A DNA stretch of 64,000 nt from Nitrospiraceae bacterium (lineage in GTDB: Bacteria; Nitrospirota; Nitrospiria; Nitrospirales; Nitrospiraceae). The notes under the pieces are model-generated. The model had not been told where the DNA came from. It did no database searches and worked only from the letters and a program-made list of their open reading frames with translations. The stretch covers positions 1-64,000 of the forward strand of contig JBBIJI010000016.1 in assembly GCA_037446055.1 (NCBI GenBank), read 5' to 3'. Positions 1 to 64,000 of this stretch are shown piece by piece. A program made the translations under genes and the position numbers. Within the stretch, counting starts at the first letter, position 1; the number at the start of each line of letters is the position of its first letter.

Positions 1-294
1 TTCGACTGGCTCAGGACAGGTGGGGGACCGTGGATGAACGATTGGCTTGGTGGCGGGAGCCACGAAGCCAGTCTTCATGACTGGTTCACGGGAGTCTGCC
101 GGAGGCAGTCTCCCGTGAACTCTTGGGGTCGGTCTTGTTCGCCTGATTCTCTTGTGCGGAGCCCAGCCGAAGGGGACTGTCCCCCTTCTTGGCCTCTTAG
201 GCCGGGGACTGTCCCCGTCCCCCCGAGCAGGTGAGGAGACTGATAGGATTCTCGGAACGTTTCTCTTCACGGCATGGCGGTGCTTCGTGACGCA

Positions 295-810
295 TCACAC
301 GGAAGGCAATTTCAGATCCGATGGTGTGTAGAGCTTCAACGCTTTGACGGCGCGGAATCGGGAGTCAGCCGACACCAACGCATCCGCCTGGATTCGAATG
401 GCGATCGCCGCGATCAGGGAATCATTCGTCAGCAACCCGTAGCGTTCCTGGATCTCCAGCGCTTGACTCATGAGGTCAGCCTCATGACAGGGCTCGAATC
501 CCATGCCGAGCGTCACGAGCGCCCTCACCTTGTCTCGATATAGCGAGAGACGCTTCACCGTGTCGGGTTTCCCCGCTAACTGCCGGGCGGGGTTTGGTCC
601 ACGAATGTGCCCGAGCATGATCGCTTCCTTGACCATGAGCAGGTGCATGGTCTCCTGCCACACCGGCTGAGGCAAGACTGCCGTCAGATCTCGCTCCTCG
701 ATTCGCCGCAAGAGCCGCTGCGTTTGGAGCGAGGCGGCCTCCTCGGCGTAGATCAAGATATTGGTGTCCAGCACGCAGTGGCTGCCGCTCGGGATGTCAT
801 CCGGATTCAT
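295..810 (-). CDS. vapC: PIN-domain toxin (VapC-like); start placed at the internal Met (MNPDD...) that overlaps the antitoxin stop by ATGA
   Basis: Motif VLDTNILIY and acidic PIN residues. The ATG at 810 overlaps the upstream stop TGA at 807-809, as expected for a translationally coupled TA pair. Confidence 0.7.
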   Translation of the reverse strand: MNPDDIPSGSHCVLDTNILIYAEEAASLQTQRLLRRIEERDLTAVLPQPVWQETMHLLMVKEAIMLGHIRGPNPARQLAGKPDTVKRLSLYRDKVRALVTLGMGFEPCHEADLMSQALEIQERYGLLTNDSLIAAIAIRIQADALVSADSRFRAVKALKLYTPSDLKLPSV

Positions 811-1049
811 AATTCCCACATATCCTCTGCAAGCAGATAGCGCAGTTCCTTTGGGGGAATTTTCATTGGACGCTCGCAAAACAGGTGATATGCCATCTCG
901 CGTTCCTTCGGGGAGGGCGCGTGTACCCGCAAATATCGGACCAGTGCGTCTTCGATGAGCTCATTGAGCGGCCGTCCTTCCTCTGCCGCGCGGCGTTTCG
1001 CGAGACGCATGACTTTTTCTTCCAACAGGGTACCCAACTTTTGCTTCAT
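807..1049 (-). CDS. small antitoxin (VapB/ribbon-helix-helix-like, 80 aa) upstream of PIN toxin
   Basis: 80-aa ORF directly upstream of, and overlapping, the PIN gene. It is charged and helical (LAKRRAAEEGRPLNELIEDALVRYL), typical of RHH antitoxins. Confidence 0.6.
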   Translation of the reverse strand: MKQKLGTLLEEKVMRLAKRRAAEEGRPLNELIEDALVRYLRVHAPSPKEREMAYHLFCERPMKIPPKELRYLLAEDMWEL

Positions 1050-1107
1050 ACCTCTTTCTCCTCTCCAGACAAGGGGAGACGCGCCAGTGGGGAGACTAAT
1101 CTAGAAA

Positions 1108-1123
1108 TCTTGACATGTCAAGA
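1108..1123. promoter_or_regulatory. perfect 16-nt palindrome TCTTGACATGTCAAGA about 60 nt upstream of the antitoxin start; candidate autoregulatory operator overlapping a TTGACA-like -35
   Basis: Read directly: tcttgacatgtcaaga is identical to its reverse complement. It sits in the TA promoter region. Confidence 0.35.
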
Positions 1124-1213
1124 TGGCTGTCACGCGTTAGAAAATGGGGACAGGACCCGGCAGAGAGTTTCCTTTCATGAGCCGGAGCCAGTCCCCATTT
1201 TCTTCCCGAGCGG

Positions 1214-1315
1214 GGCCCTTCGACAAGCTCAGGGCAGGCAGGAAAGGCCCTTCGATTCACTCAGGGCAAGCGGAAGCATGGGCGGCCTGCGGCCCTTCGA
1301 GTGCCTCAGGGTCCC
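1214..1315. repeat. three tandem degenerate copies of GGCCCTTCGA-N4-CTCAGGGCA (starts about 1214, 1246, 1291) in a GC-rich noncoding stretch
   Basis: Read directly in the sequence. The overlapping ORFs in this area translate to low-complexity R/G/A/P strings. Confidence 0.4.
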
Positions 1316-1673
1316 GAGCAGTGTCGAGGGACGAGCTAAGCCGAGTTGCGCCCCCTTGCGTCGGTTCAGAATCCGAAGAGTTTTGCGCGACCCGAAAACC
1401 GAGGGCACGAGCCTTGCGGCTCCAGAGGGGCTCTGGCCGCAGGCAGCGGAAGACCCTGCGGGGCTGGAGCCCGAGGGCAGAGAACCTCAGAGCCCTTGCA
1501 AGGCGAGTGACCGAGGCAGAGCGCGCCTGGCACGCCCCCTTGCCACCACAAGTCCCATCCAAGTAGGAGAACGCAAGGGGCGTGACAGGCGTTCAAGCGT
1601 TGCGACCGGGACGATCAAGGGCCTTGGGCCTCGAAAAAGGTTCGAGCGCGCTGAAGAAGGGCCCACCAAACCT

Positions 1674-1880
1674 CACTTCGTGCGTACCGGTCGCTCTTCT
1701 GTGGTTTATCGTGACTGACGCGACCGGATAGAGTCCTCAACCCACGACTTTCATTGCTCACTTCGTGCGTACCGGCGGCTATTCGGGCATAGCCCTCTTC
1801 ATTGACGCCGCCGGATATACCCCTCCAGTGGTTCCAGGGCCGTCTGAATCAAACTGCCCTTCGTGCGTACCGGTCGCCCT
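1674..1880. repeat. three dispersed copies of CTTCGTGCGTACCGG(T/C)(C/G)GC (starts about 1676, 1761, 1859; spacing 85 and 98 nt) upstream of the HPt gene
   Basis: Read directly. A related cacttcgtgcg motif recurs just 3' of the tRNA-Pro at about 17115. Confidence 0.4.
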
Positions 1881-1913
1881 TCAGGGGGTTGTGGCGCGGA
1901 AGACGCCACGGGT

Positions 1914-2228
1914 CTACCGCTTGTACACGACTTCGACGCGGGCGAGGTACTCGCTCAGGGAGTGGATCTGACGGTCGATGGCGGATTTGTCGCGCCGGTT
2001 GGCGGCCTGCTCGATAACGGCGCCTATTTCACTGATCCGATTGAATCCGTATCCTCCGCCGTCCCCTTTCATGCGATGGCCGAGGGTGCGGACGGTGCCG
2101 AAGTCTTCCCCTTCCAGCGCCGCTCTGAGCGTGACGAGGTCTTTCCCTCTATTTGCGAGAAAACCCGGGACGAGCTCGGCAAGATCCGGATCGATCGTCA
2201 CGAAAATTTTCCCGCCGTCGTCAGGCAT
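1914..2228 (-). CDS. histidine phosphotransfer (HPt) protein, 104 aa, translationally coupled to the hybrid kinase (TAATG overlap)
   Basis: Motif LGHRMKGDGGGYGF matches the HPt HxxKG signature. The ATG at 2228-2226 overlaps the kinase stop TAA at 2230-2228. The ORF track merged this gene into a longer out-of-frame 163-aa ORF. Confidence 0.65.
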   Translation of the reverse strand: MPDDGGKIFVTIDPDLAELVPGFLANRGKDLVTLRAALEGEDFGTVRTLGHRMKGDGGGYGFNRISEIGAVIEQAANRRDKSAIDRQIHSLSEYLARVEVVYKR

Positions 2229-4471
2229 TATGGGTCCAGATGTTTCTGGTATGCGGACAAAAGTTCCAACAAGGTCGTCTTCTTGATCGGTTTGGTCAAG
2301 TGGGCGTTGCAGCCCGCCTGGATGATCTTCGTCGTCTCTTTTTTCAAGGCGAACGCGGTCAGCGCGATGATGGGAGTCGGCGGCTGCTTGTGCTCTTCTT
2401 CCCACCGGCGGATGGCTTTTGTGGCTGCATACCCGTCCATGACGGGCATCTGCATGTCCATGAGGATGAGATCGAAGTGACCCGAAGTCACCTTTCCCAC
2501 AGCCACGGCTCCGTTCTCCGCCAGATCCAACTTGTGTGCGGTGCGCTTGAGGTAGGACTGGATCAAGAGTTGATTGTCCGGCGAGTCTTCCACCAGCAGA
2601 ATGCGGAGTGAAGCCGCGGGGCTCGATCCGTCGTCCTCTGCCGCGGGGGTATGAGCAAGATGGAGGCCTTTGGTCCGGCTCAACGCCATCCCGACGGCTT
2701 GCAGCAGATCGGAACGCCGGATCGGTTTCACCAGGTAGCCGCCGAGGCCGAGATCATAGGTTCTGGCGATGTCCTCAGCCCACCTGTCAGAAGTCAACAT
2801 GACGATGGTGAGGTCTTTAAACCCCGGACTGTTCCGGATCTGCTCCGCGACCTCAAATCCATTGCGGCCTTCTATTCTGCTGTCCAACAAGAGCAAGTCG
2901 AAAGGCCGCCCTTCATCGGACGCTCGTTCCAAGGTGATCAACGCCTCGTCATCCCGCTCTGCCTCCGTGACGACCGCTCCCCACGAGGCGAGCATCTCTC
3001 GGAGGATGAGCCGGTTCATCGGGAAATCGTCGACCACAAGAGTCTTGAGGCCTGCCAGATACGTTGCGAGGGAGGGCATGCCGGCAGACTGATCCGGTTG
3101 CGCGGCGAGCCGAACGGTGCAGTAAAAGGTGCTGCCTTGCCCGGCGGCGCTCTCCGCCCAGACGTCTCCGCCCATGAGCCCTGCAAGATGCTTGCAGATG
3201 GAGAGGCCCAGGCCGGTTCCACCGTATTTGCGGGCGATGGCCGGGCTTGCTTGCGTGAAGCTGTCGAAGATGCTTCGCAGTCGGTCGGTAGGAATACCAA
3301 TCCCGGTGTCGGATACGGAAAACCGGAGCGCCCCCGGTTCACGAACCAGGGGGTCGTTTTGGATCCGCATGACCACAGAGCCGTGGTCGGTGAACTTGAT
3401 GGCGTTCCCAACCAGATTGATGATGATCTGATGGAGGCGGGTTGGGTCGCCGATGAGGCGACATGGCACGTCGGGAAACAAATGGCAGGCCAGCTCGAGT
3501 CCCTTCTCGTTGGCGCGCAGGGCGAGAATCTCGATCGCTCTATCGATCAGATCGTTCAAGTCAAACTCGATGGACTCGAGTTCCAAGTGGCCGGCTTCGA
3601 CCTTGGAGAGATCCAGAATATCGTTCAAGAGGCCGAGGAGCGTCCCGCCGGCTCGGCGGAAGACCCGAACGTACTTGCGCTGTTCAGGGGTCAAGTGCGT
3701 CTCCCATAAGAGATCCGCCATACCGATGATCGCATTCATCGGTGTCCGGATCTCATGACTCATGCTTGCGAGAAATTCGCTCTTGGCCCGATTGGCGACT
3801 TCGGCCGCCTCTTTGGCGCTGGCGAGCGCCTGCGCCGTCATTTTTCGATCGGCGGCTTCCAGCGCCAGCGTCACCATGGTGGAGACGGTCACGGCAAAGG
3901 TCTGTTCTTCTTCCGTCCATCGGCGCGAGCCGCCGATGTGTTCGTGGCAGATGACGCCGATGCATCGGCCTCGCTGGCGAATCGGTGCGTCCAGGGTCGC
4001 GCCGATGCCCAGTGGAATCAGGTAGTCCTGAGCGAATTCCCGAGTCCGACCGTCCTTCCGGGCGTTTACGGCGGCAATCGTGTACTCTTCCGATTCCAGC
4101 GCGTCAAAGTACTCCGGGTATAACTGGAGGCTGCGGCTGGGACCGCTGGAATGACATTTCGCCTGGACTTCGTACAAGTCCTTCAGCTCGAGCGCCGACC
4201 GGTCGCGGTTCACCAGCCAGATGCCGCAACGCGCAACATTCAAGGTGTGTCCGGCCGCTTCGGTGAGCAAATGAAACGCCGTGACGAGATCGCCGTCGAT
4301 CAACGCGGGGTTATTCGCCAGGTTCAAGAGAGCATACTGGGATTTTCCAAGAAGACTCTTGCGTGAGAGGCGAATTCGGCTGAGCGTCGTCTGGGAACGC
4401 CTTCGGCCGGACCGGGAAGGCAGCGATCCCGTCCTGCGCGACACTCGTTGACGTGTAGATCGTCTCGGCAT
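2228..4471 (-). CDS. hybrid sensor histidine kinase (GAF - HisKA - HATPase_c - two receiver domains)
   Basis: H-box [17 protein letters not shown]-lid motifs DTGIGI and GGTGLGL. Two receiver segments ([10 protein letters not shown]..., [11 protein letters not shown]...[14 protein letters not shown]). The N-terminal start is uncertain because the leader is Arg-rich. Confidence 0.85.
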
Positions 4472-4589
4472 GATCCTGCCTCAGCCGTCTCGATAAAAAC
4501 CGCGCCTTGGGTGAGCGAAGGACTTTTGGGCGAGCAGAGAGGCCGTGGACGAGGGGTGATCGGTGCGGAGGACTAACCGGCCGGGATCG

Positions 4590-5594
4590 TCAGTCCTCAC
4601 GGAGGTTCTCGACGAGGGAGAGGACGGCGGCCTGTTTGATCCTGTTTCGCCCTTCCTGCTTGGCCTGGTAGAGAGCCTGATCGGCGGCCTTAATGAGGTC
4701 GCTGGGGAACGTGTGACGGGTCGGAACCGTGGTCGCGTATCCCAAGCTGATCGTCACCTGGCCGCCGTCCGAATGGGTAATGCCGAGAGATTCGACACGT
4801 CGTCGCAGGGTCTCTGCGATCATAGCGGCGCCCTCAACGCCGGTTCCCGGGAGGACCACGACGAACTCATCCCCACCATAACGAGCGACCAAGTCGCCGG
4901 GCCGGTTGACCGCGCTGGTAATGGCTCCTGCCACCTGCCTCAAGCATTCGTCCCCGGCCTGGTGGCCGTTCTTATCGTTGTAAGTCTTGAACCGGTCGAT
5001 GTCGAGCATGATGAGCGACAGCGGGGCGGCTTCGCGGACGGCGCGCCGCCATTCCTGCTCCAAGAAATCATCGAACTGCCGTCGGTTCGTAATGCCGGTG
5101 AGGCCGTCCAGGCAGGAGAGACGCAGCAACATCTGGTTCGCCTCCTGCAGTTGGCGCATGACCTCGAGCAACTCCTGCTCGCGTGCCCGGCGGCGATTGA
5201 TTTCATGGACCAAGCGAAGCACGGAACGGATCCGAGTCAGCAGCTCCATCTTGTTGATCGGCTTCGCGATGAAATCCATCGCGCCGGCGGCGAAGGCGAG
5301 CTGCAGGTCGACCGGGTCCGTCTTGACCGTGACCATGATGACCGGGGTATCACGGAAGCGTTCGATCGCCTTGATCTGGCGACAGGCCTCGATCCCGTTC
5401 ATCGGGGCCATGACGATGTCCATCAGAATCAGATCGACCTGGGCCCCGACGTGGTTCCCTCCCTCCATTCCCAGGACATGGAAGGCCGAGGAGGCCGAGT
5501 CGGCAACCAGAATATCCTGGTAGCCGGCCGAGGAGAGAATGGATTCAACCAAGGCCCGGTCGTCCGGAGAATCGTCAACAATCAGTATACCCAT
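4590..5594 (-). CDS. response regulator with GGDEF diguanylate cyclase output (PleD/WspR-like)
   Basis: Receiver motifs [11 protein letters not shown] and [19 protein letters not shown] core RYGGDEF. Start placed at MGILIV, which has a GGGAG Shine-Dalgarno 8 nt upstream. Confidence 0.85.
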
Positions 5595-5642
5595 GCGTGC
5601 TCCCTTCACAGGAACTCATCAGGTAGAGCCGAATGGTAGCAA

Positions 5643-6284
5643 CTAGTCTTTGTAAACGCCAGGATAAAGCTTTTTCACGCAGGCTGCGCAGAGACCGTGG
5701 CTGAATTCTGCTTCGGAATGTTCCTGGATATATTCCTCCAACTGCTGCCAAGAACCCTGGTCGTTGCGGATTTTCTTGCAGGAGGCGCAGATTGGCACCA
5801 ACCCGCGCAGGACCTTCACTTCTTTCAACGCACGCTGCAGCTCTTCGTTGCTCTTTTGCAGTTCGAGCTCGCGAGCCTTTCGTCGATCCATTTCGCGCTT
5901 CAGCGTAAGCGCGGAAGATACCCTCGCCAGCAACTCGACGTGGTTGACCGGTTTGGTGATGTAATCCATGGCGCCGGCGGCGAAGGCTTCCTGGAGGTTT
6001 GTCAGGTCGGTCTTTGCCGTCACCATGATAATCGGAATATCCCTCAGGTGGGCCTGAGCTTTGATGTGTCGGCAGGCTGAGACTCCGTCCATATCGGGCA
6101 TCAGCACATCCATTAAGATAAGGTCCGGCAGCACAGTGTGATTAGTGGCGGCCCCGACGCCTAACAGCGTGAAGCTTGCCTGAGCTGAATCAGCTATATG
6201 GATATCTCCGTGGCCAGCCCGGTTCAGAATCGAGCGAAGCAGCAGTTGCTGGTCAGGGGAATCATCAACGAGAAGAACGGTCAT
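5643..6284 (-). CDS. response regulator receiver fused to a C-terminal Cys4/His zinc-ribbon-like domain (CxxC...H...SHGxCxxC)
   Basis: Receiver motifs VLLVDDSPDQQ and DLILMDVLMPDMDG. C-terminal motif PICASCKKIRNDQGSWQQLEEYIQEHSEAEFSHGLCAACV. Confidence 0.8.
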   Translation of the reverse strand: MTVLLVDDSPDQQLLLRSILNRAGHGDIHIADSAQASFTLLGVGAATNHTVLPDLILMDVLMPDMDGVSACRHIKAQAHLRDIPIIMVTAKTDLTNLQEAFAAGAMDYITKPVNHVELLARVSSALTLKREMDRRKARELELQKSNEELQRALKEVKVLRGLVPICASCKKIRNDQGSWQQLEEYIQEHSEAEFSHGLCAACVKKLYPGVYKD

Positions 6285-6350
6285 GTCGGAATCCTGCGGT
6301 GGGTGTGGAAGCGGACCCTCACGCCGACCAAAGTATAGCAGGCGGAGAAC

Positions 6351-6797
6351 CTACTGAAGCTTTGCGCGAACGAGATCGCTCACTTGTTTTCCGTCGACGG
6401 TCTGACCCGCTGTCTTGGCCATCACAGCCTTCATGACCTGACCCATGTCTTTTGCAGTCTTCGCGCCGGTTTCCCGAATCGCCTGGTCGATCAACACAGC
6501 GAGGTCCTCCGGCGTGAGGGCTTTGGGGAGATAGCTCTCAATAATAGCCATCTCTTGTCGTTCTTTATCGGCGAGGTCTCTTCGATTCCCTTTCTCGTAT
6601 TGCTCGGCGGCCTCCTTCCGCTGCTTGATGAGGGTGCTCATGACGCGGCTCATCCCTGCGTCGTCGAGGTCTTTCTTCAGCTCGACCTCCTTGTTCAGGA
6701 TCGCAGCCTTTACCATACGGATGACGTCCATGCGGAGCTGGTTCCGACTCTTCATGGCAAGCTTTAAGTCTTCATCTAAGCGATTCCGCAAGGACAT
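6351..6797 (-). CDS. GatB/YqeY domain-containing protein
   Basis: 148 aa. The N-terminal LKxAMKxxD helix and the C-terminal GKxVSDLVKAKL-like tail are typical of the YqeY family. Confidence 0.8.
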   Translation of the reverse strand: MSLRNRLDEDLKLAMKSRNQLRMDVIRMVKAAILNKEVELKKDLDDAGMSRVMSTLIKQRKEAAEQYEKGNRRDLADKERQEMAIIESYLPKALTPEDLAVLIDQAIRETGAKTAKDMGQVMKAVMAKTAGQTVDGKQVSDLVRAKLQ

Positions 6798-7096
6798 ATC
6801 GCAACGCTCCTCTCAGCACCGTGCCGGTGCCGCTTTCAGGATAGCCCTCGTGTCAGGACCAGTCAATCCTTCGACAACCGCGGGCCTCCGAGGGAAGTCG
6901 TGAATGGTTGATGCGGAGGGCGCCTGTACCCCGAGGCTTCCACACGGGCCACGGGCGCCGTCGAGACGTCGACACGAAGTAATCTGCCGGAGGTTACGGG
7001 GGTGGTGGTATTTCGTCTGGAAAGAGATGTATCATGCTTGTGTCAGGAGAGCGTGACGCCCTTGGGCGGTCTGTGGACTCGGTTCGAGGTACGTCG

Positions 7097-7732
7097 ATGA
7101 ATCGGCCAGGCAAGGGCCTCCACGTGGTGACCGGCTTCCTGGTCTTGCCCCTGCTCGTTGGGTGCCACTCCTCGACCGCGTCTGTGGTTGCCGAGGAGCC
7201 TGCCTTACAGCTACCCTCTCTCGCGGTTCCACACGATGTCAAACGGCTGGCCGTGTTCTACCCGAAGTCCTCGAATCCGGAGTGGATGGAGGCTTATGCT
7301 CGTTTGGAAAGCGCGGCGTTCCTGTTGAAGCAGCAGCGGCCTGATTTAAAGATCGTCGATCGCTTCAATCTGCCGCTCCTGCTCGACGAACACCGCTTGC
7401 AATGGACGGGCTCGGTGTCGGAGGATTCCGCGATCCGATTAGGCCGACTCCTCGGCGTCGACAGCGTGTTGATCTATCGGATCGATGGCCCCACGATTCG
7501 AGACCGTTTCTTCGCCAGACACTCGAGCGATTTGCCGCCCATTACCGTGCTGAGCAAAATCATCAAGGTCGAAAGCGCGGAGGTGGTCTATCACAACGTC
7601 GTCACGGCACGGGCTGATGATGGAGCCGGCTGGGAGTTGTCGGACAGCCTTGACGTGGATCGGGTGAATCGGACGGCGTTGGAGCGGGGCATACGCCAGA
7701 CCGTCAACGACCTGCGGCAGGCATTTCAATAA
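7097..7732 (+). CDS. hypothetical lipoprotein
   Basis: Signal peptide with lipobox LLVGC after the internal Met at 7097. No recognisable domain. Confidence 0.5.
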   Translation: MNRPGKGLHVVTGFLVLPLLVGCHSSTASVVAEEPALQLPSLAVPHDVKRLAVFYPKSSNPEWMEAYARLESAAFLLKQQRPDLKIVDRFNLPLLLDEHRLQWTGSVSEDSAIRLGRLLGVDSVLIYRIDGPTIRDRFFARHSSDLPPITVLSKIIKVESAEVVYHNVVTARADDGAGWELSDSLDVDRVNRTALERGIRQTVNDLRQAFQ

Positions 7733-7768
7733 ATCCCACACACTGGAGACAAGGAAGGAGGAAAACGC

Positions 7769-7993
7769 ATGGACGGCTGGGCGGTCCGGACAAGGTATAC
7801 CTCTAAGTTAAGAGTCGCGATGGCGGTTGCAGTCGCCGTGGGAATGCTGGCTGCCGGTTGTGCTGCCACCGTTCAAAAGGAGCCGCCGGCACCAAGCCCA
7901 TCCCAAGTGCGGAGCAATGCCGATCGGGCCTTCGAGAAGCTCAAACAGGAGGAGCGGGAACGTCAGATCGACTCATCTGCCGTGTCAAAGTAA
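7769..7993 (+). CDS. small hypothetical lipoprotein (74 aa)
   Basis: Shine-Dalgarno AAGGAAGGAGG upstream. Lipobox LAAGC. Lys/Glu-rich C-terminus. Confidence 0.4.
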   Translation: MDGWAVRTRYTSKLRVAMAVAVAVGMLAAGCAATVQKEPPAPSPSQVRSNADRAFEKLKQEERERQIDSSAVSK

Positions 7994-8016
7994 CGTGACG
8001 GTGGACAACTGGGGGG

Positions 8017-9387
8017 TTAGGACTCTGAGCTCGTTCCTTTCGGCAGGAGCCAAGAGGAGAGCGGTTTCAGTAGCGGGAGTTCCCGGACCATCGCGCCATG
8101 GGAGAGTAATTCGACAGGTCGGGCTTCGCGAAACGTGCCGAGAAGAGCGGACACGACAACCAGCCGCAAGACGCCGGATAGCATGAATACAAATGGAAGA
8201 TTGGAAGGCGGCCGCACCTCCCAGGGGCCGAGGACGAGTTGATCGGGAACGAGGTTGACGAGCGAGCTCCCTAACAGGGCGCCGACGAACCACCCGCAGG
8301 CGTTGACAGCGTTGGCGACGGCGACGCCCTTCGCCTTGTCCTCGATCCGAACGACGTCAAAGACGTAATTTTGTAGACCGAGCGCCAGTCCTCCCCAGAT
8401 TACCCCCGCCAGAAAGTTCACGACTATCAGGACCATCAGGTGCGTCGTGAACAGATACACCATCGGCAGAAACGGCACGATGAATCCAGTGATCGCAAGG
8501 ACTTTTTTGCTGCCGAAGCGGTCACAGAGGTGGCCCCAGGGGTGGAGTGTCAGGAACTGTCCCAACATGCCGACGGCCATCCACAGACCATACTCGAGGT
8601 AGCTCCAGTGGAGATCCCGGAGCACGAAGACGACGAAGAACGGGCCCGCGATCACTACGCACAGATGGAGGAGTCCCGAGAACAAGAGAAACCGACGATA
8701 ATCCCGGCCGGCCGTTCGGCGCAGGAACTCGCGAAACGTCATCGCGTCTCCGGTCGTCTGGATGGGCGGAGGCTCATCAATGCGCGCGAGGAAGTGAGTC
8801 GACAGGCCACGGGCCAGCGCGGCTAACCCGAAGAGCAGCGCGAAGCCGCCCCACGCAATGTCCCAGCGCGCTCCTATATTCAGCAGCGAGCCGCCCAGGC
8901 CGAGCGCGAATACGCTCATGACCGCCATGACCTGGGCCCGCCGGCCGAAGTAGCTGCCGCGCTGCTTCGGCTCTACGTGATCCGTGATGACGCTCGTCCA
9001 CGGAGGAACTGCCACATTGCCCAATGCAAAATAGACCACCGCGCAGGTCACGACGAGCCACGCGCCTTGCGCAGGCCACAACAGAGGCAACAGGAGGGTG
9101 GGCAGCCAACAGAGGCTTTGGCCGATCCCGCCGCACAGGATCAAGGGGCGACGCCGTCCCAGCAGGTGCATGAGTTTGATTGAAACGAGCTGGGAAACGG
9201 TCGCGACCATCTGGGGCAGGGCAGAGAGCAGGCCGATCTGGAAGGCACTCGCGTGAAACAACAGGGCGAAGGCCGACAGGTAGTTATCCCCGAGTCCTTG
9301 AGTCACGGCCTGCCCGGCGCCGTCGTAGATGCCGTACCGGCGGCTGCGCGCCGCGTTGGCCTTGGGGTCCTGGATGGCTTCGGACAT
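8017..9387 (-). CDS. MFS transporter
   Basis: 456 aa with about 12 predicted hydrophobic helices. MFS-like loop GRRRPLIL between TM2 and TM3. Confidence 0.8.
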   Translation of the reverse strand: MSEAIQDPKANAARSRRYGIYDGAGQAVTQGLGDNYLSAFALLFHASAFQIGLLSALPQMVATVSQLVSIKLMHLLGRRRPLILCGGIGQSLCWLPTLLLPLLWPAQGAWLVVTCAVVYFALGNVAVPPWTSVITDHVEPKQRGSYFGRRAQVMAVMSVFALGLGGSLLNIGARWDIAWGGFALLFGLAALARGLSTHFLARIDEPPPIQTTGDAMTFREFLRRTAGRDYRRFLLFSGLLHLCVVIAGPFFVVFVLRDLHWSYLEYGLWMAVGMLGQFLTLHPWGHLCDRFGSKKVLAITGFIVPFLPMVYLFTTHLMVLIVVNFLAGVIWGGLALGLQNYVFDVVRIEDKAKGVAVANAVNACGWFVGALLGSSLVNLVPDQLVLGPWEVRPPSNLPFVFMLSGVLRLVVVSALLGTFREARPVELLSHGAMVRELPLLKPLSSWLLPKGTSSES

Positions 9388-9564
9388 TGAATGTTGAATG
9401 AGGATAAGAAATCGCGTGGCTGATTATAGCAGGAGCTCGATTTGCACTCAGTATCGGCTGATTGCGAGCGGAGTTGACCGCCTGCGGGACTCTCGATACC
9501 ATGAAGCGGTGGAGTTGATCCAGGCAACATCGCTTTTGGAAACAGGATGACGAGGAGGCCGAAT

Positions 9565-10212
9565 ATGAGCAGCGGGAGATTATTCAAGACTTGGCCTTGG
9601 CCTCGTAGCCTCATGCTGGGGTTGGCTGTTTTCTTGCTGTGGGGTGGGGCGGTCCCTTCACACGCGCGAGATCTCATGACGCCGAAAGAACAGAGCCAAA
9701 CGGAGGTCGATTCCTCTCAAAGCCCATCATTCGATGAGCAGAAGAAAGGAGTGCCTCAATCGATCTTCGTCTGGATCAAGATGGCGAAGGGGTACGAGGT
9801 GGAGTGGGACACGTTTGGACGGAAGGGCTGGTACACCCAGGACCCGCGCCTCAAACCGATCGAACCGACGACGACCTTCACCCCGGATGCGCCGGCCGTC
9901 TATATCGTGTTCGAAGTGGCGCCTCTGGAGGATCCCGCCCAGTTCAGCGCCCAATGGTTCTTGGAAGAGGAGGGCGGCAAGTTGTCGGAAGCACCGATCG
10001 GCAAAGATACGCTGGAAGTGCCCGGCCACGAACGGTACGGATTTCTCGAGCTCAAACGGCCGGGAGATAAATGGTCAAGGGGCAAGTATCTGGTGAAGCT
10101 CTTCATTACACCCTTGGGCCAACAGCCATTTCACGCGGTGAATCAGGTCGGTACCATGCGGTTTACGATCGAAGACGCCCCGGTGAAGTCCAGCTCTGCG
10201 GTGCAACCTTAA
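9565..10212 (+). CDS. secreted hypothetical protein
   Basis: Strong Shine-Dalgarno GAGGAGG before the ATG at 9565. Signal peptide ends in HA-RD. Confidence 0.5.
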   Translation: MSSGRLFKTWPWPRSLMLGLAVFLLWGGAVPSHARDLMTPKEQSQTEVDSSQSPSFDEQKKGVPQSIFVWIKMAKGYEVEWDTFGRKGWYTQDPRLKPIEPTTTFTPDAPAVYIVFEVAPLEDPAQFSAQWFLEEEGGKLSEAPIGKDTLEVPGHERYGFLELKRPGDKWSRGKYLVKLFITPLGQQPFHAVNQVGTMRFTIEDAPVKSSSAVQP

Positions 10213-10266
10213 CGTCCTTCCGCGTTCTCCAGCTCCTCTCCACAGCCGCTGCAGGGAGGCAGGGTA

Positions 10267-10548
10267 GTGGAACGCATTAAAGAGACCGATCCGGAAAAGC
10301 TCGCATTGCTCTATGAACGATTCAAGGACGTGTGCTTGGTTGAGAAGGAAGTGTGGAAGGAAATCTACATGCCTCGGGACGTGAAGCAGGGGCCTGTCCG
10401 TACCAATATTCAAGACCGATACGAAGTCGAAATCGACGATCCGATGATCGAGAATGCGATCGATGCGAACATCCCCCGCGGGTCGGCGGCGCTGGCGGCC
10501 GCAATCCAAGAGTACCGCCGGCACATTTCGTTTTACCGGGCCGCCTGA
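10267..10548 (+). CDS. hypothetical protein (93 aa, GTG start)
   Basis: Compact ORF preceded by GGGAGG. No recognisable domain. Confidence 0.35.
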   Translation: MERIKETDPEKLALLYERFKDVCLVEKEVWKEIYMPRDVKQGPVRTNIQDRYEVEIDDPMIENAIDANIPRGSAALAAAIQEYRRHISFYRAA

Positions 10549-10553
10549 GGCAC

Positions 10554-11174
10554 CTACTTAGCCGCCAATACCCGTTCCACTTCGTTTACCACCTCAGGCG
10601 AGAGCGGCTTCGCGCGGTGGTGAAAGCGACCCACCACGTTGCCGGAGCGATCCACTAAGTACTTCTGGAAGTTCCACTCCACTTCACCCGGAAAAGGGCT
10701 CTGCTCGGTCAGGTAGTGATACAGGGGGTGTTTGTCGGGCCCTTTCACGCTGATCTTGCCGAAGAGAGGGAAGGTCAGACTGTACTTCGTGTAGCAGAAG
10801 GTCTTGATTTCGGCGTTGGTCCCCGGCTCTTGCTGGCCGAAATTGTTGGCGGGAAAAGCCAGGATCTCAAACCCCTGCTCGTTGTATTGTTCGTACATAC
10901 TTTGCAAATCGGCATATTGCGGCGTGTTGCCGCAGAAGCTGGCTGTGTTGACCAGCAGGAGCACCTTGCCGCGGAACTCACTGAGTGAGACCGGTTTGCC
11001 GTCAATGTTGTCAAGCGTGAAGTCGTAAACGCTGGCGGTCTTGGCGGCCATCACCATCCGTCCTTTCTCGCTCGCCTGCGCAGCAGGGATCTCGAAGAGG
11101 TACCCTGCTGTGCAGCCCACAAGGATCCCGAGCCCAGAAACCAGGAACAGGGGCAGCGTTTTGGCGATTCTCAT
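10554..11174 (-). CDS. glutathione peroxidase family protein with lipoprotein signal
   Basis: Motifs LLVNTASFCG (catalytic Cys), FPANNFGQQEPG and WNFQKYLVD are GPx signatures. N-terminal lipobox LVGC. Confidence 0.85.
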   Translation of the reverse strand: MRIAKTLPLFLVSGLGILVGCTAGYLFEIPAAQASEKGRMVMAAKTASVYDFTLDNIDGKPVSLSEFRGKVLLLVNTASFCGNTPQYADLQSMYEQYNEQGFEILAFPANNFGQQEPGTNAEIKTFCYTKYSLTFPLFGKISVKGPDKHPLYHYLTEQSPFPGEVEWNFQKYLVDRSGNVVGRFHHRAKPLSPEVVNEVERVLAAK

Positions 11175-11192
11175 GTAATCTCCTTGGACAAG

Positions 11193-12086
11193 CTAACGTG
11201 TCAGCCGCAGGAGGGCGTCGATTCGCGCTTCGATCGGCGGGTGCGTGGCAAACAGGCTCATGAACCCGCCGGTTTTTCCGGAAATTTTCATGGTCGCCAA
11301 GGGTTCCTGGGTATCGTAGGCGAACTGGGTCCGATTCACCCAGTTGTCGATCGCCCGAAGCGCGGAGATCATCGAATCCTTCCCGTACACCTTCGCCGAG
11401 AAGGCATCCGCCCCGAATTCGCGACGGCGAGAGAACCAACTGATCAAGATCGAAGCGAGAATCGTCACGACGATTTGCAACACGATCGAAACCGCAATCC
11501 CGAGGCCGGCCTGATCCCGCTCCGCAAAGAAGCGACGAACCCACATCGAGATATAGTGGACGAACGTGTTCATGAGTCCGGCCAGCACGGTCGTGGCGAA
11601 CATGTCGCCGTTGTACACATGGCCCATCTCGTGCGCGAGCACGGCCCGCACCTCCTGCTCGTTCAGGTTGTTCAACAGGCCGGTCGAGACGGCGACCATC
11701 GAGTTGTTACGGCTGGGCCCGGTCGCGAACGCATTGGGATCCGGCGACTCGTAGATCCAGACTTCCGGCATCGCAATGTTCAGCCGTTGGGCAATCTCGC
11801 GCACCGAGTGGAAGATGAGCTGTTCCGCATGACTCCGGGGCTCCGTAATTTGATAACAATCCAGCATGGCGCGGGCGAACTGTTTGGAGAACAGCAGGCT
11901 GAGGAAGGCGCCACCGAAACCGAACACCATCGCCCAGACCAGCGAGGAAAGGTCGATTGATCCGCGTAGGTCGATCCCGAACATCGGCAGGACCACGTTG
12001 ATCAACAGCGGGGCTGTGATCCACAAGGTCATCATGATCAGAAAGTTGGCGATCAGCAGGAGCGCGATGCCTTTCAATGACTTCAT
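11193..12086 (-). CDS. htpX: protease HtpX (M48 family zinc metalloprotease)
   Basis: Active-site motif HEMGH and downstream GADAF-type motif. Four predicted TM helices. N-terminus MKSLKGIALLLIANFL is typical of HtpX. Confidence 0.9.
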   Translation of the reverse strand: MKSLKGIALLLIANFLIMMTLWITAPLLINVVLPMFGIDLRGSIDLSSLVWAMVFGFGGAFLSLLFSKQFARAMLDCYQITEPRSHAEQLIFHSVREIAQRLNIAMPEVWIYESPDPNAFATGPSRNNSMVAVSTGLLNNLNEQEVRAVLAHEMGHVYNGDMFATTVLAGLMNTFVHYISMWVRRFFAERDQAGLGIAVSIVLQIVVTILASILISWFSRRREFGADAFSAKVYGKDSMISALRAIDNWVNRTQFAYDTQEPLATMKISGKTGGFMSLFATHPPIEARIDALLRLTR

Positions 12087-12284
12087 CGATATCCTCCTTC
12101 AGGATCTTTCTCGAGGTCCCCCGCGACGCCGGGGCAACCCTCGGTGGCTCTAATTATACAAATCGTTCATTTGAAATGCACCCTGACCAGGATGCGGGAC
12201 TTCCCAAAGAAGATAACGCTGGACTATTCTTCGTCAAGCGGCAGAGTTGACCGGTTTCCAACCATCTGTTACATAGAGGGCGCG

Positions 12285-12731
12285 ATGAAACTCTCTGTAT
12301 TGTTGCTGGCCGGCGTGGGTTGGCTGCTTGCCTTTCTTCTTGTTGGTGGCGAAGGGGCAAGTAGTGAGCGTGCCGAAGACCAGGCCGGCTCCTCCCAAGC
12401 GGTCACGCTTGCGCTGTCTGCGGATGGAGTCCAACGGGGGACCATCACGCTGGACAGCTATTCCTTTGCACCCAGTCACCTCATCGTCGAAGCGGGGAAG
12501 CCGGTGGAATTGACGTTGAACAGCATCACCACCATCACGCCACACAACTTTGCCCTGAAGGAACCGGCGGCGGGGATGGATTTGGATCAAACCGTGTGGG
12601 GCGGCAAGAGCGCCGTCGTGCGCTTTACACCGACCAAACCCGGGACGTACGTCTTTTACTGTGATAAACAGTTGCTCTTTTTGAAGAGCCATCGGGATCG
12701 TGGGATGGAAGGAAAGCTTGAAGTCCGATAA
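12285..12731 (+). CDS. cupredoxin-like domain protein (secreted)
   Basis: Signal peptide. Candidate copper ligands H(NF), C(DK), H(RDRG), M within GTYVFYCDKQ...SHRDRGMEGKLEV. Shine-Dalgarno AGAGGG upstream. Confidence 0.5.
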   Translation: MKLSVLLLAGVGWLLAFLLVGGEGASSERAEDQAGSSQAVTLALSADGVQRGTITLDSYSFAPSHLIVEAGKPVELTLNSITTITPHNFALKEPAAGMDLDQTVWGGKSAVVRFTPTKPGTYVFYCDKQLLFLKSHRDRGMEGKLEVR

Positions 12732-13782
12732 AGGGTCTGCCACGCCTACGTCGTCATCCAAGCACACGCTCCTCCGCGACATTCTCAAACAAGTCTCCCG
12801 GTCGTTCTATCTCACGCTAACAGTGTTGCCCGGCAACGTGCGTGATCAGATGGGGCTCTCCTATCTGTTCGCACGGGCGGTGGACACGATTGCCGATACC
12901 GATCTCATCGACCGCAGCCAGCGCCTGATCCACCTCAAACAGTTTCGAGCGCAGTTCGAGTCGGAACAGATCCGCTATGACGAGATCCGGTCCATCCAGG
13001 CTGCATTATTGCCCCATCAGAAGGAATCGTCAGAGCGGACTCTCTTGCAACGGCTGGAAGACTGCTTCCGTCTATATCTCGATTTCGACCTCGCCGACCG
13101 GTCACGCATCCGCGAATTGATGTGCACCCTGCCCAACGGGATGGAGATGGATCTGACGCGGTTTTCCGCCACCTCGGCCGGGGAACTCGGAGCGCTGCAG
13201 ACATTGGCCGACCTGGATCAGTACACCTACTATGTTGCGGGCTGTGTCGGGGAATTCTGGACGAAGATGATGTGTGCGCACCGGCCGGCGTTGCGTGAAT
13301 GGGATGTGGCGAGGATGTCGGCGGTTGGGGTGAGGTTTGGAAAAGGATTGCAGCTTACCAACATCGTGAAGGACTTGCCGCGCGACCTTCACCGAGGTCG
13401 GTGCTACATTCCCGTGGACTTACTCAGAGAGCAAGGCCTCATCCCTGGCGATCTCCTGAACCGGGACGCGATCGTCGAGTTCCGTCCGGTCCTGCGGAGG
13501 GTGTTGGAGATCGCCCGCGACCACCTCGACCAAGGCTGGCTCTATGTCATGGCGATCCCCCGATACGAGATCCGTCACCGCCTCGCGTGCATGTGGCCGA
13601 TCCTGCTCGCGGGTGAAACCCTCGTACTGATCGCGCAGGCGGACAACCTCCTGGATCCCTCCATCAACGTCAAAGTCCCGCGTTGGAAGGTCTACGCGAT
13701 CATGGCCCTGACCACTCTCACCGGCGCCTGCGGGTATCTCGGCACGGCGTATTGGGGGAGGTTGAGGAAGCAAATCGTGTAA
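12700..13782 (+). CDS. squalene/phytoene synthase family protein (HpnC/HpnD-like)
   Basis: Motifs SRSFYLTLTVLP, YLFARAVDTIAD (Asp-rich substrate motif) and YTYYVAGCVGEFW. Confidence 0.8.
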   Translation: MGWKESLKSDKGSATPTSSSKHTLLRDILKQVSRSFYLTLTVLPGNVRDQMGLSYLFARAVDTIADTDLIDRSQRLIHLKQFRAQFESEQIRYDEIRSIQAALLPHQKESSERTLLQRLEDCFRLYLDFDLADRSRIRELMCTLPNGMEMDLTRFSATSAGELGALQTLADLDQYTYYVAGCVGEFWTKMMCAHRPALREWDVARMSAVGVRFGKGLQLTNIVKDLPRDLHRGRCYIPVDLLREQGLIPGDLLNRDAIVEFRPVLRRVLEIARDHLDQGWLYVMAIPRYEIRHRLACMWPILLAGETLVLIAQADNLLDPSINVKVPRWKVYAIMALTTLTGACGYLGTAYWGRLRKQIV

Positions 13783-14191
13783 ACCGCTCGTTTATGAAAG
13801 TAGCGAGGCTTGATGAAGTGCCGTAAAGAACTTTCGAGCCGACTCTCATGAAAAGAGCGGCGAAGTTGATGTGGTCTTGTGTGGAAGGAACGCGCAAATG
13901 TATGAGATTTGTTCTCCTTTTGGTTCCCAAGAAGCGGGTTGGCAGGTCCCAAAGTGCGCGCGTCCACTGAGGGCCTTACTGCGAGCCGCTCCCCGTTTTT
14001 TCGTCCCCACCTGGCTGGCGGGAAGACTTCGAGGCGACTTTGCTGAAGGAGCGAGAGAGCTGGGACGGAGAGATGGGGAAGGAAAACGGAGACTGACCGA
14101 GTCCGCGAGGGAATTTCCGAAGGTTTCCACCCCATTTCTCCGCCCCAGCCGCTCCTGAGGCGCGGAAGCCTCGTAGTCTTTCCGCCTGTCC

Positions 14192-14494
14192 CTATTTCTT
14201 TTGCGGCACCAGCATCTTCTCCCCCTTCCGATACACCGCGTAGATCGCTTGGGACGGGCAGGCGTCGAGGCAGAGCCGACAGCTTTCTAAGCAACGCGAC
14301 GCGTCGAACTTATAGGGGGGAGTCGAGAGCCAAGCTCCGGTGGGGCAGACGGGAATGCAGATGCTTTGATGGGTACACCGGTCGGGGTGCCGAACAAGGT
14401 GATCGCGGACGACCATCATGGGCTTGACTCCTTCAAAGAGGCCTTGCGAGAAGACCTCGAACATGTTCTTCTTCGGGATACTGCTCACTTCCAC
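14192..14494 (-). CDS. 4Fe-4S ferredoxin-type protein
   Basis: Two Cys clusters: CIPVCPTGA and CLESCRLCLDACP. Confidence 0.65.
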   Translation of the reverse strand: MEVSSIPKKNMFEVFSQGLFEGVKPMMVVRDHLVRHPDRCTHQSICIPVCPTGAWLSTPPYKFDASRCLESCRLCLDACPSQAIYAVYRKGEKMLVPQKK

Positions 14495-14898
14495 TCCTTC
14501 ACAAGCTGCTTTAGCCGGTCTTTGAGTTCGGGAATCTGCTCTAGATTATTTTGGATCGCGCCGAGTATTTTCTCCAGACGAGCCGCCTTGAGCGCCTCTT
14601 TATCTTTTTTGCTTAATCGGTCGAGTTCAGCGTACGCGGTGCTGTGTATTGGTTCGAGCAGCGGGCGCGCTTCGGCCAGCGCCTGCCCCAGCTCCCATGG
14701 TTCCGGTGTCAGCGAGGGGGCAATCATGAAGGCACCGTCGGAAAACACGATGACCGCAGCTCCTTGTTTGCTTGCCAGGGGCACGACGGACTGCACGGTT
14801 TTCCCTTGGCACGCCTTCCAATCCAGTGTCAGCCCGGGAAATTGCTTCACGAAGGCCACCTTCTCTTGATTGGCCTTCCATTTCTCCTCGACGGCCAT
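14485..14898 (-). CDS. hypothetical protein (138 aa) in the ferredoxin operon
   Basis: The ORF-track ORF was trimmed to the internal Met (MAVEEKW...) because the 5' part overlaps the upstream 2Fe-2S ferredoxin gene. Lys/Glu-rich helical C-terminus. Confidence 0.45.
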   Translation of the reverse strand: MAVEEKWKANQEKVAFVKQFPGLTLDWKACQGKTVQSVVPLASKQGAAVIVFSDGAFMIAPSLTPEPWELGQALAEARPLLEPIHSTAYAELDRLSKKDKEALKAARLEKILGAIQNNLEQIPELKDRLKQLVKEWK

Positions 14899-14918
14899 AT
14901 GGTCCACGTGATGGTGCG

Positions 14919-15269
14919 CTACGAGATGAGGGGAGGGACTTTCGCCGGAGCAGGGTGATCGGGCATGACAAGTCGCGTGACGACTTCGCCATTCATGATG
15001 TGGCGTTCCATGATCTCTCTCACGTCGGCTTCCGTTGTGACCCGATACCAGATACCCTCCGGATAAATCACCACGCTCGGTCCGAGCGCGCAATGATCGA
15101 GACAACCGGCCTTGTTGGCCCGTACGGTCCCTTTCAGGTTCAGCCGCTTCGCTTCTTGTTTGAAGATTGCGTGGAGCGTCTCAGATCCCTTGGCGGCACA
15201 ACAGCCCCGAGGGTCGTCCTGCGTCCGCTGGTTGATACAAACGAAGATGTGATGTTTAAATGTAGACAA
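14919..15269 (-). CDS. thioredoxin-like [2Fe-2S] ferredoxin
   Basis: Motifs HIFVCINQR, PRGCC, AGCLDHCALGP; four Cys spaced as in NuoE-like 2Fe-2S ferredoxins. Confidence 0.7.
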   Translation of the reverse strand: MSTFKHHIFVCINQRTQDDPRGCCAAKGSETLHAIFKQEAKRLNLKGTVRANKAGCLDHCALGPSVVIYPEGIWYRVTTEADVREIMERHIMNGEVVTRLVMPDHPAPAKVPPLIS

Positions 15270-15283
15270 CGAGTGCCCTATAC

Positions 15284-15679
15284 TCAGGGAGAGACCGGAG
15301 CCGACTGAGATTGGACCTGCAAATTTCCCATCAGGGCTCGTACTTCGACGGGATCGAGAAACGGTGAGCGCCCCTGAATACTTTCAAGAATCGCAGCGAT
15401 TTCTCGCACGCGCATGAAGGCTCGTTGCAGCTCTTCAGGCCGGCTGATAGCGGACGCCTGACCGGCGGCGCGTTTCTCGAACTCGGCCCGTATATCTCGA
15501 AAGTCGCGTTGCAGGTTTTTCTGCTTGGAACAGGTCTCGCAATACCATTTGGGGTTCTGATCGGAGGAGGGAGAGAGCCGATCGTAGGGCCGGCCAAAAA
15601 AGTCCTTTCCCAGGGACAATTTCATCAGCGGCTCGGTCGTAGCGCCACAGGCGTTGCAGACATGATTGGTTTCCTCCAT
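15284..15679 (-). CDS. zinc-ribbon hypothetical protein
   Basis: CNACG...CETC four-Cys arrangement. Start placed at the internal Met MEETNH. Confidence 0.45.
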   Translation of the reverse strand: MEETNHVCNACGATTEPLMKLSLGKDFFGRPYDRLSPSSDQNPKWYCETCSKQKNLQRDFRDIRAEFEKRAAGQASAISRPEELQRAFMRVREIAAILESIQGRSPFLDPVEVRALMGNLQVQSQSAPVSP

Positions 15680-15871
15680 GATCGACACTCCTCCTCCGGC
15701 TGGAACTTCACGACGCGGCAAGGCATCTTACAACAGCGTTCTCAAGGGTGTCTACGGGCTGGGAAGGGGAACCGCTACTTTTGGAGGGCTCGTCACGGGC
15801 GCCAAAGCGCATGATAATACAGCCATCAGTTTGATCCATGACCACCCCCAAATTCCCCAGAGGAGGCGCGC

Positions 15872-16975
15872 ATGATCATCGGGGTTCCGAAAGAAATAAA
15901 AAATCACGAGTACCGCGTTAGCTTAACCCCGGAAGGTGCGCAACTTCTGTGTCAGCGTGGCCATCGAGTGATTGTCGAACCCTCGGCGGGAATCGGGAGC
16001 GGCTTTTCGGATGAGGCCTATCGTGCGGCGGGAGCCCACATTGCTGCAAGCAAGGAAGAGGTGTTCGGGGAAGCCGATTTGATTGTGAAAGTCAAAGAAC
16101 CGCTCGTGCATGAGTGTCGTATGTTACGTCCGGGCCAAGTGTTGTTCACCTATCTGCACCTGGCTTCGTTGCCTGAAGTCACCAAAGCGCTGATCGAATC
16201 GCGTGTGACGGCCATCGCATATGAGACGACCGAGGGTCGGGATGGCAGCCTGCCTATGCTGAAGCCGATGAGTGAGATCGCCGGCCGCATGGCTGTTCAG
16301 GTCGGGGCTCGGTATCTTGAGCGGACGCAGGGAGGCAAAGGAATTCTCCTTGCCGGGGTGCCGGGTGTCGAACCGGGGAAGGTAGTCATCCTGGGCTCCG
16401 GCGTGGTGGGTAGCAGCGCAACGAGAATCGCGGTCGGGATGGGGGCTCAGGTGACCGTGGTCAGCAACGACCTGCAACAACTCCGTTCCTTGGACGATCA
16501 ATATCAAGGCCGTATCGTCACCTTGGCTGCCAGTCAAGCTTCGATCGACCGTATGGTGGAACAGGCGGACCTGGTGATCGGGGCGGTGCTCGTGCCGGGG
16601 GCCAAGGCTCCGAAGCTAGTTTCGCGCTCCACGGTCGCTCGCATGCAACCAGGTTCGGTGATTGTGGATGTATCTGTGGATCAAGGCGGTTGTTTCGAAA
16701 CCACCAGGGTGACAACGCATTCCGACCCGATCTATATCGTCGACGGTGTGCTCCACTACGGCGTCGCCAATATGCCGGGCATCGTGCCCTCGACGTCCAC
16801 CAGAGCCTTGACCAACGCGACGCTCCCCTTTATAGTTCGGCTGGTTTCGCAAGGAGTGGAGCAGGCGCTCCGCTCCGATCCCGGCCTTGCCAGAGGCGTG
16901 AACCTCATGGACGGCAGGGTGACCTGCAAAGGGGTGGCCGAGGCGCACGGGTTGTGTTTTACGCCCCTCTCGTAA
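15872..16975 (+). CDS. ald: alanine dehydrogenase
   Basis: N-terminus MIIGVPKEIKNHEYRV. NAD-binding motif VVILGSGVVG. 367 aa, the typical Ald length. Confidence 0.9.
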   Translation: MIIGVPKEIKNHEYRVSLTPEGAQLLCQRGHRVIVEPSAGIGSGFSDEAYRAAGAHIAASKEEVFGEADLIVKVKEPLVHECRMLRPGQVLFTYLHLASLPEVTKALIESRVTAIAYETTEGRDGSLPMLKPMSEIAGRMAVQVGARYLERTQGGKGILLAGVPGVEPGKVVILGSGVVGSSATRIAVGMGAQVTVVSNDLQQLRSLDDQYQGRIVTLAASQASIDRMVEQADLVIGAVLVPGAKAPKLVSRSTVARMQPGSVIVDVSVDQGGCFETTRVTTHSDPIYIVDGVLHYGVANMPGIVPSTSTRALTNATLPFIVRLVSQGVEQALRSDPGLARGVNLMDGRVTCKGVAEAHGLCFTPLS

Positions 16976-17004
16976 GACACGACAGTCCTTATCAGAATCC
17001 ATGT

Positions 17005-17083
<79 letters not shown>

Positions 17084-17570
17084 CCAAGCTTGCTCGACCC
17101 GCCCGCCAAACCGCACTTCGTGCGATCCCGCACTTCAAATGTGTGCGGGGATAAGTCCTTTGCCTCGGACTTCGCATGCTGGCTGGGACCCATAGCAATC
17201 CTGGAGGGCACCCGTTGCATTCCCGGAGCAATGTGCCCCGGTGCCCAGCGGCGAATCCGCGATTGCGGCGGAAGCGCTCATGAATAATGCGCGTTAGTTC
17301 GCGTCTCGTCCCGCCTCCACACAGCCCGCAGCCTGCCCAACTTGCACGTGTCGCTCACCCATCATCGACCCTTTGCCATGATGTCAGTGGAGAGACGCCA
17401 TCGGTTTTCTTGGCAATGCCCTTCAACTCTTCTTTGGGAGCCAACACGAGTCACCGTGCATATCTCCGTATTCCTTCCCTTCATATATTGATAAATCGCG
17501 TGACGCATGGAGGGAGGTATGAGATTATCCGGCTCGTGCGCCTGGACGGCCTGACGGGGGTCGTGAGGTC

Positions 17571-17867
17571 ATGACCAGCCCGCAGGATGAGACACCGAGT
17601 TCTGCGCGGATTCTCGTAAGCGGCGGGGTGCAGGGTGTGGGATTTCGCGCCTTTGCCAGACGTGTGGCGCTCCGCTGCGGGTTGACGGGCGGCGTCCGCA
17701 ACCTGGACGATGGCCGGGTTGAAGTCGAAGTCGAAGGCTCTCGGGGAAGCATCGGCGATCTGGTCGAAGCGCTTAAGCACGGGCCACCGGGATCGCGAGT
17801 CGATCGGGTCGATGTCCGCTGGCGCCCTTGGGCCAACCGGTATACGGACTTCGAAATCTGGTATTGA
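17571..17867 (+). CDS. acyP: acylphosphatase
   Basis: Motif VSGGVQGVGFRAF matches the acylphosphatase signature VxGxVQGVxFR. About 98 aa. Confidence 0.85.
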   Translation: MTSPQDETPSSARILVSGGVQGVGFRAFARRVALRCGLTGGVRNLDDGRVEVEVEGSRGSIGDLVEALKHGPPGSRVDRVDVRWRPWANRYTDFEIWY

Positions 17868-17901
17868 TCGAGGCTAGGTCGGATCAGGTTCATGAGGCAG
17901 C

Positions 17902-18876
17902 ATGCTCGAGCATGACGACGAGGTAAGCTATTCCCTCCACTCCGCAGACGCGGAGGCCGACGAGCAGGACGAGGAGGGAGAAAGTCCTCCGAAACGGCGC
18001 GGCCGACGCGGGAAGACTCGCGACAGGGAGGGCAACAGTCATTCTGAAGGCCTCGACACCATCAAGACCTACCTGCGGGAAATCCGCAGTTCCAGTCTGC
18101 TCACCTTCAAACAGGAACAAGAACTCGGCAAGCGGGTCATGGCCGGTGATGAAACCGCTCGCCAGAAGATGATCGAATCGAACCTGCGCCTGGTCATCAG
18201 TATCGGCAAGCGGTACGTAAACCGCGGCTTCCCGTTTTCGGATATCGTGGAGGAAGGCAACCTCGGATTGATCAAAGCGGTCGAAAAGTTCAACTACAAG
18301 CGCGGCTTTCGCTTCAGCACCTATGCATCCTGGTGGATTCGCCAGTACATCGAACGTGCCATCATCAATCAAGGCAAGCTTGTCCGCCTTCCCGTCCATG
18401 TCGTGGAACGTCTGAATCGCTACCTCAATAAAGTCGAGCACATGGTGCAATCGCTCGGTCGCGAGCCTCGTCCTGACGAGGTTGCGCAGCGCATGAAAGT
18501 GTCCGAAGAAGAGGTCTTGGACCTCAAACAGTTGCTTCGCACCACCTGCTCCCTCGACAGTCCGCTCAGCGACCGCTCCGACACCTTCCTGAGGGACATC
18601 ATCGAGGACCCCATGTGCCTCTCACCGGCGGACAGTGCGGAGGGGGTCCGGCGCAGAGAGGCCCTGATGTCCTGGGTGAGGGAGTTGCCAGATAAGGAGC
18701 GGACTGTTATTGTTGCCCGGTTTGGACTGGACGGGGGCGAAGCACAGACGCTCGAAGAAATCGGGCGTGATTTGGGCTTGACCCGGGAGCGTGTGCGACA
18801 GATCGAAAACGCAGCCCTTGTCCGTTTGCGCAATACCATCGAACGGAACACACTGACGCAGGCCGATCTGCTTTAG
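17902..18876 (+). CDS. RNA polymerase sigma factor, sigma-70 family group 1/2 (RpoD/RpoS-like)
   Basis: Region 2 motifs [40 protein letters not shown]. Region 4 motif [20 protein letters not shown]. Confidence 0.9.
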
Positions 18877-18889
18877 CAAGGGGTGCGAC

Positions 18890-19405
18890 ATGGACTATCG
18901 GACGCTAATCCGGGAGGTCCCGGATTTCCCCAAGCCCGGTATCGTCTTCTATGACATCACGACGCTCTTGAAGAACGCGCAGGCGTTCGGACGCATCGTC
19001 GACGAGCTTGCGGCGCGTTACAAGCATCAGGGGATCACGAAGGTCGTCGGGATCGAGTCGCGCGGCTTTATTCTGGGGGGCTGCCTGGCGAGTCGCTTGG
19101 GCGCCGGCTTCGTCCCCGTGCGGAAACCGGGGAAGCTGCCGGCCGACATCTACGAGGTGAAGTACAACCTGGAGTACGGGAGCAATTCCCTGGCCGTGCA
19201 CCGGGACGCGGTCGACATGGGCGAGCGAGTCCTGATCGTGGACGATCTGCTGGCTACTGGAGGGACTGCGGCAGCGACCGTGCACTTGGTTCGACAACTG
19301 GGAGGCGAGATTGCGGGGCTGGATTTTCTCGTTGAGCTCAAGAGCCTGAGGGGGCGCGACAAGTTGGTCGGCTATGAGGTGCACTCCACTATCCTCTATC
19401 CCTAA
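18890..19405 (+). CDS. apt: adenine phosphoribosyltransferase
   Basis: PRPP-binding motif VLIVDDLLATGGT and motif GIESRGF. 171 aa. Confidence 0.9.
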   Translation: MDYRTLIREVPDFPKPGIVFYDITTLLKNAQAFGRIVDELAARYKHQGITKVVGIESRGFILGGCLASRLGAGFVPVRKPGKLPADIYEVKYNLEYGSNSLAVHRDAVDMGERVLIVDDLLATGGTAAATVHLVRQLGGEIAGLDFLVELKSLRGRDKLVGYEVHSTILYP

Positions 19406-19509
19406 CCCGCCCAGACAGGGGTGAGAAAGGGCTTGTCAAAGGAGAGGGAGCGTGCTATGAATGCCGAACTTTTTTCGGATCAGTTGGTCTGAAGAGGTAA
19501 CAAGTCGCA

Positions 19510-20073
19510 ATGGCGAGCAAGCTCCAAACAAAGAAGAAATCGACAGCTCCGCCAAAATCAGCGAGTAAGTCAGCGACCAAGGGGCGGACAACGCCTGTAG
19601 CTCCGCCGCCGAAACCCGAGGTGTCGCGGGAAGAGCCGGAACCGGAACTTCAGCGACCCAAGATGTCGGCAAAGGAGCGTGAAGCTTACGAACACCGTAA
19701 GGATGCGCTCCAGCAGATGCTCATGCGGAAGCGTCAGGAAATTATGAGGGAGATTGAAGGGAGTCTGGGCCAGTCGTTGACCGAGGATCAACAGCGTCGC
19801 CTCGAGTCCGCCCGGGACGTTGGGGACCAGGCCTTGATGGATCTCGAGCGGGAACTGGGCATCTCGCTCATGGAAATGCGCAACCGTAAGCGGCAGCTCA
19901 TCGACGAAGCCCTCACGCGACTATCGGAGGGAACCTACGGGTTGTGCGCTGAGTGCGGGGTCGAAATCAGTGAGAAACGGCTGAATGCCGTTCCCTTCGC
20001 GCGACTGTGTGTGGAATGTCAGTCGAGACAAGAACTGCTGGAAAAGATCGAGAAAGAAGAAGAACGCGAATAG
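19510..20073 (+). CDS. DksA/TraR family C4-type zinc finger protein with Lys/Pro-rich N-terminal extension
   Basis: C-terminal motif CAECGVEISEKRLNAVPFARLCVECQ (C4 zinc finger), preceded by a coiled-coil region. Confidence 0.75.
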   Translation: MASKLQTKKKSTAPPKSASKSATKGRTTPVAPPPKPEVSREEPEPELQRPKMSAKEREAYEHRKDALQQMLMRKRQEIMREIEGSLGQSLTEDQQRRLESARDVGDQALMDLERELGISLMEMRNRKRQLIDEALTRLSEGTYGLCAECGVEISEKRLNAVPFARLCVECQSRQELLEKIEKEEERE

Positions 20074-20198
20074 TCTGCTCTGGTTTATCTGCCGACCTGT
20101 TCACTTTTTCTCCACATCGACAAGCGCCGTTCAGATCAGGCAACATGGAGCCGGGTGTCCGCTCCGTCCACTGACAGGCCCATGCTCATAAGAATGCT

Positions 20199-20897
20199 AT
20201 GACCACATCTGCCAAGAGAGCCGTCGTGTTGATGAGCGGGGGGCTCGACTCCACCATCACCGCGGCCATTGCCAAGCAGGATGGATATGCGCTTTTCGGG
20301 TTAACGGTCGCCTATGGGCAGCGTCACCTTGTCGAGGTCAAGCGGGCTCGTGCCGTGGCGCGAACCCTCGGCGTCGCCGAGCACCTGGTCGTCGAGCTGA
20401 ATTTGCGGGCTATCGGGGGCTCGGCACTGACCGGCGACCTGGCCGTGCCGAAGGATCGAACACCTCAGCAACGGAGAGAAGACATTCCTGTCACCTACGT
20501 GCCGGCCCGCAATACGATTTTCCTCTCCCTGGCCTTAGCCTACGCGGAAAGCCGCGATGCCGAGCGGATTTATTTCGGCGCGAACGTCTTGGACTATTCC
20601 GGATACCCCGACTGCCGCCCCGAGTTTCTTCAGGCGTTTGAAGCGCTGGCGCGCGCTGGGACGCGGGCCGGAGCAGAGGGACGGAGCATCACGGTGCGTG
20701 CGCCGCTGTTGCAGCTCTCCAAGGTCGAGATCATCCGGATGGGGGTGGCCCTCGGAATCCCATTCCACATGACCCACAGTTGCTACGATCCGGTTGACGG
20801 CGAGACCGCCTGTGGCCGCTGCGACAGTTGTCGGATACGGCTGGAGGCGTTCAGCAAAGCCGGAGTTGTCGACCCGGTTCCCTATGCGGTAAGGTAG
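20199..20897 (+). CDS. queC: 7-cyano-7-deazaguanine synthase
   Basis: PP-loop motif AVVLMSGGLDST. Zinc-binding C-terminal cysteines CGRCDSC. Confidence 0.9.
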   Translation: MTTSAKRAVVLMSGGLDSTITAAIAKQDGYALFGLTVAYGQRHLVEVKRARAVARTLGVAEHLVVELNLRAIGGSALTGDLAVPKDRTPQQRREDIPVTYVPARNTIFLSLALAYAESRDAERIYFGANVLDYSGYPDCRPEFLQAFEALARAGTRAGAEGRSITVRAPLLQLSKVEIIRMGVALGIPFHMTHSCYDPVDGETACGRCDSCRIRLEAFSKAGVVDPVPYAVR

Positions 20898-20904
20898 CCG
20901 GCCG

Positions 20905-21087
20905 ATGAGTGTCTCCCCTGAGGAGTTTTTCATGTATCTGACGATCTCACTGGTGATCCTGGTTCCAGTGGGGGCCCGGATCTACCGCCGCCTGACCCTC
21001 AAGCGAACGACTCGAATGCTCAAGGAACAGTTTGGATCGACGCAGGCGAAGAAGATCGATTCCGGCTCGGCGGGTTCCTCCACATGA
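20905..21087 (+). CDS. small membrane protein (60 aa)
   Basis: One hydrophobic helix. Immediately precedes the cytochrome c gene and overlaps it by 4 nt. Confidence 0.35.
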   Translation: MSVSPEEFFMYLTISLVILVPVGARIYRRLTLKRTTRMLKEQFGSTQAKKIDSGSAGSST

Positions 21088-21509
21088 CGGCACGTGACCG
21101 GCTGCGGGGGAAGGGGCTCGGCTGGAGGAGCTTGCCGTTCTTCGGCATCAGCCTGCTCGTGCTGACTGCGACGGCTTGCGGCTCGGGTGGTGATTCAAGT
21201 CCCTCGAGAGATGCGACGGGTCATTCCTCGGCCGTGCTGCAGGCAGGAGAGACGAAGTTCAACGCCAACTGCTCGGCCTGCCATGGGATACGCGGGGTCG
21301 GGACCGATCACGGGCCGCCGCTGGTCCATAAGATCTACCTGCCGAATCATCATCCGGACGCCGCCTTTCGCAGCGCGGCGGCGAATGGAGTGCGCGCCCA
21401 TCACTGGAATTTCGGCAACATGCCGAAGATCGAGACTGCGACACCCGACGACGTCGAGGTCATCATCGCCTACATCCGCTGGCTCCAGCAACAAGCCGGC
21501 ATCGAGTAA
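21084..21509 (+). CDS. c-type cytochrome (class I), lipoprotein
   Basis: Heme-binding CSACHG. Lipobox LTATACG. Distal Met candidate in NFGNMP. Confidence 0.75.
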   Translation: MTARDRLRGKGLGWRSLPFFGISLLVLTATACGSGGDSSPSRDATGHSSAVLQAGETKFNANCSACHGIRGVGTDHGPPLVHKIYLPNHHPDAAFRSAAANGVRAHHWNFGNMPKIETATPDDVEVIIAYIRWLQQQAGIE

Positions 21510-21687
21510 GATCTCGCCCGCGTCTCATCGCACTTCCCTGCGCTGCCGCAGCGGCTGCATCCTCGTTTGACTTTCTGGCCTGGTGGTTCGTAAGGTGAAT
21601 CCATAGGGGGTCGGCGCGCGGTCGCTGGACCAGTGATCAATCGAGAGTAGGCGTGGAGGCTTGTTCCATAGAGGAAGGAGGAACGCT

Positions 21688-22530
21688 ATGACCGGCTCAC
21701 TCAGCCGTCTGTTGGGGTGTGTAGGGGTCTGCAGCCTGGTTGTATTCTCGTCCGGCTGCGCATTGATCGCGATCGATGCGGGCCATGAGGGGGTGCTCGT
21801 GGAGAAGCCGTTCTTCTTCGGACATGGGGGGGTCGATCCGGTGCCGGTGAAGACCGGGCGAGTTGCGGTAGCGCTGACGACGCAGGTTATCGATGTTGAT
21901 GTCCGGCCGGTTCAATATTCCGAGCATTTCGACATTATCTCGGCTGAGAACGCGCCGGTGTCGTTCGATGCGTTTCTCATAGCCAATGTAGTAGAGGGCC
22001 GCTCGCCCGAGCTCATCAATCGCTTTGGCCCGAACTGGTACGCGAATAACGTGAAAGAGGCGTTCCGTACGTTCGTCCGCGAAGAGGTCCAAAGGTATCC
22101 GTTGTTCCAATTGACGACGGATCCCACGACGCGCACCAAGTTGCAGGACGCGATCGGACGCGAGGTCCAGACCAAGCTGATCGAAAAGCAAAACATCCCC
22201 ATCCGGCTCAACCGCATCGTGGTCGGCAGCATCCTGCCTCCGAAAGGGGTGCTGGAACAGACTGCACAGACGATTATTCAAGAGCAGCGCAAGATCACGA
22301 TGGTGGAGTTCCAGAAAGCGGAAGAGGCCAGGGAAAAGGCCGAACGACAGCGCGGCATCGCCGACCGGGCTTATCGGGAATCGCTGGGGCTGACCGCACC
22401 GGAATTCGTGGACTTGCGACGGATTGAGGTGCAAAAGGAAATTGTTCAACATTCACCGTCGGCCTTAACCGTCATAATGGGACTGGAACGTTTTGGGATC
22501 AATTTGCCACCGTTGGGCTCAGAGAAGTAA
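21688..22530 (+). CDS. SPFH/band-7 domain lipoprotein
   Basis: Shine-Dalgarno GGAAGGAGG before the ATG at 21688. Lipobox FSSGC. Coiled-coil Glu/Ala/Arg-rich segment typical of SPFH proteins. Confidence 0.65.
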   Translation: MTGSLSRLLGCVGVCSLVVFSSGCALIAIDAGHEGVLVEKPFFFGHGGVDPVPVKTGRVAVALTTQVIDVDVRPVQYSEHFDIISAENAPVSFDAFLIANVVEGRSPELINRFGPNWYANNVKEAFRTFVREEVQRYPLFQLTTDPTTRTKLQDAIGREVQTKLIEKQNIPIRLNRIVVGSILPPKGVLEQTAQTIIQEQRKITMVEFQKAEEAREKAERQRGIADRAYRESLGLTAPEFVDLRRIEVQKEIVQHSPSALTVIMGLERFGINLPPLGSEK

Positions 22531-22594
22531 ACACATTCCTGCCAGGATGCGGGGGCCCGCCGGGCATGCCCGGCGGGCCCTTCGCATAGGATGA

Positions 22595-23335
22595 TTACTT
22601 GACGAGCCAGACGCGGTAGGCTTTCGCGCTGGAAGGTTTGATGATCTTCCGGATGCCGACTTCGCCGGGATTCATCACATCATCGCCGGTGGGTGTTCTG
22701 TGCGCCGGATACCGGTCGGTTCGGATCAAGCTCCCCTGCTCATCGAGAAAATCCACCATCAGGTCGGCACTCTCCCGGAGTGATCCCTGGTAGGCCGTTC
22801 CGATCCAATCCAGACGCTTCAAGGCCCGATAGGTGACAACCAGGTAGCCGGACTCATCCCGGACGTTCACGATCTGAAGGACACGGTTCTGGTCGAGGGC
22901 GGGTGCTTGTTTACCGTTCGACACGGAGAGGAGGTAGCTCCGTGCGGCTCTCTGTACCTCGTCGGTCTGGAGCGCGCCCTTCACCTTGCAATACACAGTC
23001 CGCCCTTTCTCCGCGTGTTCGACGATCTGTAGATCACTGACATAGGAGGAGACCAAAAGCTGAATCAGGTCCCGGTATGCGGCGGAGTCGACGAGGGAGG
23101 CTGTCTCTTCGCGTACGACGGGAGAATTGGCGACTGCAAGACGGAGAGCCTCTTCACAAGCCAGCACTTTGGCATCGGCGAGGAGCATGGGATCGTGGAA
23201 GGTATAGCGATAGTCGCCGGTCACTTCGACACGAGTCGACTGGGCCGCGGCCTGAGTAGATCCTAGAAACAAGACTCCGGAGGTCAGTGTCAAAGCAGCG
23301 ATGGTCACACGGCAGGACGAAAGGAGGCGATTCAT
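22595..23335 (-). CDS. secreted hypothetical protein
   Basis: N-terminal signal peptide ends in AQS. No recognised domain. Confidence 0.5.
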   Translation of the reverse strand: MNRLLSSCRVTIAALTLTSGVLFLGSTQAAAQSTRVEVTGDYRYTFHDPMLLADAKVLACEEALRLAVANSPVVREETASLVDSAAYRDLIQLLVSSYVSDLQIVEHAEKGRTVYCKVKGALQTDEVQRAARSYLLSVSNGKQAPALDQNRVLQIVNVRDESGYLVVTYRALKRLDWIGTAYQGSLRESADLMVDFLDEQGSLIRTDRYPAHRTPTGDDVMNPGEVGIRKIIKPSSAKAYRVWLVK

Positions 23336-23442
23336 AACTAAGCCCTCCTCTATTTTGTGAGCCCTGTGGGGCGCGCAGCGTCGGGAGCAAACACTCCCGC
23401 TTGGATCATCCCGCGATCATGCTACCACGCGGTCCCGATCCA

Positions 23443-24351
23443 TCACAATCTGGCCGGTGGGGCCGTCTCACATGCGTCAACCAAGGCCTGCAGGGTCAAG
23501 GGAGCATTCCCCTCGCAGCGGTTGTTGACCAAGACATACGGCGTGCGGCCTTCGGCGACGGCTTCCGCTAATAGCGATAGGGTGTCTTGTCGCATGCGAA
23601 GCTGAGGTTCCACGATCCGATCGTACGGGCTGTAGCGTTGAACCGCCTGCTCGTACGGGACGCCATGCGGGGTGAGCAGCCGAAAGACCACGAACGAAGC
23701 CGGGAAGCGGTTTCCGAGCTGGGAGAATTGCTCCCGCAAGGGCGGCATCGCCGTCCAGTGGTTCAGCACGTGGGCGACATTGTGCGACTGAAGCAGGTCT
23801 TTGTAGCGGGTCCCGAGGAACGCCGGATTACGAACTTCAACGGCGTATTCCGGTCCGACAGGAAGTCCGCTGAGGAAGCGATCTAAAGCGGTGTAGAACT
23901 CATCCGGAGTCATCCCGGATCGCTGAAACTCGAAGATGAGGGGCCCCGCCTGGCTTCCTAGCCCTTCCAGGAACTGTTCCAAGACAAGGTCTCGAAACGC
24001 CTCGTGGTCCAGGAATCGCGGGTTCACTTTCCCGGCCTTGGCGCCGTAACGCCGAAGGTTGGCATAGGAGGGAATGGTCAACTCTTCCCAGACCTTGGCG
24101 CAAAACCGAAAATCGGACGGAACCTGAACGGCATAGTGGGCCAATTGTTCGGCGGTCGCCGGTCGGTAGAACGTATGGTCGATGCCGACCGTCCTGAACA
24201 AAGGAGCACCGCGGTATTCATAGCGGGCGTATTCCGACAGGCTATCCTTGGAAAACCGATTTGCTTGGTAGGTCTGGCGATAGACCAACCCCTGCCACCC
24301 TTCATAGGCCCAGGAACTGGTGCCAAACCTCACTAAGCGACGATCGATCAT
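23443..24351 (-). CDS. DUF72 (YecE-like) family protein
   Basis: Motif FGTSSWAYEGW near the N-terminus is characteristic of DUF72. Start trimmed to MIDRRLVRFGTSSW. Confidence 0.7.
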   Translation of the reverse strand: MIDRRLVRFGTSSWAYEGWQGLVYRQTYQANRFSKDSLSEYARYEYRGAPLFRTVGIDHTFYRPATAEQLAHYAVQVPSDFRFCAKVWEELTIPSYANLRRYGAKAGKVNPRFLDHEAFRDLVLEQFLEGLGSQAGPLIFEFQRSGMTPDEFYTALDRFLSGLPVGPEYAVEVRNPAFLGTRYKDLLQSHNVAHVLNHWTAMPPLREQFSQLGNRFPASFVVFRLLTPHGVPYEQAVQRYSPYDRIVEPQLRMRQDTLSLLAEAVAEGRTPYVLVNNRCEGNAPLTLQALVDACETAPPARL

Positions 24352-24538
24352 CAGCGCTATCTTGCCGGAATGGAATTCTTCCGACAAGAACCGCTGAGCC
24401 GGTGAATGCTTCTGTGAGTTATTACGCAGGGGAACCTCACCTCGGCCTGCGCGATAGACATTGAGCCTGACTGAATGGGCCGACGAAAAACCTTCAGGTG
24501 CCTTGACTTGGTCCAGGGCTTCACTCAGACTGCGCTCC

Positions 24539-26815
24539 ATGCCTGATATCACCGACCGAACGTTGCTCGATCGCCTTGCGGAAGTGGCAGGGATTGCCCC
24601 CGAGTACTACGATATCGAGGGCAGGCGGCATGAGACGTCGCCTAAGTCGAAGCAAGCGATTCTCACGGCGATGGGCTTCAACATCGAGAGCGATCAGGCC
24701 CTGAATGCGGAATGGGCTCGCTGGGAAGCGCGGATGTGGCAGACCGTCTCGGCCGCCGCCCTGGTCGTACGTACCGACGAGACCGCTCCCTGCTGGATCG
24801 TCACGCTGCCCTGTTCAAGCGGGGAAGAAGGATCTCTGGTCGTCTCGTGGCGGATCAGGCTCGAGTCCGGGGCTGAAATTTTGCTGGGTCAAGCAGGACC
24901 CGGTCTCCCGGTCGTGGAAGCCCATGTGATGGAGGAACGGAGATACGTGCGTTGTCCGGTGCGGCTGCCCACGGGGCTTCCCATCGGGTATCACGAGCTC
25001 TATGCGGAGATCATCACGGCTACCGGCCGCATGGAAGCCGCTACTCGTCTGATCGTCGCACCCCCGACTTGTTACGTGCCCCCGGCGTTGGCCCGTGGCG
25101 GGAGGGTCTGGGGCTTAAGCGTGCCGCTGTACGCCGTTCGTTCAAATCGCAATTGGGGGGCGGGAGACTTCGGAGATCTGCGAATCTTGGTCGAGCGAGC
25201 AGGGGCGACGCTCGGCGCCGACATCATCGGCTTGAACCCGCTCCATGCGCTCAAGAACCGGCGCCCGTACCACATCAGTCCCTACTCGCCCAACAGTCGA
25301 CTCTATTTGAACGAGCTGTACCTCGACGTGGGGCGTCTTGCCGAGGGGGGGGGGTCCACTGAATTGACCGATCTCCTCGTGAACGAGGAATTCTCTTCCT
25401 GGCTCGAGACGCTGCGGAAAGCCGAGCTGGTGGATTATGACGCGGTGGCCGACGCCAAACGCCGTGCTATCGAACGGGCCTTTGAGCTGTTCTTACGTGA
25501 GCACCTACAAGTCGAGGATGGTCGCGTCTCGGCGCGAACTGCGCTCGGCCGGGAATTTCTGAATTTTGTCGAATCGGAAGGGGAACCGCTGCGCCTGTTC
25601 GCGGTGCACGAGGTCTTGGCGGAAGACAGTCAGCGGCGCGTGCCGACGATCTGGTCGTGGCGCGACTGGCCCGAGGTGCATCGATCTCCGAGGTCCGCCG
25701 AAGTGGCGGCGATCGCCCGTCGGCGATGGGCGCGCGTGCTGTTCTTCCAGTACGTCCAGTGGCAACTGGGACGGCAACTGGGTGAAGTCCAGCAGCGTGC
25801 CACGCAGGTCGGCATGGCGATCGGGTTGTACCACGATTTGGCTCTCGGCAGCGATCTCAACGGCGCCGACGGGTGGATCTACCAAGAGGCGCTGGCGTTG
25901 GACGCAGAGTGTGGGGCTCCGCCTGATGCGTTCGCCCCCGAGGGGCAGAATTGGGGCTTTGCTCCGTTCGATCCTCTCCGGTTACGCGGCAGTGGATACC
26001 AACCGTATATCGATCTCCTGCGACATACTTTGCGGCATGGGGGTGCTATAAGAATCGACCACGTAATGGGTCTTTTCCGGCTCTTTTGGATTCCCAAAGG
26101 GCTCTCGGCTTCGGCCGGGACCTACGTCCATTATCCGTCCGAGGACCTGCTGGCGATCCTTGCGCTCGAGAGTCATCGAGCCCGCTGCATGGTGATCGGC
26201 GAAGACTTGGGGACAGTCCCGGACTGGGTACGGGAACAGTTAGCCAGGGTCAACGTGCTTTCATACAAGGTCTTCTACTTCGAGCGGACCTGGGATGGGA
26301 CCTGGAAGCCACCCCAATGGTACCCCCCGATGTCGGTGGCAGTGGTGACGACCCACGATTTGGCGACGCTCAGCGGCTTCTGGCTCGGAGAAGACCTGGC
26401 GGTGCGAGCGAAGCTCGGCCTGCTTCCTGATGCCCAGGCGCGCAACCAGGCGGAGGAAGCCCGCCAACGGGACAAGAAGCTGATCTTGCAGGCGATCGAG
26501 AAGGAGGGATTGCTCCCTGCAGGCCTGAGCCCCGATCCCGCGGCAGTTCCGACGATGACCAGCGAGCTGGCGAAGGCGATTCATGCATACCTGGCGAAGA
26601 CGCCCGCATGGGTTATGCTGGCAAACCTGGACGATCTCCTGGGAGAGGTTCGGCAGATGAACGTGCCGGGCACCGTCACCGAGCATCCGAATTGGTCGCG
26701 GAAGCTGCCGGTTGAGATGGAATCGCTCTGGGATCATCCACAACTGAAGTCGGTTGTGACCATGTTGCGCGACATCCGTCCGCGTCGAGCAGCTCTTGGG
26801 GAAGAGGACGCATGA
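24539..26815 (+). CDS. malQ: 4-alpha-glucanotransferase (amylomaltase, GH77)
   Basis: Motifs IGEDLGTVPDWV, RIDHVMGLFRLFWIP, LGADIIGLNPLHA. Start placed at MPDITDR. Confidence 0.85.
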   Translation: MPDITDRTLLDRLAEVAGIAPEYYDIEGRRHETSPKSKQAILTAMGFNIESDQALNAEWARWEARMWQTVSAAALVVRTDETAPCWIVTLPCSSGEEGSLVVSWRIRLESGAEILLGQAGPGLPVVEAHVMEERRYVRCPVRLPTGLPIGYHELYAEIITATGRMEAATRLIVAPPTCYVPPALARGGRVWGLSVPLYAVRSNRNWGAGDFGDLRILVERAGATLGADIIGLNPLHALKNRRPYHISPYSPNSRLYLNELYLDVGRLAEGGGSTELTDLLVNEEFSSWLETLRKAELVDYDAVADAKRRAIERAFELFLREHLQVEDGRVSARTALGREFLNFVESEGEPLRLFAVHEVLAEDSQRRVPTIWSWRDWPEVHRSPRSAEVAAIARRRWARVLFFQYVQWQLGRQLGEVQQRATQVGMAIGLYHDLALGSDLNGADGWIYQEALALDAECGAPPDAFAPEGQNWGFAPFDPLRLRGSGYQPYIDLLRHTLRHGGAIRIDHVMGLFRLFWIPKGLSASAGTYVHYPSEDLLAILALESHRARCMVIGEDLGTVPDWVREQLARVNVLSYKVFYFERTWDGTWKPPQWYPPMSVAVVTTHDLATLSGFWLGEDLAVRAKLGLLPDAQARNQAEEARQRDKKLILQAIEKEGLLPAGLSPDPAAVPTMTSELAKAIHAYLAKTPAWVMLANLDDLLGEVRQMNVPGTVTEHPNWSRKLPVEMESLWDHPQLKSVVTMLRDIRPRRAALGEEDA

Positions 26816-27969
26816 CCAAGCGGAACCGCATCATTCTCGCCATCGCCGCGAGCCTCTTCCTTGCCATTACCGTTACGGAAGTATTGTTTCCCGTGAACGT
26901 CGTCGGCGCTTACGGCTTGGTGCTGCCGATCCTGCTCGTTGCCACCCTGCGCAATCGAAATTTGATGTATGTGGTGTTGCTGCTGTGCGTCACCGTTACC
27001 TATATGGGATTGTTTCAACCGACGAAGAAAAAAGAGCGATTTACTGCGGCGGTGATCAATCGCACGGTGGTCGTGTGCGTGTTGACGGTGGTGGCCTATA
27101 TCGGCATGGCGTGGGAAGAGCGCAAAGCCAGGGAGGAAGCGGCGCGGGCCGCGTTGGCCTTACAAACGGACAACCTGCTCCGAGCCAATGCCCAATTGGT
27201 GGAAATGAAAGACAGGCTCAATCGCTCCGAACGACTGGCGGCGGTGGGGCAACTCGTGGCATCGGTGGCCCATGAAGTCGGCACGCCGTTGCATTCGATC
27301 GCCTGGCACGTCCGCTCCCTGGCGGAAGAACCAGGCGTGACCCCGGACATGAGGAAGCGAATCGACGTCATCGACGAGCAGATCGCCCGCGTCGTGCGGA
27401 TCATCCAAGACCTGCTGTCGTCGACCCGCCAGCGCAAGCCCGAGCCGCTCTGGTTGCCGCTTGAGAAGCTGGTCCAGCCGGTCGTTGCCCTGATGCGACC
27501 GGCCTACCATGCCAAACAGGTCATGTTATCGGTAGAGGGCGATGATAACGGACTGCGTGTATGGGCCGACGAGGAGAAGATCCACCAGGTGTTGGTGAAC
27601 CTGCTGACGAATGCGCTTTCTGCGACACCGGCAGGGGGGCAGGTTCGGATCGTCACGGCGCTCCGGGCTGCTTCCGCCGATGAATCGGAAACCATCAGGC
27701 AGGCCGGCCATTCGGCCGTGGAGACCATGATCACCCTGACGGTGCGGGACACGGGGTGCGGGATGCCGAAGGAAGACCTCGACCGGGCGTTCGAGCCCTT
27801 CTTCACGACCAAGGCGATCGGCAAAGGAACGGGCCTTGGGCTGTTCCTGAGCCGTGAAACGGTGCAGGCACACGGCGGGACACTGGACATCCAGAGCGAA
27901 GTTGGCAGAGGTACCGAAGTGATCGTGAGCTTGCCGGGCTTAAGGACCGAGTCTCTGGCGGCGATCTAG
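26812..27969 (+). CDS. membrane sensor histidine kinase (partner of the downstream NtrC-type regulator)
   Basis: H-box VAHEVGTPLHSI. ATP-lid motifs DTGCGM and GTGLGL. Hydrophobic N-terminal sensor. ATGA overlap with malQ. Confidence 0.8.
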   Translation: MTKRNRIILAIAASLFLAITVTEVLFPVNVVGAYGLVLPILLVATLRNRNLMYVVLLLCVTVTYMGLFQPTKKKERFTAAVINRTVVVCVLTVVAYIGMAWEERKAREEAARAALALQTDNLLRANAQLVEMKDRLNRSERLAAVGQLVASVAHEVGTPLHSIAWHVRSLAEEPGVTPDMRKRIDVIDEQIARVVRIIQDLLSSTRQRKPEPLWLPLEKLVQPVVALMRPAYHAKQVMLSVEGDDNGLRVWADEEKIHQVLVNLLTNALSATPAGGQVRIVTALRAASADESETIRQAGHSAVETMITLTVRDTGCGMPKEDLDRAFEPFFTTKAIGKGTGLGLFLSRETVQAHGGTLDIQSEVGRGTEVIVSLPGLRTESLAAI

Positions 27970-27974
27970 GAACT

Positions 27975-29405
27975 ATGTCGGGAAGTGCAAAGATTTTTGT
28001 TGTCGACGACGATGCGGTGGCCCGTGAGTTGCTCGCGGAAGCCCTGAAAAAGGAAGGCTACGACGTCGACGCGTTCTCGAACGGCGCGGAGGCGATCGCG
28101 CAGGGACAACGTACGAAGGCGGACGTGGTGCTCACCGACATCCGAATGGGAACGGTTGACGGGTTCGCGGTATTGCGCGAATTCAAGCGCTTCAGTGCGG
28201 ATACGCCGATCGTCTTGCTCACAGCCTTCGGTTCACTTGAAGGCGCCATCGAGGCGATCAAGCACGGGGCCTACGATTACTTGGCCAAGCCGTTCAATAG
28301 AGAAGAAATGAAGCTTGTTGTGCAGCGGGCGCTCGAGCACTGCCGCCTGGTCCGCGAAAATGAGCGCTTTCGGGAAGACTCGCGCAAGCGGGAGGAATGG
28401 TCCCAGCAGGTCCAGCAAGAACTGACGCAACTCGTCGGTCGGAGCCCCGCGATGCTGGAAGTCTACAAGCTCGTGGCGAAGGTCGCCCAGGGACGAAGCA
28501 CCGTTCTGATCGAAGGAGAGAGCGGGACCGGAAAGGAACTCATCGCGAAGGCCATCCACAGCAACAGTCCCCGCCGCGATCAGGCGTTCGTCCCGGTCAA
28601 TTGCGCGGCCCTGCCGGACTCGTTGTTGGAGTCGGAAATGTTCGGCTACGAGAAAGGGGCGTTCACCGGCGCGGTGGGCGCGAAGGCCGGGCTCTTCGAA
28701 GCCGCCAACGGGGGGACGCTCTTTCTCGACGAGATCGGCGATCTCGGGGCGGCCCTGCAGGTCAAGCTGCTCCGCGTCATGCAGGATCAGGAAGTGCGTC
28801 GTGTCGGCGGGACGACGAGCGTCAAGGTGGATGTCCGGATCATCGCAGCGACGAACCGTGATCTCACGGCCCTCGTCAAAGACGGTAAGTTCCGCGACGA
28901 TCTCTACTATCGCTTGAACGTCGTCCGCATTCTGCTTCCCTCACTGGCCGAGCGGCGGGAGGACATTCCAACGTTGGCCGATCACTTCCTCCGGAAGTAT
29001 GCCGGAGGCGCAGGGAATCGGGTGAAGGGATTCTTGCCGGAAACCATGACCCTCCTGACCCGGTATCGCTGGCCGGGAAATGTGCGAGAACTGGAAAACG
29101 CGATCGAGCGCGCCGTGTCCCTCAGCCACGGGCCGCTCCTCGTCCCGGATGATCTTCCGGAAGCGATCAAAAATGCCGAGTCCGACGGCCTCGGCACGGC
29201 GCAGTCGTTGGAACCGGGCGGCGGTGCGTTATTGACCCTCGAAGAAGTCGAGAAACGGCATCTGGTCAAGGTGCTCAAGGAGGCAAAGGGCAACAAGGTG
29301 CGGGCCGCGAAGATTCTTGGGATCGACCGCCGAACACTCTACCGGATGGCTGAACGGTTCGGCATCGCGCTCGGCGAGGATTCAGAAGGGACTGAGCAGA
29401 CCTGA
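27975..29405 (+). CDS. sigma-54-dependent Fis-family response regulator (NtrC-like)
   Basis: Receiver motifs ([14 protein letters not shown]). Walker [16 protein letters not shown] motif. Motif [12 protein letters not shown]-terminal Fis-type HTH. Confidence 0.9.
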
Positions 29406-29416
29406 AATTCTTAGGG

Positions 29417-29452
29417 CAAGTTCTGAGTTTTGAGTGTTGAGTTCTGAGTTGG
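29417..29452. repeat. family-1 low-complexity repeat (GAGTTCTGA/GAGTTTTGA/GTGTTGA units)
   Basis: Read directly: caagttctgagttttgagtgttgagttctgagttgg. Confidence 0.6.
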
Positions 29453-29517
29453 CAGAGAACGAAGGACTGCTCACGACACAGCAACAACCCGCTGGCACCC
29501 GACGAATCCGGCGTTCG

Positions 29518-29967
29518 TTAGAGAAGCCGCAAGGCAAGCTTGATGAGTCGGAGCTGGTTTTCCGCACTGTCCTGAACGGGTGGTTGGCTTCTTTCCCAGA
29601 AAACAAAAATCCCGTCTTTCCCCTCGTGGGTGACCTCCAAGGTCAGGTTCGTGCTGCTGTTCTGAGCCGGAGCAAGCGTCGCTTCAACCTGACTCTTCCC
29701 CGTTCCGAACCGCCAATGCAGCATCCAATTCCACGGACCGCCGGTTTGGCGACGATACCCCGTCGTCAGGCGTCCATTCTCCTGTTCATCGACGTCATAG
29801 CCCTGCTGCGTCAGGACGTCGATCACTGCTGTCTTCACCTGGTCCACGGGAGCCGCTAAGGTCGCTTCAATCCGATCGGATGGTGACGGGGGCATCCCAG
29901 AGCAGGCCGTCACGAGAAAGGCGACCGCCAACAGAGAGAAACTCGTTCTGGAATTCACAGCTATCAC
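29518..29967 (-). CDS. hypothetical lipoprotein
   Basis: Lipobox LVTACSG. No recognised domain. Confidence 0.5.
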   Translation of the reverse strand: MIAVNSRTSFSLLAVAFLVTACSGMPPSPSDRIEATLAAPVDQVKTAVIDVLTQQGYDVDEQENGRLTTGYRRQTGGPWNWMLHWRFGTGKSQVEATLAPAQNSSTNLTLEVTHEGKDGIFVFWERSQPPVQDSAENQLRLIKLALRLL

Positions 29968-30212
29968 TTGCGGAGGCGATAGACGAGGTGCGTGTCGGTC
30001 TGCGCAACCCCTTCGATCGCGTGGATCTTGGTCAGGACCAACTGCGTCAAGGCGTCCTGATCGGGCACTTCAACGATGGCGAAAATATCCGGTTTGCCCC
30101 AGCAAGGATCGATGGTCTTGATTTCTTTGATTTCCGAGAGGGCGCGAACAACGTCCGCCGTCTGTCCCGGCAGGACGTTGATGAGCACATAGGCGCGGTC
30201 TGACATCGTCAT
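29964..30212 (-). CDS. Lrp/AsnC ligand-binding (AsnC_trans_reg-like) small protein, 82 aa
   Basis: The C-terminal 80 aa of the ORF-track ORF form the stand-alone RAM domain pattern (YVLINV...IKTIDPCWGKPDIFAIVEV). Start trimmed to MTMSDRAY. Confidence 0.55.
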   Translation of the reverse strand: MTMSDRAYVLINVLPGQTADVVRALSEIKEIKTIDPCWGKPDIFAIVEVPDQDALTQLVLTKIHAIEGVAQTDTHLVYRLRK

Positions 30213-30369
30213 CGTCTCCAAGAACGATCGGTGCAATTGGAATCCAGCGCTCGATTGTGCGGTTCCAGATCTAACTAACGGATATTTGCGGGCGAAGTCA
30301 ATAATCCGGCCTGGAGAACGGTCTCTCCAAGAGACGCGTGGCTGGCGGACGAGGGGCTCAGCAACGAGG

Positions 30370-31617
30370 CTATTTCGGAGCCACGACCAGCTCGACCCGA
30401 TAGCGGGAGCCGACGCTGGTGACCTCTGCTTCAAATCCTGTGGGGTTTCCGATACGTCCTTCCGGATCGTACACAAAGCAGAAAAGCACGGCGTGGCCGC
30501 GTTGGCTGGAGAATCGCTCCATGTCGATCCGCAACTGGTCCTGAATCTCCCGCGTCGTTAGGCCGGGCCTGGTTTTCTTCACCACCGCCACAAGGCTCCC
30601 TTTGTTGAGTAGAAAAGCGGTCCGCGTCGCGCCATCGGAATAGCGCGGCACCCAATCCTCAGACCCCACCTCGTCGAACTGCAGCCGCAATAGCGCAAAG
30701 AAGAGGTCCTGGGCGTCGTAATCGTCTTCGACTTCCAGGGTCGCACGGTACTCCTTACGTAGTCGAAGCTGCCTTGCGACGATGTGAAAGCGGCTGCAGA
30801 CCTTCCGAAGGGTGGCCAGGGTGTCGTCCTCTCCACTGCGCGGCCCCGGTGACGCCTTCGTTGGCTCGACAGTCGCGGTGACGATCTCGGCGGGAGGGGG
30901 CGCAGATGCCTCCACGGTCTTGGGGACGGTGCCCGCTGAAGCTGGGGATGGTTGTGACGGCGCGCCCGCGGGCGGCTGACGGAGAACCGGGGTCGCCTGG
31001 GTGACGACGGCCGGCGCGGGAGGAGACGCCGATCGCGGGGGTGAAGGCTCGGCGGCGGGAGGGTGAACAACGGGAGCGACGGCTACCGGCGGTCCGGGTG
31101 GGGCCTGGTGATGGATCTGTGCCGCCGGGGCGGCTGGCGGAACCGGTGGAGTGCATGGGGCTCCTGGGGGCGGTGTGGCTGTCGCCGGAGCGGTGGCCAC
31201 CGGAGGGACCAATGTCAGCACAGGAGTCTGCGGACTCGGCGACGTAGTAGGGGGCTCCGGTGAAGGAGATGGCCGCAGGCCGAGAAGATCAAGCTTACGG
31301 TGCTCCAAATTGCCGATCAGTTTGTCCAACACATGGATCGTTTCGCTGATCTCGGCCTGGGATCCGGTACGCAGGCGATGGCCCTTGTTCTCTTGGTATT
31401 CGGGAGATCGATCTCCGAACAGGCGCTTGATGGCGTCGCGGATCTGGAGCTCAGTCCTCGCACGGACCGCGTCCCTATAAGGGAAGCCCTCGCCCCGCAG
31501 GTCCTCGACGGCGGCTTTGAGGGACTGAAGCTTCTCAATCCCTCGGTTAAGCTCTTCAACTGCAGCGGAAGTCTTCGAGCGCGGCTTTCCCAGTTCTGTA
31601 GCTTTGGTCCGTGCCAT
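30370..31617 (-). CDS. hypothetical protein with N-terminal coiled coil, about 120-aa Pro/Ala-rich linker and conserved C-terminal globular domain
   Basis: Low-complexity PxxP/APA segment. C-terminal region with an EVEDDYDAQD...K acidic pattern. Confidence 0.5.
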   Translation of the reverse strand: MARTKATELGKPRSKTSAAVEELNRGIEKLQSLKAAVEDLRGEGFPYRDAVRARTELQIRDAIKRLFGDRSPEYQENKGHRLRTGSQAEISETIHVLDKLIGNLEHRKLDLLGLRPSPSPEPPTTSPSPQTPVLTLVPPVATAPATATPPPGAPCTPPVPPAAPAAQIHHQAPPGPPVAVAPVVHPPAAEPSPPRSASPPAPAVVTQATPVLRQPPAGAPSQPSPASAGTVPKTVEASAPPPAEIVTATVEPTKASPGPRSGEDDTLATLRKVCSRFHIVARQLRLRKEYRATLEVEDDYDAQDLFFALLRLQFDEVGSEDWVPRYSDGATRTAFLLNKGSLVAVVKKTRPGLTTREIQDQLRIDMERFSSQRGHAVLFCFVYDPEGRIGNPTGFEAEVTSVGSRYRVELVVAPK

Positions 31618-31789
31618 AGAGGTTTGACGAGAAAAAGTCTAGCCGAGGGAGGGCGGGGACGCAACAAATCCGAGGATTTGCGCAGAAATCTGGATCGGCG
31701 TCAACGGGTGTCCGGCCGACGTCGGCTGACCGTTCCCATGACCCGGTGGAATTTCGCCTTTCCGAGAGACCGCGGATATACTGAAATCG

Positions 31790-32704
31790 ATGAGACGATT
31801 TTCCCTCCATTGTACGAGCGGCTTGGACGCTGTGCTCAACGAGCGCGGGCTGGCGTCTGCTGTCTTCGTCATGGTCCTGGTGATAGCACCTTCGTCCGGT
31901 TGGGCGAGTCCCGGGGATCAACGTCCCTTCTGGACCGAACAAGCCGTGTTCCATTTCGGCGATGATGTGTTCTTTACGGGCCGGGCGTCCTGCTCGCCCA
32001 ATGTGGAGGCGGGGCGTCAACGGGCTTTTTTGGCCGCCGTCCAAGAGATCAAGAATTTCGCACGCAGCGAGGAGGTCGGCGGATTTCTTTTGGAAACGCA
32101 GATGGTCTTCGAAGAGCCGCAGCCGAAGGATTGCCCCAACGGCACGACGACCGTCTGGCGCCTCCTTCGAGTCCCGAAGTCCTCGCTGAGCTCGTTGAAT
32201 CGGCGGTGGAGTCAGCCCAATGAACCGCACTACGATCAGCAGGGGATGCACGTGACGTCTGTGCGGAATCTCACCCCGCGGATCGGAATGCCGAAAGAGG
32301 AAATCTGGAATCGATTCGGCCAGCCCCGTTCCGTATGGATCACTCCAAGCAACGGGGACGTGACCTTGGAGTACCCGCAGTTTGGGTTGTCGCTGGTCTT
32401 GGATCGAGACGACGTGTTGAAAAGTTGGAAACTCGCCGGTCCTCATTTCCGGTCGACGGGAACCACGCCTGAATCATCGGGCCAGCCGACGAAAACTGTC
32501 TCGGCGCTCGAGCAGCCGGCCATCGATCTGACCGACAGGCTCCGGGAGCTTGAAGAGGAAGGTGATGCGGAAGCGCGGCGCGGGGCGCGGGCTTATTGCG
32601 CGGTGCGGTTTCCTGATGAAGTGAAAGGATTCTTTGACGCGCGAAGGGTGTGTGAGCAGCGTGAGTATGAACGCCTTCGAGGAGGAAGCCGTGGATCTCG
32701 GTAG
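31790..32704 (+). CDS. secreted hypothetical protein
   Basis: Signal peptide ends in GWA-SP. No recognised domain. Confidence 0.45.
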   Translation: MRRFSLHCTSGLDAVLNERGLASAVFVMVLVIAPSSGWASPGDQRPFWTEQAVFHFGDDVFFTGRASCSPNVEAGRQRAFLAAVQEIKNFARSEEVGGFLLETQMVFEEPQPKDCPNGTTTVWRLLRVPKSSLSSLNRRWSQPNEPHYDQQGMHVTSVRNLTPRIGMPKEEIWNRFGQPRSVWITPSNGDVTLEYPQFGLSLVLDRDDVLKSWKLAGPHFRSTGTTPESSGQPTKTVSALEQPAIDLTDRLRELEEEGDAEARRGARAYCAVRFPDEVKGFFDARRVCEQREYERLRGGSRGSR

Positions 32705-33221
32705 GACCGGGCGCCTTGCATTCCTATGGTTGATGGTCTCGCTGTTGGCGGGGACCGTAGCGACCGCCGCGCCTTCAGTCCAGGCTGAGAACCTGCTCAT
32801 GAAAGTGATCGAGGTGCCGCAGGGTGACCTGCTGACGGCCAGACTCGACGGACGATTCGTCAAGTTGAGGCTCTATGGGATCGATTGTCCGGAGCCGAAA
32901 CAGCGGTATGGGAGAGAAGCCAGGCGCGCCGTCGCCGGACTCGTCTACGGGCGTGAAGTGGTCGCCCGCCCCAAAGGGCAGGATGAGTCCGGGCGCCTGT
33001 TGGTCGAGATCATCTTCGAGGGGGGGCGGAATCTGAACCAGCTTCTCGTGCAAGAAGGGTTGGCTTGGCTGGTGTCGTCCACGTCGCCCAGTCCCGCCCT
33101 GGTCGAGATGCAGGAACGTGCCCGGTTGGAGAAACGAGGCCTGTGGCACGACCCCGCACCGGTTCCCCCGTGGCAATGGCGGGCGTCGCATCCGGTGAAG
33201 AAGAAGGCGAGGGTTAGATAA
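32667..33221 (+). CDS. thermonuclease (staphylococcal nuclease homologue, SNase-like), secreted
   Basis: Motifs LYGIDCPE, YGREA, LLVEI and GLAW match the SNase fold. Start set at the internal ATG at 32667. Confidence 0.7.
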   Translation: MNAFEEEAVDLGRTGRLAFLWLMVSLLAGTVATAAPSVQAENLLMKVIEVPQGDLLTARLDGRFVKLRLYGIDCPEPKQRYGREARRAVAGLVYGREVVARPKGQDESGRLLVEIIFEGGRNLNQLLVQEGLAWLVSSTSPSPALVEMQERARLEKRGLWHDPAPVPPWQWRASHPVKKKARVR

Positions 33222-33493
33222 GACCGGTGCCATCTGGGTTTGATCCCCGAGATTCCACTTCCTTCCACGGCACATTCCTTTCCGCTCCTCTCCAACGAAC
33301 ATAGCTCCAGCTTCTCGCTCTCACTTCCAGCTCTGATACTCGGGACATGGTCCCGTCCTTGCACTTCTAACGGAAGACTCGCACAACGGTGCTCTGATTT
33401 GTCGCCTTTGTCCTCAAAGGGGGAGGTTCGATTGTCGCGAAATGGGGCAAGAGGGCTTGACGGACGGAGAGCGGGCCGCCTAACCTGGGGGGC

Positions 33494-34897
33494 ATGAAGA
33501 GTCAGCGGGAAAAGACGATGACCGAAGAGTTGGGCGCCATCCTTGTCGTGGATGATGATGCCGAGATGCGGGATCTCGTCTGCGACGTACTGAGGGATCG
33601 AGGACATCAGGTGACGGCGATCGGCAGCGGGCAGGAGGCGCTCAAGCTGCTAGGCGAAGGGGATTACGATCTGGTCCTCACGGACCTGCGGATGAAGGGA
33701 ATGCTGGGTACCGAACTTTTGAATGAAGTCAAGCGGGCCTATCCGGACATCGGTGTCATCCTCATGACGGCGTTTGGATCCGTGGAAACTGCCGTCGAGG
33801 CGATGAAGCACGGAGCGAGCGACTATCTCACGAAGCCGGTGAAAAACGAGGAGTTGATTCGAGTGGTCGAGCGGGGAATCCGTGAGGCGTCGCTGCGCCG
33901 AGAAGTCAACCGGCTGAGGCGTGAGGTCCATAAAGAATACAGCTTCCATCAGATTCTCGGGAAGAGCAAGCCGATGCAGGAGGTGTTCGACCTCATCCGG
34001 CGCGTGGCCGACAGCCCGACGAACGTCTTAATTACGGGCGAGAGCGGGACCGGGAAGGAACTGGTCGCGAAGGCGATCCACTACAACAGCGATCGAAAGG
34101 ACGCGCCGTTCATTCCCGTCAACTGCGCGGCCATCCCCGAGCAACTCCTGGAGAGCGAGCTCTTCGGACACATGCGCGGCGCCTTCACGGACGCCAAGAT
34201 GGACAAGCGGGGGCTTTTCGAGGAAGCGCAGAAGGGAACCCTCTTCCTGGACGAGATCAGCGAGTTGCCGCTCATGCTGCAGGCGAAGCTGCTGCGGGCC
34301 ATTCAAGAGAAGGAAATTCGCCGGGTCGGTGCGACTAAGCCGATCGCGGTGGACGTGCGGATCATCGCCGCCACGAACCTAAATCTTGCCGACGAGGTCA
34401 AGGCGAAGCGATTTCGGGAGGATCTCTACTATCGGCTCAACGTCATCGAGCTCAAGCTGCCGCCTCTGCGAGAACGACGAGAAGACATCCCCTTGCTCGT
34501 CGACGCATTCTTGAAAAAGTGTGGAGAGACCCGCGGCAAAGCGGTGAAGGGCGTCGGTGAAGCGGCACTCGCCATGCTGATCGACTATACATGGCCCGGC
34601 AATGTGCGCGAATTGGAGAACGTGATCGAGCGGGCCGTGACTCTCAGCCGCGGCGAAAAGATTTCCCCCGACGATCTCCCGTCGACCGTACAGGGGGCGC
34701 GCGGCGACCGGCGCGTGCTCGACGAAGCCGCGGAGAAGACCCTGCCGTTGCATGAAATCGAGAAGGAATACATCAAGAAAATCCTCGAAAAGACCGGCGG
34801 GAACAAGTACCAGGCCGCCCACGCCCTTGGCATCGACCGCAAAACGCTGTATCGTAAGCTCGCCGAAATCGAAGGCAAGCCACAATCCGAAGAATGA
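33494..34897 (+). CDS. sigma-54-dependent Fis-family response regulator (NtrC-like)
   Basis: Receiver motifs (DLVLTDLRMKGMLG). Walker [16 protein letters not shown] variant of the GAFTGA loop. Motif [13 protein letters not shown]. Confidence 0.9.
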   Translation: MKSQREKTMTEELGAILVVDDDAEMRDLVCDVLRDRGHQVTAIGSGQEALKLLGEGDYDLVLTDLRMKGMLGTELLNEVKRAYPDIGVILMTAFGSVETAVEAMKHGASDYLTKPVKNEELIRVVERGIREASLRREVNRLRREVHKEYSFHQILGKSKPMQEVFDLIRRVADSPTNVLITGESGTGKELVAKAIHYNSDRKDAPFIPVNCAAIPEQLLESELFGHMRGAFTDAKMDKRGLFEEAQKGTLFLDEISELPLMLQAKLLRAIQEKEIRRVGATKPIAVDVRIIAATNLNLADEVKAKRFREDLYYRLNVIELKLPPLRERREDIPLLVDAFLKKCGETRGKAVKGVGEAALAMLIDYTWPGNVRELENVIERAVTLSRGEKISPDDLPSTVQGARGDRRVLDEAAEKTLPLHEIEKEYIKKILEKTGGNKYQAAHALGIDRKTLYRKLAEIEGKPQSEE

Positions 34898-34935
34898 CCG
34901 CCTCCTCCTGATCGTCTTAGGCCGGGATCGATCAC

Positions 34936-36840
34936 ATGAAGGTCGTCAACAGTCCCGCTATGCGTGTTGCGACTTGGGCGATTCCGGTTCTCACCGTCGC
35001 GATCTTTACGCTCGATTCGTTCACACCGGTCGGAGTGGCTGTATCGGTCCTGTATATCATCCCGCTGCTGCTGACGTTCCTCTCCTCGCGTGAACGAGAC
35101 CCGCTCTACTTTTCCGCGGTCGCGACAGGGCTCATCTGGGTTGACGTCCTGTTGAAGCCCGCCGGTCTGTCGATTCCCTATGCAGCGGTCAACCGTTTGT
35201 TGGGCACGGTAGTCATCTGGGGGGGCGCCCTGGCACTCGTCCATTACAAGCGGACCCGGCGCCAGTTGATGTCAGAACGCGTTGAGCGGGCTCATGCCGA
35301 GGCCCTGATGGAGGCGGCGCAGGAAGCCCGCGCCTACGCCGACACGGCCTTGTTGGGCGCGTCTGCAGGCCGTCGAGAAGCGGAAGAGAAGTTTCTGATC
35401 AGCCAGCTCAGGCTGGAAGGCGTCATCCAGTCGGCCATGGATGCCATCATCACGGTGGACCAGGACCAGAACATCGTGTTGTTCAATCATGCAGCGGAAC
35501 AAATGTTCGGATGGTCCGCGCAGGATGCCATTGGGCAATCGCTGGACCGGTTCATCCCCGCTCGGTTCCGAGCGGCCCACCATCATCACATGGCTGAGTT
35601 CGGCAGGTCGGGGGCCACATCCAGACGGATGGGGACGCTCGGTCATGTCGTCGGTCTCCGCGCGACCGGGGAAGAGTTTCCCGTTGAAGCGGCCATCTCG
35701 CAGGTCGGCGTCGAAGGGAAGAAGTACTTTACGGTGATCTTGCGGGACATTACCGAGCGAAAAAAAGCCGAAGAGGCCCTTCGCGAGAGCGAGGAACGGT
35801 ATCGCCGTTTGATCGAAGTGTCGCCGGATGCAATCCTCGTCAATCGCGGGGACCGGATCGTCTTCGTCAACGACCAAGGGCTAAAGCTGTTCGGGGCTGT
35901 GAAGGCGGAGGAAATCCTCGGAAGGTCCCCCCTCGATCTCTTCCATCCGGACTATCATCAGGCGATCCGCGAACGTGTGCATCTTCTCCGCGAGGGGGCG
36001 AAGACGGTTCCCCTAATTGAGGAAAAGATTGTCCGGCTGGATGGAACCGTGCTCGATGTCGAAGTCGCGGCCGCAAGCTTCGTCGATCAGGATGGAGTCG
36101 GCATTCAGGTAATGATTCGAGACATTACCGAGCGCAAGCATCTCCAGGCCCAGTTGCGCAAAGCCGAGCGGTTGGCGGAGCTAGGGACGCTTGCGTCCGG
36201 CATGGCGCACGAGATCGGGACGCCGATGAACGTGATCCTCGGCCGGGCTGAGTATCTTCTGCAGCGGGTGAGGGAGGAACCGATCAAAAAAGGGCTGCAG
36301 ACCATCGTCAATCAGGTCGAGCGGATCACGAAGGTGATGAATCAGTTGCTTGCCTTTGCGAGAAGGCGTCCGCTAGAACGGCGACCGCTCGATTTGCGGC
36401 AGACGATCAGGGATAACCTCGAAATGTTCCAGGAGCGACTCGCGCGCAATCGTGTCAAAGTCGAAACCTCGTTCGCAAGCTCCTGCCCCTTGATCTGTGG
36501 CGATCCGGATCAGATGAGCCAGGTGATCATCAATCTCGTGATGAACGCGGTACATGCGATGCCGGAAGGGGGGACGTTGTCCATCGCGCTCGCGCCAGCC
36601 GGCAATGAGATGGTCGCCCTGTCTGTGAGGGATACCGGACACGGAATACCGCCGGACGTCAAGGATAAGATCTTCGATCCTTTCTTCACGACGAAGGAGT
36701 TCGGAAAGGGAACCGGCTTGGGTCTCACGGTGGTGAAAGGCATCGTGGAAGAACATGGGGGGGCGATCCGCGTCGACAGTGAACCAGGAAAGGGCACGAC
36801 GTTTACCATTCACTTGCCGGCATATGCCACGGACCCCTAG
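34936..36840 (+). CDS. PAS-domain sensor histidine kinase (membrane N-terminus, two PAS domains, HisKA, HATPase_c)
   Basis: H-box MAHEIGTPMNVILG. ATP-lid motifs DTGHGI and GTGLGL. Two PAS-like segments (ITVDQDQNIVLFN..., ILVNRGDRIVFVND...). Confidence 0.85.
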   Translation: MKVVNSPAMRVATWAIPVLTVAIFTLDSFTPVGVAVSVLYIIPLLLTFLSSRERDPLYFSAVATGLIWVDVLLKPAGLSIPYAAVNRLLGTVVIWGGALALVHYKRTRRQLMSERVERAHAEALMEAAQEARAYADTALLGASAGRREAEEKFLISQLRLEGVIQSAMDAIITVDQDQNIVLFNHAAEQMFGWSAQDAIGQSLDRFIPARFRAAHHHHMAEFGRSGATSRRMGTLGHVVGLRATGEEFPVEAAISQVGVEGKKYFTVILRDITERKKAEEALRESEERYRRLIEVSPDAILVNRGDRIVFVNDQGLKLFGAVKAEEILGRSPLDLFHPDYHQAIRERVHLLREGAKTVPLIEEKIVRLDGTVLDVEVAAASFVDQDGVGIQVMIRDITERKHLQAQLRKAERLAELGTLASGMAHEIGTPMNVILGRAEYLLQRVREEPIKKGLQTIVNQVERITKVMNQLLAFARRRPLERRPLDLRQTIRDNLEMFQERLARNRVKVETSFASSCPLICGDPDQMSQVIINLVMNAVHAMPEGGTLSIALAPAGNEMVALSVRDTGHGIPPDVKDKIFDPFFTTKEFGKGTGLGLTVVKGIVEEHGGAIRVDSEPGKGTTFTIHLPAYATDP

Positions 36841-37111
36841 TTGACAGTCATCGGCCGCCAGTGATCGGTCCTGAAAGCTGAAAACCGATCACAGATCACT
36901 CCCATCGGTGACTGTGGCATCCGGCGACAGGTTCACCCCCCAGGGCTGGGGTCTTTGTCGCCAGGCCTTTATCGTCCAGCCTGCTGCCCGCCAGTAGCTT
37001 CCTAAAAGACCGACGCAATTCTGAACGGTTGGGTCCGAGCCGGAGATGCCGTTGATGGCATATGCCTTGCTCTGTTTGGCATCAGACATGAGCCAGCTGA
37101 GAGGACAATGA

Positions 37112-37510
37112 ATGATGGTGGAAGGGAGAAAACTAGCCGTGTTGCTGGTCGTGGAAGATGATCAAGAGATGCGCAGCTTACTCTGTGATGAACTGTGGGG
37201 CGAGGGGTACCACCTGCGGGAAGCCAAGAATGGAGATGAGGCGTTGGCGGCAGTGATGGAATGCACCCCAGACCTCATTCTCACGGACCTGAAGATGCCC
37301 GCCGGCGGATTGGATTATGTGAACCGGTTACGCACCTTCGCTCCTCACTGTCCGATCATTCTCATGACGGCGTTCGGGGATATCCAACTCAAGGCGGCGG
37401 CGCTGAGGTCAGGCGCCACCGCCTATTTCGACAAGCCGGTGCGGGTATCGGAACTCAAGGCTACGATCAAGCGGTTGCTTCTGAATAACGAACTAGGCAG
37501 TGGAGTTTGA
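37112..37510 (+). CDS. single-domain response regulator (CheY-like receiver)
   Basis: Motifs VLLVVEDDQEMR, DLILTDLKMP, PIILMTAFGD. 132 aa. Confidence 0.8.
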   Translation: MMVEGRKLAVLLVVEDDQEMRSLLCDELWGEGYHLREAKNGDEALAAVMECTPDLILTDLKMPAGGLDYVNRLRTFAPHCPIILMTAFGDIQLKAAALRSGATAYFDKPVRVSELKATIKRLLLNNELGSGV

Positions 37511-37608
37511 GGCGAGAGGCAAGGGGCCCGCAAAGAAGGAAGTCAACTTAGTAGCAGAACGTGCCTAGCCCCGTGCCGCCTGCCCTCCGACAATCACAGA
37601 GGAACGAG

Positions 37609-39003
37609 ATGGCCGGATCTCAACCAAAGCATCCTTCGAGCCCTCCCTTCAGTGACCCGGTTCTTACGGCGCGCCTCGAAGCGATCAAACAGCTCGCCGG
37701 AGGATTGACCGATCGAGTGGCGGTCATGGATCGCAACTTCAATGTGATCTACGCGAACGAGTCGGCGTGGTCATCGGCCGCTGTCAGGAGCTCCGAAGCT
37801 CGTCAGGCCAAATGCTACGAAGCCTTTGCCCATCAAGCCGATCCTTGCGGCAATTGCCCGGCCATCAAAGTGTTCGAGACGCCGGAGGTGCGAGGCGTCT
37901 CCTGTTCAATCGACGGCGCGGCTTGCGGCATGGAGCAGGCCTTTCCACTCATTTCGAGTCAGGGCGAGGTTGGCTCCATGCTGGTGCTGTTCAAGAACGA
38001 GCAAGGCCAAATGGTTCGGGATCTCAAGCCTGTACAGGTCGAGAGTCCGTCACCGACGGTACGGGAGTCGTTGGGGGGGCTCCTCGGCCGGAGTCCCGCC
38101 ATGCAGCAGCTCTTCGACTTGATCAGCCTCGTGGCCGACAGTTCGGCGACCGTTCTGATCCAAGGCGAAAGCGGGACCGGAAAGGAACTCGTCGCCAAGA
38201 CGATCCACGAATTGAGTTACCGTCGGGACAAGCCTTTCGTGGTCGTCGACTGCGGGTCGCTGCCGGAAACCCTCCTCGAGAGCGAATTATTCGGTCATAC
38301 GAAGGGGGCCTTCACAGGTGCCGTGGCAAATAAGCGGGGCCTCTTCGAAGAAGCCGACGGGGGCACGATCTTCCTCGACGAGATCGCCGACACGACGCCG
38401 ACGTTTCAGGCGAAACTCCTTCGCGTCTTGCAGGAAGGAGAGGTCAAGCGGGTCGGCAGCAACCAACCGATCAAGATCGACGTCCGCATCGTGTCGGCGA
38501 CGAACAAGGATCTCAGCGAACTCGTCCGGTCCAAGGCCTTTCGTCAAGATCTCTACTATCGGTTGGCGGTGCTGCCGTTGTATCTGCCGCCCTTGCGGGA
38601 ACGAAAAGAGGATGTGCCGCTCTTGGTGCAGCACTTTGTCGCCGCCTCGTGCAAGCGGCATCGCCAACCGATCAGAACGGTCTCTCCGGCCGTCATGCAT
38701 GCGTTGACGGAAGCGCCCTGGCCGGGCAATATCCGTGAGTTGCAGCACTACATCGAGCGCGCCGTGGTCACGACGACCGGTCCTGAATTGGAGTGCAAGG
38801 ACCTGATCGCGGCGCGATCGGAATCAACGGCGGACGATCTGCGATCCGTTTCCCGCGGCGCGGCGCAACAGGCGGAACGGACCCGGATCCTTCAGGCGCT
38901 CCGACAGGCCGGCGGCAATCGCTCGAAGGCAGCCAAGCTTCTCAAGGTCAGCCGCGCCAGTCTCTACAATAAGCTTCGCGAATATCAGATAGACGAAGCG
39001 TAG
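37609..39003 (+). CDS. sigma-54 enhancer-binding protein with N-terminal Cys-rich PAS-like sensor (no receiver domain); likely activator of the downstream multicopper oxidase
   Basis: Walker [16 protein letters not shown] present ([15 protein letters not shown]). Motif [11 protein letters not shown]-terminal HTH. Sensor region carries C-x10-C-x2-C...C...C ([18 protein letters not shown]...CSIDGAACG). Start placed at the ATG at 37609 with an AGAGGA Shine-Dalgarno; the ORF-track GTG at 37561 is also possible. Confidence 0.85.
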
Positions 39004-39329
39004 CGTGCGATTCCAGACCCTTTCGCAAGCTTCCGCTTTGTGTCGGCATCAACCGCTCTCTTGAGCCACTGGAAGATGCCAGTGAAAGGCGGCGAGGGTT
39101 TTTCGGGAGGGACATCTGCCCCAACACTCCCCACTTTGCGTGGATGAACGTCTAACGGATTAGACAGCGCAACTCGTTGAATTCAAAGTATCCGACGATC
39201 TACAAAAAGGTTTGTGTCTAACCGGGTGGAATTTCGCCTCGCCCGAACGTAGGGCTAAGTTTCCTCGACCGCGCGCTAACCCTTGGTTTCGTCGAAGTAA
39301 TTCCTTGCGAGAGCCGGCTGGACAATTTG

Positions 39330-39345
39330 CGGCACATGAGTTGCG
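39330..39345 (+). promoter_or_regulatory. candidate sigma-54 (-24/-12) promoter cGGCAC-N5-TTGCg
   Basis: Read directly: ggcacatgagttgc with GG-N10-GC spacing. It lies about 290 nt upstream of the multicopper oxidase start and immediately downstream of a sigma-54 activator gene. Confidence 0.5.
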
Positions 39346-39358
39346 GTTAGCCGAGGCC

Positions 39359-39434
39359 GCTGGTGAAGGTCTGGGTGATTTTGGACCGGCCTCCGAATGA
39401 CCCGCCCTCCGCAGCGGAGGGACCCTTCACCAGC
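39359..39434 (+). other. structured 5' leader: 11-bp perfect outer stem (GCTGGTGAAGG/CCTTCACCAGC) enclosing a 7-bp inner hairpin (CCCTCCG-cag-CGGAGGG)
   Basis: Read directly. It lies between the sigma-54 promoter and the upstream ORF/multicopper oxidase gene. Confidence 0.35.
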
Positions 39435-39472
39435 TCTTAATCTTTAATTAACTTAGGCAAGGGGAGAGACGC

Positions 39473-39550
39473 ATGGGCAAAAAGGCCGGACACGTTCCTC
39501 GCCTCAAGCCCCTCGCCTTGTGCCGCTACCCCAAGTTGCTGTTTCGGTAG
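39473..39550 (+). CDS. 25-codon upstream ORF (MGKKAGHVPRLKPLALCRYPKLLFR) with Shine-Dalgarno GGGGAG; candidate leader peptide or small protein
   Basis: ATG at 39473 preceded by aaggggagag with a 6-nt spacer. TAG stop at 39548-39550. Too short for the ORF track. Confidence 0.25.
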   Translation: MGKKAGHVPRLKPLALCRYPKLLFR

Positions 39551-39625
39551 GAGGCCGGGAACCACGGAGCAAGGCTGTTTACACGAACCGCGCGGACGCG
39601 GTCATTTCACACAAGGAGGCCAGTT

Positions 39626-42600
39626 ATGACGTCTTACTTCTATAACCCCAAGCGCAGGCGGTGTCGCGACCAGGCGATGTTCGGCCTGCAAGCTGCGGTG
39701 TTCGCGAGTAGCCTGCTCGCTGCACCGTGGCTTTTTGCGGCCGGGCCGGGAGATCAGTCCCATCAGGGACATGCGACTCCTGTCTCAATGCCGGGCTGGA
39801 CCCAAGCATTGAAGGGCCAGACGGTGGTGGAAAACGCCATCGAGGGCCGCGCGGGCAACGCGGAAAAGATGGAGATGCAGCACCATCGTTTAATGCAGAA
39901 GCTCGAGCAGCAGGCCCAGCAGGATGCCAGGGCCCAGCAGACATCGGGCGCCTTCAACAGTATGTCGATGATGCACCAATATATGGGCCAGGACGGCAGC
40001 AGCTTCCTGCTCATGACGGATGCGGCGAAGGGCGAACCGGTGTTGAGCACAGGCGGTCGTTGCCCGGCCAACGCACCGACCAAGCAGTACGATGTCTCGA
40101 TGATCAACGTCGAGATCACGCTGAACCGGTGGTTGGATTACTATCCCGGTTACATGTACGTGCTGACGGAGAACCTGGACAAGGTTCGAGCGGAGGAGGC
40201 GAAGAACAAAGCGGCACGAGAGAAGGAGGGGTTCGACCCCGGGGCGGTGAACACGGGATTGCAGGGCGATATGATTCAACCATTGGTCCTGCGCGCCAAC
40301 CAAGGCGATTGCGTCAAGATGACGCTCCGCAACCAGATGGAAGGCGAGGATGGGAGTCTGTTCATCCAGGCCTCCAGCATGATCGTGAGCGCGACGGGCA
40401 AGCCGGCGACGACAACCAATCCCGATTCGATCCTGGCGCCCGGCAAGTCGCAGGAATTCGAGTGGTATATCCACCCCCACATGCAGGAAGGGGTGCGGCA
40501 GTTCCATTCCTACAGCCATGACCGCGAGTTGACGGTGCTGGGATTGTTCGGAGCCTTCGTCATCGAGCCGAAGGGTTCCAGGTATCTCGACCCGTTGGGG
40601 ACCGGCCCGGCGCCTGAGGCGAAGAGCGGCTGGCAAGTGATGATTGATAACGGCTCGGGCCCGGATTTCCGCGAGCACGTGATTTTCTATCACGAGGTCG
40701 GGGACGAGGCGTTCCGGCCCCTGAACAAGAAGGGCGACTTCTTGCCCCAGCGCGATCCGCTTACGGACGCCTATCGTCCAGGCGGCCGCGCACTGAACTA
40801 CCGCAGTGAACCGTTCGGTATCGATCAGATGCATTTGCAGCACGAGTACTTCGGGTTCGAAGATGAATCCATGGCCTATAGCGCCTATACCTTCGGCGAT
40901 CCGCCGACGACGATTCCGCGCGGATATCTCGGTGACCCGACGAAGTGGCGTATTGTGCATGGCGGGTCGGAAGTGTTCCATTCCCACCATCCCCACAGCG
41001 GGTCCATCCGTTGGATCCGCAGCCCGCGCGCGGAACCGCAGGACTTCTGGGCCGCAGCAGCGGACGGGCCGATCAAGTACCCAGTGGTTCGTACCAAATC
41101 CGACCGGGTCGATGTGGAAGTCATCGGACCGTCTGAGGCGCTGGATCTCGAGGCCGAAGGCGGCGCCGGGCAGTCTCAGCATTTAGCCGGCGAGTTTCTG
41201 TTCCACTGCCACGTGGCGCACCACTATGTCGCGGGCATGTGGGGCTATGGCCGGGTGTATAACACGTTGCAAGTCGGCCCAGGCCACACCGACACGATGC
41301 CGGACCTCCGGGAGTTGCCGGACCGTCAAGGCCGCATCAAGATGGGCGTGACCTCCGATAAGCTCATCGGCACCACGGTGGACTGGTTCGGCAAGCAGTT
41401 CAAGATCGTGGCGCGCAACCAGAAGACCGATTGGAAAGCCAATCCGGCAGTCGTGAACATCAAGGATTGGGTCGAGATGTATCTGCCGGCGCAGGGCAAG
41501 CCTGGCCATACGGACGACGAAAAGGGCCAGATCATGTCCTATGACGCGACCGTGTGGGATTGGAAGTGGGATGGTGATGTCGCGAAAGGCGAGCGGGAGA
41601 GCACGGCCAAGTATCCGAAGTATCCCGCCGCGGCCAAGTGGGATGACAGCACCAGACCGAACATCCTGTTCGATCCGACAACAGGCAAGATGTCGTGGCC
41701 GCTCTTTAAACCGCACTTCGGCAAGCGGGTGCCGTTCTCGGCCAACCACAGCGGTGCGCCCTGGTTGGAGCCGATCCACCAAGACGAAAACGGCGAGCGG
41801 ACGAGCGAACCGGCGCGGCCTGGCGAAAACGGCCGTTGGAGCTTGTGTCCGGATAATGCCAACACGAAGTTCTACAACATCAAGTTCATCCGGCTTCCCA
41901 TCACCCTGGCCAAGAAGCAGGGGAAGGAACCGCCGATCGTGGACAAGGACGGTCTGATCTACGTCTTGGCCGAGGAAGAAAGGCTGGTTCGGGCCAACGA
42001 CGACCTGAAATATCCGCTCGTGCTCCGCGCGAACGTGTATGACTGCGTGGACTCGATCCTGACCAGCGAGTGGGACGACGACGACTTCACCAACTTTCAG
42101 GCGTCCAAGATCAACATCCATCCGCATTTCTTCCAGTTCGACACGGGGAACTCGGATGGGGTGATCTCGGGCTTTGAATACGAGATGTCGGTCCGGCCCT
42201 ATACCATGCACGAGAAGAAGAACAAGCATGGGTTGCCGGTGCCGATGAACTCCAAGCTGGTGGAGGCAGCGAAAGCCGGTGCGAAGTCGATCAAGATCAA
42301 GATGGCGACCGGTGCGACCAAGTATCACGTGAATACGGAGTTGCAAGTCGGCGCGGACTGCTTGGAGCCCAGCAAGGACACTACGACGTCCTTGAAGCGG
42401 GACGCGAGCTGCGCCGAAGTTGCACGGATCAAGGAAATCAGCGGCGACACGATCACGTTCCACAAGCCGCTGAAGCACAACCATCCGGTGGGCGATATCG
42501 TGACGCCGGAGTTCGTGCGCTATCGGTGGTGGGTGGACGTGGACATGGGGACCGTGTTCTGGCATGACCACGCGTTCGGCGCGACGACCTGGCCGCACGG

Positions 42601-44572
42601 CGGATTCGGCGTGACGATCGTGGAGCCCTACGGGTCGACCTATCATGATCCGAAGAACGGCAAGCTGGTCTGGAGCGGTCCGATCGCGGACATTCACAGC
42701 AGCGAGCCGATCGGCTATGGAGTCAGCGGCAGCTTCCGTGAGCTGATGGTGTCCATCCACGACACGGTGCCTCACACCGTGAACGTGATCCAGGCGGGTA
42801 ATCCGCCCGGACAGCCGGTCGAAGTGGCGCTGGAAGCCGGTAAGACGGTGTCGTTCCAGATGCCGGAAAAGATCCTCAATGCGCCGAATCAGTACATCAA
42901 CGGCGGGACGCATACGACGGGGAGCGGTCTCAACTTCAGAGCCGAACCCTTTGCGCAACGTCTCGCGAACAATCCCGATACGTCCAAGCTGTTCAGCAGC
43001 GCGATCCACGGAGATCCCGATACGCCCTTGCTTCGCGCGTATGTGGGTGACACCGTGGTGTTCCGCCTGTTGCACCAGCTCATGAACGAGTCCCACGTGT
43101 GGACGCTCTCCGGCCATACGTTCCTGACGGAACGGTTTGCGGGAGACGCCAATCGGAAGTACTCGATTCACGTCGGGATTGCCGAGCGGTATGACCTGGT
43201 GACCAAGGCCGGTGGATTCCAAGGCATGCCGGGCGACTACATCCACTTCAATGGCCGAAGCTCGCACTTCGCCGAGGGTGGGTGGGGTATCTTCCGTGTG
43301 CTGGGGAAGCACGCGGACGACCTGATGCATCTGCCGACCGGCACGAAGCCGGTGGAAATCCCGGCCGTGCCGTCGTCAGTGTGCCCGTCCGATGCTCCTG
43401 TGAAGAACTTCAACGTGGTGGCGATGGATCGCCCGATGAAGCTCAACGCGAAGGCGCCGGACGCGATCGAGGTGGACTTCGAGCGTAAGATCGAGATGAC
43501 CGTGCCTGAGGGCAAGATCTACGCACTCGAGGAGGAAGTGACCAAAGTGGCCGGCGAAGTGATGCCGAATCCGCTCACGCTGCGGGTCAACTTGGGTGAC
43601 TGCATCAAAGTAAACCTGAAGAATAAGATGAAGGCGAGCCGGGCGTCGTTCTTCGCGCCGGGCCTGGCCTTCGATCCGAAAGACAGCCTGGGCCTGAACG
43701 TCGGGAACAACCCCGGCGATCAGACGATCGCTCCAGGCGAAAGCCGGACCTACACCTACTACGCGCATCCTGCCAACAAGGAGACGACGTCGTTGGTGTG
43801 GGATGGTGGCAACATCGTGACGAATCCGCGCAATGGTCTGTACGGCGCGGTGATCGTCGGGCCTCGTGGGTCGCAGTATCGCGATCCGGTCACGGGCGCC
43901 GACATCTCGCAGAAGAACTCCTGGAGGGCTGACGTGATCGTCGATGCCAGCCTGCCGGAGAATGTCGGCAAGCGGAATTACCGGGATGTGGCCCTCTTCT
44001 TCCAGGACGAGGACAACATCATCGGAACCGCGTTCATGCCCTATGTGCAGAACGTCGCGGGGCTGACGGCGGTCAACTACCGATCGGAACCGTACAAGTT
44101 CCGCGAGGAGCAGGGGTGCTCGCTGGGCAAGATCTTCCAGCCCTGCGTCGTAGCTAAGCCGGAAGATCCGGTGACGCCGTTGATCGAGGCGCACGCCGGC
44201 GATCCGGTCCGTATCCACGTCATCGGCGCCAACAGCGAGCAAAACGGGATGTTCGGGATCGAGGGCCATGAATGGCCGATCGAGCCCTACATGCCAGGGG
44301 CCGACCAGATCAGCGTCGTGGAGTACGCCGGGTCCGAGACCCTGGATGTCTTCCTCCGCGGCGGTGCGGGCGGACCGTATCGTCAGGTGGGAGACTTCGT
44401 GTGGTCCAACACCCGGTTGCCCTACACGCAATCAGGTCAGTGGGGCTACCTCCGTGTGTTGCCGGTCGGCGACTCCCGGATTCAACCGCTCGGCGCTGCG
44501 GCAATGGGCGCCAAGCGTGCGGAGACTCTACCGGAGCCCCAGGCTATTCCGACGGCCATGAAGCAGGAATAG
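39626..44572 (+). CDS. giant multicopper oxidase-like protein (1648 aa, multiple cupredoxin domains; MofA/MnxG-class size)
   Basis: Shine-Dalgarno AAGGAGG 6 nt upstream. N-terminal RR-containing signal-like segment. Copper motifs HSHHPHSG (HxH), LFHCHVAHHYVAGMWGY (HCH...H...GM), HPHFFQFD and WHDHAFGATTWPHGGFG (HxH). Confidence 0.85.
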   Translation: MTSYFYNPKRRRCRDQAMFGLQAAVFASSLLAAPWLFAAGPGDQSHQGHATPVSMPGWTQALKGQTVVENAIEGRAGNAEKMEMQHHRLMQKLEQQAQQDARAQQTSGAFNSMSMMHQYMGQDGSSFLLMTDAAKGEPVLSTGGRCPANAPTKQYDVSMINVEITLNRWLDYYPGYMYVLTENLDKVRAEEAKNKAAREKEGFDPGAVNTGLQGDMIQPLVLRANQGDCVKMTLRNQMEGEDGSLFIQASSMIVSATGKPATTTNPDSILAPGKSQEFEWYIHPHMQEGVRQFHSYSHDRELTVLGLFGAFVIEPKGSRYLDPLGTGPAPEAKSGWQVMIDNGSGPDFREHVIFYHEVGDEAFRPLNKKGDFLPQRDPLTDAYRPGGRALNYRSEPFGIDQMHLQHEYFGFEDESMAYSAYTFGDPPTTIPRGYLGDPTKWRIVHGGSEVFHSHHPHSGSIRWIRSPRAEPQDFWAAAADGPIKYPVVRTKSDRVDVEVIGPSEALDLEAEGGAGQSQHLAGEFLFHCHVAHHYVAGMWGYGRVYNTLQVGPGHTDTMPDLRELPDRQGRIKMGVTSDKLIGTTVDWFGKQFKIVARNQKTDWKANPAVVNIKDWVEMYLPAQGKPGHTDDEKGQIMSYDATVWDWKWDGDVAKGERESTAKYPKYPAAAKWDDSTRPNILFDPTTGKMSWPLFKPHFGKRVPFSANHSGAPWLEPIHQDENGERTSEPARPGENGRWSLCPDNANTKFYNIKFIRLPITLAKKQGKEPPIVDKDGLIYVLAEEERLVRANDDLKYPLVLRANVYDCVDSILTSEWDDDDFTNFQASKINIHPHFFQFDTGNSDGVISGFEYEMSVRPYTMHEKKNKHGLPVPMNSKLVEAAKAGAKSIKIKMATGATKYHVNTELQVGADCLEPSKDTTTSLKRDASCAEVARIKEISGDTITFHKPLKHNHPVGDIVTPEFVRYRWWVDVDMGTVFWHDHAFGATTWPHGGFGVTIVEPYGSTYHDPKNGKLVWSGPIADIHSSEPIGYGVSGSFRELMVSIHDTVPHTVNVIQAGNPPGQPVEVALEAGKTVSFQMPEKILNAPNQYINGGTHTTGSGLNFRAEPFAQRLANNPDTSKLFSSAIHGDPDTPLLRAYVGDTVVFRLLHQLMNESHVWTLSGHTFLTERFAGDANRKYSIHVGIAERYDLVTKAGGFQGMPGDYIHFNGRSSHFAEGGWGIFRVLGKHADDLMHLPTGTKPVEIPAVPSSVCPSDAPVKNFNVVAMDRPMKLNAKAPDAIEVDFERKIEMTVPEGKIYALEEEVTKVAGEVMPNPLTLRVNLGDCIKVNLKNKMKASRASFFAPGLAFDPKDSLGLNVGNNPGDQTIAPGESRTYTYYAHPANKETTSLVWDGGNIVTNPRNGLYGAVIVGPRGSQYRDPVTGADISQKNSWRADVIVDASLPENVGKRNYRDVALFFQDEDNIIGTAFMPYVQNVAGLTAVNYRSEPYKFREEQGCSLGKIFQPCVVAKPEDPVTPLIEAHAGDPVRIHVIGANSEQNGMFGIEGHEWPIEPYMPGADQISVVEYAGSETLDVFLRGGAGGPYRQVGDFVWSNTRLPYTQSGQWGYLRVLPVGDSRIQPLGAAAMGAKRAETLPEPQAIPTAMKQE

Positions 44573-44650
44573 TACGCATTGAGTCATGAGGACCGGGTGG
44601 TACAGGGGAGGTCCCTCGCCACCCGGCCTTCAGTCTTGTCTGGTTTCTGA

Positions 44651-44695
44651 GGGGGGGGAGCTGCGCGCAATGTGTGGCTCCCCTGTCTTTTTTTA
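44651..44695 (+). terminator. rho-independent terminator after the multicopper oxidase gene
   Basis: Stem GGGGAGC/GCTCCCC with a 15-nt loop, followed by tgtcttttttt. Confidence 0.6.
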
Positions 44696-44713
44696 GAAGT
44701 TAGGAGTTTTTTT

Positions 44714-44790
44714 GAGTTATGAGTTATGAGTGTTGAGTGGGGGCACATGGAAGCTCAGAACCTTCAGCGCAGAACTCATAACTCAGAACT
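44714..44790. repeat. family-1 palindromic repeat element: gagttatgagttatgagtgttgagtgg ... cagaactcataactcagaact
   Basis: Read directly. The two arms are reverse complements built from GAGTTATGA/TCATAACTC units. Confidence 0.65.
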
Positions 44791-44808
44791 TTAGAAAAGG
44801 AGGCCGAA

Positions 44809-45738
44809 GTGAAACAAATCATGACAAAGGCCGTCGTCGCGGTGCTCGTAGCCGGCTGCCTCAGCGTCCCCGCCTACGCCTATGAAGAGGTGACGGTCAC
44901 CGATGGCGGGAGTATCTCCGGATCCGTCACGCTTGTAGGGGAGGTGCCGAAGCCCAAGGGGTACAACCTCACGACGCTGCCGGATGCCATCTATTGCGGA
45001 CGTATCTCTGACGGCAGGGGGTGGCGTCTGCTCCAGCCGTTCAATGTGGGTGAGCACGGAGAATTCCGCCAGGTCGTCGTGTTGCTCCAGGAAATCGAGA
45101 AGGGGAAACCGTTCGGCGCGTACAAGCCTCCTCGGATCGAGGCGCGGGATTGCCGCTTCATGCCGTTCGTGACCGTCGTTCGCGATCACCACGATGTCGT
45201 GGTCGTAAATATGGACCCGGCGATGCACGATATCCAGGCCTATGAAACCTCGCATCTGGGGCCTCGGGTCTTGTTCAACGTTCCGCTTCCCATCAGCCCG
45301 CGGTATCCCCACGAAGCCGGGCTCAGCGCGCACTTCCACAAGCATTACGAAGGCACGCCGATGAACCAAACGGTCAAGATGACCAAAGGCCGCGAGATTT
45401 TCACGATGCAGTGCGGGTTTCACGCGTACATGGAAAGCTGGGCGTTGGTCGTGGATCATCCCTACTACGCGATTACCGACCAAGACGGCCGGTTCGAGAT
45501 CGACGACATTCCGCCCGGCACATACAAGGTCACCATCTGGCATCCCTATGTGCGCGAAACGTACGAAGAGACTGTGATCATCAAGCCGAAAGAGGAGACG
45601 ACCGTCGGCTTCAAAGTCGCTGCTCCGACCGGCCGCCTTTATGCCAATCAAATGGTCGAGAACGCATACGTGCGCTACACGATTACGGAGGACGTTCAGT
45701 CCCAAATCATTCCGACGTTGGAGAAGCAGACGTTCTAG
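44809..45738 (+). CDS. secreted cupredoxin-like protein (amicyanin-type C-x2-H-x2-M site) fused to a C-terminal beta-sandwich domain (carboxypeptidase-regulatory-like)
   Basis: GTG start with AAGGAGG 5 nt upstream. Lipobox VAGC. Motifs HHDVVVVNMDP (candidate His ligand) and QCGFHAYM (Cys-x2-His-x2-Met). C-terminal motif DGRFEIDDIPPGTYKVTIWH. Paralogous to 59356-60177. Confidence 0.7.
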   Translation: MKQIMTKAVVAVLVAGCLSVPAYAYEEVTVTDGGSISGSVTLVGEVPKPKGYNLTTLPDAIYCGRISDGRGWRLLQPFNVGEHGEFRQVVVLLQEIEKGKPFGAYKPPRIEARDCRFMPFVTVVRDHHDVVVVNMDPAMHDIQAYETSHLGPRVLFNVPLPISPRYPHEAGLSAHFHKHYEGTPMNQTVKMTKGREIFTMQCGFHAYMESWALVVDHPYYAITDQDGRFEIDDIPPGTYKVTIWHPYVRETYEETVIIKPKEETTVGFKVAAPTGRLYANQMVENAYVRYTITEDVQSQIIPTLEKQTF

Positions 45739-45746
45739 TGGGCAAT

Positions 45747-45822
45747 AGTCATTCGTCATTAGTCATTGGCGGGGGTCATCGAATTCTTTCACCAATGACC
45801 ATTGACCCTTGACCAGTGACGA
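45747..45822. repeat. family-2 palindromic repeat element (GTCATTNGTCATT / CCAATGACCATTGAC units)
   Basis: Read directly: agtcattcgtcattagtcattgg ... caccaatgaccattgacccttgaccagtgacg. Confidence 0.65.
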
Positions 45823-45837
45823 AAAGGCACAAGAGGC

Positions 45838-46746
45838 GTGGCAGGACCGACACTACATGCCGGATTTGTAAGCCTGATGGCATGGAGCCTACTGTCCGCC
45901 GTCGCGCAGGCCGATCACCTCACGCCGAAACATGACCCCTGGGCGCAGCCCTGGGAGCTGGAGCGGTTGGCGTTGCTGGAGGTTCCCGATGACATGGTGT
46001 TCGTGCCGGCAGGATCGTTCTTGATGGGCAGCGATCCTCGGGTGGATCGCGCGGCTGGGCCGCAGGAACAACCGCAGCGATCGGTCGTGCTCGATGCTTT
46101 TGCCATCGACCGGTACGAGGTCACGAACGTTCACTATCTCCGGTTCGTGTTGGCCACAGGGGCCACGTGGCCGCCGTATTGGACGCAGGATCCCTTCCCG
46201 GAGAAGCAGTCGCGGCACCCGGTCATTGGGGTGAGTTGGGAGGAAGCGGATCGCTACTGCCGGTGGGTGGGGAAGCGTCTTCCGACCGAGGCGGAATGGG
46301 AAAAGGCGGCGCGAGGGGGCGATGGTCGCATCTTCCCCTGGGGCGACGAGCCGGCGGGGTGGATCAAGAGCAACATCGCCCATCCGGGGTCCAAACGAGG
46401 CGTGAAGTATCCCCCGTTGGCGAACGTCGACCGGTATGAGCGCGGCGTCAGCCCTTACGGGGTCTACCAGATGGCGGGCAACGTGAGCGAATGGGTCGCC
46501 GATTGGTTTGATCCTGAATATTACCGGAAAGGAGTCAACGAGAACCCGAGAGGGCCGGCCGACGGCGAAGACAAGGTCTTCAGGGGAGGGTCGTGGAACG
46601 AGGACCCGGAGGTGGCGCGATCGGCCGGGCGGAATGCGGCAGCGCCGGACCACAGGAGTTATCTGATCGGGTTCCGGTGCGCGAGATCAGTCATAAACGT
46701 CAATGGTCAATTGTCAATGGTCAACGGAGGCGGACAAAGTCATTAG
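45838..46746 (+). CDS. FGE-sulfatase fold protein, single-Cys PvdO/NirV-like subfamily, secreted (copy 1); C-terminal 19 aa encoded by family-2 repeat
   Basis: GTG start. Signal peptide ends in AQA. Motifs RGGSWNEDP and GFRCARS. The tail VINVNGQLSMVNGGGQSH is translated from the repeat gtcataaacgtcaatggtcaattgtcaatggtcaac. Confidence 0.8.
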   Translation: MAGPTLHAGFVSLMAWSLLSAVAQADHLTPKHDPWAQPWELERLALLEVPDDMVFVPAGSFLMGSDPRVDRAAGPQEQPQRSVVLDAFAIDRYEVTNVHYLRFVLATGATWPPYWTQDPFPEKQSRHPVIGVSWEEADRYCRWVGKRLPTEAEWEKAARGGDGRIFPWGDEPAGWIKSNIAHPGSKRGVKYPPLANVDRYERGVSPYGVYQMAGNVSEWVADWFDPEYYRKGVNENPRGPADGEDKVFRGGSWNEDPEVARSAGRNAAAPDHRSYLIGFRCARSVINVNGQLSMVNGGGQSH

Positions 46747-46852
46747 TCATCGGTCATTGGCGAAAAGTCTCTCTTGCCACCCAATGACCGTTGACCAATG
46801 ACATCTTCTGCTCCAGTGACCAATGACGATTGACCGTCGACCAATGACCGAA
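46689..46852. repeat. family-2 palindromic repeat element (long copy, about 160 nt)
   Basis: Read directly: reiterated tgaccaatgac/gtcattggtca units on opposing arms. It overlaps the 3' end of the preceding CDS. Confidence 0.65.
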
Positions 46853-46868
46853 ACAAGGAGGCCGAGTA

Positions 46869-47852
46869 ATGGAAGCGAAGAATATGGGTGCGTATAGGAA
46901 GCTTGAGTGGGTCATCAACGCGTTGCTGATCGCGGCAGCGATCCTCGCGCTGGTGAAGGTCGCGTGGGGACTCGATACGCAGGATATCACGGTCGAGTGG
47001 ACCGCTGAAGGGAAGAAGATCGCCGCGCAACGGGTGGCCGACTGGCCGGTCAAGGAGGAGATGGTCCTGGTCCCTGCCGGCGAATTTCTCATGGGCAGCG
47101 ACAAGAAAGTGGATCGCTTGGCGTATCGCTCCGAGATGCCGCAGCGCAGCGTGTATCTCGATGCATTCGAGATCGACAAATACGAAGTGACCGCGCTGCA
47201 GTACCTCAAGTTTGTGCTGGCCGCGAACCGGCCACCACAGCTCGACTGGCGATATGACGGCGGCAACTTCCAGGAAACCATGGCGCATCACCCGATCATG
47301 CACGTGAGCTGGTACGACGCGGACGCCTATTGTAAGTGGGCCGGGAAGCGCCTCCCGACCGAAGCCGAGTGGGAGAAGGCGGCGCGCGGGACGGATGGTC
47401 GGATCAATCCGTGGGGCAACCAGACGGCAGGATTGAGCCGGGCGAACTTCGGCCGCTCGGGACTGTCCGGGCCGGTTCGCGACCGGCCCGAACGGCTGCT
47501 GCTGTATCCGCCGATCATCTCGGTCGACAAATATGAGAACGCCGTGAGTCCCTACGGCATCCATCAGATGATCGGCAACGTGGCTGAATGGGTGGCGGAC
47601 TGGTACCAACCCGATTATTACGCGACGGCTCCGAGCCGCAATCCGAAGGGGCCGGAAACAGGAACGCAAAAAGCCTTCCGCGGCGGCGGCTGGATCGACA
47701 GCACCACCACGATGCGGGCGGCGATGCGGAATGGGACCGACCCCAACACGAAGATGAATTGGCTGGGCTTCCGGTGCGCGCGCGACGCGCAGAATGATCG
47801 GGCCCTATCTGAGTCGCCGCAGGTACGGGTCTCGCGGGCGAGTGGGGAATAA
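46869..47852 (+). CDS. FGE-sulfatase fold protein, single-Cys PvdO/NirV-like subfamily, secreted (copy 2)
   Basis: Strong Shine-Dalgarno AAGGAGG. Signal/TM segment. Motifs MVLVPAGEFLMGSD, RGGGWIDSTT and GFRCARD. Confidence 0.85.
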   Translation: MEAKNMGAYRKLEWVINALLIAAAILALVKVAWGLDTQDITVEWTAEGKKIAAQRVADWPVKEEMVLVPAGEFLMGSDKKVDRLAYRSEMPQRSVYLDAFEIDKYEVTALQYLKFVLAANRPPQLDWRYDGGNFQETMAHHPIMHVSWYDADAYCKWAGKRLPTEAEWEKAARGTDGRINPWGNQTAGLSRANFGRSGLSGPVRDRPERLLLYPPIISVDKYENAVSPYGIHQMIGNVAEWVADWYQPDYYATAPSRNPKGPETGTQKAFRGGGWIDSTTTMRAAMRNGTDPNTKMNWLGFRCARDAQNDRALSESPQVRVSRASGE

Positions 47853-47875
47853 GATTCTCGCTTGGGAGAGGGCGG

Positions 47876-48406
47876 GTGAACCTGGTCGTCCATATCCCGG
47901 AAACGTCGGTCGAAGCGACGCCCTATGTGCAGACACTCATGAAACGGGCGCCGAGCTTCACGATCGAAGGGCAAGACTGGATCGCGATTTTCCCGCAATT
48001 GCCCGATGCCATCGATCTGGCGCTCCAGATCGTGGGTGAAAGCGTCCGCGTTCCGGACGCCTGGGCGAGCATGAACGGACGGCAGATCTCGAGCCTCCTG
48101 CGGCTGTGGGCGAGGCTGGAGTGTTACCGCGAGAGCCTCGATGCGCCGAGCCCTGAAGAGCACTGCCTTCGCAAGGCGGGCAAACACAATCTTCTGGAGG
48201 GCTGCTCGGGCCCGACCTGTCCCGTGTCTTGCCAATTTGTGTGCATGCCATGCCGCGCGGAGATTCAGAGTAGCGGTGTACCGCCCGTCGAAGGGCACCT
48301 CTCGCGCCTCGCAGTCACCGCCGAGGTGGAGTGGTGCCCCAATCTTCGCCTGCCCGAAAACCGGCGAGTAGCGAATAGAGAACAGCGAACAGCGAGCAGA
48401 GAATAG
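47876..48406 (+). CDS. hypothetical protein with Cys-rich C-terminal region (CSGPTCPVSCQFVCMPC); 3' end runs into family-3 repeat
   Basis: GTG-start ORF immediately after FGE copy 2. Seven Cys in 25 residues. The last 14 codons are repeat-derived. Confidence 0.35.
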   Translation: MNLVVHIPETSVEATPYVQTLMKRAPSFTIEGQDWIAIFPQLPDAIDLALQIVGESVRVPDAWASMNGRQISSLLRLWARLECYRESLDAPSPEEHCLRKAGKHNLLEGCSGPTCPVSCQFVCMPCRAEIQSSGVPPVEGHLSRLAVTAEVEWCPNLRLPENRRVANREQRTASRE

Positions 48407-48510
48407 CCATGGAAAAGCTGATAGCGAGTAGCTGATGGCCAATAGCGAGCAACTCCGAGCATCCTGCTCCTGCTGTTTTCTATTCGCTACCAGCTATTCG
48501 CTGTTCGCTG
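48364..48510. repeat. family-3 palindromic repeat element (AGCGAATAG / GAACAGCGA units versus CTATTCGCT / TCGCTGTTC)
   Basis: Read directly: gagtagcgaatagagaacagcgaacagcgagcagagaatagcc ... ctattcgctaccagctattcgctgttcgctg. Confidence 0.7.
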
Positions 48511-48672
48511 TCCCCATCATAGGCCGAATGGCCTATTCCCCTGCCTGACAAGAATCACATTGGATGCCGGAGGCAGTCAAGGCGCCTCTGCGAAAGATTG
48601 CGTAGGCTTGCGGCGCGTGTGGGCTGTCTCGATACATCGACAATTCGACACATCTTACAAAGGAGGAGCGTG

Positions 48673-49365
48673 ATGAAGAGATACGATCAGAGAGTGAGGG
48701 CCACGAGCCTGATCATCATGGTCTTGCTGGCTCTCGGGACCATGTTTGCGCCCTGGTCGGCCTGGGCGGAGGAGACCGGCAATATGGTGGTGTTCAAGGG
48801 CGGGTTCATGAATCTGAGCGAGGACCGCGGCAGGCAGATTTTTACCGACACGAATGGCCTCACGGGAGTCAACGGAGGCAACGCCGGGTGGTATGTCGGA
48901 GCGTGGTTGGACTTGGGCCTTTCCAAAGATGCCTGGGGTCTGATGAAGGGAATCACAGGGATAGGAGAAATCGGTTTGCAGTTCAACCGGATCAATTCAG
49001 CGAGAGTGAATAACACCGCTGGGAGCGTGGCTGCCCATACTGTCACCGGTATTACCGCAGTCGATCCTCAGGTGGTCCAACTCACCATGGTGACCATCGA
49101 CGTGGCGCCGAAGCTGAAGTTTATGGAGGGCAACGCGTTTCGGCCCTGGATCATTCCTGTTGGGTTGGACATCCACGTGATCAGCCCCCCCTCGAATCGA
49201 ACGCAATATCTCGACGTCGGCGTGCAATTCGGCGCGGGGTTTGAATATGCAGTCTGGAAGGCCTTCAAGGTTGGAGCGGATGCCCGTTACCACTTGACGG
49301 CTAACATGACCAACACGAACAACTCTTACTTCCAGGTCGGGCCGTACGTCGGGATTACGTTCTGA
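48673..49365 (+). CDS. outer-membrane beta-barrel protein (OmpW/porin-like)
   Basis: Shine-Dalgarno AAAGGAGG. Signal peptide ends in AWA-EE. Alternating amphipathic strands. C-terminal Phe (GITF). Confidence 0.65.
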   Translation: MKRYDQRVRATSLIIMVLLALGTMFAPWSAWAEETGNMVVFKGGFMNLSEDRGRQIFTDTNGLTGVNGGNAGWYVGAWLDLGLSKDAWGLMKGITGIGEIGLQFNRINSARVNNTAGSVAAHTVTGITAVDPQVVQLTMVTIDVAPKLKFMEGNAFRPWIIPVGLDIHVISPPSNRTQYLDVGVQFGAGFEYAVWKAFKVGADARYHLTANMTNTNNSYFQVGPYVGITF

Positions 49366-49371
49366 TGGTAA

Positions 49372-49515
49372 GAAGCGAATAGCTGGTAGCAGGTAGCGGA
49401 TTGCTCTCGAACAGAAGCGAATAGCTGATAGCGAATAGCGGGTAGCTCTGAACTTCTTGCTGCAAGCTGTTCGCTACTTGCTATTCGCTATTCGGAGCTG
49501 CTCGCTACTTGCTCA
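49372..49515. repeat. family-3 palindromic repeat element, followed by a 14-bp perfect hairpin (CAACGGACAAGGTGG / CCACCTTGTCCGTT at 49543-49585)
   Basis: Read directly. Confidence 0.7.
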
Positions 49516-49732
49516 GAAAAGGGGAAGGAGCCTTGCCCAGCTCAACGGACAAGGTGGGGGCGTTCCTCCTGCCACCTTGTCCGTTCCCCGTTTGGCCCTC
49601 AAGTGAAGGGCCAATAGTGCAGAGCGGGATCTCCGGTATCGAGTTATATTTCTTGGGGATAGATTCCTGAGTGGTCTGCTCTGAACCCCGAACTCAATTC
49701 ATAATTCATCATTCATAATTCAGAATTGTTTC

Positions 49733-50839
49733 ATGCACCCCCCTCCACGCCTCGTCTACTGGGAAACCACGAAGCGCTGCAATTTACGCTGCGCGCACTG
49801 CCGTGCAATTCCGCAAACGCAGTCGTCTCCGGACGAGCTGTCGTTGGCCGAAGGCTTCAGACTCATCGACGCGATCGCCGAAGTGGGGCAACCCATTCTC
49901 GTGCTCACCGGCGGTGAGCCGCTGCTCCGGCGCGATCTCTTCGACTTAGCGACCTATGGCGCGTGGCGAGGGCTGCGAATGGCTCTGGCCACCAACGGGA
50001 CGCTTGTCAACCGCGACATGGCCAAACATGTCGTCGAGGCCGGATTCAAGCGAGTGTCGATCAGTCTCGACGGGCCGGACGCCGAGACGCATGACCGATT
50101 CCGCCGGGTACCGGGCGCGTTTGATCAAGCGGTGGATGGATTCATTCATCTGAAGGAGCTCGGCATGTCGATGCAGGTGAATACCACCGTCACCCTGCAG
50201 AACCGGGAACGACTTGAAGAGATCTATGAGTTGGTGCGGAAGCTCGGCGCCGACGCCTGGCATCTATTTTTGCTCGTCCCGGTCGGGTGCGGGCTGGAGA
50301 TCATGCGGACCGCCCAGCTCACTCCACGGGATTATGAAGAAGTGTTGTATTGGATCGACGAACTCGCTCAAACCGAGACGATGGAAATCCGCGCAACTTG
50401 CGCGCCGCACGCGCAGAGGATTCGGCTCCAGCGGCAGGCGATTGTTGAAGCCGGCGTTGATTCCCAGTCCGGTGATCGAACGGGTCGAGTTTCTAACTCA
50501 GAACTCAGAACTCAAGACTCAGAACTCCGAGCTTCCCGTCGCGGCTGCCTGGCCGGAACGGGCATTTGCTTTGTGTCTTATCGCGGGGAGGTCTTTCCAT
50601 GCGGCTACCTCCCGGTGTCAGCCGGGAACGTGCGCCAGCAATCCTTCAAATCTATCTGGGAGGAGGCGTCCGTTTTCGAGGAATTGCGTGATCCGAACTT
50701 GCTGCTGGGGAAGTGCGGAGTGTGCGAATATCGAATCGTCTGCGGCGGCTGCCGCGCGCGGGCCTTCGGGCAGACGGGCATTTATCTCTACGAAGAACCG
50801 TTCTGCAATTATCTTCCTGGCTCGGCGAGGACTGAATAG
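49733..50839 (+). CDS. radical SAM protein with C-terminal SPASM/twitch domain (anSME/NirJ/PqqE-like maturase); carries an in-frame repeat-derived 13-15 aa insertion
   Basis: Radical SAM motif CNLRCAHC. C-terminal motifs GCLAGTGICFVSYRGEVFPCG and CGVCEYRIVCGGCRARAF. The insertion VSNSELRTQDSELRAS is encoded by aactcagaactcagaactcaagactcagaactccgagc (50495-50532). No Shine-Dalgarno at the first ATG, so the start is uncertain. Confidence 0.8.
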   Translation: MHPPPRLVYWETTKRCNLRCAHCRAIPQTQSSPDELSLAEGFRLIDAIAEVGQPILVLTGGEPLLRRDLFDLATYGAWRGLRMALATNGTLVNRDMAKHVVEAGFKRVSISLDGPDAETHDRFRRVPGAFDQAVDGFIHLKELGMSMQVNTTVTLQNRERLEEIYELVRKLGADAWHLFLLVPVGCGLEIMRTAQLTPRDYEEVLYWIDELAQTETMEIRATCAPHAQRIRLQRQAIVEAGVDSQSGDRTGRVSNSELRTQDSELRASRRGCLAGTGICFVSYRGEVFPCGYLPVSAGNVRQQSFKSIWEEASVFEELRDPNLLLGKCGVCEYRIVCGGCRARAFGQTGIYLYEEPFCNYLPGSARTE

Positions 50840-50882
50840 CGAGCAGCGAACAGAGAATAGCGAGCAGCGAACAGCGGGCAGC
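50834..50882. repeat. family-3 repeat element (tgaatagcgagcagcgaacagagaatagcgagcagcgaacagcgggcagc); short partner arm gagctattcgctagttcag at 50968-50986
   Basis: Read directly. It overlaps the radical SAM stop codon. Confidence 0.65.
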
Positions 50883-51083
50883 TTTATGACGCCCTTTCCT
50901 TGTCCTTCCCCCGGGGACCCGTTGCTCCCCAAGATGCAGCGGGTGATGGGGAGGGAAGGGTGGGGGTGAGCTATTCGCTAGTTCAGATGAAAATAGTGCC
51001 CGGGACGGGGACAGGCACGCCGCTGCGGCGAGCCGGTCCCCTTCGAGCAAGATCGAGGGTCGAGCGACGGACGGGCGAGGGGC

Positions 51084-51902
51084 TTACGCGGCATTTCGAT
51101 ACAGGTAATCGGCGCCCACCGGTAAATGACCCAGCCATTGGAAGAAACGAGTCACTTCTTCACCGCGGAAAATGGAGCCATGTTGGGGGAGCATGGCGGT
51201 AATCCGGTACCCGGCCAGCTTCTTGATCATCCCGGCGACGGCCCGGTTACAGGACATGTACCGTTGGTGGAATCCCTGCATGGCTCTGATATGCGCGTCC
51301 CAGTTGTCGATGATGAGGTGGAAGGCATTGTCTTTATAGACAGACGCCCCGACATCGCCGGTAAATAAGAATCCGCTCTCCGAATCGAATAGCAGAATAT
51401 TCCCGGGTGAATGGAGATACGGCGCGGAAATGCACTCGAGGCGCCCTCCGCTCTTCAGCGTGATCGTCGCTCCTTCGTCGCCCACCGGGATATAGTTCAA
51501 CCTATAACTCTTCCCCGTGACATCCCGTGACTCGTAATGCGGCATGAACCGCTGCCACAGAGAGGAAATTACCAACTGGATGTTTTCGTTCCACTTCACC
51601 CAGCTCGGGAATGACGCGCAGATGTCGGGGTCTTGGTGGCTGAAATAGAGGTGCGAGACGGCGCTCGGTGACATCAGGTAACAGACCTTCTTGAATACCG
51701 GGGGGAAGCGGTCGAAGCCGCCGGGTTCCAGTAGGTAGCCTGCTCCTTCATCAATAATCAGATACGAGTTGCACTCGATTTCCTCTCCGGTGGAGTGAGC
51801 GCCGACCCAATAGATCTTGTGCGAGTCACCGTCATAGAGAAGGATGGGTTGGTCGGGGTCAACTGGCGAGTTCTTGAGTTCAAGCAATGGAAGCTTGGGC
51901 AT
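51084..51902 (-). CDS. MBL-fold protein, flavodiiron/ODP-like diiron domain without flavodoxin module
   Basis: Motifs HSTGEEIECNSYLIIDEGAGYLLEPGG, FSHQDPD and ITAMLPQHGSIFRG resemble the N-terminal beta-lactamase-like domain of flavodiiron and oxygen-binding diiron proteins. Confidence 0.6.
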   Translation of the reverse strand: MPKLPLLELKNSPVDPDQPILLYDGDSHKIYWVGAHSTGEEIECNSYLIIDEGAGYLLEPGGFDRFPPVFKKVCYLMSPSAVSHLYFSHQDPDICASFPSWVKWNENIQLVISSLWQRFMPHYESRDVTGKSYRLNYIPVGDEGATITLKSGGRLECISAPYLHSPGNILLFDSESGFLFTGDVGASVYKDNAFHLIIDNWDAHIRAMQGFHQRYMSCNRAVAGMIKKLAGYRITAMLPQHGSIFRGEEVTRFFQWLGHLPVGADYLYRNAA

Positions 51903-52181
51903 GCGAACACCTCCTCATGATTGGTAATGGGGTTATGCCCGGCCTCCAGACGGCATCTTAGGCGAAGCACGCCGCGATGCAAAGCCAATTCACCTTTTGA
52001 ACTTCGGCAGACGCCGGAGATCGATCCCCGAGCAACTCCGAGTAACAGGCGTGGGCAGCGAATGTATGGCGCGAACGGCAGGCAGCGAATAGCGAGGACG
52101 ATTTGGTGAAGCATGATTCGGTGATCCGGTGGAGTAATGTGCGAAACTTCGCCAGATCACCAAATCACCAATTCATACTTT

Positions 52182-52967
52182 TCACGGTCCGAGGTCTCGG
52201 GCGCACCGGAAGCCGAGGTCAAAAAACGTGCTCGCCGGTCCGAAGTAGTTTCGGTTGGTCGAGCGCAGGTCATAGAGCATGTTGTACCAAGAGCCTCCGC
52301 GCGCGACCTTGCTTCCGCCGCGAGCGGGCCCCGTCGGATTCCGATCGGGACTGCTCTTGTAGTAATTCACGTCGTACCAATCTGCGACCCACTCCCAGGT
52401 ATTGCCCGCCAGCTCATAGATCCCGTACGGGCTCTTCCCCGGCTCTAGACTTCCCACAGGCAACAGCGTCTCATACCCGATCCACGTCGCGCCGAAGTTC
52501 GCGCGGAGACGCGTCGGCTCCTCGTTCCCCCATGGGAACCTTCGTCCGTCGGTGCCCCGCGCGGCTTTCTCCCACTCGGCTTCGGTCGGGAGACGTTTCC
52601 CATAGTGGCGGCAGTAGGCATCGGCGTCATGCCAGGTGACGCCGACGACCGGACGACTGCCGTCGGTGACATGGTTCACATCCTTCCACTTCGACGGCGG
52701 CTCGCGACCGGTCTCTTGCATGAATCGACCGTATTGGGCAGTCGTCACCTCGAACTTATCCATATAGAACGCATCGAGGGAGACTCGATGGACAGGTTTC
52801 TCATCCGCCTCCCACCCTTCACTGCCCATCGTGAATTCTCCGGCTGGAACGAGAACCATCGGGGCGCCGTCCTTTCCGGTGATCTCGGGTGATCGTTCCT
52901 GAGCAAGGGCAAGTGCCGTCCACGAAATGACTGTTGCGAGGAGCGCGGTGAAGATTGAGAGTCGCAT
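52182..52967 (-). CDS. FGE-sulfatase fold protein, single-Cys PvdO/NirV-like subfamily, secreted (copy 3)
   Basis: Motifs MVLVPAGEFTMGSE, WHDADAYCRHYGKRLPTEAEWEKAARG, RGGSWYN and GFRCARDLGP. Start trimmed to MRLSIFTALL (signal peptide). Confidence 0.8.
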   Translation of the reverse strand: MRLSIFTALLATVISWTALALAQERSPEITGKDGAPMVLVPAGEFTMGSEGWEADEKPVHRVSLDAFYMDKFEVTTAQYGRFMQETGREPPSKWKDVNHVTDGSRPVVGVTWHDADAYCRHYGKRLPTEAEWEKAARGTDGRRFPWGNEEPTRLRANFGATWIGYETLLPVGSLEPGKSPYGIYELAGNTWEWVADWYDVNYYKSSPDRNPTGPARGGSKVARGGSWYNMLYDLRSTNRNYFGPASTFFDLGFRCARDLGP

Positions 52968-53440
52968 GGGCGGCGCCGTGCGTCGACTCAAACGATATAG
53001 CGAGGTCGCGGGCGATACGCCCTCAATAAGCTTGGCCATGCAAATCGAACGCCGAAGGGTATTCATTTGGCATCCCTTCTGGGCCACCAGAAGTTCGACA
53101 GCTCATCGAGCAAGGTCGATTGCCTCGATGCGCTCGGAAACGGTGAACCATACATCATTCTCCGTTGAGGCTCTCTCGACGAACGCTTCATACTTACTTA
53201 ACACCGCCCATTCTCTACAGCCCCGCCAGCGAAGGATCTCAGCGATAGGGAGCTTAACATTCGGTCCGCCCAGCCTTCTGTGGCATTGTGCAGCAGCTCA
53301 ATGAGGGTGTTTGTAGCTCTTTGACCCAGAGACGTACTGCATCCGCGCGGCAAGTCCCGTGGAATATCTTTCAACACGCATGAATAGTTAGCTCATTCCT
53401 CGGCTTGCTCGTGATTACAGGTGACGAAGAGGTGTAGTCC

Positions 53441-54214
53441 TTGCAACCCAGGTTTCTTGAGTACGCGCTTGCAAAGTCTTGCGCAAGTCCACGAGGCAGG
53501 GGAGTGAGACCCAAGCATTGCCTCATTGAAGGCTGCGACAGTTGCGGTTTACGTAGCAAGGCTGTGCTGTGCAACCTCACCGGAGAAGATCTCGCCGGCT
53601 TCGAGAAAATCAAGCGCTCCCTGATGTACGAACCTCAGCAGACGGTCTTCTACGAGGGCCATGCCTGCCTGGGCTTGTACTTGCTCTGTGCCGGCAAGGT
53701 CAAGCTTACCCGCTCTTCGGTCCGCGGCCAGCGACAGATCGTGCGCATCCTAGAGAGCGGCGAACTGATCGAGAAGCACGCGTTTCGGGCCAAGGCCATC
53801 CACGAAGTCACCTGTGAGACCCTGGAACCATCCCAGATCTGCCTGATCGAAAAGGAGCCCTACATGGCGCTCATCCAGCGCAACCCTGGGCTGGCCTTGA
53901 GCGTGATCCAACTCCTAAGCAGTGAACTGGGCATGAATATGGACCAGCTCGACCAGTTCACCTTCAAGACCGCGCGCGAGCGCCTGGCGGGACTGCTCGT
54001 GGAACTGGGCGAACGATTCGGCAAGAAGGCGGACGGCGGGCTTCTCGTGGGAATCACGCTCAAACGCGAGGAGGTGGCTGAAATGGCGGGCATCACCGTC
54101 GAAACGGCCATTCGGCTCCTCAGCGCCTTTCGGGACGAAGGACTCGTCAACATAGACGGACGAGCGATCACCCTCCTCAAGCCGGATCGCCTGGCCCGCA
54201 TCGCACGGCACTAA
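53441..54214 (+). CDS. Crp/Fnr family transcriptional regulator with N-terminal Cys cluster
   Basis: cNMP-binding fold (FYEGHACLGLYLLCAGKVKL). C-terminal HTH (REEVAEMAGITVETAIRLLS). N-terminal CLIEGCDSCG...C cluster reminiscent of FNR. Start uncertain (TTG in the ORF track). Confidence 0.75.
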   Translation: MQPRFLEYALAKSCASPRGRGVRPKHCLIEGCDSCGLRSKAVLCNLTGEDLAGFEKIKRSLMYEPQQTVFYEGHACLGLYLLCAGKVKLTRSSVRGQRQIVRILESGELIEKHAFRAKAIHEVTCETLEPSQICLIEKEPYMALIQRNPGLALSVIQLLSSELGMNMDQLDQFTFKTARERLAGLLVELGERFGKKADGGLLVGITLKREEVAEMAGITVETAIRLLSAFRDEGLVNIDGRAITLLKPDRLARIARH

Positions 54215-54216
54215 TC

Positions 54217-54412
54217 TGATAGCGAATAGCGAACAGCCAGCAGCTAACAGCAAATAGCGAGCAGCGAATAGCTCCGAGCGGCGCCTCTTTCAGCAGAATC
54301 CCCCTTTCTTCCCTGTCTTGCCCGGCTTATACCACCTAACTCTTAGCTGTTCCTAGCATTTAGCTACTCGCTATTCGCTGACTTTCGGCTACGCGCCACC
54401 TGCTGCTCGCTG
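54217..54412. repeat. family-3 palindromic repeat element (arms 54217-54275 and 54343-54412)
   Basis: Read directly: gatagcgaatagcgaacagccagcagctaacagcaaatagcgagcagcgaatagc ... tagctactcgctattcgctg. Confidence 0.65.
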
Positions 54413-54577
54413 ATCCCGAGCTATAGGTCCAAAGACCCATTCCTAGGCTTTGAGAAGAATCATAAGCCGGACCGGCTAACCACAGTGTTGGCTTACCTCG
54501 TTTTCTTTACTGTGGGCGTCGAAAAAGAAGGGTGCGGGCCGAACGCATGACGATGGCTCCCTCCACAGAGCCGGCCA

Positions 54578-55105
54578 ATGATGAGGCGATCACGGCGCAC
54601 ACGTAAGGAAGCAGCAGTGGACCCCGTGGCCCTTCTGAAACGGGAACACGAGATGATCCTGGAACAGTTGCACATGATCGAGGCCACGATCGGACCGAAG
54701 AGCAAGAAAGGAGCTGCGCTGTTGGAGCCGGGTCGAAGCACGCTCTGCGAACTGTTCCGTTTTTTCACCGGACGAGTGGACGTGCACTACAAGCGGGAAG
54801 CGACGCTGATTTCCGCGCTCAGTCGCGTTGTTGGGCGTAAGAACGGAGAACGCGAACAATTCGAGGGCTTGCTCTGTGAGCATCGCGCACTGAAAGCGGA
54901 TGCGGCGAGCATTATGAAGCGACTTTCGAAACACACTGCAACCCCGTCCGTTGCCGACGGCGCCGATCGGTTGGGAATTCGGTCGTTCGTGAAGCGCTTC
55001 CGCAGTCATATTGCATGCGAGGAGCGCATTCTCTACGTGCTGGCCGGCATGCGACTGAACGCCGAGCAAAAACAGCGCGTCGGTCATCGCATGTTGCAGG
55101 TCTGA
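54578..55105 (+). CDS. hemerythrin-like (HHE cation-binding) domain protein
   Basis: Motifs LLKREHEMILEQL, HYKREATLI and ACEERILYV give the H...HxxxE...H...HxxxxD-type spacing of hemerythrin-like metal sites. The 5' end is probably shorter than the ORF track shows. Confidence 0.6.
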   Translation: MMRRSRRTRKEAAVDPVALLKREHEMILEQLHMIEATIGPKSKKGAALLEPGRSTLCELFRFFTGRVDVHYKREATLISALSRVVGRKNGEREQFEGLLCEHRALKADAASIMKRLSKHTATPSVADGADRLGIRSFVKRFRSHIACEERILYVLAGMRLNAEQKQRVGHRMLQV

Positions 55106-55109
55106 CAAT

Positions 55110-55202
55110 GCAGCGAATAGCGAACAGCCGGCAGCGAGTAGCAGGCAGCAGGCAGCTCAAATCGACAAGCTGCTAGCTACTCGCTACTCGCTATTGGCTA
55201 CC
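55110..55202. repeat. family-3 palindromic repeat element
   Basis: Read directly: gcagcgaatagcgaacagccggcagcgagtagcaggcagcaggcagc ... tagctactcgctactcgctattggcta. Confidence 0.7.
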
Positions 55203-55290
55203 TGAAGAGAAGAAGGGAGGTGAGCTGACGGCAACAGTGGTCCCAGGCACAGCCAGTAATCTGACAGCGAGCGTTTTGTAGAGAGGAGGA

Positions 55291-56499
55291 ATGATCATGA
55301 GAAGGACAAGAGGAATGGTCGTCGCGATGATGGCGCTCACCCTCTGCGCGTTTGCGGCGGGTGTCGCGTTTGCGGCCGACCCAGAAGTCAAGACGCACAA
55401 GCAACCCTATCCGGACCGATGGAACTCGATCAAAAACCCGCCGGTGAGCAAGTTCGGTTATCCACCTGATATCTGGGCCGCCGAGAACATGTCGTTCCGG
55501 GCGACCGGCAAGATCGTCGAATACTACCTGACGATCGAGCAGATCAAGTGGAACATCGTCGGCGACGTGTACGTGACGCAGTGGGCGTTCAACGGGCAGG
55601 TGCCCGGACCGCTCCTGACGGCGACCGAGGGCGACATCGTCCGCATTACGGTCAAGAACAACACGACCATTGACCACACCATTCACCCGCACGGGTTCTG
55701 GGTGCCGGTCAATATGGACGGCGTGCCGAACATCACCCAGTTGTCGATCCAACCGGGCGAGACGTTCGTGTATGAGTTCATGGCGAAGCCCTCAGGGCAC
55801 CATTTCTATCACTGCCACGTGAACGCGGCGACGCACATGGACATGGGACTCTATGGGTCCTTCGTCGTGTATCCGCCGGCTGAAGCGGCGAACGGGACGA
55901 ATGCGAACCAGGTGGCCGATCCTGCAGCCAGAATCGACCGGGACTACGTGATGATCCTGGACGAGGTGGACACGCGGATCGACGACGGCGAGAGCGGAGG
56001 CATGGAACTCGGCCATCCGAGGAAGATCGCCAACTTCAACTACTTCACGATCAACGGCAAATCCTTTCCCGAGACGCCGATGATCTTCGTGCGGGAAGGC
56101 GACATCGTGCGGGTCCGATTCCTGAATTTCGGTTACTGGTCCCATGCGATGCACCTGCACGGCCATGCGTTTGCGCAAGCCAGTGCCGAGTGCGATCGCT
56201 GTCCGAAATACTGGGAGTTCAGGGACGCGATGAACCTGAACGCCGCGCAACGAACCGACATCGTCTTTAAGGCCAACAATCCCGGCCGGTGGGTGTTCCA
56301 CTGCCACCGGGTGCCCCACGCGACGAATGACGGAGCCTATCCGGGCGGACTCCTGACGATCATCGAGTACGAGAACAACCCGTACCTGCCGGTGATTCCG
56401 CAGTTGCCGTTGCCGGGGTTCAAGCACATGGACGATCCGAAGACCATGAACATGTCGCTGTCGCATAAGGCGATCAAGAAGCAGCTCGCGGGCGAATAG
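55291..56499 (+). CDS. two-domain multicopper oxidase (secreted)
   Basis: Shine-Dalgarno GAGAGGAGGA. Signal peptide ends in AFA-AD. Domain 1 motifs HTIHPHG and HHFYHCHVNAATHMDMG. Domain 2 motifs MHLHGHAF and WVFHCHRVPHATNDG. No NirK-specific signatures. Confidence 0.8.
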   Translation: MIMRRTRGMVVAMMALTLCAFAAGVAFAADPEVKTHKQPYPDRWNSIKNPPVSKFGYPPDIWAAENMSFRATGKIVEYYLTIEQIKWNIVGDVYVTQWAFNGQVPGPLLTATEGDIVRITVKNNTTIDHTIHPHGFWVPVNMDGVPNITQLSIQPGETFVYEFMAKPSGHHFYHCHVNAATHMDMGLYGSFVVYPPAEAANGTNANQVADPAARIDRDYVMILDEVDTRIDDGESGGMELGHPRKIANFNYFTINGKSFPETPMIFVREGDIVRVRFLNFGYWSHAMHLHGHAFAQASAECDRCPKYWEFRDAMNLNAAQRTDIVFKANNPGRWVFHCHRVPHATNDGAYPGGLLTIIEYENNPYLPVIPQLPLPGFKHMDDPKTMNMSLSHKAIKKQLAGE

Positions 56500-56576
56500 C
56501 CGTAGAACTGGAACGGTGCTTGAGGAGGTGAGGAGCTCCCGCTCCTCCCTCCCGGCGTCGAGAGGAGGGAGAGGTC

Positions 56577-56903
56577 ATGAAAATGTCACGGTTGTTACTG
56601 GTCGCGATCTCCTGGACGATCCTGTTTGGTGGCGTGGCATTCGCTGATCGCGTGGTCCATTCCGGGAATGTCACCAAGATCAACAAGGACTCCGGGGCGG
56701 TCGAGATCGAGTTACGGAACGGGGGAACGAAGGCATTTACGGTGACGGACAAAGACATTCTGGCCAGTCCCGTGTGGAAAAAGCGGCTCAACGTCGGCGA
56801 CGGCGTGGACATCACGGCCGACGGCGACAAGGTCATCACGGTGCTTCGCCGGAATCTGCCGGTCACGATCCGGCCTGCGGAGACCGCAGCGGCTCCTAAA
56901 TAG
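56577..56903 (+). CDS. small secreted protein (108 aa), tandem paralogue A
   Basis: Signal peptide ends in AFA-DR. Mature region is more than 90% identical to the product of 57040-57372. Confidence 0.55.
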   Translation: MKMSRLLLVAISWTILFGGVAFADRVVHSGNVTKINKDSGAVEIELRNGGTKAFTVTDKDILASPVWKKRLNVGDGVDITADGDKVITVLRRNLPVTIRPAETAAAPK

Positions 56904-57039
56904 GGAGGTCAAGAGACGGGAACGGGAAGTTCGGAATGAGTCCGGACTTCCGCTCACCTCAAGCCAAAGTCAGTTTCCTAATCCTGCCCGACCGTCTAGT
57001 AGATCAAGCGGAAGATCGTACCGAGGGGGAGGTAGAAGC

Positions 57040-57372
57040 ATGCTGATGAAGCCTTCGAAAGTGTTACTGCTCGTGATCTTAGGTGTGATTCTATCCGGCG
57101 GAATAGCCTTGGCCGGCGATCGCGTGGTCCATTCCGGGAACGTCACCAAGATCGACAAGGATTCCGGGGCAGTCGAGATCGAGTTGCGGAACGGGGGAAC
57201 GAAGGCATTTACAGTGACGGACAAAGACATTCTGGCCAGTCCCGTGTGGAAAAAGCGGCTCAACGTCGGCGACGGCGTGGACATCACGGCCGACGGCGAC
57301 AAGGTGATCACGGTGCTCCGCCGGAATTTGCCGGTGACGATCCGACCCCCGGAGGCGCCGGCGGCGAAATGA
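57040..57372 (+). CDS. small secreted protein (110 aa), tandem paralogue B
   Basis: Mature part is near-identical (DRVVHSGNVTKIxKDSGAVEIELRNGGTKAFTVTDKDILASPVWKKRLNVGDGVDITADGDKVITVLRRNLPVTIRP). Confidence 0.55.
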   Translation: MLMKPSKVLLLVILGVILSGGIALAGDRVVHSGNVTKIDKDSGAVEIELRNGGTKAFTVTDKDILASPVWKKRLNVGDGVDITADGDKVITVLRRNLPVTIRPPEAPAAK

Positions 57373-57677
57373 ACGAGCTACGACTGGAAGACGAGAAGCT
57401 GATAGGTGACTAGAAGCCTGGCAGCCCTCTTTTCCTCCTTGCACGGACGGAGACGAATCGGCGTTCTGACGGAGAATTTGTTTGGTGCCGTTTGGAGCAG
57501 CGGAGAGACACCTGCTGATGCGAAACGCCGCAGTGCAATAGGGAAGTTGGGAAAAAAGATCGCTGAATTGTGAATGTGAGTAAAGGCATCACTTCTGCCA
57601 GACCACATGGAAGGCGCGGTCATCACCGGGTAGTGCGTGTGAGTCCGAAATTGAAAATGGAAAAAGGGGGGATGGCG

Positions 57678-57986
57678 ATGAAAAACATCATGCCGGTTTT
57701 ATTCATCATGCTGGTCAGCGGCTCATTGACCATGGCCATGGCCGAGACGAAAGCGGAACGAGCGAAGGGCGCGCCCGTCAAGATCGTGCAAGGGACGCTG
57801 AAAGAAGTCGATGTGAAGGGCAAGACTGCAACGGTCGAAATCGTTCAAGGTCAAGCGGTGAAGCTAAAGCTATCTGAGGAAGCTGCAGACCAATTGGACC
57901 GAGTCGGCAAGAAGGCCGAGCGCGTCGAACTCCGGTTGTCGGCCGATGATGTCGTGCAGACGGTGGCGGTAGGGACCGGGCCATGA
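57678..57986 (+). CDS. small secreted hypothetical protein (102 aa)
   Basis: Shine-Dalgarno AAAGGGGGG. Signal peptide ends in AMA-ET. Lys/Val-rich beta-type sequence. Confidence 0.4.
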   Translation: MKNIMPVLFIMLVSGSLTMAMAETKAERAKGAPVKIVQGTLKEVDVKGKTATVEIVQGQAVKLKLSEEAADQLDRVGKKAERVELRLSADDVVQTVAVGTGP

Positions 57987-58009
57987 CCAGGATCGTGGGG
58001 TTGTGAAAC

Positions 58010-58408
58010 GTGAAGGACCACATGATCCGGGGTGTGCTGTGCGGTGCGGTCTTGTCGCTGATGCTGGATGGCTTTGCTGGCTCTGCCGTCTGGGCCGAGA
58101 CGATCACGGTCTCCATGAAGGGCCGGGGCTTTCATCCGGGACGAATCGAAGTGGAGGTGGGAGACACCGTTCAGTGGATCAACGACGATACGGAGCTCCA
58201 CGAAGTGGTGAGCGGGAAGTCGCCGTTCGACCGGGAGACAGGAGTTCCCTTGAATTCCGGCACTCTCATGTGGGACCAGCGATACACGTTCACCTTTAGG
58301 AAACCGGGGACGTATCCGTATATGTGCGTCATTCATCGATCGCTCAGCGACGTGACGGGTGAACTGGGGATGGTGGGAGAAATCGTCGTGCGTGGAGAAC
58401 AACCATGA
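58010..58408 (+). CDS. blue copper protein (plastocyanin/azurin-family cupredoxin) 1
   Basis: Motifs VGDTVQWINDD..HEV (His ligand) and GTYPYMCVIHRS...GM (Cys, His, Met ligands). Confidence 0.75.
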   Translation: MKDHMIRGVLCGAVLSLMLDGFAGSAVWAETITVSMKGRGFHPGRIEVEVGDTVQWINDDTELHEVVSGKSPFDRETGVPLNSGTLMWDQRYTFTFRKPGTYPYMCVIHRSLSDVTGELGMVGEIVVRGEQP

Positions 58409-58791
58409 CTAACTTGATGAGAGTGGCACTGGCGGGTGCCATGGCCATTTTTCTACTGGTGGCATATGCAGCGGAGCGGTCTGAAGCCGGCACTGTGAAA
58501 GTATCCATGAAGGATCGGCAGTTCACCCCCGACGTGCTCAAGGTGAAGGTGGGCGATACGGTCGAGTGGGTCAATGACGATCAAGACGTCCACCAGGTGA
58601 TCAGCGGGAAAGATCTCAGTGATCCGAACCTCGCGAAACCGCTGGATGGGGGGACGTTGCTGCCGGGTCAGTACTATCTTTACAAGTTTGAGAAGCCTGG
58701 AACGTATCCCTATATGTGCGTCATCCACTGGTCGCTGCAGTCGATTTCAGGAAAGGGCGGCATGCTCGGGGAGGTGATCGTTGAACCCTAA
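58405..58791 (+). CDS. blue copper protein (plastocyanin/azurin-family cupredoxin) 2
   Basis: ATGA overlap with the previous gene. Motifs VGDTVEWVNDDQDVHQV and GTYPYMCVIHWS...GM. Confidence 0.75.
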   Translation: MTNLMRVALAGAMAIFLLVAYAAERSEAGTVKVSMKDRQFTPDVLKVKVGDTVEWVNDDQDVHQVISGKDLSDPNLAKPLDGGTLLPGQYYLYKFEKPGTYPYMCVIHWSLQSISGKGGMLGEVIVEP

Positions 58792-59287
58792 CAATGGTCA
58801 TAAAGTTCGGAGAGCCCGCACGAGCGCGCACCGGCTGGTGGCTGTCGTGGTGGGAGCGATCCTGGCAATAAGCGTGACAGGGGGGCTCGTTCAGGCTGCT
58901 GAGCCGTCTGCAGGTTCGGAGAGCAAGAAAGGACCTTCCAGTGACTCATCGGTCGGTCAGCGGGCAGGCTTCGATATTTTTTTGATGGGGATCGTGACCA
59001 AGACCAACTACGAGGCGGCCCCGATCAGCATCACGATGAAGGTGATCGAGGGGGCGATGGAGCGGCTGGGACAAAACATAGAGGTGATCATCGAGACGGA
59101 TGAGGCGATCAAGCATTTCAAGAGAAGGGTGAGGGTGGGACAGGAGTTGGACACGCGCGTGCGGGTGGGCACCGACGGCAAGTTTTACATGGTGACGTCG
59201 CAACGTCGCGGCATCCCCTCGCGGGAGTTCAAGGGCGGGCCGACGATCGACGAGAGTGTGAAGAAGTTGCTGGAGTCCGGAGGATAG
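58781..59287 (+). CDS. secreted hypothetical protein
   Basis: Hydrophobic signal-like segment VAVVVGAILAISV. Start codon uncertain (TTG in the ORF track). Confidence 0.4.
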   Translation: MNPNNGHKVRRARTSAHRLVAVVVGAILAISVTGGLVQAAEPSAGSESKKGPSSDSSVGQRAGFDIFLMGIVTKTNYEAAPISITMKVIEGAMERLGQNIEVIIETDEAIKHFKRRVRVGQELDTRVRVGTDGKFYMVTSQRRGIPSREFKGGPTIDESVKKLLESGG

Positions 59288-59355
59288 GATCGTTCAGAAG
59301 TGTTCAGGGTGCAGTAGAACCGATGAAGGGTTTTTTAACCTAAGGAGGGTGTGCG

Positions 59356-60177
59356 ATGAACAAGTGGGGACTGATCGGCGTATGTGGGATAGCGACAGCA
59401 GCCTGGCTTTCCGCCGGGGTGGCAGAGAGTTTTGCTGCCGGGACCATAAGCGGGACAGTGACATTCGCGGGTAATGCGCCTGCGAACCCGAAAATTCGCA
59501 TCGCGAAGAACGCGGACTATTGCGGGACCGAGATCGAATTACCGGTCCTGGTGGTGAATCCGAAGAACAAGGGCGTCCAGTGGACGGTCGTCTATCTGGA
59601 AGGCGCCACCGGCGGGCCGACGCAGGAGAAATATGATTTGGAGATGGGCGATCCCAAGAAGAAGTGCGACTTCGTGCAGCATGTCGTCGCGATGGTCAAG
59701 AACAAAAACATTTCAATGAAGAACACCGATCCGATTCTGCACAATCCGCACACCTTCAACGATAAACACGCAACGCAGTTCAACGTCGCGCTCTCGGAAA
59801 AGGGTCAGGTGATTGAGCGGAAGTTGCGCGCGGGCGGACTCAATAAACTCCAATGCGACTCCCATGTGCATATGAACGGCTATGTGTATACGTTCGACCA
59901 TGGGTATTTTGCCGTCACCGACGGGGATGGCAACTTCAAGATCGGCGATGTTCCTCCGGGCAAGTACAAGGTCGTTGCCTGGCACGAGAGCTGGAAAGCG
60001 AAGAACATGGAGGATGTGACTCGCTCGATCAAGGAAGCGGAAGAGAAGATCAAAGCAGGCCATATCAAGCCGGAAGATGCCCAACTTGAGCGTCCGAACT
60101 ACGAAGACCACATCGTGCTGACCAAGGAGATCGAGGTGAAAGACGGCGAGGTCAAGGTCGCGTTTGAACTGAAATAA
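59356..60177 (+). CDS. secreted cupredoxin-like protein (C-x2-H-x2-M site) with C-terminal beta-sandwich domain; paralogue of 44809-45738
   Basis: Shine-Dalgarno TAAGGAGGG. Signal peptide ends in AAG-TI. Motifs QCDSHVHM and DGNFKIGDVPPGKYKVVAWH. Shares the N-terminal TxSGxVT motif with the paralogue. Confidence 0.7.
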   Translation: MNKWGLIGVCGIATAAWLSAGVAESFAAGTISGTVTFAGNAPANPKIRIAKNADYCGTEIELPVLVVNPKNKGVQWTVVYLEGATGGPTQEKYDLEMGDPKKKCDFVQHVVAMVKNKNISMKNTDPILHNPHTFNDKHATQFNVALSEKGQVIERKLRAGGLNKLQCDSHVHMNGYVYTFDHGYFAVTDGDGNFKIGDVPPGKYKVVAWHESWKAKNMEDVTRSIKEAEEKIKAGHIKPEDAQLERPNYEDHIVLTKEIEVKDGEVKVAFELK

Positions 60178-60189
60178 ACCCAGCTTGGG

Positions 60190-60265
60190 CGAACAGCAAG
60201 TAGCTGGCAGCTCGTAGCGGGCAGATGATTCCGGGCTGTCCGCTATGAGCTGTTCGCTCAGCTCA
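60190..60265. repeat. family-3 repeat element (gaacagcaagtagctggcagctcgtagcgggcag ... cgctatgagctgttcgctcagctc)
   Basis: Read directly. Confidence 0.6.
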
Positions 60266-60283
60266 TTGAGGAGAAGAAAGAAG

Positions 60284-60469
60284 ATGAACCGAGCAGAAGA
60301 ATCGGTGTTCTGGATCATGGCGGCCGGATCACTCTGGCCGACAATGGCGTTGGCGGAAGAGACCACGGTGTCCACGGGCGGCTACGGATCGACCGATTAT
60401 GCGTGGTTCACAGTGATCGGTCTTATCCTCGCCTACGGCGTGTATGACACATTCTTTAAGACGCCTTAA
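60284..60469 (+). CDS. small membrane protein (61 aa)
   Basis: Shine-Dalgarno GAGGAG before the ATG at 60284. Two hydrophobic segments. The stop lies inside an 18-nt perfect palindrome. Confidence 0.4.
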   Translation: MNRAEESVFWIMAAGSLWPTMALAEETTVSTGGYGSTDYAWFTVIGLILAYGVYDTFFKTP

Positions 60470-60477
60470 TTAAGGCG
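60460..60477. terminator. perfect 18-nt palindrome ACGCCTTAATTAAGGCGT spanning the stop codon; candidate hairpin terminator/processing site
   Basis: Read directly. The sequence equals its own reverse complement. Confidence 0.3.
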
Positions 60478-60501
60478 TGAGGCGGGAGGCCGAGGTCTTA
60501 C

Positions 60502-60571
60502 GAGTTCTGAATTCTGAGCTAGGAGTTCTTGCTGACAAGTCAGAACTCAAACCTTTCAATTCAGAACTGCT
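60502..60571. repeat. family-1 palindromic repeat element (cgagttctgaattctgagctaggagttcttgc ... gtcagaactcaaacctttcaattcagaactgc)
   Basis: Read directly. Confidence 0.65.
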
Positions 60572-60611
60572 GCCTCTCGCCCCATGCCCGGCTTGTTCAA
60601 GGAGGCCGACA

Positions 60612-61307
60612 ATGAGCGTTGGCACCCTGCGCGGTTTTGTAGCTCTTTACTTATTGCTGTTTGCCTTTTGCCTTGTCCCTTCACCGGGGTGGGCCCATGA
60701 GCTGAGCCAGCCGGTCCCGATCTTACTCGAGCGCATGCACGATACGCTCTTGCTGATCAACCGAGGGAAACCGGATCAGGCTTACGCGAAGGCGGCCTCG
60801 ATCCGGGAGGACTTTCCCGACACGAGCCGCGGACGTCTGATCCAGGAAGTCGGCTTGCTTCGCACGGCCGTGCGCCTCGATTCCGCCTATCGGACCTCGC
60901 TCGCGGAGGAGACTGCCGGCGCACTGGATCGGAAAGACGTGCCTCGCCTCCAGAAGGCGCTCTACTCTCTGTCATTCCTCCTCATCCTCGAAAAATTGGA
61001 CCGACTGGACCTGCTCATGCAGGATTCGAGCGCGCGCGTCGAAACCCGGGCCGCCGTGCTGGCGGTCGCCCATGACTATTTCTCCCACATGTTCGAGCGG
61101 CTCCTGAAATTCCGCGCGCCGGAGCAGATCAAAACGTTGGACCGATTGCTCGACCGAATGGCGGTCGCGGTCAAGCGGGGGGATGCGACTGGGCTGGAAG
61201 CCTTGCGGGCCGAGTTCCTGGCTGGGCTGGTTGACGGCTTTCAGGAGCAGCTTGTCGGCGCGCAGTTACGGTCGATCGTGGCTGCGGCCAAGGGATCAAG
61301 AGCATGA
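60612..61307 (+). CDS. secreted hypothetical protein
   Basis: Shine-Dalgarno GGAGG. Signal peptide ends in GWA-HE. Helical Leu/Ala/Arg-rich sequence. Confidence 0.5.
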   Translation: MSVGTLRGFVALYLLLFAFCLVPSPGWAHELSQPVPILLERMHDTLLLINRGKPDQAYAKAASIREDFPDTSRGRLIQEVGLLRTAVRLDSAYRTSLAEETAGALDRKDVPRLQKALYSLSFLLILEKLDRLDLLMQDSSARVETRAAVLAVAHDYFSHMFERLLKFRAPEQIKTLDRLLDRMAVAVKRGDATGLEALRAEFLAGLVDGFQEQLVGAQLRSIVAAAKGSRA

Positions 61308-61837
61308 CCGAACATCTCACAGTGAAAGCCCCGCCGCTGGCAGCCGTATTTGCGTGCCTCCTTCTCTTCGGGTGGGGCGAGCTGGCCGGCGCGCTCCAGG
61401 GCGGCTTTCGAACGCAGATTCTGGCCACCGCCGCGGAAGCGGCCAAAGAGTATCCGACCGTCCACCAGCTCACGGGCTTGAGCGATGTCGATCAAACCAT
61501 CGTGGAAGGGATCGCCCAGGAGGTCCTGGCGCGACTCCATCTCTTCCATACCCACACGCACGGGCTGGGCCTCGTGACGCTCGCGATGGTCACCGTCATC
61601 GCCAATCTTTCGGTCGCCGAACGGCTCCGGATCTTGTTGACGAGCTGGGTGCTGCTCGGATTGTTGTACCCGTTCGGATGGCTCACCGTGGCGATTGCGC
61701 TCCCGGCGAGGGGGAAGGCCGCAGCGTTTGCCCTGGCTGAACGGTGGTTCTTCATTCCGTTCGGCGGGCTTTATCTCTTGGGCGTGGGAACCTTGATCGC
61801 GTTGCTGGCCTGGCAGCTCATGCGAGGAATACGATGA
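61304..61837 (+). CDS. hypothetical membrane protein (4-5 TM)
   Basis: Overlaps both neighbours by ATGA. Hydrophobic helices throughout. Confidence 0.5.
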   Translation: MTEHLTVKAPPLAAVFACLLLFGWGELAGALQGGFRTQILATAAEAAKEYPTVHQLTGLSDVDQTIVEGIAQEVLARLHLFHTHTHGLGLVTLAMVTVIANLSVAERLRILLTSWVLLGLLYPFGWLTVAIALPARGKAAAFALAERWFFIPFGGLYLLGVGTLIALLAWQLMRGIR

Positions 61838-62838
61838 CCAGGATTGAGGAGCGAGGGCTCAGGATTGCGGTTCCTGAGGCCGACGCTCAGTCCTCGGCAC
61901 TCAATAGTCAGTGCTTGTCGAGGGCGCCGTTCTATTCCGGCGGGCAATACTTGCGGGAGCAGTTCCCGTTCCGGGTTTTCAAGATCGCGGTAGACGCCGG
62001 CTTCAACTGTCCGAACCGCAACGGCACGAAGGGGCACGGGGGGTGCATCTATTGCAACAACGCCAGCTTCAGCGCCAACAGTCGCACGATTCGCGTTCCG
62101 CTCGGCCGGCAGATCGAGGACGGAATGCGGTTCTATCAGGATCGGCTGCAAGGCGAGAAGTTCATCATCTACTTTCAGGCCTATACGAACACGTTCGGCC
62201 CGGTGGATTACCTGCGCACGGTCTATGATCAGGCGCTGGTGAATCCCGCCGTCGTGGGCCTGTCGATCGGGACGCGTCCGGATTGTGTGCCGGACGCGGT
62301 CCTGGATCTTCTCGCGGAGTACGAGCAGCGCACACACCTGTGGCTCGAATTGGGCCTCCAGAGCAGCCACGATGCGACGCTGCGGCGTCTCAACCGACGC
62401 CATACCTATGCGGAATTCACTGATGCCGTGCGTCGAGCCAAGCAGCGAGGACTCCGTGTGTGTGCGCACGTGATTCTCGGACTTCCGGGAGAGTCGCGGT
62501 ACATGATGCTGCAGACGGCGGAGCGGCTGGCGCGACTCGGGATCGACGGGTTGAAGCTGCATCACCTCTATGTGGCGAGGGACACGGCGCTCGAGCGCGC
62601 ATACCGGCGGGGGACGATTCGGGTCCTTGCGTTGCCGGAATATGTCTCGTTGGCCTGTGACTTTCTCGAACGCACCCCTACCGGGGTCGTCATCCAACGT
62701 GTGACGGGCGAGGTGGCCGAGGATTACGTGGTGGCCCCCCACTGGGGCGTCACCAAACTGCAGGTGGTCCATCGAATTCACGAGGAATTCGGACGGCGGG
62801 GAACGAGGCAGGGAAGCCAGGCGCCTTCGGCGAATTGA
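61834..62838 (+). CDS. radical SAM protein, TIGR01212 (YhcC-like) family
   Basis: Motifs FKIAVDAGFNCPNRNGTKGHGGCIYCNN and GLKLHHLYV are characteristic of this family. Start at the ATG at 61834 (ATGA overlap). Confidence 0.8.
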   Translation: MTRIEERGLRIAVPEADAQSSALNSQCLSRAPFYSGGQYLREQFPFRVFKIAVDAGFNCPNRNGTKGHGGCIYCNNASFSANSRTIRVPLGRQIEDGMRFYQDRLQGEKFIIYFQAYTNTFGPVDYLRTVYDQALVNPAVVGLSIGTRPDCVPDAVLDLLAEYEQRTHLWLELGLQSSHDATLRRLNRRHTYAEFTDAVRRAKQRGLRVCAHVILGLPGESRYMMLQTAERLARLGIDGLKLHHLYVARDTALERAYRRGTIRVLALPEYVSLACDFLERTPTGVVIQRVTGEVAEDYVVAPHWGVTKLQVVHRIHEEFGRRGTRQGSQAPSAN

Positions 62839-62840
62839 GA

Positions 62841-62885
62841 ATTCTGAATTCTGAATTTTCGGAGACGGCCAATTCATAATTCGCG
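62841..62885. repeat. family-1 repeat element (gagaattctgaattctgaatttt ... ccaattcataattcgcg)
   Basis: Read directly. Confidence 0.6.
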
Positions 62886-63008
62886 CCGTCTTATTCTGAG
62901 CGCGCGTTGGGAAGGGGCGAATGTGCCACCTCTTCTCGGGGGAAGGGAGTTTAATGACGGCCTCCTTGGACTTCTTTCCCCCCTTAACTGGCCAAGAAGG
63001 AGGATGCA

Positions 63009-63941
63009 GTGAACAGGCAAGGTCGATCAACGGTATGTGATGTGATAGGTGGGCTCGTGCTCGCGCTGATCGTGATGGGGGTTCCGGTCTGCTTCGCTGC
63101 GGCCGATGGAGGAGACCAAAGCCCGACCGACTATTTCACGAAGGGAATCCTGGCGAGCGAACGCGGACAAGTGGACCAGGCGATTGAAGAGTTTGAGAAG
63201 GTCGTGTGGCTCGATCCGGATCACGCGGAGGCGCAATACAACCTCGGCGTCCTCCTGGCGGAGCGCGAACGCTGGGACGACGCGATGGTCGCGTTGGCCA
63301 AAGCGGCCGACTTGCGGCCTAAAGACGCCGACGCGAGGTTGGCGATGGGGATTGTGGCTGGCCAGAAAGGGGACGACGACCGGGCCATCCACGAGTTTAT
63401 CGAGACGTTGAAGTTACAACCCGACTTGGCGGAAGCGCACTATCGACTCGGGCTCATCTACCAGAAGCGAAAGCTGGATGACATGGCGATCGGCCAGTAT
63501 CGACAGACCATCCGGTGCGATCCCGCGAATCTGCCGGCCCGGTTTGCGCTCGGCTTTCTGGCCGACAAGAAGGGCGACTTAGACGAGGCCATCAAACAGT
63601 TTCAAGAGATCACCACGCTGGACCCGCGCAACGCAGAGGGTTACTACAACCTGGGATTGGCCTACGGACGCAAGAGCATGGTCGGCTTGGCCGATCTCCC
63701 CACGCCCGATTTGACCGACTACAACACACTCGCCCTAGAGGCGTTTCAGAAAGTGTTGTCGTGGAATCCGAACCATGCCGGCGCGCGATACAACCTAGCG
63801 GTGGCGTATTTGTACCAGGGGGCCGGCGACGTCAAGCGAGCGCGCGAGCATCTGGACATTCTGGCGGGCATCGATCCCGGTCTTGCCGAGAAGCTGGCGG
63901 ACAAGATCGAGGCCGTGACGAGCAAGGAGGGAGCGCACTAG
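63009..63941 (+). CDS. tetratricopeptide (TPR) repeat protein, secreted/membrane-anchored
   Basis: At least six 34-aa repeats with A-x3-Y/N-L-G pattern (AEAQYNLGVLL, AEAHYRLGLIY, AEGYYNLGLAY, AGARYNLAVAY). GTG start after AGGAGG. Confidence 0.8.
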   Translation: MNRQGRSTVCDVIGGLVLALIVMGVPVCFAAADGGDQSPTDYFTKGILASERGQVDQAIEEFEKVVWLDPDHAEAQYNLGVLLAERERWDDAMVALAKAADLRPKDADARLAMGIVAGQKGDDDRAIHEFIETLKLQPDLAEAHYRLGLIYQKRKLDDMAIGQYRQTIRCDPANLPARFALGFLADKKGDLDEAIKQFQEITTLDPRNAEGYYNLGLAYGRKSMVGLADLPTPDLTDYNTLALEAFQKVLSWNPNHAGARYNLAVAYLYQGAGDVKRAREHLDILAGIDPGLAEKLADKIEAVTSKEGAH

Positions 63942-63975
63942 AAGTGACGAGTGACTGGTGACAAGTGACGAGTGT
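63941..63975. repeat. repeat element at window edge (GTGACGAGTGAC / GTGACAAGTGAC units), related in style to family 2
   Basis: Read directly: gaagtgacgagtgactggtgacaagtgacgagtg. Truncated by the window end. Confidence 0.45.
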
Positions 63976-64000
63976 GGCGTGCAACACAAGGCGGGAAACG

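Follow-up and report, generated by a model that had tools for sequence, protein, structure and literature searches.

A giant six-domain multicopper oxidase related to MnxG in a Nitrospiraceae bacterium, with a conserved sigma-54 promoter and leader RNA

The giant gene in the window analysed here (64,000 nucleotides of a Nitrospiraceae contig) is best explained as the Nitrospira orthologue of the MnxG-type giant multicopper oxidase (MCO), and we assign a probability of about 0.5 to this reading as a whole, including manganese oxidation and the proposed regulation. Its parts differ in strength. The assignment to family and architecture, a Nitrospira MnxG-type giant MCO of six domains, is nearly certain; Mn(II) as the substrate, which is argued from homology, is proposed at odds a little short of even. 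An earlier note, made from the sequence alone, had described a 1648-aa open reading frame of the multicopper oxidase type, and its coordinates and length proved exact (Table 1).

The window MCO is a further species' copy of an already known family and not the founder of a new one. Orthologues occur throughout Nitrospira at 68-91% identity, among them the N. tepida copy (91%), annotated as a 'putative Manganese oxidase', and that of Ca. N. defluvii (locus L056; 84% over aa 130-560); the exact window sequence was absent from the protein collection searched. At E<=1e-30 the family comprises 380 representative clusters, almost all unannotated, with members in Planctomycetota, Anaerolineae, Actinomycetota and Clostridium. 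The deep alignment of the family (A3) was too divergent to seed a genome scan, and a closer alignment (A4) was used. The giant MCO is among the best-conserved large proteins of Nitrospira and Nitrospina, the bacteria responsible for most of the nitrite oxidation in the ocean, in soils and wastewater plants and in drinking-water filters. The 'periplasmic multicopper protein' of Nitrospina gracilis and Ca. Nitrospira defluvii belongs to the same protein family without essential difference, and Luecker et al. proposed in 2013 that the family is a putative periplasmic manganese oxidase defending against reactive oxygen (PMC3578206). In Pacific metaproteomes the homologue from Nitrospinae reaches high abundance and ranks with the most abundant oxidoreductases; its function is described as 'not experimentally confirmed' (PMC9477243).

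Table 1. Features of the giant MCO locus, in window coordinates
Feature	Position	Strand	Basis or remark
Sigma-54-dependent response regulator (receiver, AAA+, HTH_8)	33494..34897	+	Pfam; first gene of conserved regulatory block
Histidine kinase, two PAS domains	34936..36840	+	Pfam; conserved position
Stand-alone receiver-domain protein	37112..37510	+	Pfam Response_reg 4.2e-24
Sigma-54 activator (bEBP) without receiver domain	37561..39003	+	Pfam Sigma54_activat 1.2e-71 and HTH_8
Candidate enhancer (activator-binding) sites	39152..39221	+	Alignment A1; putative role
Sigma-54 -24/-12 promoter, GGCAC-N5-TTGC	39331..39344	+	Conserved in orthologous leaders
Conserved leader RNA, three-way junction, ~76 nt	39359..39434	+	Covariation, covariance model
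GGAGGCCG box inside leader, exact complement of invariant CGGCCUCC of RNA core	39550..39557	+	Putative role
Ribosome-binding site GGAGGCC, complementary to invariant GGCCUCC of leader core	39615..39621	+	Comparison of leaders
Giant MCO gene	39626..44572	+	ATG start, 1648 aa
Signal peptide (aa 1-39)	39626..39742	+	N-termini alignment; cleavage near A39/G40 judged by eye
N-terminal His/Met-rich segment (aa 40-145), conserved QHHRLM and MSMMHQYMGQDGSSFLL	39743..40060	+	Conservation in orthologues
Cupredoxin domain 1 (aa 146-335)	40061..40630	+	Aligns MnxG residues 9-190; model pLDDT >90
Cupredoxin domain 2 (aa 336-552), type-1 copper and four trinuclear-cluster ligands (predicted)	40631..41281	+	Invariant motifs, MnxG alignment
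Folded insert between domains 2 and 3 (aa 553-740), mixed alpha/beta	41282..41845	+	pLDDT mostly 82-98
Cupredoxin domain 3 (aa 741-1010), variable insertion ~aa 850-950	41846..42655	+	Invariant histidines, MnxG alignment
Cupredoxin domain 4 (aa 1011-1250), degenerate	42656..43375	+	Aligns MnxG 661-850
Cupredoxin domain 5 (aa 1251-1440)	43376..43945	+	Pfam Cu-oxidase_3 aa 1304-1414; aligns MnxG 855-1007
Cupredoxin domain 6 (aa 1441-1625), degenerate, without copper ligands	43946..44500	+	Sequence and profile evidence
Intrinsic-terminator-like hairpin (14 pairs), then seven-T run	44654..44694	+	~80 nt past MCO stop
Secreted 309-aa CarboxypepD_reg-like protein	44809..45738	+	Pfam; conserved downstream partner
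Two FGE-sulfatase (SUMF1/EgtB/PvdO-family) genes	45838-46746, 46869-47852	+	Pfam 7e-62, 1e-59

The protein is built of six cupredoxin domains in three odd/even pairs. The Pfam check that the earlier note had proposed found Cu-oxidase_3 (E 1.8e-12) and, more weakly, Cu-oxidase_2 and Cu-oxidase, and the cupredoxin folds seen in Cu-oxidase_3, in a confident structural model and in fold matches to MCOs place the protein in the MCO superfamily. Internal repeats were not found by self-BLAST and required profile-profile comparison of domain alignments, in which domains 1, 3 and 5 resembled one another, as did domains 2, 4 and 6, with 87-99.5% probability (D1 vs D5 99.5%, D1 vs D3 95.8%, D2 vs D4 97%, D4 vs D6 98.7%). 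The AlphaFold model spans aa 130-1260 (pLDDT 89.7, pTM 0.90) and covers domains 1-4 with confidence; the evidence for domains 5 and 6 comes from sequence and profiles. The suggestion of more than three cupredoxin domains was thereby borne out by the repeats, the model of domains 1-4 and the fold matches, and the structural check, with a model of that span, gave six domains and one set of copper sites. Two regions lie outside this plan: the N-terminal His/Met-rich segment, with no similarity to the six domains, any PDB chain or Pfam, and the insert of ~190 aa between domains 2 and 3, which is conserved in the deep family consensus and showed no similarity to cupredoxin domains in profile comparison.

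A single active site is predicted: domain 2 would bind the type-1 copper, and the trinuclear cluster would sit between domains 2 and 3. Four motifs (HxH, HxH, HxxHxH and HCHxxxHxxxxM) supply the 12 ligands that an MCO requires: H452, C528, H533 and M538 for the predicted type-1 copper, and H455, H457, H527 and H529 of domain 2 with H832, H834, H980 and H982 of domain 3 for the predicted cluster. None of the 12 varies among 117 orthologues, and in a deep alignment of 73 sequences, with identities as low as 28%, they remain invariant or nearly so. The several HxH motifs and the one HCHxxxHxxxxGM motif that had first drawn attention are present, as seven HxH motifs and LFHCHVAHHYVAGMWGY at aa 524-540. 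The 117 orthologues keep the HxH motifs at aa 452/455, 527, 832 and 980 without exception, and the copper-ligand histidines of these motifs are invariant or nearly so across the deep family; the motifs at aa 283 (12% of orthologues have H285) and aa 951 (42% have H951) are not conserved and, on this comparison, are not copper sites. Conserved cysteines elsewhere are paired (146/229, 741/807, 1253/1326 and 1498/1507), the first pair lying in domain 1, which is without copper ligands. Domains 1, 4 and 6 have no free Cys or His ligands; Asn takes the position of the type-1 Cys in domains 4 and 6, and domain 4 also lacks the trinuclear-cluster histidines (residues compared by eye). A non-catalytic scaffold, as in factors V/VIII, was considered and rejected because all 12 copper ligands are invariant. 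The ligand set and domain map are usable for expression and mutagenesis.

By sequence and by fold, Bacillus MnxG (PDB 9bxa) is by far the closest solved relative. Chain 9bxa_A matches the MCO with E 1.1e-84 (288 bits), domains 1-2, 3, 4-5 and 6 aligning in order, and is the best PDB fold match of the model (Foldseek E 6.7e-62, TM 0.59/0.55), followed by ceruloplasmin and factors V/VIII at E about 1e-22. The comparison with MnxG, which the earlier note had drawn from size only, is thus one of real homology between collinear six-domain proteins. The H-x-x-H-x-H and HCHxxxHxxxxM motifs of domain 2 align to MnxG H334-C335-H336...H340...M345, where residue 340 is Ala in the deposited H340A mutant and the wild-type His is taken from the entry title; in domain 3, IHPHFFQFD aligns with FHIHFVKFD and FWHDH with FFHDH. 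Domain 6 aligns MnxG 1071-1204 (E 5e-8) and also MnxG domains 4 and 2. The MnxG of Bacillus sp. PL-12, the spore Mn(II) oxidase of the Mnx complex, therefore shares with the window MCO the same six domains in the same order and the same copper topology (type-1 motif in domain 2, cluster histidines in domains 2 and 3), although identity on the fold alignment is about 20%. The window MCO is ~420 residues longer: it has a signal peptide and the His/Met-rich N-terminal segment in addition, its insert between domains 2 and 3 is larger, and domain 3 contains an insertion. Whereas Bacillus MnxG sits on the spore surface and acts in complex with MnxE and MnxF, the window MCO is probably exported to the periplasm, its conserved neighbours are different proteins, and it has sigma-54 control and a leader RNA. 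An N-terminal segment representing a fused MnxE/F-like domain was rejected: neither this segment nor a 176-aa neighbour, the sole products tested for MnxE/F, had a PDB match at E<=10, 9bxa included.

The best NCBIfam match was likewise an MnxG model, NF041487 (copper_ox_MnxG; E 2e-35, five stretches), but its score of 121.1 bits against a cut-off of 3100 means that the window MCO is not an NCBIfam MnxG equivalog. Pseudomonas putida MnxG, which NF041487 represents, is also a giant MCO from a Gram-negative species; the model is 1894 positions long, compared with 1648 residues for the window MCO, and operon content differs. The description 'ceruloplasmin-like' held for the domain count, six as in ceruloplasmin and factors V/VIII, and failed for the copper layout. 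In ceruloplasmin, domains 2, 4 and 6 each contain a type-1 copper, three in all, and the trinuclear cluster sits between domains 1 and 6 (PDB 1KCW/4ENZ), whereas the window MCO is predicted to have one type-1 copper and a cluster between domains 2 and 3.

The composition of the N-terminal segment bears on a different reading, a periplasmic Cu(I) or Fe(II) oxidase of the CueO/PcoA or ceruloplasmin kind that serves metal detoxification or homeostasis and binds metal through this segment. The conserved segment is Met/His-rich (MSMMHQYMG, QHHRLM) and in this is presumably like the Met-rich stretches that bind Cu(I) in CueO and PcoA; Met is the axial ligand at the predicted type-1 site, as it is in metallo-oxidases, TIGR01480 (copper_res_A) gave a weak match, and a CopD-like gene lies nearby in one locus (L003) and RND efflux genes in another (L004). 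These copper and efflux neighbours are not conserved, however, no CueO or CotA chain appeared among the PDB sequence matches at E<=0.01, and the nearest characterised relatives are, by a wide margin, manganese oxidases. In addition, gene counts for nitrifier genomes list homologues of CueO and of PcoA/CopA separately (PMC13374858). We regard a copper or iron oxidase as unlikely.

Export out of the cytoplasm is likely, judging from the N-terminus. The twin-arginine-containing, signal-like start that had been reported is present as RRR at aa 10-12 followed by a hydrophobic stretch, but in the alignment of N-termini it is the hydrophobic core and the FAA/SA(E) end that are conserved and not the twin arginine. 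RRR also occurs in many orthologues and is absent from N. neomarina-type (marine) and more distant ones, and the S/T-R-R-x-F-L-K consensus was not matched in the MCO N-terminus; by these sequence criteria the Tat route is not established.

Downstream, the CarboxypepD_reg-like gene adjoins the MCO gene in 48 of 59 loci and also stands next to a 52%-identical MCO in locus L206. Its product carries an insertion of ~150 aa with invariant C63, C115, H140 and C202-x2-H205-x2-M208 (A2, A7). FGE-sulfatase genes, without specific NCBIfam assignment, lie <=3.5 kb downstream of the MCO in 46 of 59 loci. The conserved partner raises the possibility that the MCO is fed by a periplasmic protein electron carrier, either this neighbour or c-type cytochromes, and forms an O2-scavenging or overflow branch of the nitrite-oxidiser electron chain. 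The invariant H140 and C202-x2-H205-x2-M208 have a spacing that we take to be like that of small blue copper proteins. In L206 the 52%-identical MCO gene is followed by a c-type cytochrome gene, with another multi-domain cytochrome c in the cluster, and the MCO (84-87% identity) is more conserved than its neighbours. A cytochrome bd-like oxidase gene occurs in the L005 cluster and in the Nitrospina cluster (PMC3578206, Fig. 6), and the Nitrospinae homologue peaks at low O2 (PMC9477243). Yet the copper site of the neighbour is putative: its model is poor (pLDDT 59.8, with the putative metal-site region <50), and a PDB profile search and permissive Pfam found only a CarboxypepD_reg-type beta-sandwich and no cupredoxin. 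Periplasmic O2 reduction would not conserve energy, and in the window a terminator separates the two genes. A protein-fed oxidase thus seems quite improbable to us. At a greater distance, 9-11 kb downstream of the giant MCO, the window holds a second, small MCO and a Crp-type regulator.

The substrate of an MCO is poorly predicted by homology, and the manganese-oxidising MCOs have laccases among their relatives and can themselves act as laccases (bioRxiv 10.1101/2024.12.25.630300). If the window MCO oxidised a different small molecule, for instance NO, hydroxylamine or an organic or phenolic compound, shared ancestry would be its sole relation to MnxG; the size of the family, almost wholly unannotated, and the presence of the small MCO and the Crp-type regulator are compatible with this. 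No particular substrate is positively supported, however, and it is not obvious why a chemolithoautotrophic nitrite oxidiser would need a laccase; we give this alternative a low probability. For the MnxG-type manganese oxidase that we prefer, established MCO chemistry suggests that the type-1 copper of the exported protein would take single electrons from the substrate and that the trinuclear cluster would reduce O2 to water. The likeliest substrate would be a metal cation, with Mn(II) oxidised to Mn(III), by homology to MnxG of Bacillus and Pseudomonas, to our knowledge the only characterised relatives. Such oxidation would serve periplasmic oxidative-stress or metal management, not energy conservation. 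No report of Mn(II) oxidation by Nitrospira cultures was found in the literature searched. If the MCO is a true manganese oxidase, nitrite oxidisers could add to the formation of Mn(III) and Mn oxides in sand filters and oxygen-deficient waters.

Beyond the conserved partner genes, which are candidates for co-expression, the analysis adds a regulatory region made up of enhancer sites, sigma-54 promoter and leader RNA; the signal that induces it would be a clue to the physiological substrate. The sigma-54 promoter that the earlier note had seen ahead of the gene is well founded: GGCA[CT]-N5-T[TC]GC stands at the same distance (~50 nt) upstream of the RNA core in 74 of 82 orthologous leaders, most of the remaining 8 being one base off, and an activator gene lies directly upstream. 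The window promoter has two mismatches to the full sigma-54 consensus, so that a strict consensus scan (<=1 mismatch) missed it; the scan found sites no more often than chance. With promoter and adjacent enhancer-binding protein both in place, the MCO gene is predicted to be sigma-54-dependent. Manganese oxidation in Pseudomonas is also sigma-54-linked, depending on sigma-54 and the sigma-54-dependent regulator MnxR, which has two sensor kinases (PMC11409713). The candidate enhancer consists of a palindrome, GTCTAA-N4-TTAGAC, and a TGTCTAA that lies 48 nt past the end of TTAGACA. TTAGACA at about -223 and TGTCTAA at about -168 from the RNA core recur in the window, N. moscoviensis, N. defluvii and N. 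bockiana, and at least one of the two is present in 69 of 82 leaders. The activator adjoins the MCO gene in 43 of 69 loci and lies within 6.5 kb in 8 more; its N-terminal 170 aa form a weakly PAS-like (PAS_4, E 0.036 only), Cys-rich sensor segment, C-x11-C-x2-C. The stand-alone receiver gene is conserved directly upstream of it, and in most Nitrospira loci the response regulator (76-95% identity) occupies the same place in the gene order. Transcription from the promoter would be driven by the adjacent activator and the two-component partners, and the transcript would start with the three-way-junction RNA.

This leader is very probably a real structured RNA under selection. Across 83 sequences P1 (GCUGGUGAAGG/CCUUCACCAGC) shows 99.3% pairing, and 6 of its 11 pairs have compensatory changes; P2 (GGGU/ACCC) encloses the invariant 13-nt core GGACCGGCCUCCG; and P3, a variable hairpin that in most cases carries a GNRA-type loop, forms in 83/83 sequences, 64 of them distinct. 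The fold has an MFE of -48 kcal/mol (z -2.9), whereas the whole 290-nt leader showed no significant extra structure (z -1.5). In 1.25 Mb the covariance model gave one match for each giant-MCO gene and no others. It had no match in the loci of distant relatives at 69%, 52% and 49% identity, and the RNA is therefore limited to Nitrospira proper. No Rfam family matched at E<=10 (4227 covariance models, 39000-39700), and the leader is a new element without Rfam listing, found only upstream of giant MCO genes. Among the 80 matches listed from a metagenome pattern scan, 49 lacked a covariance-model match, and we attribute these to chance occurrence of the 16-base pattern.

A role for this RNA may lie in translation. 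The ribosome-binding site GGAGGCC sits 5 nt upstream of the MCO start and is found there in 75 of 83 leaders, whereas of 262 other GGAGG-type sites in these loci 67 have this sequence (Fisher p 8e-27); complementarity of the CGGCCUCC core to GGAGGCC(G) suggests translation control. The three-way junction might bind a small ligand, for example the enzyme's metal, at the invariant GGACCGGCCUCCG, or the core might instead switch pairing with the complementary ribosome-binding site; either way, the leader would gate oxidase translation after sigma-54 transcription. Pairing of core and ribosome-binding site was absent from the minimum-energy fold of the whole leader. The leader may represent a cis-regulatory RNA class not described before, dedicated to the giant MnxG-like oxidase genes of Nitrospira; that it is a ligand-sensing riboswitch is possible but doubtful. 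The GGAGGCCG box also occurs ahead of four other genes in the window.

The giant multicopper oxidase (MCO) gene has an ATG start and 1,648 codons, as the earlier note had read it, with a GGAGGCC ribosome-binding site 5 nt upstream. Assignment of its product to a six-domain, MnxG-like family is close to certain. Of the Pfam families proposed for checking, Cu-oxidase_3 matched aa 1304–1414 (E 1.8e-12), and Cu-oxidase_2 and Cu-oxidase gave weak matches. Profile-profile comparison of alignments of the single cupredoxin domains (D1 to D6) paired D1 with D5 (probability 99.5%) and D3 (95.8%), D3 with D5 (96.0%), D2 with D4 (97.0%) and D6 (87.0%), and D4 with D6 (98.7%), arguing that the protein is built from three tandem pairs of cupredoxin domains. 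The N-terminal aa 40–145 and the insert at aa 553–740 matched none of the six domains in this comparison. An AlphaFold2 model of aa 130–1260, computed from a 73-sequence alignment with identity down to 28%, reached a mean pLDDT of 89.7 and a pTM of 0.90, with the insert folded at a pLDDT mostly above 82; D5 and D6 are placed by the Pfam match, the MnxG alignments, and the repeat analysis. The suspected excess over three cupredoxin domains is thus real, and an arrangement of three domains with unrelated insertions is ruled out.

The best PDB fold match to the model was 9bxa_A ("Mnx H340A complex from Bacillus sp. PL-12"; E 6.7e-62, TM 0.59/0.55), followed by human and rat ceruloplasmin (E about 1e-22) and then coagulation factors V/VIII. 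MnxG, the Bacillus Mn oxidase of this entry, was also the sole strong PDB match by sequence (E 1.1e-84), and domains 3 and 6 of the MCO, searched singly, aligned to domains 3 and 6 of MnxG. A comparison originally drawn from size is therefore backed as homology by both sequence and fold.

Thirteen residues (H452, H454, H455, H457, H527, C528, H529, H532, H533, H832, H834, H980, and H982) are invariant in 117 orthologues. In a deep alignment, H-x-x-H-x-H (452/455/457), H-C-H-x3-H-x4-M (527–538), and the H-x-H pairs 832/834 and 980/982 are invariant or nearly so. The motif LFHCHVAHHYVAGMWGY was found at aa 524–540 and the several HxH motifs reported number seven; the HxH at aa 283–285 in D1 is not conserved (H285 in 12% of orthologues). 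The MCO is predicted to carry a single intact catalytic copper set, complete with 12 MCO ligands, the type-1 site lying in D2 and the trinuclear cluster between D2 and D3. Bacillus MnxG has the same placement, its H334-C335-H336...M345 aligning with the HCH motif, and its residue 340, Ala in the deposited H340A mutant, aligns with H533, which argues that wild-type His340 should be a type-1 ligand. Asn occupies the type-1 Cys-equivalent positions of D4 and D6, and the remaining conserved Cys are paired, with one pair per odd domain plus 1498/1507. Given the site placement, these Asn, and the paired Cys, the label "ceruloplasmin-like" holds for the domain count but fails for the copper topology, which comprises one copper set in D2 and D2/D3. 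A non-catalytic scaffold is ruled out because the copper ligands are invariant. The MCO would oxidize its substrate one electron at a time and use the electrons to reduce O2 to water. An oxidase of Cu(I) or Fe(II) seems unlikely.

Mn(II), as in an MnxG-type oxidase, would be the substrate with a probability of roughly 0.4 to 0.5. More than 100 full-length orthologues (68–91% identity) all come from Nitrospira or Nitrospirota, and that of N. tepida bears the annotation "putative Manganese oxidase." When one genome per species was scanned, relatives turned up in 587 matching stretches, the best 80 of which are all Nitrospira, including N. moscoviensis and Ca. N. defluvii; the window is accordingly assigned to a Nitrospira genome. 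No identical MCO sequence was present in the protein collection searched. An exhaustive HMMER search with aa 130–1260 returned 1,798 representative clusters at E<=1e-3, of which 380 also reached E<=1e-30, mostly 1,400 to 3,800 aa long; the few named clusters are from Planctomycetota, Anaerolineae, Actinomycetota, and Clostridium, and most are "hypothetical." Since the top NCBIfam model, copper_ox_MnxG, scored 121 bits against a cut-off of 3,100, the protein is, by this measure, not an equivalog of Pseudomonas-type MnxG. Luecker et al. (2013; PMC3578206) reported that N. gracilis and Ca. N. defluvii share a highly conserved periplasmic multicopper protein resembling MnxG of Bacillus SG-1, and proposed Mn(II)-to-Mn(III) oxidation as a defence against reactive oxygen. 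Saunders et al. (2022; PMC9477243) ranked "MnxG" second in abundance among the Nitrospinae oxidoreductases of Pacific metaproteomes, its function unconfirmed, and a 2024 preprint reported mnxG-like genes in all sand-filter Nitrospira MAGs while cautioning that MCO function is not predictable from homology (bioRxiv 10.1101/2024.12.25.630300). An oxidase of some other small substrate is in our view improbable. As an Mn(II) oxidase, the enzyme may serve a protective rather than a bioenergetic role. The literature already covers the Nitrospira/Nitrospina branch; the protein adds one member and, being of a known kind, should not surprise a specialist.

The signal-like N-terminus noted before is clearly a signal peptide, with positive charges at its start, a conserved hydrophobic core, and an FAA/SA-type end near aa 39, and the MCO is likely periplasmic. 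Orthologues of the N. neomarina type and more distant ones lack the twin arginine, and the N-terminus had no match to the Tat consensus.

Regulatory context is conserved as well. Four genes, including those for a PAS-PAS histidine kinase, a lone receiver protein, and a sigma-54 activator, precede the MCO gene in an order repeated across Nitrospira, and the activator adjoins it in 43 of 69 evaluable loci and lies <=6.5 kb away in 8 more. The activator lacks a receiver domain, and its N-terminus is Cys-rich and weakly PAS-like; the conserved-looking Cys cluster there is possibly a redox or metal sensor. The sigma-54 promoter proposed earlier, GGCAC-N5-TTGC, was recovered in 74 of 82 leaders (the regions upstream of orthologous MCO genes) at a fixed distance from a leader RNA, most of the other 8 being one base off; its identification rests on conservation, as the consensus alone would not single it out. 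Conserved TTAGACA and TGTCTAA sites lie about 170–225 nt upstream. In Pseudomonas, manganese oxidation likewise depends on sigma-54 and on MnxR, a sigma-54-dependent regulator with two sensor kinases (PMC11409713), which may be taken as a parallel to, and not proof of, the function of the Nitrospira MCO.

The most novel element is the leader RNA itself, an undescribed, MCO-specific structure through which experiments could find out what this abundant enzyme responds to. It folds as a three-way junction directly after the expected transcription start (MFE -48 kcal/mol, z -2.9). About 80 of 85 loci have the 13-mer GGACCGGCCTCCG (also given as GGACCGGCCUCCG) once, and unchanged, 5' of the MCO gene, and it likewise precedes each second tandem copy examined (loci L001, L002, and L084). 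Stem P1 is paired at 99.3% across 83 distinct sequences, and 6 of its 11 pairs show compensatory double changes; the P3 hairpin is found in 83/83 sequences in 64 different versions, commonly with a GCAA or GUAA loop. A covariance model scanned over 1.25 Mb recovered a single copy for each giant-MCO gene and no others. Metagenome contigs gave 30 strong matches, and the 23 of these that extend 600 nt or more in the 3' direction all had a giant-MCO homologue downstream, some only about 55% identical to the MCO studied here. The RNA was absent from the loci of relatives at 69%, 52%, and 49% identity, and Rfam 15 held no match at E<=10.

The invariant CGGCCUCC of the RNA core is the reverse complement of the GGAGGCC(G) ribosome-binding site, a complementarity that suggests translational control through a sequestered ribosome-binding site. 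GGAGGCC stands at the MCO start in 75 of 83 leaders versus 67 of 262 other GGAGG-type sites at the same loci (p 8e-27). This reading calls for caution on three points. Pairing between core and ribosome-binding site did not form in the minimum-energy fold of the leader. The sequence GGAGGCCG, which stands as a box in the leader, is also the extended ribosome-binding site of four other genes in the window, namely, the CarboxypepD_reg-like gene, the second FGE-sulfatase gene, and two unrelated genes, and GGAGGCC is near the start in about half of the orthologues of two downstream cluster genes (25/51 and 25/41). A 25-codon open reading frame in the leader, MGKKAGHVPRLKPLALCRYPKLLFR, has its own GGAG-like site; aligned orthologous leaders do not conserve this frame, which is unlikely to be a gene.

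Coordinates of features in and around the giant MCO locus
Feature	Position	Strand	Remark
Activator N-terminus	37561-38085		Cys cluster
Sigma-54 promoter	39331-39344		
Leader RNA, covariance-model match	39350-39452		
Three-way junction	39359-39434		
25-codon open reading frame	39474-39551		inside leader
GGAGGCCG box, leader	39550		
Giant MCO gene	39626-44572	+	
Terminator-like hairpin	44654-44694		strong; 3' of MCO stop codon
GGAGGCCG boxes, other genes	44799, 46857, 9554, 60601		
CarboxypepD_reg-like gene	44809-45738		
FGE-sulfatase (SUMF1/EgtB/PvdO-family) genes	45838-46746, 46869-47852		conserved 3' of MCO
Outer-membrane beta-barrel gene	48598-49365		
Radical SAM/SPASM gene	49733-50839		5 kb 3' of MCO
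Third FGE-sulfatase (SUMF1/EgtB/PvdO-family) gene	52182-53087	-	near small MCO gene
Crp/Fnr-type regulator	53441-54214		alongside small MCO gene
Small MCO gene	55291-56499		402 aa

Gene context downstream is also conserved. The next gene encodes a secreted 309-aa CarboxypepD_reg-like protein, with a 100% identical database entry from an NCBI contig, and adjoins the MCO gene in 48 of 59 loci; in five of the loci lacking this adjacency, a second MCO copy comes first. Its ~150-aa insertion bears invariant C63, C115, H140, and C202-x2-H205-x2-M208 and is a possible metal site. We take this Cys/His/Met spacing to recall small blue copper proteins; sequence searches and a poor structure model gave no support for a cupredoxin fold. 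In 46 of 59 loci, one or two genes of the FGE-sulfatase family come next, within 3.5 kb. The copper enzyme NirK also has companions from this family (NirV), a hint that such proteins help copper proteins to mature.

A more distant locus, L206, has two giant MCO genes (52% identical to the MCO studied here) and no leader RNA, together with an ECF sigma factor, rubrerythrin, two multi-domain c-type cytochromes, an FGE-sulfatase gene, and CarboxypepD_reg-like genes. The downstream association thus persists at this locus, and such a gene set points to a functional module, conserved beyond Nitrospira proper, that includes electron-transfer proteins. That a protein electron carrier supplies the MCO strikes us as improbable too.

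Several Nitrospira genomes have a second giant MCO gene in tandem, as seen in L001 (15770–20653), L038, L046, L048, L052, L060, L062, L071, L074, and L084; those of L001 and L084 have their own sigma-54 promoter and leader RNA, and a 72-aa open reading frame called across the leader RNA in L001 (15539–15757) is probably spurious. The small MCO is a two-domain protein with a signal peptide and the HCH motifs YHCHVNAATHMDMG and FHCHRVPH, scoring below the cut-offs of the NirK, CopA, and laccase models. The radical SAM/SPASM protein comes near AhbD, a heme b synthase, at 425 bits against a cut-off of 500.

Follow-up and report, generated by a model that had tools for sequence, protein, structure and literature searches.

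Bacterial intergenic DNA is enriched in heptameric SSRs, which between Xanthomonas species keep their position and vary in sequence (PMC4692102). The heptamers described include GGGAATC in Xanthomonas and GGGGAYT in Nostoc (Rehm et al. 2015, PMC4692102), and TAACTGA in Beggiatoaceae, Cyanobacteria and Bacteroidetes (MacGregor 2015, PMC4679880). For the hupS-hupL STRR hairpins, which consist of 7-bp repeats, it has been proposed, without proof, that they affect transcript stability or couple translation (PMC2670836). A literature search returned nothing on heptamer repeats in Nitrospira. Here we describe such repeats in a 64-kb stretch of a Nitrospira genome, called the window below (64,000 nucleotides, the whole sequence analysed), where two hairpins with a GTCA core lie on either side of FGE1, a gene of the FGE-sulfatase fold. 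Judging from their sequence, these hairpins match the STRR-type heptanucleotide repeats, a repeat type long known in cyanobacteria.

Two heptamer hairpins in a conserved operon

The first-pass annotation had noticed two related inverted-repeat elements flanking FGE1, and repeat search, TRF and folding all bear it out. Both are inverted arrays of heptamers, with GTCAnnn units in one arm and nnnTGAC units in the other (Table 1). The upstream element (76 nt) begins 8 nt after the TAG stop of the CarboxypepD_reg-like gene and lies within 16 nt of the FGE1 start. TRF reports period 7 at 45746-45767 (3.1 copies) and 45791-45820 (4.3 copies), and a lag-7 scan, run independently, gives the same result. 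Folded as RNA, the element reaches -30.5 kcal/mol (z -2.75), a stability equalled by none of 200 shuffles.

The downstream element had been taken for a copy of about 160 nt. It is present at that place, not as loose copies but as one 166-nt hairpin, which fills the stretch between the last conserved codon of FGE1 and a point 2 nt short of the ribosome-binding site of FGE2. Period 7 is reported at 46699-46724 (3.7 copies) and 46813-46849 (5.3 copies), again in agreement with the lag-7 scan. Its folding energy is -81.8 kcal/mol (z -8.9) as plus-strand RNA, -88.8 (z -10.5) as minus-strand RNA and -40.1 (z -6.5) as DNA; in both elements the minus strand yields folds at least as stable as those of the plus strand. 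The segments between inner and outer arms also pair in the fold (46728-46737 with 46803-46812), and the order of units, GTCAAnn then GTCATnn, parallels that of the orthologous element in locus L003. Together these two features argue for descent in place, and nesting of one copy inside another was rejected on the same grounds. No Rfam family was matched at or near its gathering score: at a permissive E-value there were only chance matches to plant or animal miRNA hairpin models, with 27 bits against the 80-102 required.

Table 1. Features of the FGE1 region and the window edge, in window coordinates (a dot marks features given no strand; L numbers are loci used for comparison)
Feature	Position	Strand	Basis
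CarboxypepD_reg / fn3_3-like gene, 309 aa	44809..45738	+	Pfam; orthologues in L001, L004, L205, L131, L238, L240
Upstream element, 5' arm: GTCATTC GTCATTA GTCATTG G	45747..45769	.	TRF period 7, repeat search, fold
Upstream element, 21-nt loop, unrelated in sequence to the downstream loop	45770..45790	.	sequence, fold
Upstream element, 3' arm: CCAATGAC CATTGAC CCTTGAC CAGTGAC	45791..45822	.	TRF, repeat search, fold
FGE1, FGE-sulfatase fold, 302 aa from GTG 45838	45838..46746	+	Pfam, E 7e-62
FGE1 tail, residues 284-302 (SVINVNGQLSMVNGGGQSH, 46687-46743), and TAG stop	46687..46746	+	translation, homologue tails
Downstream element, one long imperfect heptamer-repeat hairpin, 166 nt	46687..46852	.	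RNA and DNA folds
Outer 5' arm: GTCATAAAC GTCAATG GTCAATT GTCAATG GTCAACG G	46690..46727	.	TRF 46699-46724 period 7, fold
Inner 5' arm: AGTCATTA GTCATCG GTCATTG GCG; 88% identical to 45747-45771	46738..46762	.	repeat search
Apical loop of downstream element	46763..46780	.	
Inner 3' arm: CCAATGAC CGTTGAC CAATGAC	46781..46802	.	repeat search, TRF
Outer 3' arm: CCAGTGAC CAATGAC GATTGAC CGTCGAC CAATGAC CG; 83% identical to 45791-45825	46813..46852	.	repeat search, fold
FGE2 ribosome-binding site AAGGAGG 46855-46861 and ATG 46869-46871	46855..46871	+	sequence; comparison with L205, L206, L003, L001, L004, L240
FGE2, FGE-sulfatase-fold paralogue of FGE1	46869..47852	+	Pfam, tblastn
Window-edge direct array (GTGACGA)x4.6, starting 2 nt past a stop codon	63943..63974	+	TRF; L241

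The genes stand in the order 1,648-aa multicopper-oxidase-like (MCO-like) gene, CarboxypepD_reg-like gene, FGE1 and FGE2, which is a conserved Nitrospira operon. The genes flanking the hairpins share one strand, neither a terminator nor a promoter was found between them, and co-transcription is presumed. A terminator consensus scan of 44.4-50 kb gave a single intrinsic terminator, at 44654-44684 with its T-run, after the 1,648-aa gene. In the same interval no heptamer hairpin is followed by a T-run, and no sigma-70-like site was found. The hairpins cluster in a copper-enzyme region that holds the MCO-like gene, the two FGE-fold genes and a NirK-like multicopper oxidase.

Heptamer arrays across the window

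How widely do such arrays occur in the window? The motif GTCATTGGTCA, with up to 2 mismatches, is found 32 times against 14.8 +/- 3.5 expected, a count reached in none of 100 shuffles, and 17 of the 32 matches lie inside the two elements flanking FGE1. TRF and the lag-7 scan locate period-7 arrays at about 15 places, belonging to at least three families, GAGTTAT, GTCATTG (family 2, to which the FGE1 elements belong) and AGCGAAY; about 12 of the 48 spacers carry such arrays. Adjacent spacers often carry one family, as with AGCGAAY in five spacers at 48.4-55.2 kb. TTGGTCA, reportedly one classical STRR unit according to Mazel and co-workers in 1990, is a rotation of GTCATTG. Sequence identity in intergenic DNA peaks at lags 7, 14 and 21 (0.292, 0.280 and 0.283; background about 0.255), and in coding DNA at multiples of 3 only. 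In 10 of 11 arrays the start falls from -40 to +14 nt relative to a stop codon.

A further related copy had been placed at the window edge. An array does exist there, at 63943-63974; it is direct-only and its core orientation is opposite to that of the family-2 hairpins. No inverted partner is found in the sequence past the window end (L241 3935-4100, from an identical source), and the array is thus not a family-2 hairpin but a different kind of copy.

Repeat-encoded tail of FGE1

The claim that the 3' copy supplies the last 19 codons of FGE1 is exact. In the 302-residue protein the Pfam FGE-sulfatase match extends as far as residue 283, and the remaining residues with the stop occupy the 5' half of the downstream hairpin. 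The TAG stop itself (46744-46746) is formed at a GTCATTA/GTCA unit junction inside the inner 5' arm. A public gene call (P0197) starts FGE1 at ATG 45877, giving 289 aa, and has a tail identical to that of the window ORF.

Is this tail part of the conserved protein? The comparison with orthologues left the view of a repeat-derived tail standing. Across 120 homologues, the number of residues after the conserved G[FL]RC motif ranges from 2 to 59, only 2% of tail pairs have any 6-mer in common, and 13 are almost tail-less (4 residues or fewer). Tails differ even inside clusters at least 90% identical. Among near-identical genes there are at least 8 discrete tail types, which keep a constant length and, from one closely related gene to the next, look shuffled. 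The ORFs of L001 and L003 run through arm and loop and end at a TGA within a TGAC unit of the 3' arm. An arm of GTCAnnn units contains no obligatory stop, and (nnnTGAC)x3 offers TGA in all three frames, so that an upstream ORF could enter the 5' arm and gain a lineage-specific tail. We therefore read the FGE1 tail as apparently repeat-derived, meaningless and lineage-specific junk. ORFs routinely enter such arrays in Nitrospira, and evidently in many other phyla too. C-terminal "extensions" from such arrays should not be taken for functional domains in annotation, and hypervariable tails of this kind exaggerate apparent protein diversity.

Orthologous loci in other Nitrospira

Among the loci compared, L001 is N. 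moscoviensis, L002 is identical to it, and L237 is 100% identical to the window. A metagenome scan with FGE1 yielded mostly distant paralogues (about 45% identity) and three usable orthologues. The synteny of the MCO-like gene, the CarboxypepD_reg-like gene, FGE1 and FGE2 is kept in L001, L004, L205, L206, L238, L240 and others, in Nitrospira contigs both with and without family-2 repeats. FGE1 has the same position in all Nitrospira loci examined, whether GTCA repeats or other families flank it or its 5' side carries nothing. The upstream gene overlaps FGE1 in N. moscoviensis, where the 5' element is therefore absent altogether. In L205 and L206 the 5' site is without GTCA arrays, and in L003 the GTCA family flanks FGE2, not FGE1.

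All lineages examined have a heptamer array in the gap between FGE1 and FGE2. Which family it belongs to varies by lineage, even where the proteins are at least 90% identical, and GTGAAGC and GGCGAAA are other families found at orthologous spacers. Homology with relatives is lost at the last domain codon and regained at the ribosome-binding site, at the motif 'ACAAGGAGGCCGA'. Structure at this spacer is kept loosely only: against z -8.9 in the window, the folds have z +0.4 and -0.1 in the closest relatives (L206 and L205, respectively) and -0.6 to -2.7 in the others. The orthologous GTCA element shows one clean indel of a single 7-nt unit, between L003 and L242-L245, and gains no support from covariation, with a term of +0.56 from three distinct sequences. 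Between the window and its single second sample (L237) there is no repeat polymorphism.

GTCA hairpins in other genomes

A genome scan for the GTCA-core architecture gave at least 120 matches, compared with about 0.1 expected by chance. They come from Nostocales (Anabaena, Nostoc, Calothrix, Tolypothrix and Fischerella), Acidobacteriota, Chloroflexota, Planctomycetota, Bacteroidota and others, at least 10 phyla, and GTCA hairpins were also seen on 24 viral or proviral contigs. The likeness is carried by the arms; the loops of 148 elements in other genomes are unrelated. None of the 148 elements lies within an ORF, and in 102 co-directional cases the median distance is 10.5 nt from stop codon to element and 27 nt from element to start codon. 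Of the elements that could be classified, 15/129 sit snugly between convergent genes, and a depletion in divergent promoter spacers is not clear (9% of elements vs 14% of background spacers).

Is there any sign that selection acts on the RNA? For the 102 elements the more stable strand is the sense strand in 47 and the antisense strand in 55, with 213 vs 230 G.U pairs, and the comparison of sense and antisense folding as a sign of RNA-level selection is negative. The elements have a biased polarity. In an unbiased scan the GTCA arm comes first in 26 elements and the reverse arrangement occurs in 6. The free positions of the 5' arm hold 227 G vs 71 C, and the 5' arm is G/T-rich on both strands, with G>C in 87 elements and G<C in 21 (p = 1e-10). 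The 148 hairpins give the consensus G-T-C-A-[T/G]-T-[A/G], with T at position 6 in 68%. For the AGCGA family on viral contigs the count is 2 vs 0, too few hits for a polarity test. This strand-symmetric polarity is the most interesting residue of the analysis, and slippage leaves it unexplained.

Origin and possible consequence of the hairpins

The two elements are probably STRR-type heptanucleotide-repeat palindromes, non-coding spacer DNA that arose by 7-nt slippage and fold-back copying. Each palindrome comprises 3-5 tandem GTCAnnn units, a non-conserved loop and an inverted nnnTGAC array. The arrays would change by slipped-strand mispairing in a 7-nt register, in line with the one-unit indel between L003 and L242-L245. 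The arms would stay complementary through processes acting on DNA, of which intrastrand (fold-back) template switching and local copying from neighbouring arrays are the likeliest. Growth of an array would halt only under selection, at the last functional codon upstream and at the following gene's ribosome-binding site, and the element would thus come to occupy the whole gap. Transcribed within the CarboxypepD_reg-FGE1-FGE2 operon, it would form a long intercistronic stem-loop. Ribosomes that terminate inside the stem or shortly ahead of it would open it, releasing the A/C-rich 3' arm directly upstream of the next Shine-Dalgarno sequence. In the mRNA the stem-loop may therefore act most likely in translational coupling, in protection of the upstream mRNA segment, or in both. 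Nitrospira are key nitrite oxidisers, and if the hairpins tune intercistronic expression, they would be relevant to the regulation of a copper-enzyme operon.

What else could have placed two related elements around one gene? The first-pass annotation proposed an inverted-repeat-bounded cassette, in which the two family-2 copies are the ends that brought FGE1 to the locus; related inverted-repeat elements do stand on both sides of FGE1, and one overlaps the gene end. We regard this as extremely unlikely, since the position of FGE1 is constant whatever repeats flank it, in conserved synteny, and no orthologous locus examined has the empty site that had been envisaged. Target-site duplications are missing, the loops are unrelated, the two elements are only two of about 12 heptamer spacers, and L003 has this family around FGE2 instead. 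With 52% identity by tblastn, FGE1 and FGE2 are old paralogues, and Pfam found no recombinase domain in the ten neighbouring ORFs scanned. It is also possible to think of the repeats alone as mobile: non-autonomous elements, MITE-like or similar to the very small dispersed repeats of cyanobacteria, copied into stop-RBS gaps by a trans-acting enzyme that recognises hairpin and heptamer core. On this view one family would have inserted independently on both sides of FGE1, and in the 166-nt element one copy would sit inside another. Such mobility would accommodate the spread of the GTCA core over at least 10 phyla (at least 120 matches) and onto viral or proviral contigs, a polarity bias compatible with common descent, the different families at one junction in proteins at least 90% identical, and the 5' site that is empty in N. 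moscoviensis and free of GTCA arrays in L205 and L206. It would also suit the inner arms of the 3' element, whose likeness to the 5' element is 88% over a 25-nt stretch that takes in short flanks. We nevertheless think it unlikely, because termini are conserved only as heptamers, loops are unrelated, target-site duplications are absent, unit number and sequence vary continuously, the 166-nt element is a single palindrome of L003-like unit order, and the window holds no transposase candidate.

Another possibility is that the arrays are multi-site platforms for a single-strand binding protein with a 7-nt footprint, such as a cold-shock-domain protein, with the hairpin as a condition-dependent switch of the downstream gene; attachment to the G/T-rich 5' arm during transcription would hold the stem open. 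B. subtilis CspB has the heptanucleotide consensus 5'-GTCTTTG/T-3', with a strong preference for C at position 3 and T at positions 2, 4 and 6 (PMC1904285). The family-2 unit GTCATTG agrees with it at 6/7 positions in a comparison made after the motif was seen, T prevails at position 6 of the 148-hairpin consensus, and cold-shock proteins were earlier suggested as readers of the TAACTGA repeats (PMC4679880). A reader of the first-transcribed arm would explain why the 5' arm is G/T-rich on both strands. The reading is nonetheless rather improbable, as position 4 is A where CspB prefers T, and AGCGAAY, GAGTTAT, GTGAAGC and GGCGAAA are unlike the CspB consensus. That the hairpins are terminators or attenuators, dividing the genes into separate transcription units, is very unlikely. 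Stable stem-loops right after stop codons would fit, as would the elements found elsewhere between convergent genes, but none has a T-run, the consensus scan gives 44654-44684 only, and the 3' arm ends 2 nt before the next ribosome-binding site with no promoter-like site between.

Slippage with fold-back copying is the reading we prefer, and by itself it leaves the cross-phylum recurrence of the core, the polarity bias and the discrete shuffled tail types unaccounted for. These three observations look more like replacement or recombination, or a sequence-specific partner, than free slippage. It is conceivable, though improbable, that the GTCA hairpins are one coherent cross-phylum class, with strand-symmetric polarity and stop-codon abutment, maintained by a dedicated sequence-specific partner. 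The partner could be a single-strand binding protein with a 7-nt footprint (e.g. of the cold-shock-domain type) or an unrecognised hairpin-copying enzyme. If so, the hairpins would represent a widespread system of post-transcriptional control or mobility, not passive slippage debris.

Comparison with known repeat systems

Several known systems resemble these elements in part. The heptamer hairpins have no U-tract after a GC-rich stem as intrinsic terminators do. Like integron attC sites, they are imperfect palindromes right after an ORF and can overlap its end; unlike integron cassettes, the locus has no integrase and no attC core sites, and FGE1 is fixed in a conserved operon. Nor does FGE1, in the orthologous loci examined and the ten neighbouring ORFs scanned, show the variable gene presence and nearby recombinase of a mobile cassette. 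The hairpins resemble MITEs in being small (76 and 166 nt) and multi-copy, in having inverted termini and in lying beside genes, and they differ in the variable number of arm units. The flanks, TGGGCAATA / GAAAAGGCA of the upstream element and CGCGAGATCA / GAAACAAGG of the downstream element, contain no direct duplication, and homology does not extend over the whole length, for the arms are 83-88% similar and the loops (45770-45790 vs 46763-80) unrelated.

REP/BIME sequences of enterobacteria and pseudomonads are likewise abundant imperfect palindromes in transcribed gaps past stop codons, not terminators, and can stabilise upstream mRNA. A REP is, however, one palindrome of roughly 35 nt whose sequence is conserved within its family; REPs are linked to RAYT transposases and lack the internal 7-nt tandem organisation seen here. 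The heptameric SSRs share period 7, strong intergenic bias, some inverted repeats and a patchy cross-phylum spread of one heptamer, and a polymerase slippage origin and a post-transcriptional role have likewise been proposed for them (PMC4692102, PMC4679880). They are mostly direct repeats, G-quadruplex-forming or just upstream of start codons, whereas the Nitrospira elements are mainly paired inverted arrays abutting stop codons, with a polarity bias that those papers do not describe (PMC4692102, PMC4679880).

The STRRs of Nostoc and Anabaena are similar in their 7-nt tandem units, several families per genome, intergenic position, often between co-transcribed genes, and inverted arrays capable of stem-loops. 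In the window we find 7-nt tandem units in three or more copies and dispersed arrays of several families within 64 kb of genome, and the orthologous element shows a one-unit indel between L003 and L242-L245. As in the hupS-hupL type, there are inverted heptamer arrays with a predicted stem-loop between co-directional genes whose co-transcription is presumed. The differences are that the Nitrospira host has about 60% GC and is not a heterocystous cyanobacterium, the original STRR host range; that its units are less perfect, keeping the GTCA core while three positions vary; and that one element overlaps a gene 3' end and provides the stop codon. The cross-phylum heptamer core, the stop-codon abutment and the strand-symmetric polarity offer handles on the 35-year-old question of STRR function. 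With the GTCA architecture found in Nostocales and at least 9 other phyla, the STRR class is broader than first defined.

Results

Family-2 heptamer repeats (GTCAnnn and nnnTGAC units) lie on both sides of the FGE-fold gene FGE1 (45838-46746, plus strand), as the first-pass annotation had observed, and that observation proved right in its details. The window comes from Nitrospira and has a GC content of about 60%; the nearest named relative of FGE1, Nitrospira tepida, belongs to the cluster of an 88% identical protein match (P0001), and 44970-47746 is 100% identical to a read-assembly contig from SRR11582173. The motif has 32 matches in the window against 14.8 +/- 3.5 in shuffles, and 17 of the 32 fall within the upstream and downstream elements. 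Folded as RNA, the upstream element gives -30.5 kcal/mol (z -2.75) and the downstream element -81.8 kcal/mol (z -8.9); the latter gives -88.8 (z -10.5) on the minus strand and -40.1 (z -6.5) as DNA. Two nucleotides separate its end from the AAGGAGG of FGE2 (46869-47852), the second FGE-fold paralogue.

Heptamer arrays, hairpin elements and terminators in the window and at orthologous Nitrospira loci
Feature	Position or locus	Description
Upstream element	45747-45822	3 GTCAnnn units, 21-nt loop, 4 nnnTGAC units
Downstream element	46687-46852	one long imperfect hairpin
Downstream element, outer arms	46690-46727 and 46813-46852	
Downstream element, inner arms	46738-46762 and 46781-46802	
GAGTTAT/ATAACTC array	44709-44790	
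AGCGAAY/RTTCGCT arrays	48.4, 49.4, 50.85, 54.2, 55.1 kb	
AATTCAT array	49695	
GAATTCT array	62832	
GTGACGA array	63943	window edge
GTCAnnn junction array	window, L001, L003, L240, L242-L245	FGE1-FGE2 junction
AGCGAAC junction array	L205, L206	FGE1-FGE2 junction
GTGAAGC junction array	L004, L131, L238	FGE1-FGE2 junction
GGCGAAA junction array	L125	FGE1-FGE2 junction
Conserved intrinsic terminator	window 44654-44693; L001 ~8942-8985; L003 ~9915-9955; L125, L126, L205	

The claim that the 3' copy supplies the last 19 codons of FGE1 was also confirmed. The FGE-sulfatase-fold domain of the 302-residue protein extends to residue 283, and the 5' half of the downstream hairpin encodes residues 284-302 (SVINVNGQLSMVNGGGQSH) as well as the TAG stop. 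Among 120 homologues, 2-59 residues (median 25) follow the conserved G[FL]RC motif, with four or fewer in 13 of them, and only 2% of pairs have a 6-mer of the tail in common. Proteins clustered at 90% identity or more fall into at least 8 discrete tail types, each of constant length, with point substitutions and present in different core backgrounds; the pattern suggests that entire spacer alleles have been replaced or recombined rather than drifting continuously. At L001 (N. moscoviensis) and the orthologous locus L003, the reading frame crosses the 5' arm and loop and stops at a TGA within a TGAC unit of the 3' arm. Within three nnnTGAC units every reading frame meets a TGA, which makes the 3' arm a universal stop; the 5' arm is open, and this explains the tails. 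Elsewhere in the window, a 176-aa ORF lacking a Pfam match (47876-48406) enters a heptamer array (AGCGAAY units from 48370), and therefore its C-terminus is probably repeat-derived as well. An (AACTCAG)x4.7 array at 50493-50527, inside a radical-SAM/SPASM ORF (49733-50839), contributes SNSELRTQDSELR to the variable linker joining the two domains; thus an in-frame array within a gene is tolerated. The linker of the 69% identical orthologue at L004 is unrelated and equal in length.

Are these elements special to FGE1? They are not. Tandem Repeats Finder and a lag-7 scan located about 15 sites with period-7 arrays in the window, including some beyond those named in the table. Based on rough gene calls, identity in intergenic DNA has peaks at lags 7, 14 and 21, and in coding DNA it peaks only at multiples of three. 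Arrays occupy 9 of 11 consecutive spacers at 44573-55290 and are absent from all 22 spacers of the first 29 kb; the same family tends to recur in adjacent spacers, and 10 of 11 arrays start -40 to +14 nt from a stop codon. The window-edge array consists of direct repeats only, with its TGAC core in reverse orientation, and no inverted partner was found in the sequence past the window end (L241). The array-dense region encodes copper/redox-related proteins: FGE-fold, outer-membrane beta-barrel and radical SAM/SPASM proteins, a Crp-family regulator, a hemerythrin and, at 55291-56499, a NirK-like multicopper oxidase.

The order of a 1,648-aa multicopper-oxidase-like gene, a CarboxypepD_reg-like gene, FGE1 and FGE2 is kept in N. 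moscoviensis and at L004, L205, L206, L238 and L240, with FGE2 lost in L240; the CarboxypepD_reg-like gene is absent from L003 and L125. The operon (39626-47852) is conserved in Nitrospira (L001, L004, L238, L240). Its 1,648-aa protein has a C-terminal Cu-oxidase_3 domain, its CarboxypepD_reg protein is also fn3_3-like, and in L001 and L003 the operon is preceded by sigma-54 activator and response-regulator genes. In all lineages a classical intrinsic terminator (GGGGGAGCTGCG...GCTCCCC and a T-run) follows the 1,648-aa gene; in the window it is distinct from the next heptamer hairpin, at 44709-44790.

A heptamer array is present at every orthologous FGE1-FGE2 junction examined, and its family varies. 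Homology of the window with relatives is lost exactly at the last domain codon and regained at the ribosome-binding site; the element is the spacer itself. Between L003 and L242-L245, the 3' arm of the orthologous GTCA element shows a clean indel of 7 nt, one unit, which is direct evidence of change in heptamer register. The junction structure is only loosely conserved: spacer fold z-scores in relatives are +0.4 to -2.7 versus -8.9 in the window, and the orthologous GTCA element (three distinct sequences) gave no covariation signal. In other lineages the spacer equivalent to the upstream element holds G-rich direct arrays (L004 7316-7366, GGCGAGG/GGCACGA; L131 3925-4000, GGGGATAG/GGGATAT), resembling GGGNATC repeats of the G-quadruplex type known from Xanthomonas and Nostoc. 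A 158-nt dispersed repeat in a related Nitrospira contig (L238 1391-1547 and 8748-8903, also L239), 92% identical in two spacers 7 kb apart, is unrelated to the heptamer arrays and may be a conventional small mobile element.

How widely are such elements distributed? A search pattern with three GTCA cores spaced 7 nt apart and, after a gap of 10-40 nt, three TGAC cores spaced likewise has a chance expectation of about 0.1 matches in 596 Gb, and at least 120 matches were found in a species-representative genome collection. Those listed include Nostocales (Anabaena, Nostoc, Calothrix, Tolypothrix, Fischerella), Acidobacteriota (chiefly Pyrinomonadaceae), Chloroflexota, Bacteroidota, Planctomycetota, Nitrospirota, Nitrospinota, Thermodesulfobacteriota, Gemmatimonadota and Verrucomicrobiota. 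Among the matches listed from the genome and viral scans, all 148 elements lie outside ORFs. The 129 classifiable elements among them fall between co-directional (79%), convergent (12%) and divergent (9%) gene pairs, approximately the background spacer mix; in co-directional pairs listed, the median distance is 10.5 nt from stop codon to element and 27 nt from element to start codon.

The pattern is its own reverse complement, with the GTCA arm first on either strand, and the opposite arrangement is rare. GTCA-first versus opposite counts were 10 to 0 for extra, non-ascertained copies in the scan flanks among the matches listed, 5 to 0 at Nitrospira orthologous loci, and 26 to 6 in two matched unbiased scans of a viral collection. 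Several viral exceptions form a separate GTGACRR...YYGTCAC family, similar to the window-edge array. Among the matches listed, free positions of the 5' arm hold 227 G versus 71 C and 360 T versus 230 A, with G exceeding C in 87 elements and below it in 21 (p = 1e-10); the window's other heptamer families likewise have the G-richer arm first. The G/T-rich GTCAnnn arm is 5' on both strands, a strand-symmetric polarity (scan loci L005-L124, L207-L236). No sense-strand RNA-fold advantage was found among the matches listed (sense more stable in 47, antisense in 55; G.U pairs 213 versus 230), and therefore arm complementarity looks like a DNA-level property.

Discussion

What are these elements, and what do they do? 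The first-pass annotation likened the two copies on either side of FGE1 to a miniature inverted-repeat-bounded cassette, and this reading is rejected. Synteny is kept. N. moscoviensis has neither 5' spacer nor element because the upstream gene overlaps FGE1, the 5' spacer of L205 and L206 (closest relatives, 86-88% protein identity) has no GTCA arrays, and in L003 the GTCA family flanks FGE2, not FGE1. The two window copies have arms 83-88% alike, loops that are not shared, and no target-site duplications. The best-supported model has two parts. Arrays would grow and be remodelled at the DNA level, by 7-nt slippage with fold-back or local copying, with the last functional codon as the limit on one side and the next ribosome-binding site on the other; the consequence would be a long stem-loop in the intercistronic mRNA. 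The stem-loop would not be a terminator, because it has no T-run and the sole nearby intrinsic terminator is at 44654-44684. Termination of a ribosome in or beside the stem would melt it, releasing the A/C-rich 3' arm immediately 5' of the following Shine-Dalgarno sequence; translational coupling or mRNA protection would therefore be the likeliest effects.

Slippage alone does not predict the polarity. A protein reading the first-transcribed arm would explain both the 7-nt period and the polarity, and the family-2 unit GTCATTG agrees at 6 of 7 positions with the heptanucleotide consensus of B. subtilis CspB, 5'-GTCTTTG/T-3', with C preferred at position 3 and T at 2, 4 and 6 (PMC1904285). This consensus does not match the remaining heptamer families, and the comparison was made post hoc, the motif being already known; we consider a CspB-like reader improbable. 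What most deserves follow-up is the polarity rule, together with the abutment of elements on stop codons.

[quoted passage not shown] A literature search for such heptamer repeats in Nitrospira found no describing paper, and the Nitrospira elements are members of a known but poorly understood class. Hairpin-forming STRRs of 7-bp repeats lie between hupS and hupL, where a role in transcript stability or in translational coupling has been suggested (PMC2670836). Bacterial intergenic DNA is enriched in heptameric repeats, which have been attributed to polymerase slippage, and those of Xanthomonas occupy the same gene pairs in related species with variable length and sequence (PMC4692102). The TAACTGA repeats have a similarly patchy distribution across phyla (PMC4679880).

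Follow-up and report, generated by a model that had tools for sequence, protein, structure and literature searches.

The formylglycine-generating enzymes (FGE/SUMF1) of human, Streptomyces coelicolor and Thermomonospora curvata are defined by the chemistry of a bis-thiolate Cu(I) site (PMC12123546; bioRxiv 10.1101/2021.05.21.445229). [quoted passage not shown] Tsi3 acts through the binding of a partner protein, and FGE-fold binders have been documented (bioRxiv 10.1101/2021.05.21.445229). Another Cys-less protein with this fold is the periplasmic PvdO, which the same preprint, citing Ringel 2018, describes as required for an extracytoplasmic oxidation step for which a conserved Glu is needed. 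In alpha- and beta-proteobacteria the gene encoding NirV is placed downstream of nirK, an FGE-domain gene thus standing beside that of a periplasmic copper oxidoreductase. Among the multicopper oxidases (MCO), the Mnx complex is represented by MnxG with MnxE and MnxF in Bacillus and by mnxG in Pseudomonas putida, where sigma54/IHF-type promoter sites are predicted upstream of mnxG and mcoA (bioRxiv 10.1101/2024.09.19.613919). For Nitrospira MnxG the genes alone have been noted, and Mn(II) oxidation is putative there (bioRxiv 10.1101/2024.12.25.630300).

The window analysed here, which is the whole stretch of 64,000 nucleotides and belongs to a Nitrospira genome, contains three genes encoding FGE-fold proteins: FGE1 (45838 to 46746) and FGE2 (46869 to 47852) on the forward strand, and the divergent paralogue FGE3 (52182 to 52967, its longest ORF extending to 53087) on the reverse strand. 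Their description as three paralogues in the initial annotation is borne out by PF03781 (FGE-sulfatase) matches spanning the full domain (Pfam E 7e-62, 1e-59 and 9e-59, respectively), by pairwise identities of 43-52% (52% between FGE1 and FGE2) and by the tail RGG[SG]W...GFRCAR common to all three. The signal peptides also claimed there agree with the hydrophobic, signal-like N-terminal segments of the three proteins. FGE1 and FGE3 carry AxA-type cleavage motifs and are predicted to be exported, and FGE2 is predicted to be either exported or membrane-anchored, as its N-terminus may be a signal anchor. The closest solved relatives are true FGEs (129 bits, about 34% identity), which are also the top Foldseek matches of the FGE1 AF2 model (pLDDT 82.5; 33-35% identity, E about 1e-20). 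pFGE is among the PDB matches with 76 bits, and PvdO is matched with 78 bits by sequence and with a Foldseek E of 1e-14.

Each protein has exactly two Cys (C141/C281 in FGE1, C155/C303 in FGE2 and C119/C255 in FGE3). The initial annotation took one of them for a remnant of the catalytic pair; both align instead to the structural disulfide pair C218/C365 of human FGE. The catalytic C336 and C341 are both replaced, by E255 and A260 in FGE1 (HMMER alignment), by D and M in FGE2 and by N and L in FGE3, the residues of the last two proteins being assigned by hand, with the common GG[SG]W motif fixing the register. Thus the RLPTEAEWE, PWG, GN.xEW and RGGS[WY] motifs are retained along with the C218/C365 pair, but unlike FGE/SUMF1 the window proteins are without C336/C341, are predicted to be periplasmic and have no sulfatase beside them, no PF00884 protein being found among the window ORFs of at least 400 aa. 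The catalytic motif GGxxxCxxxxC was found in none of 120 FGE1 orthologues and in none of 177 FGE-like ORFs from the compared loci, which are mostly Nitrospira. Since both Cu(I)-binding Cys are replaced, FGE1 and FGE2 are incapable of the formylglycine reaction. The proposed place of the three proteins among the non-FGE members of the fold stands, and they can be explained without a sulfatase.

In place of the Cys loop each paralogue has a loop of its own that is almost invariant, which indicates selection; 113 of the 120 FGE1 orthologues have retained the loop RGGSWNEDPEVARSAGR[NG]. Conservation among orthologues is strong in general (67-88% identity). The conserved acidic loop NEDPEV could equally mean a catalytic or a metal-binding function, which counts against an accessory role.

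A phylogeny had been proposed as a way to classify these proteins. In a crude NJ tree with Sinorhizobium meliloti NirV as outgroup, FGE1 and FGE2 form sister clades and FGE3 falls in a separate broad clade. NirV sits on a very long branch, which speaks against NirV membership; human FGE branches among the proteins of the window and sequences related to them. FGE1 and FGE2 are a pair of sister paralogues specific to Nitrospira.

On the forward strand, FGE1 and FGE2 are preceded by a series of regulatory and copper protein genes. It begins with an NtrC-type response regulator/sigma54 enhancer-binding protein (EBP; 33494 to 34897; Pfam Response_reg, Sigma54_activat and HTH_8) and a PAS-domain sensor histidine kinase (34936 to 36840; Pfam PAS/PAS_9, HisKA and HATPase_c), followed by a second EBP directly 5' of the oxidase gene (37561 to 39003; Pfam Sigma54_activat 1e-71, HTH_8). 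Many related loci likewise have a second EBP upstream of the MCO-proximal one, and the PAS histidine kinase gene type is also found upstream in N. moscoviensis and in the N. tepida-type locus. The oxidase itself (39626 to 44572) is a 1648-aa MnxG-type protein of the six-domain class (PDB 9bxa MnxG, E 1e-84), which is 91% identical to a 'putative manganese oxidase' of N. tepida and whose HxH and HCH copper motifs show no variation among 12 orthologues. That its substrate is Mn(II) is a guess at the level of annotation. An intrinsic-terminator-like hairpin with a 14-bp stem and a T-run (44654 to 44684) comes right after its stop codon, and then p309 (44809 to 45738), a protein predicted to be exported, with a lipobox (LVAGC) and, according to Pfam, a CarboxypepD_reg-like fold with an inserted cupredoxin-like domain. 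After FGE1 and FGE2, on the same strand, lie p176 (47876 to 48406), a 176-aa protein with eight Cys, and a small outer-membrane beta-barrel protein (48598 to 49365; Pfam OMP_b-brl 5e-5, below cut-off). p176 had no match in Pfam and NCBIfam profile searches, and its weak orthologues (33-48% identity) occur in some loci only; it is a variable member of the cluster.

This gene order is conserved. We compared orthologous MnxG-type Nitrospira loci (group A) with loci of MnxG paralogues sharing 67-70% identity (group B). In 29 of the 33 group-A loci whose downstream DNA extends for 3.6 kb or more, at least one FGE gene was present within 5 kb, and the other four have none; 22 of the 33 have two FGE genes, the FGE2 orthologue (71-88% identity) coming after FGE1. 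The recurrent pairing with copper enzymes that had been suspected is thus real, with an MnxG-type MCO and p309 as the preceding genes. p309 follows the MCO in 36/42 group-A and 25/27 group-B loci, and the barrel gene is frequent, not constant (11/26 group-A loci for which 7 kb or more of downstream DNA is available). The conserved unit runs from the sigma54 activator(s) and a -24/-12 element through the MCO, p309, FGE1 and FGE2 to, sometimes, the barrel. The MCO, p309 and FGE genes stand in this order in N. moscoviensis, N. defluvii and an N. tepida-type genome as well; in the first of these the p309 and FGE1 genes share 4 bp, and in the last 26 bp lie between them. In group B the p309-type genes are retained and an FGE gene is found in just 2 of 19 loci, and a Streptomyces MnxG-like gene has CopC/YcnI as neighbours instead. 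MnxG-type oxidases thus do not require FGE-fold partners in general. Moreover FGE2 of N. moscoviensis is frameshifted in two assemblies, which suggests that it is dispensable in that organism.

The EBP-MCO gap contains a candidate sigma54 -24/-12 promoter element, CGGCACATGAGTTGC (39330 to 39344, forward strand), with one mismatch to TGGCAC-N5-TTGC. Of about 50 group-A loci, about 30 have the related motif YGGCAY-N5-TTGC within about 500 bp 5' of the MCO start codon, mostly 180-290 bp upstream; upstream of group-B paralogues it was not found except in two downstream tandem copies. In 28/43 group-A loci and 0/16 group-B loci the MCO is preceded by an orthologue of the EBP at a distance of 2.5 kb or less. 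The unit of MnxG and FGE genes is apparently driven by sigma54, a control which parallels the sites predicted for P. putida mnxG and mcoA (bioRxiv 10.1101/2024.09.19.613919). Co-transcription of the downstream genes with the MCO is not assured because of the strong terminator-like hairpin after the MCO and the repeat hairpins that occupy the intergenic gaps.

FGE1 and FGE2 would then be the last conserved genes of a putative Nitrospira-specific transcription unit made up of the giant MCO, p309, FGE1, FGE2 and sometimes the small outer-membrane barrel. Most likely they would be non-catalytic accessory proteins of the extracytoplasmic oxidase, serving as subunits, scaffolds, or assembly or stabilising factors, with the peptide-binding groove of FGE possibly reused to bind other proteins. 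The nearest functional parallels may be MnxE/MnxF for Bacillus MnxG, although the accessory genes here are p309 and the FGE-fold proteins and not MnxE/F, or the partner-binding pFGE and Tsi3. From the latter two the window proteins differ in clade and context (a T6SS is absent), and for the Nitrospira proteins the binding of a partner is something we infer. Taken as a whole, the explanation in which FGE1 and FGE2 serve the MnxG-like oxidase as non-catalytic partners, FGE3 is independent and the neighbouring radical SAM gene is there by chance has, in our judgement, about an even chance of being right.

The FGE-fold proteins could alternatively be periplasmic oxidoreductases like PvdO, sharing with the MCO the oxidation of a small molecule or peptide. 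PvdO is itself Cys-less, Glu-dependent and needed for oxidation (bioRxiv 10.1101/2021.05.21.445229). In pyoverdine synthesis it acts beside further periplasmic enzymes that carry out maturation steps; the acidic loop at the former active site of FGE1 and the strong conservation of the orthologues would suit an enzyme. However, the NCBIfam PvdO model, which has a cut-off of 500 bits, gives only 71-99 bits, nothing biosynthetic (NRPS, pvd-like) is encoded nearby in the window, and the candidate catalytic residues are not common to the three paralogues. Furthermore, activity of PvdO itself has never been demonstrated in vitro. The PvdO membership that had been suggested is not upheld by these scores, and we regard an enzymatic role of this kind as unlikely.

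It is rather less plausible that FGE1 and FGE2, and perhaps FGE3, are periplasmic metallochaperones delivering copper, or the metal substrate of the oxidase, to the MnxG-like oxidase or to p309. Their association with copper proteins is constant, copper-handling CopD/DUF4149 genes are found repeatedly downstream in further Nitrospira loci, Cu(I) is a ligand of the true FGE site, the acidic loop NEDPEV is specific to FGE1 and conserved, and the predicted mature N-terminus starts with D-H in at least 90% of orthologues. Nevertheless the Cu(I)-binding Cys pair is lost, the residues replacing it vary by paralogue (E/A, D/M, N/L), and no Met-, His- or Cys-rich motif is common to the three proteins. 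Acidic ligands would fit hard ions (Ca2+, Mn2+) better than Cu(I), and the group-B oxidases manage without FGE-fold proteins.

For FGE3 a different role can be considered, that of an accessory factor, of NirV type, for a copper nitrite reductase with which a Crp/Fnr protein would co-regulate it. FGE3 is divergent from a Crp/Fnr-family regulator (53441 to 54214, forward strand; Pfam cNMP_binding and HTH_Crp_2) and lies 2.3 kb from a small copper oxidase of 402 aa (55291 to 56499, forward strand), in surroundings with an O2/NO flavour given by a hemerythrin-domain protein (54578 to 55105, forward strand; Pfam Hemerythrin 3e-12) and an ODP-family diiron metallo-beta-lactamase-fold protein (51084 to 51902, reverse strand; Pfam ODP 3e-63). 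The copper protein was tried as NirK and rejected: it is a two-domain MCO (PDB 3g5w from Nitrosomonas europaea, E 1e-52, and 2zwn, 6e-52) scoring 88 bits with the NirK model TIGR02376 against a cut-off of 296. No nirK was found between 24 and 64 kb, the examined part of the window, and no FNR-type box in the gap between FGE3 and the regulator gene. FGE3, encoded on the other strand, does not lie downstream of the copper protein, and its best metagenome relatives, at most 63% identical, share no common gene context and have no such neighbours. The resemblance of the window proteins to S. meliloti NirV is limited to 30-32% identity over about 170 aa (32% over 174 aa for FGE3), covering the N-terminal two thirds and leaving RGGSW...GFRCAR unaligned, and the putative copper partner of FGE1 and FGE2 is an MnxG-type MCO. 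The NirV assignment and the NirK-like neighbour are hence dropped, and a NirV-type function of FGE3 seems a slim prospect. FGE3 is an independent and more widespread type of presumably periplasmic protein with a Cys-less FGE fold, only co-located in a gene island related to copper and O2/NO.

The initial annotation also proposed that a secreted copper protein might carry a post-translational modification, be it formylglycine-like or of another kind, which a radical SAM/SPASM enzyme would introduce or process together with the FGE-fold proteins. The gene of such an enzyme is indeed present outside the core (49733 to 50839), 1.9 kb beyond FGE2 in the same orientation, and SPASM enzymes include peptide and protein maturases. 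Its full-length NCBIfam matches are to AhbD heme b synthase (425 bits, curated cut-off 500), TIGR04053 (373, cut-off 395) and NirJ2 (308), the best-scoring families, and remain just under the cut-offs, so that the likeness is of type only; the solved anaerobic sulfatase-maturating enzyme (anSME) gives only 29 bits, and the protein is not close to it. The protein is without a signal peptide and is cytoplasmic by prediction whereas the FGE-fold proteins would be exported, and these are without the catalytic Cys. The gene is present in 4 of the 26 related loci that offer 7 kb or more of downstream DNA and is missing in N. moscoviensis, N. defluvii, the N. tepida-type locus and the closest relative among the compared loci, and for this reason it is not a partner. 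The modification model is largely refuted by synteny and appears highly improbable; the radical SAM/SPASM protein is an AhbD/NirJ-like enzyme, adjacent by chance in a minority of genomes.

That the three proteins are genuine FGEs with sulfatase substrates encoded elsewhere in the genome, as the full-length Pfam match and the nearest solved structures might suggest, is very unlikely, indeed almost certainly wrong, because the Cu(I)-binding Cys pair is missing in all three and in every orthologue examined, and no sulfatase was found in the window.

Further copper-related genes lie on the forward strand beyond the two-domain MCO. Two tandem cupredoxin genes (58010 to 58408 and 58405 to 58791; Pfam Copper-bind/Cupredoxin_1) are followed by p273 (59356 to 60177), a second p309-type protein (BLASTP to p309 28% identity, E 8e-21; Pfam CarboxypepD_reg below cut-off). 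The AF2 model of p309 has a pLDDT of 69 and its best Foldseek matches are the cupredoxin-like 4hci/4hcf (E 1e-3). In its cupredoxin-like domain H140 and C202-x2-H205-x2-M208 are invariant in 45 sequences including the 31%-identical paralogue in the window; p273 keeps these residues, and p309 is probably a cupredoxin-like lipoprotein with type-1 copper.

The gene at 39626-44572 on the forward strand encodes a large MnxG-type multicopper oxidase (MCO) of 1648 aa, which matches PDB 9bxa in five stretches (E 1e-84) and in which the copper motifs HSHHPH, HCHVAHH, HPH and WHDH are invariant. Its homology to MnxG, the manganese oxidase of Bacillus, extends over several cupredoxin domains, and a protein of Nitrospira tepida shares 91% identity with it. 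Mn(II) as the substrate of the oxidase would be an annotation-level guess, and a paper noting mnxG in Nitrospira warns that its function is not predictable from homology (bioRxiv 10.1101/2024.12.25.630300). The next gene on the same strand (44809-45738) encodes p309, a 309-aa cupredoxin-like protein whose signal resembles a lipobox (LVAGC) and whose fold is CarboxypepD_reg-like. Inserted into p309 is a domain with H140 and C202-x2-H205-x2-M208, four residues that do not vary among 45 sequences, one of which is a paralogue with 31% identity encoded at 59356-60177 of the window. The AF2 model is modest (pLDDT 69), and the structures that it matches best are cupredoxin-like domains; the inserted domain probably holds a type-1 copper site. 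Proteins of this type have about 300 aa, are predicted to be exported, carry merely the annotation 'carboxypeptidase regulatory-like' and are often encoded in two to three tandem copies beside the MnxG-type paralogues of Nitrospira.

An NtrC-type regulator, a PAS histidine kinase and a second sigma54 activator are encoded 5' of the large oxidase, and a -24/-12-type element (CGGCACATGAGTTGC) is found at 39330-39344. Directly 3' of the oxidase gene there is a strong terminator-like hairpin (44654-44684). Upstream of the oxidase cluster, regulator genes flank an ORF with a restriction endonuclease domain of the DpnII/MboI type (30370-31617, reverse strand, Pfam 2e-44).

Three genes for proteins of the formylglycine-generating enzyme (FGE) fold had been named in the initial annotation and they are real, with PF03781 matches spanning the whole domain: FGE1 (45838-46746, forward strand, E 7e-62), FGE2 (46869-47852, forward strand, E 1e-59) and FGE3 (52182-52967, reverse strand, with the longest ORF reaching 53087, E 9e-59). 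The three proteins are 43-52% identical to each other, have 261-327 aa and comprise only a signal peptide and the FGE domain. Their N-termini are hydrophobic and signal-like; those of FGE1 (...AVAQA/DH) and FGE3 (...ALALA/QE) resemble standard Sec signals, and that of FGE2 may be a signal anchor, so that the export of all three is predicted from sequence. The AF2 model of FGE1 (pLDDT 82.5) has FGE structures as its top Foldseek matches (E ~1e-20, 33-35% identity). All homologues of FGE1 at 67-88% identity are Nitrospira or Nitrospiraceae records, and the window comes from a Nitrospira genome. Within residues 23-27 of FGE1, the mature N-terminus past the predicted AxA site is Asp-His in at least 90% of the orthologues; Cu(II) binding by such an X-His terminus is speculative.

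The catalytic cysteines of human FGE, C336 and C341, correspond to E255 and A260 of FGE1 in a HMMER alignment, and to D/M in FGE2 and N/L in FGE3 when these are read by manual register on the common GG[SG]W motif. Each protein has only two cysteines (C141/C281 in FGE1, C155/C303 in FGE2 and C119/C255 in FGE3), and these pairs match the structural disulfide C218/C365 of human FGE (YCxW...GFRCA). The cysteine of the GFRCAR tail, which had been counted as one retained member of the catalytic pair, is therefore not catalytic: both catalytic residues are replaced and the two that remain are the structural pair. The pattern GGxxxCxxxxC was found in none of 120 FGE1 orthologues and in none of the 177 FGE-like ORFs of all fetched loci, mostly Nitrospira. 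Cys-less FGE domains are common: of the 295 FGE domains in the 150 closest cluster representatives from a 1.8-billion-protein library, only 13 keep CxxxxC. The loops at the former active site are paralogue-specific and strongly conserved, with RGGSWNEDPEVARSAGR[NG] kept in 113 of 120 FGE1 orthologues and RGGGW[MIV]DST[TP][TS][MV]R kept in FGE2.

The association with the oxidase was followed across genomes, one per species, that were scanned with a large-oxidase alignment as query; the best 80 of at least 500 matches were all Nitrospira. Orthologous loci (79-91% identity, group A) were distinguished from paralogous ones (67-70%, group B), and each fraction refers to those loci whose flanking DNA is long enough for the feature in question. 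At least one FGE gene is present within 5 kb in 29 of 33 group A loci and in 2 of 19 group B loci, and two FGE genes in 22/33 and 1/19, respectively; the recurrence of FGE paralogues with a large MCO in other genomes, raised in the initial annotation, is thus borne out by group A. A p309 gene follows downstream in both groups (36/42 in A; 25/27 in B, often as two to three copies). A sigma54 activator lies upstream in 28 of 43 group A loci and in none of 16 in group B, and the -24/-12 element precedes the oxidase in about 30 of about 50 group A loci, mostly at -180 to -290; in group B it was found only upstream of two downstream tandem copies. The same gene order is seen in N. moscoviensis, N. 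defluvii and a N. tepida-type genome, p309 and FGE1 overlapping by 4 bp in the first and lying 26 bp apart in the last. Of 26 loci, 11 go on with a gene for a small outer-membrane barrel. A Streptomyces MnxG homologue recovered in a plasmid search has CopC/YcnI neighbours and no FGE gene.

The oxidase, p309, FGE1 and FGE2 genes would form one expression unit, and all four products would be extracytoplasmic. FGE1 and FGE2 would most likely be accessory, scaffold or assembly proteins for the oxidase/p309 system, and the peptide-binding groove of FGE could serve them as a protein-binding surface. A precedent for this accessory role is given by pFGE and Tsi3, which share the Cys-less FGE fold with FGE1 and FGE2 and of which Tsi3 works by partner binding (bioRxiv 10.1101/2021.05.21.445229). 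The sigma54 activator and the -24/-12 element of the window cluster have a parallel in the sigma54/IHF-type sites that have been predicted ahead of mnxG and mcoA in P. putida (bioRxiv 10.1101/2024.09.19.613919). A metallochaperone role for the FGE-fold proteins is a rival to the accessory role. A further precedent for the accessory role comes from Bacillus, in which MnxE and MnxF are accessory proteins of MnxG. The sigma54-controlled cluster (oxidase, p309, FGE1, FGE2 and sometimes the barrel) could conceivably encode a hitherto unrecognised Nitrospira metal oxidase, extracytoplasmic and built of several subunits, with Mn(II) or a different metal as substrate, in which Cys-less FGE-fold proteins are obligatory structural or assembly subunits replacing MnxE/MnxF, a reading that we consider rather unlikely. 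If true, the FGE fold would have gained a new use, and the predominant nitrite oxidisers in soils and water filters would have a defined metal-oxidation gene module. Against a strict requirement for FGE-fold proteins stand the FGE-poor group B oxidases, the FGE-less Streptomyces homologue, the hairpin 3' of the oxidase gene and the FGE2 gene of N. moscoviensis, which is frameshifted in two assemblies. This frameshift, which splits the orthologue into two ORFs, is seen in the reference genome (CP011801, locus L002, 11000-11981) and in an independent read-archive assembly (locus L003, 5798-6779).

A PvdO-like enzyme role is another rival explanation for the FGE-fold proteins. FGE1, FGE2 and FGE3 do score against the PvdO model (dihydropyoverdine dehydrogenase, NF051459), with 98.7, 70.7 and 86.7 bits, respectively, against an equivalog cut-off of 500; there is no pvd context, the neighbours being MCO, cupredoxin-like, regulator, outer-membrane protein and radical SAM genes, and membership of PvdO was rejected. 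None of the curated NCBIfam models was reached by the three proteins: EgtB gave 110-124 bits (cut-off 360), SenA 107-118 (cut-off 420) and GldK 104-127 (cut-off 350). The EgtB/OvoA/SenA matches are confined to the C-terminal part of the models (110-124 bits vs cut-offs of 360-420); in these enzymes an N-terminal DinB-like domain and the FGE domain make up a non-heme iron site, whereas the DinB-like domain is missing in FGE1-3. GldK/PorK, the ring lipoprotein of the type IX secretion system, was discarded with its score under the 350-bit cut-off and no gld or por genes found nearby. Sequence (129 bits) and structure alike give true FGEs as the closest solved relatives, with PvdO, pFGE, EgtB and PorK more distant.

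The gene directly 3' of nirK on S. meliloti pSymA was taken as the NirV reference. It aligns to the window proteins with 30-32% identity over 162-174 aa (34-43 bits) and leaves the C-terminal third unaligned, so this NirV is merely a remote relative and identity with NirV was ruled out. Another possible NirV, from an Ensifer plasmid, lies amid ABC-transporter-like ORFs and is not nirV. In a crude neighbour-joining tree with NirV as outgroup, FGE1 and FGE2 form sister clades adjoined by a third Nitrospira clade, FGE3 groups with environmental relatives in a broad clade, human FGE lies inside the same radiation and NirV sits on a very long branch. A representative-library search with FGE1 was of little phylogenetic use because giant multi-FGE-domain proteins dominate its best matches. 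The scores, the structural matches, the NirV comparison and the tree therefore place FGE1-3 as Cys-less branches off the FGE-proper part of the superfamily and not in the PvdO or NirV families. Their assignment in the initial annotation to the non-FGE members of the fold stands as far as the catalytic cysteines are gone, whereas the PvdO/NirV type is contradicted by scores, alignment and tree.

For FGE3 a NirV-like role is a further rival, and copper proteins are indeed encoded close by. FGE3 is flanked by an ODP-family diiron protein (51084-51902) and a divergent Crp/Fnr regulator (53441-54214), after which come a hemerythrin (54578-55105), a 402-aa copper protein (55291-56499), two cupredoxins and the second p309-type gene. 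The pairing with a NirK-type enzyme suggested earlier fails: the 402-aa copper protein belongs to the two-domain MCOs (PDB 3g5w of Nitrosomonas europaea, E 1e-52) and is not NirK, and FGE3 is encoded 2.3 kb from it on the other strand. The part of the window that was examined, 24-64 kb, gave no NirK. The two-domain MCO, the Crp/Fnr regulator, the hemerythrin and the ODP protein look like an O2/NO-sensing neighbourhood; no FNR/CRP box was found in the gap between FGE3 and the crp gene. Relatives of FGE3 in metagenomes are at best 63% identical and have none of the window's neighbours in common, and no conserved FGE3 context was found in that scan. FGE3 is here treated as a putative independent Cys-less FGE-fold periplasmic protein that would lie in the copper-rich island by chance. 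Beside the copper protein two tandem, near-identical small secreted ORFs (56577-56903, 108 aa; 57040-57372, 110 aa) share the core DRVVHSGNVTKI.KDSGAVEIELRNGG... and have no convincing Pfam family.

The model in which the radical SAM/SPASM protein (49733-50839) acts as a maturase, modifying secreted copper proteins together with single-Cys FGE-fold proteins, can be set aside, both family scores and synteny speaking against it. The protein has no signal peptide and comes closest to AhbD heme b synthase (TIGR04545, 425 bits, cut-off 500) and TIGR04053 (373 bits, cut-off 395), both full-length alignments just below the cut-off, followed by the NirJ2 model (308 bits). As an anaerobic sulfatase maturase it was rejected, with only 29 bits to the solved anSME (4k36/4k37) and no sulfatase in the window. 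The gene is present in 4 of 26 loci, each time after the barrel gene, and the closest relative fetched has none; this gene is a variable neighbour and not a partner of the FGE-fold proteins. In the linker between its core and SPASM domains (about residues 245-268; 50495-50531) in-frame 7-nt AACTCAG units encode the peptide NSELRTQDSELR. The orthologue of locus L039 has a similar repeat peptide, SDSALSTQHSAL, and other orthologues have unrelated linkers.

True FGE activity cannot be, since FGE chemistry requires a bis-thiolate Cu(I) site (PMC12123546; bioRxiv 10.1101/2021.05.21.445229) and both cysteines of that site are absent from FGE1-3. The missing sulfatase consequently needs no explanation. 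Its absence, reported in the initial annotation, agrees with the finding of no PF00884 protein among the window ORFs of at least 400 aa and of no in-gene CxPxR...TG sulfatase motif in the window; a six-frame regex search gave just three matches, outside genes and by chance.

One catalytic cysteine, a radical SAM partner and a NirK-type pairing, the parts that looked unusual, do not hold, and what stays is a well-conserved and apparently undescribed Nitrospira operon. No description of FGE-fold genes linked to MnxG-type oxidases was found in literature searches. A Cys-less FGE-fold protein beside an extracytoplasmic oxidase is a known theme, with NirV at NirK and PvdO in pyoverdine maturation, and for this reason the operon is not a new category. 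It is a third independent case, after NirV and PvdO, of an FGE-fold protein encoded next to such an oxidase and therefore strengthens the idea that the fold has been taken up again and again as an accessory module of periplasmic oxidases. In soils, wastewater plants and drinking-water filters the main nitrite oxidisers are Nitrospira, whose mnxG-like genes have lately been proposed as possible manganese oxidases without a functional handle. The oxidase belongs to a conserved and apparently sigma54-dependent unit of four genes, with the cupredoxin-like protein and two Cys-less FGE-fold proteins, and this is a concrete set for co-expression, pull-down and transcriptome work, which offers a route to testing the function of Nitrospira mnxG.

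Nitrospira genomes carry two to three MnxG-type paralogues, about 85%, 68% and 52% identical to the window oxidase and sometimes in tandem. Such sets occur among the compared loci L007-L086 (e.g. L017, L021, L029, L031, L042 and L065), and the MAG SMAG_U13307 carries three (L051, L067 and L082). Many MAG contigs stop less than a few hundred bases from these genes, which points to assembly breaks caused by the paralogues. Downstream of FGE2 an ORF of 176 aa (p176, 47876-48406) has eight cysteines clustered in its C-terminal half (CSGPTCPVSCQFVCMPC), neither signal peptide nor family match, and weak conservation (33-48%) at the same place in several Nitrospira loci. Nearly every intergenic gap of this region holds 7-nt tandem units with their inverted complement, which make long imperfect heptamer palindromes (44707-44798, 45747-45821, 46698-46848, 48362-48510, 49371-49513, 50823-50885, 52071-52096, 54199-54416 and 55097-55204). 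The unit varies by gap, for example AGCGAAT/AGCGAAC, AGTCATT or GAGTTAT, with period and hairpin layout constant, and these palindromes may be REP-like, terminator or mRNA-stability elements.
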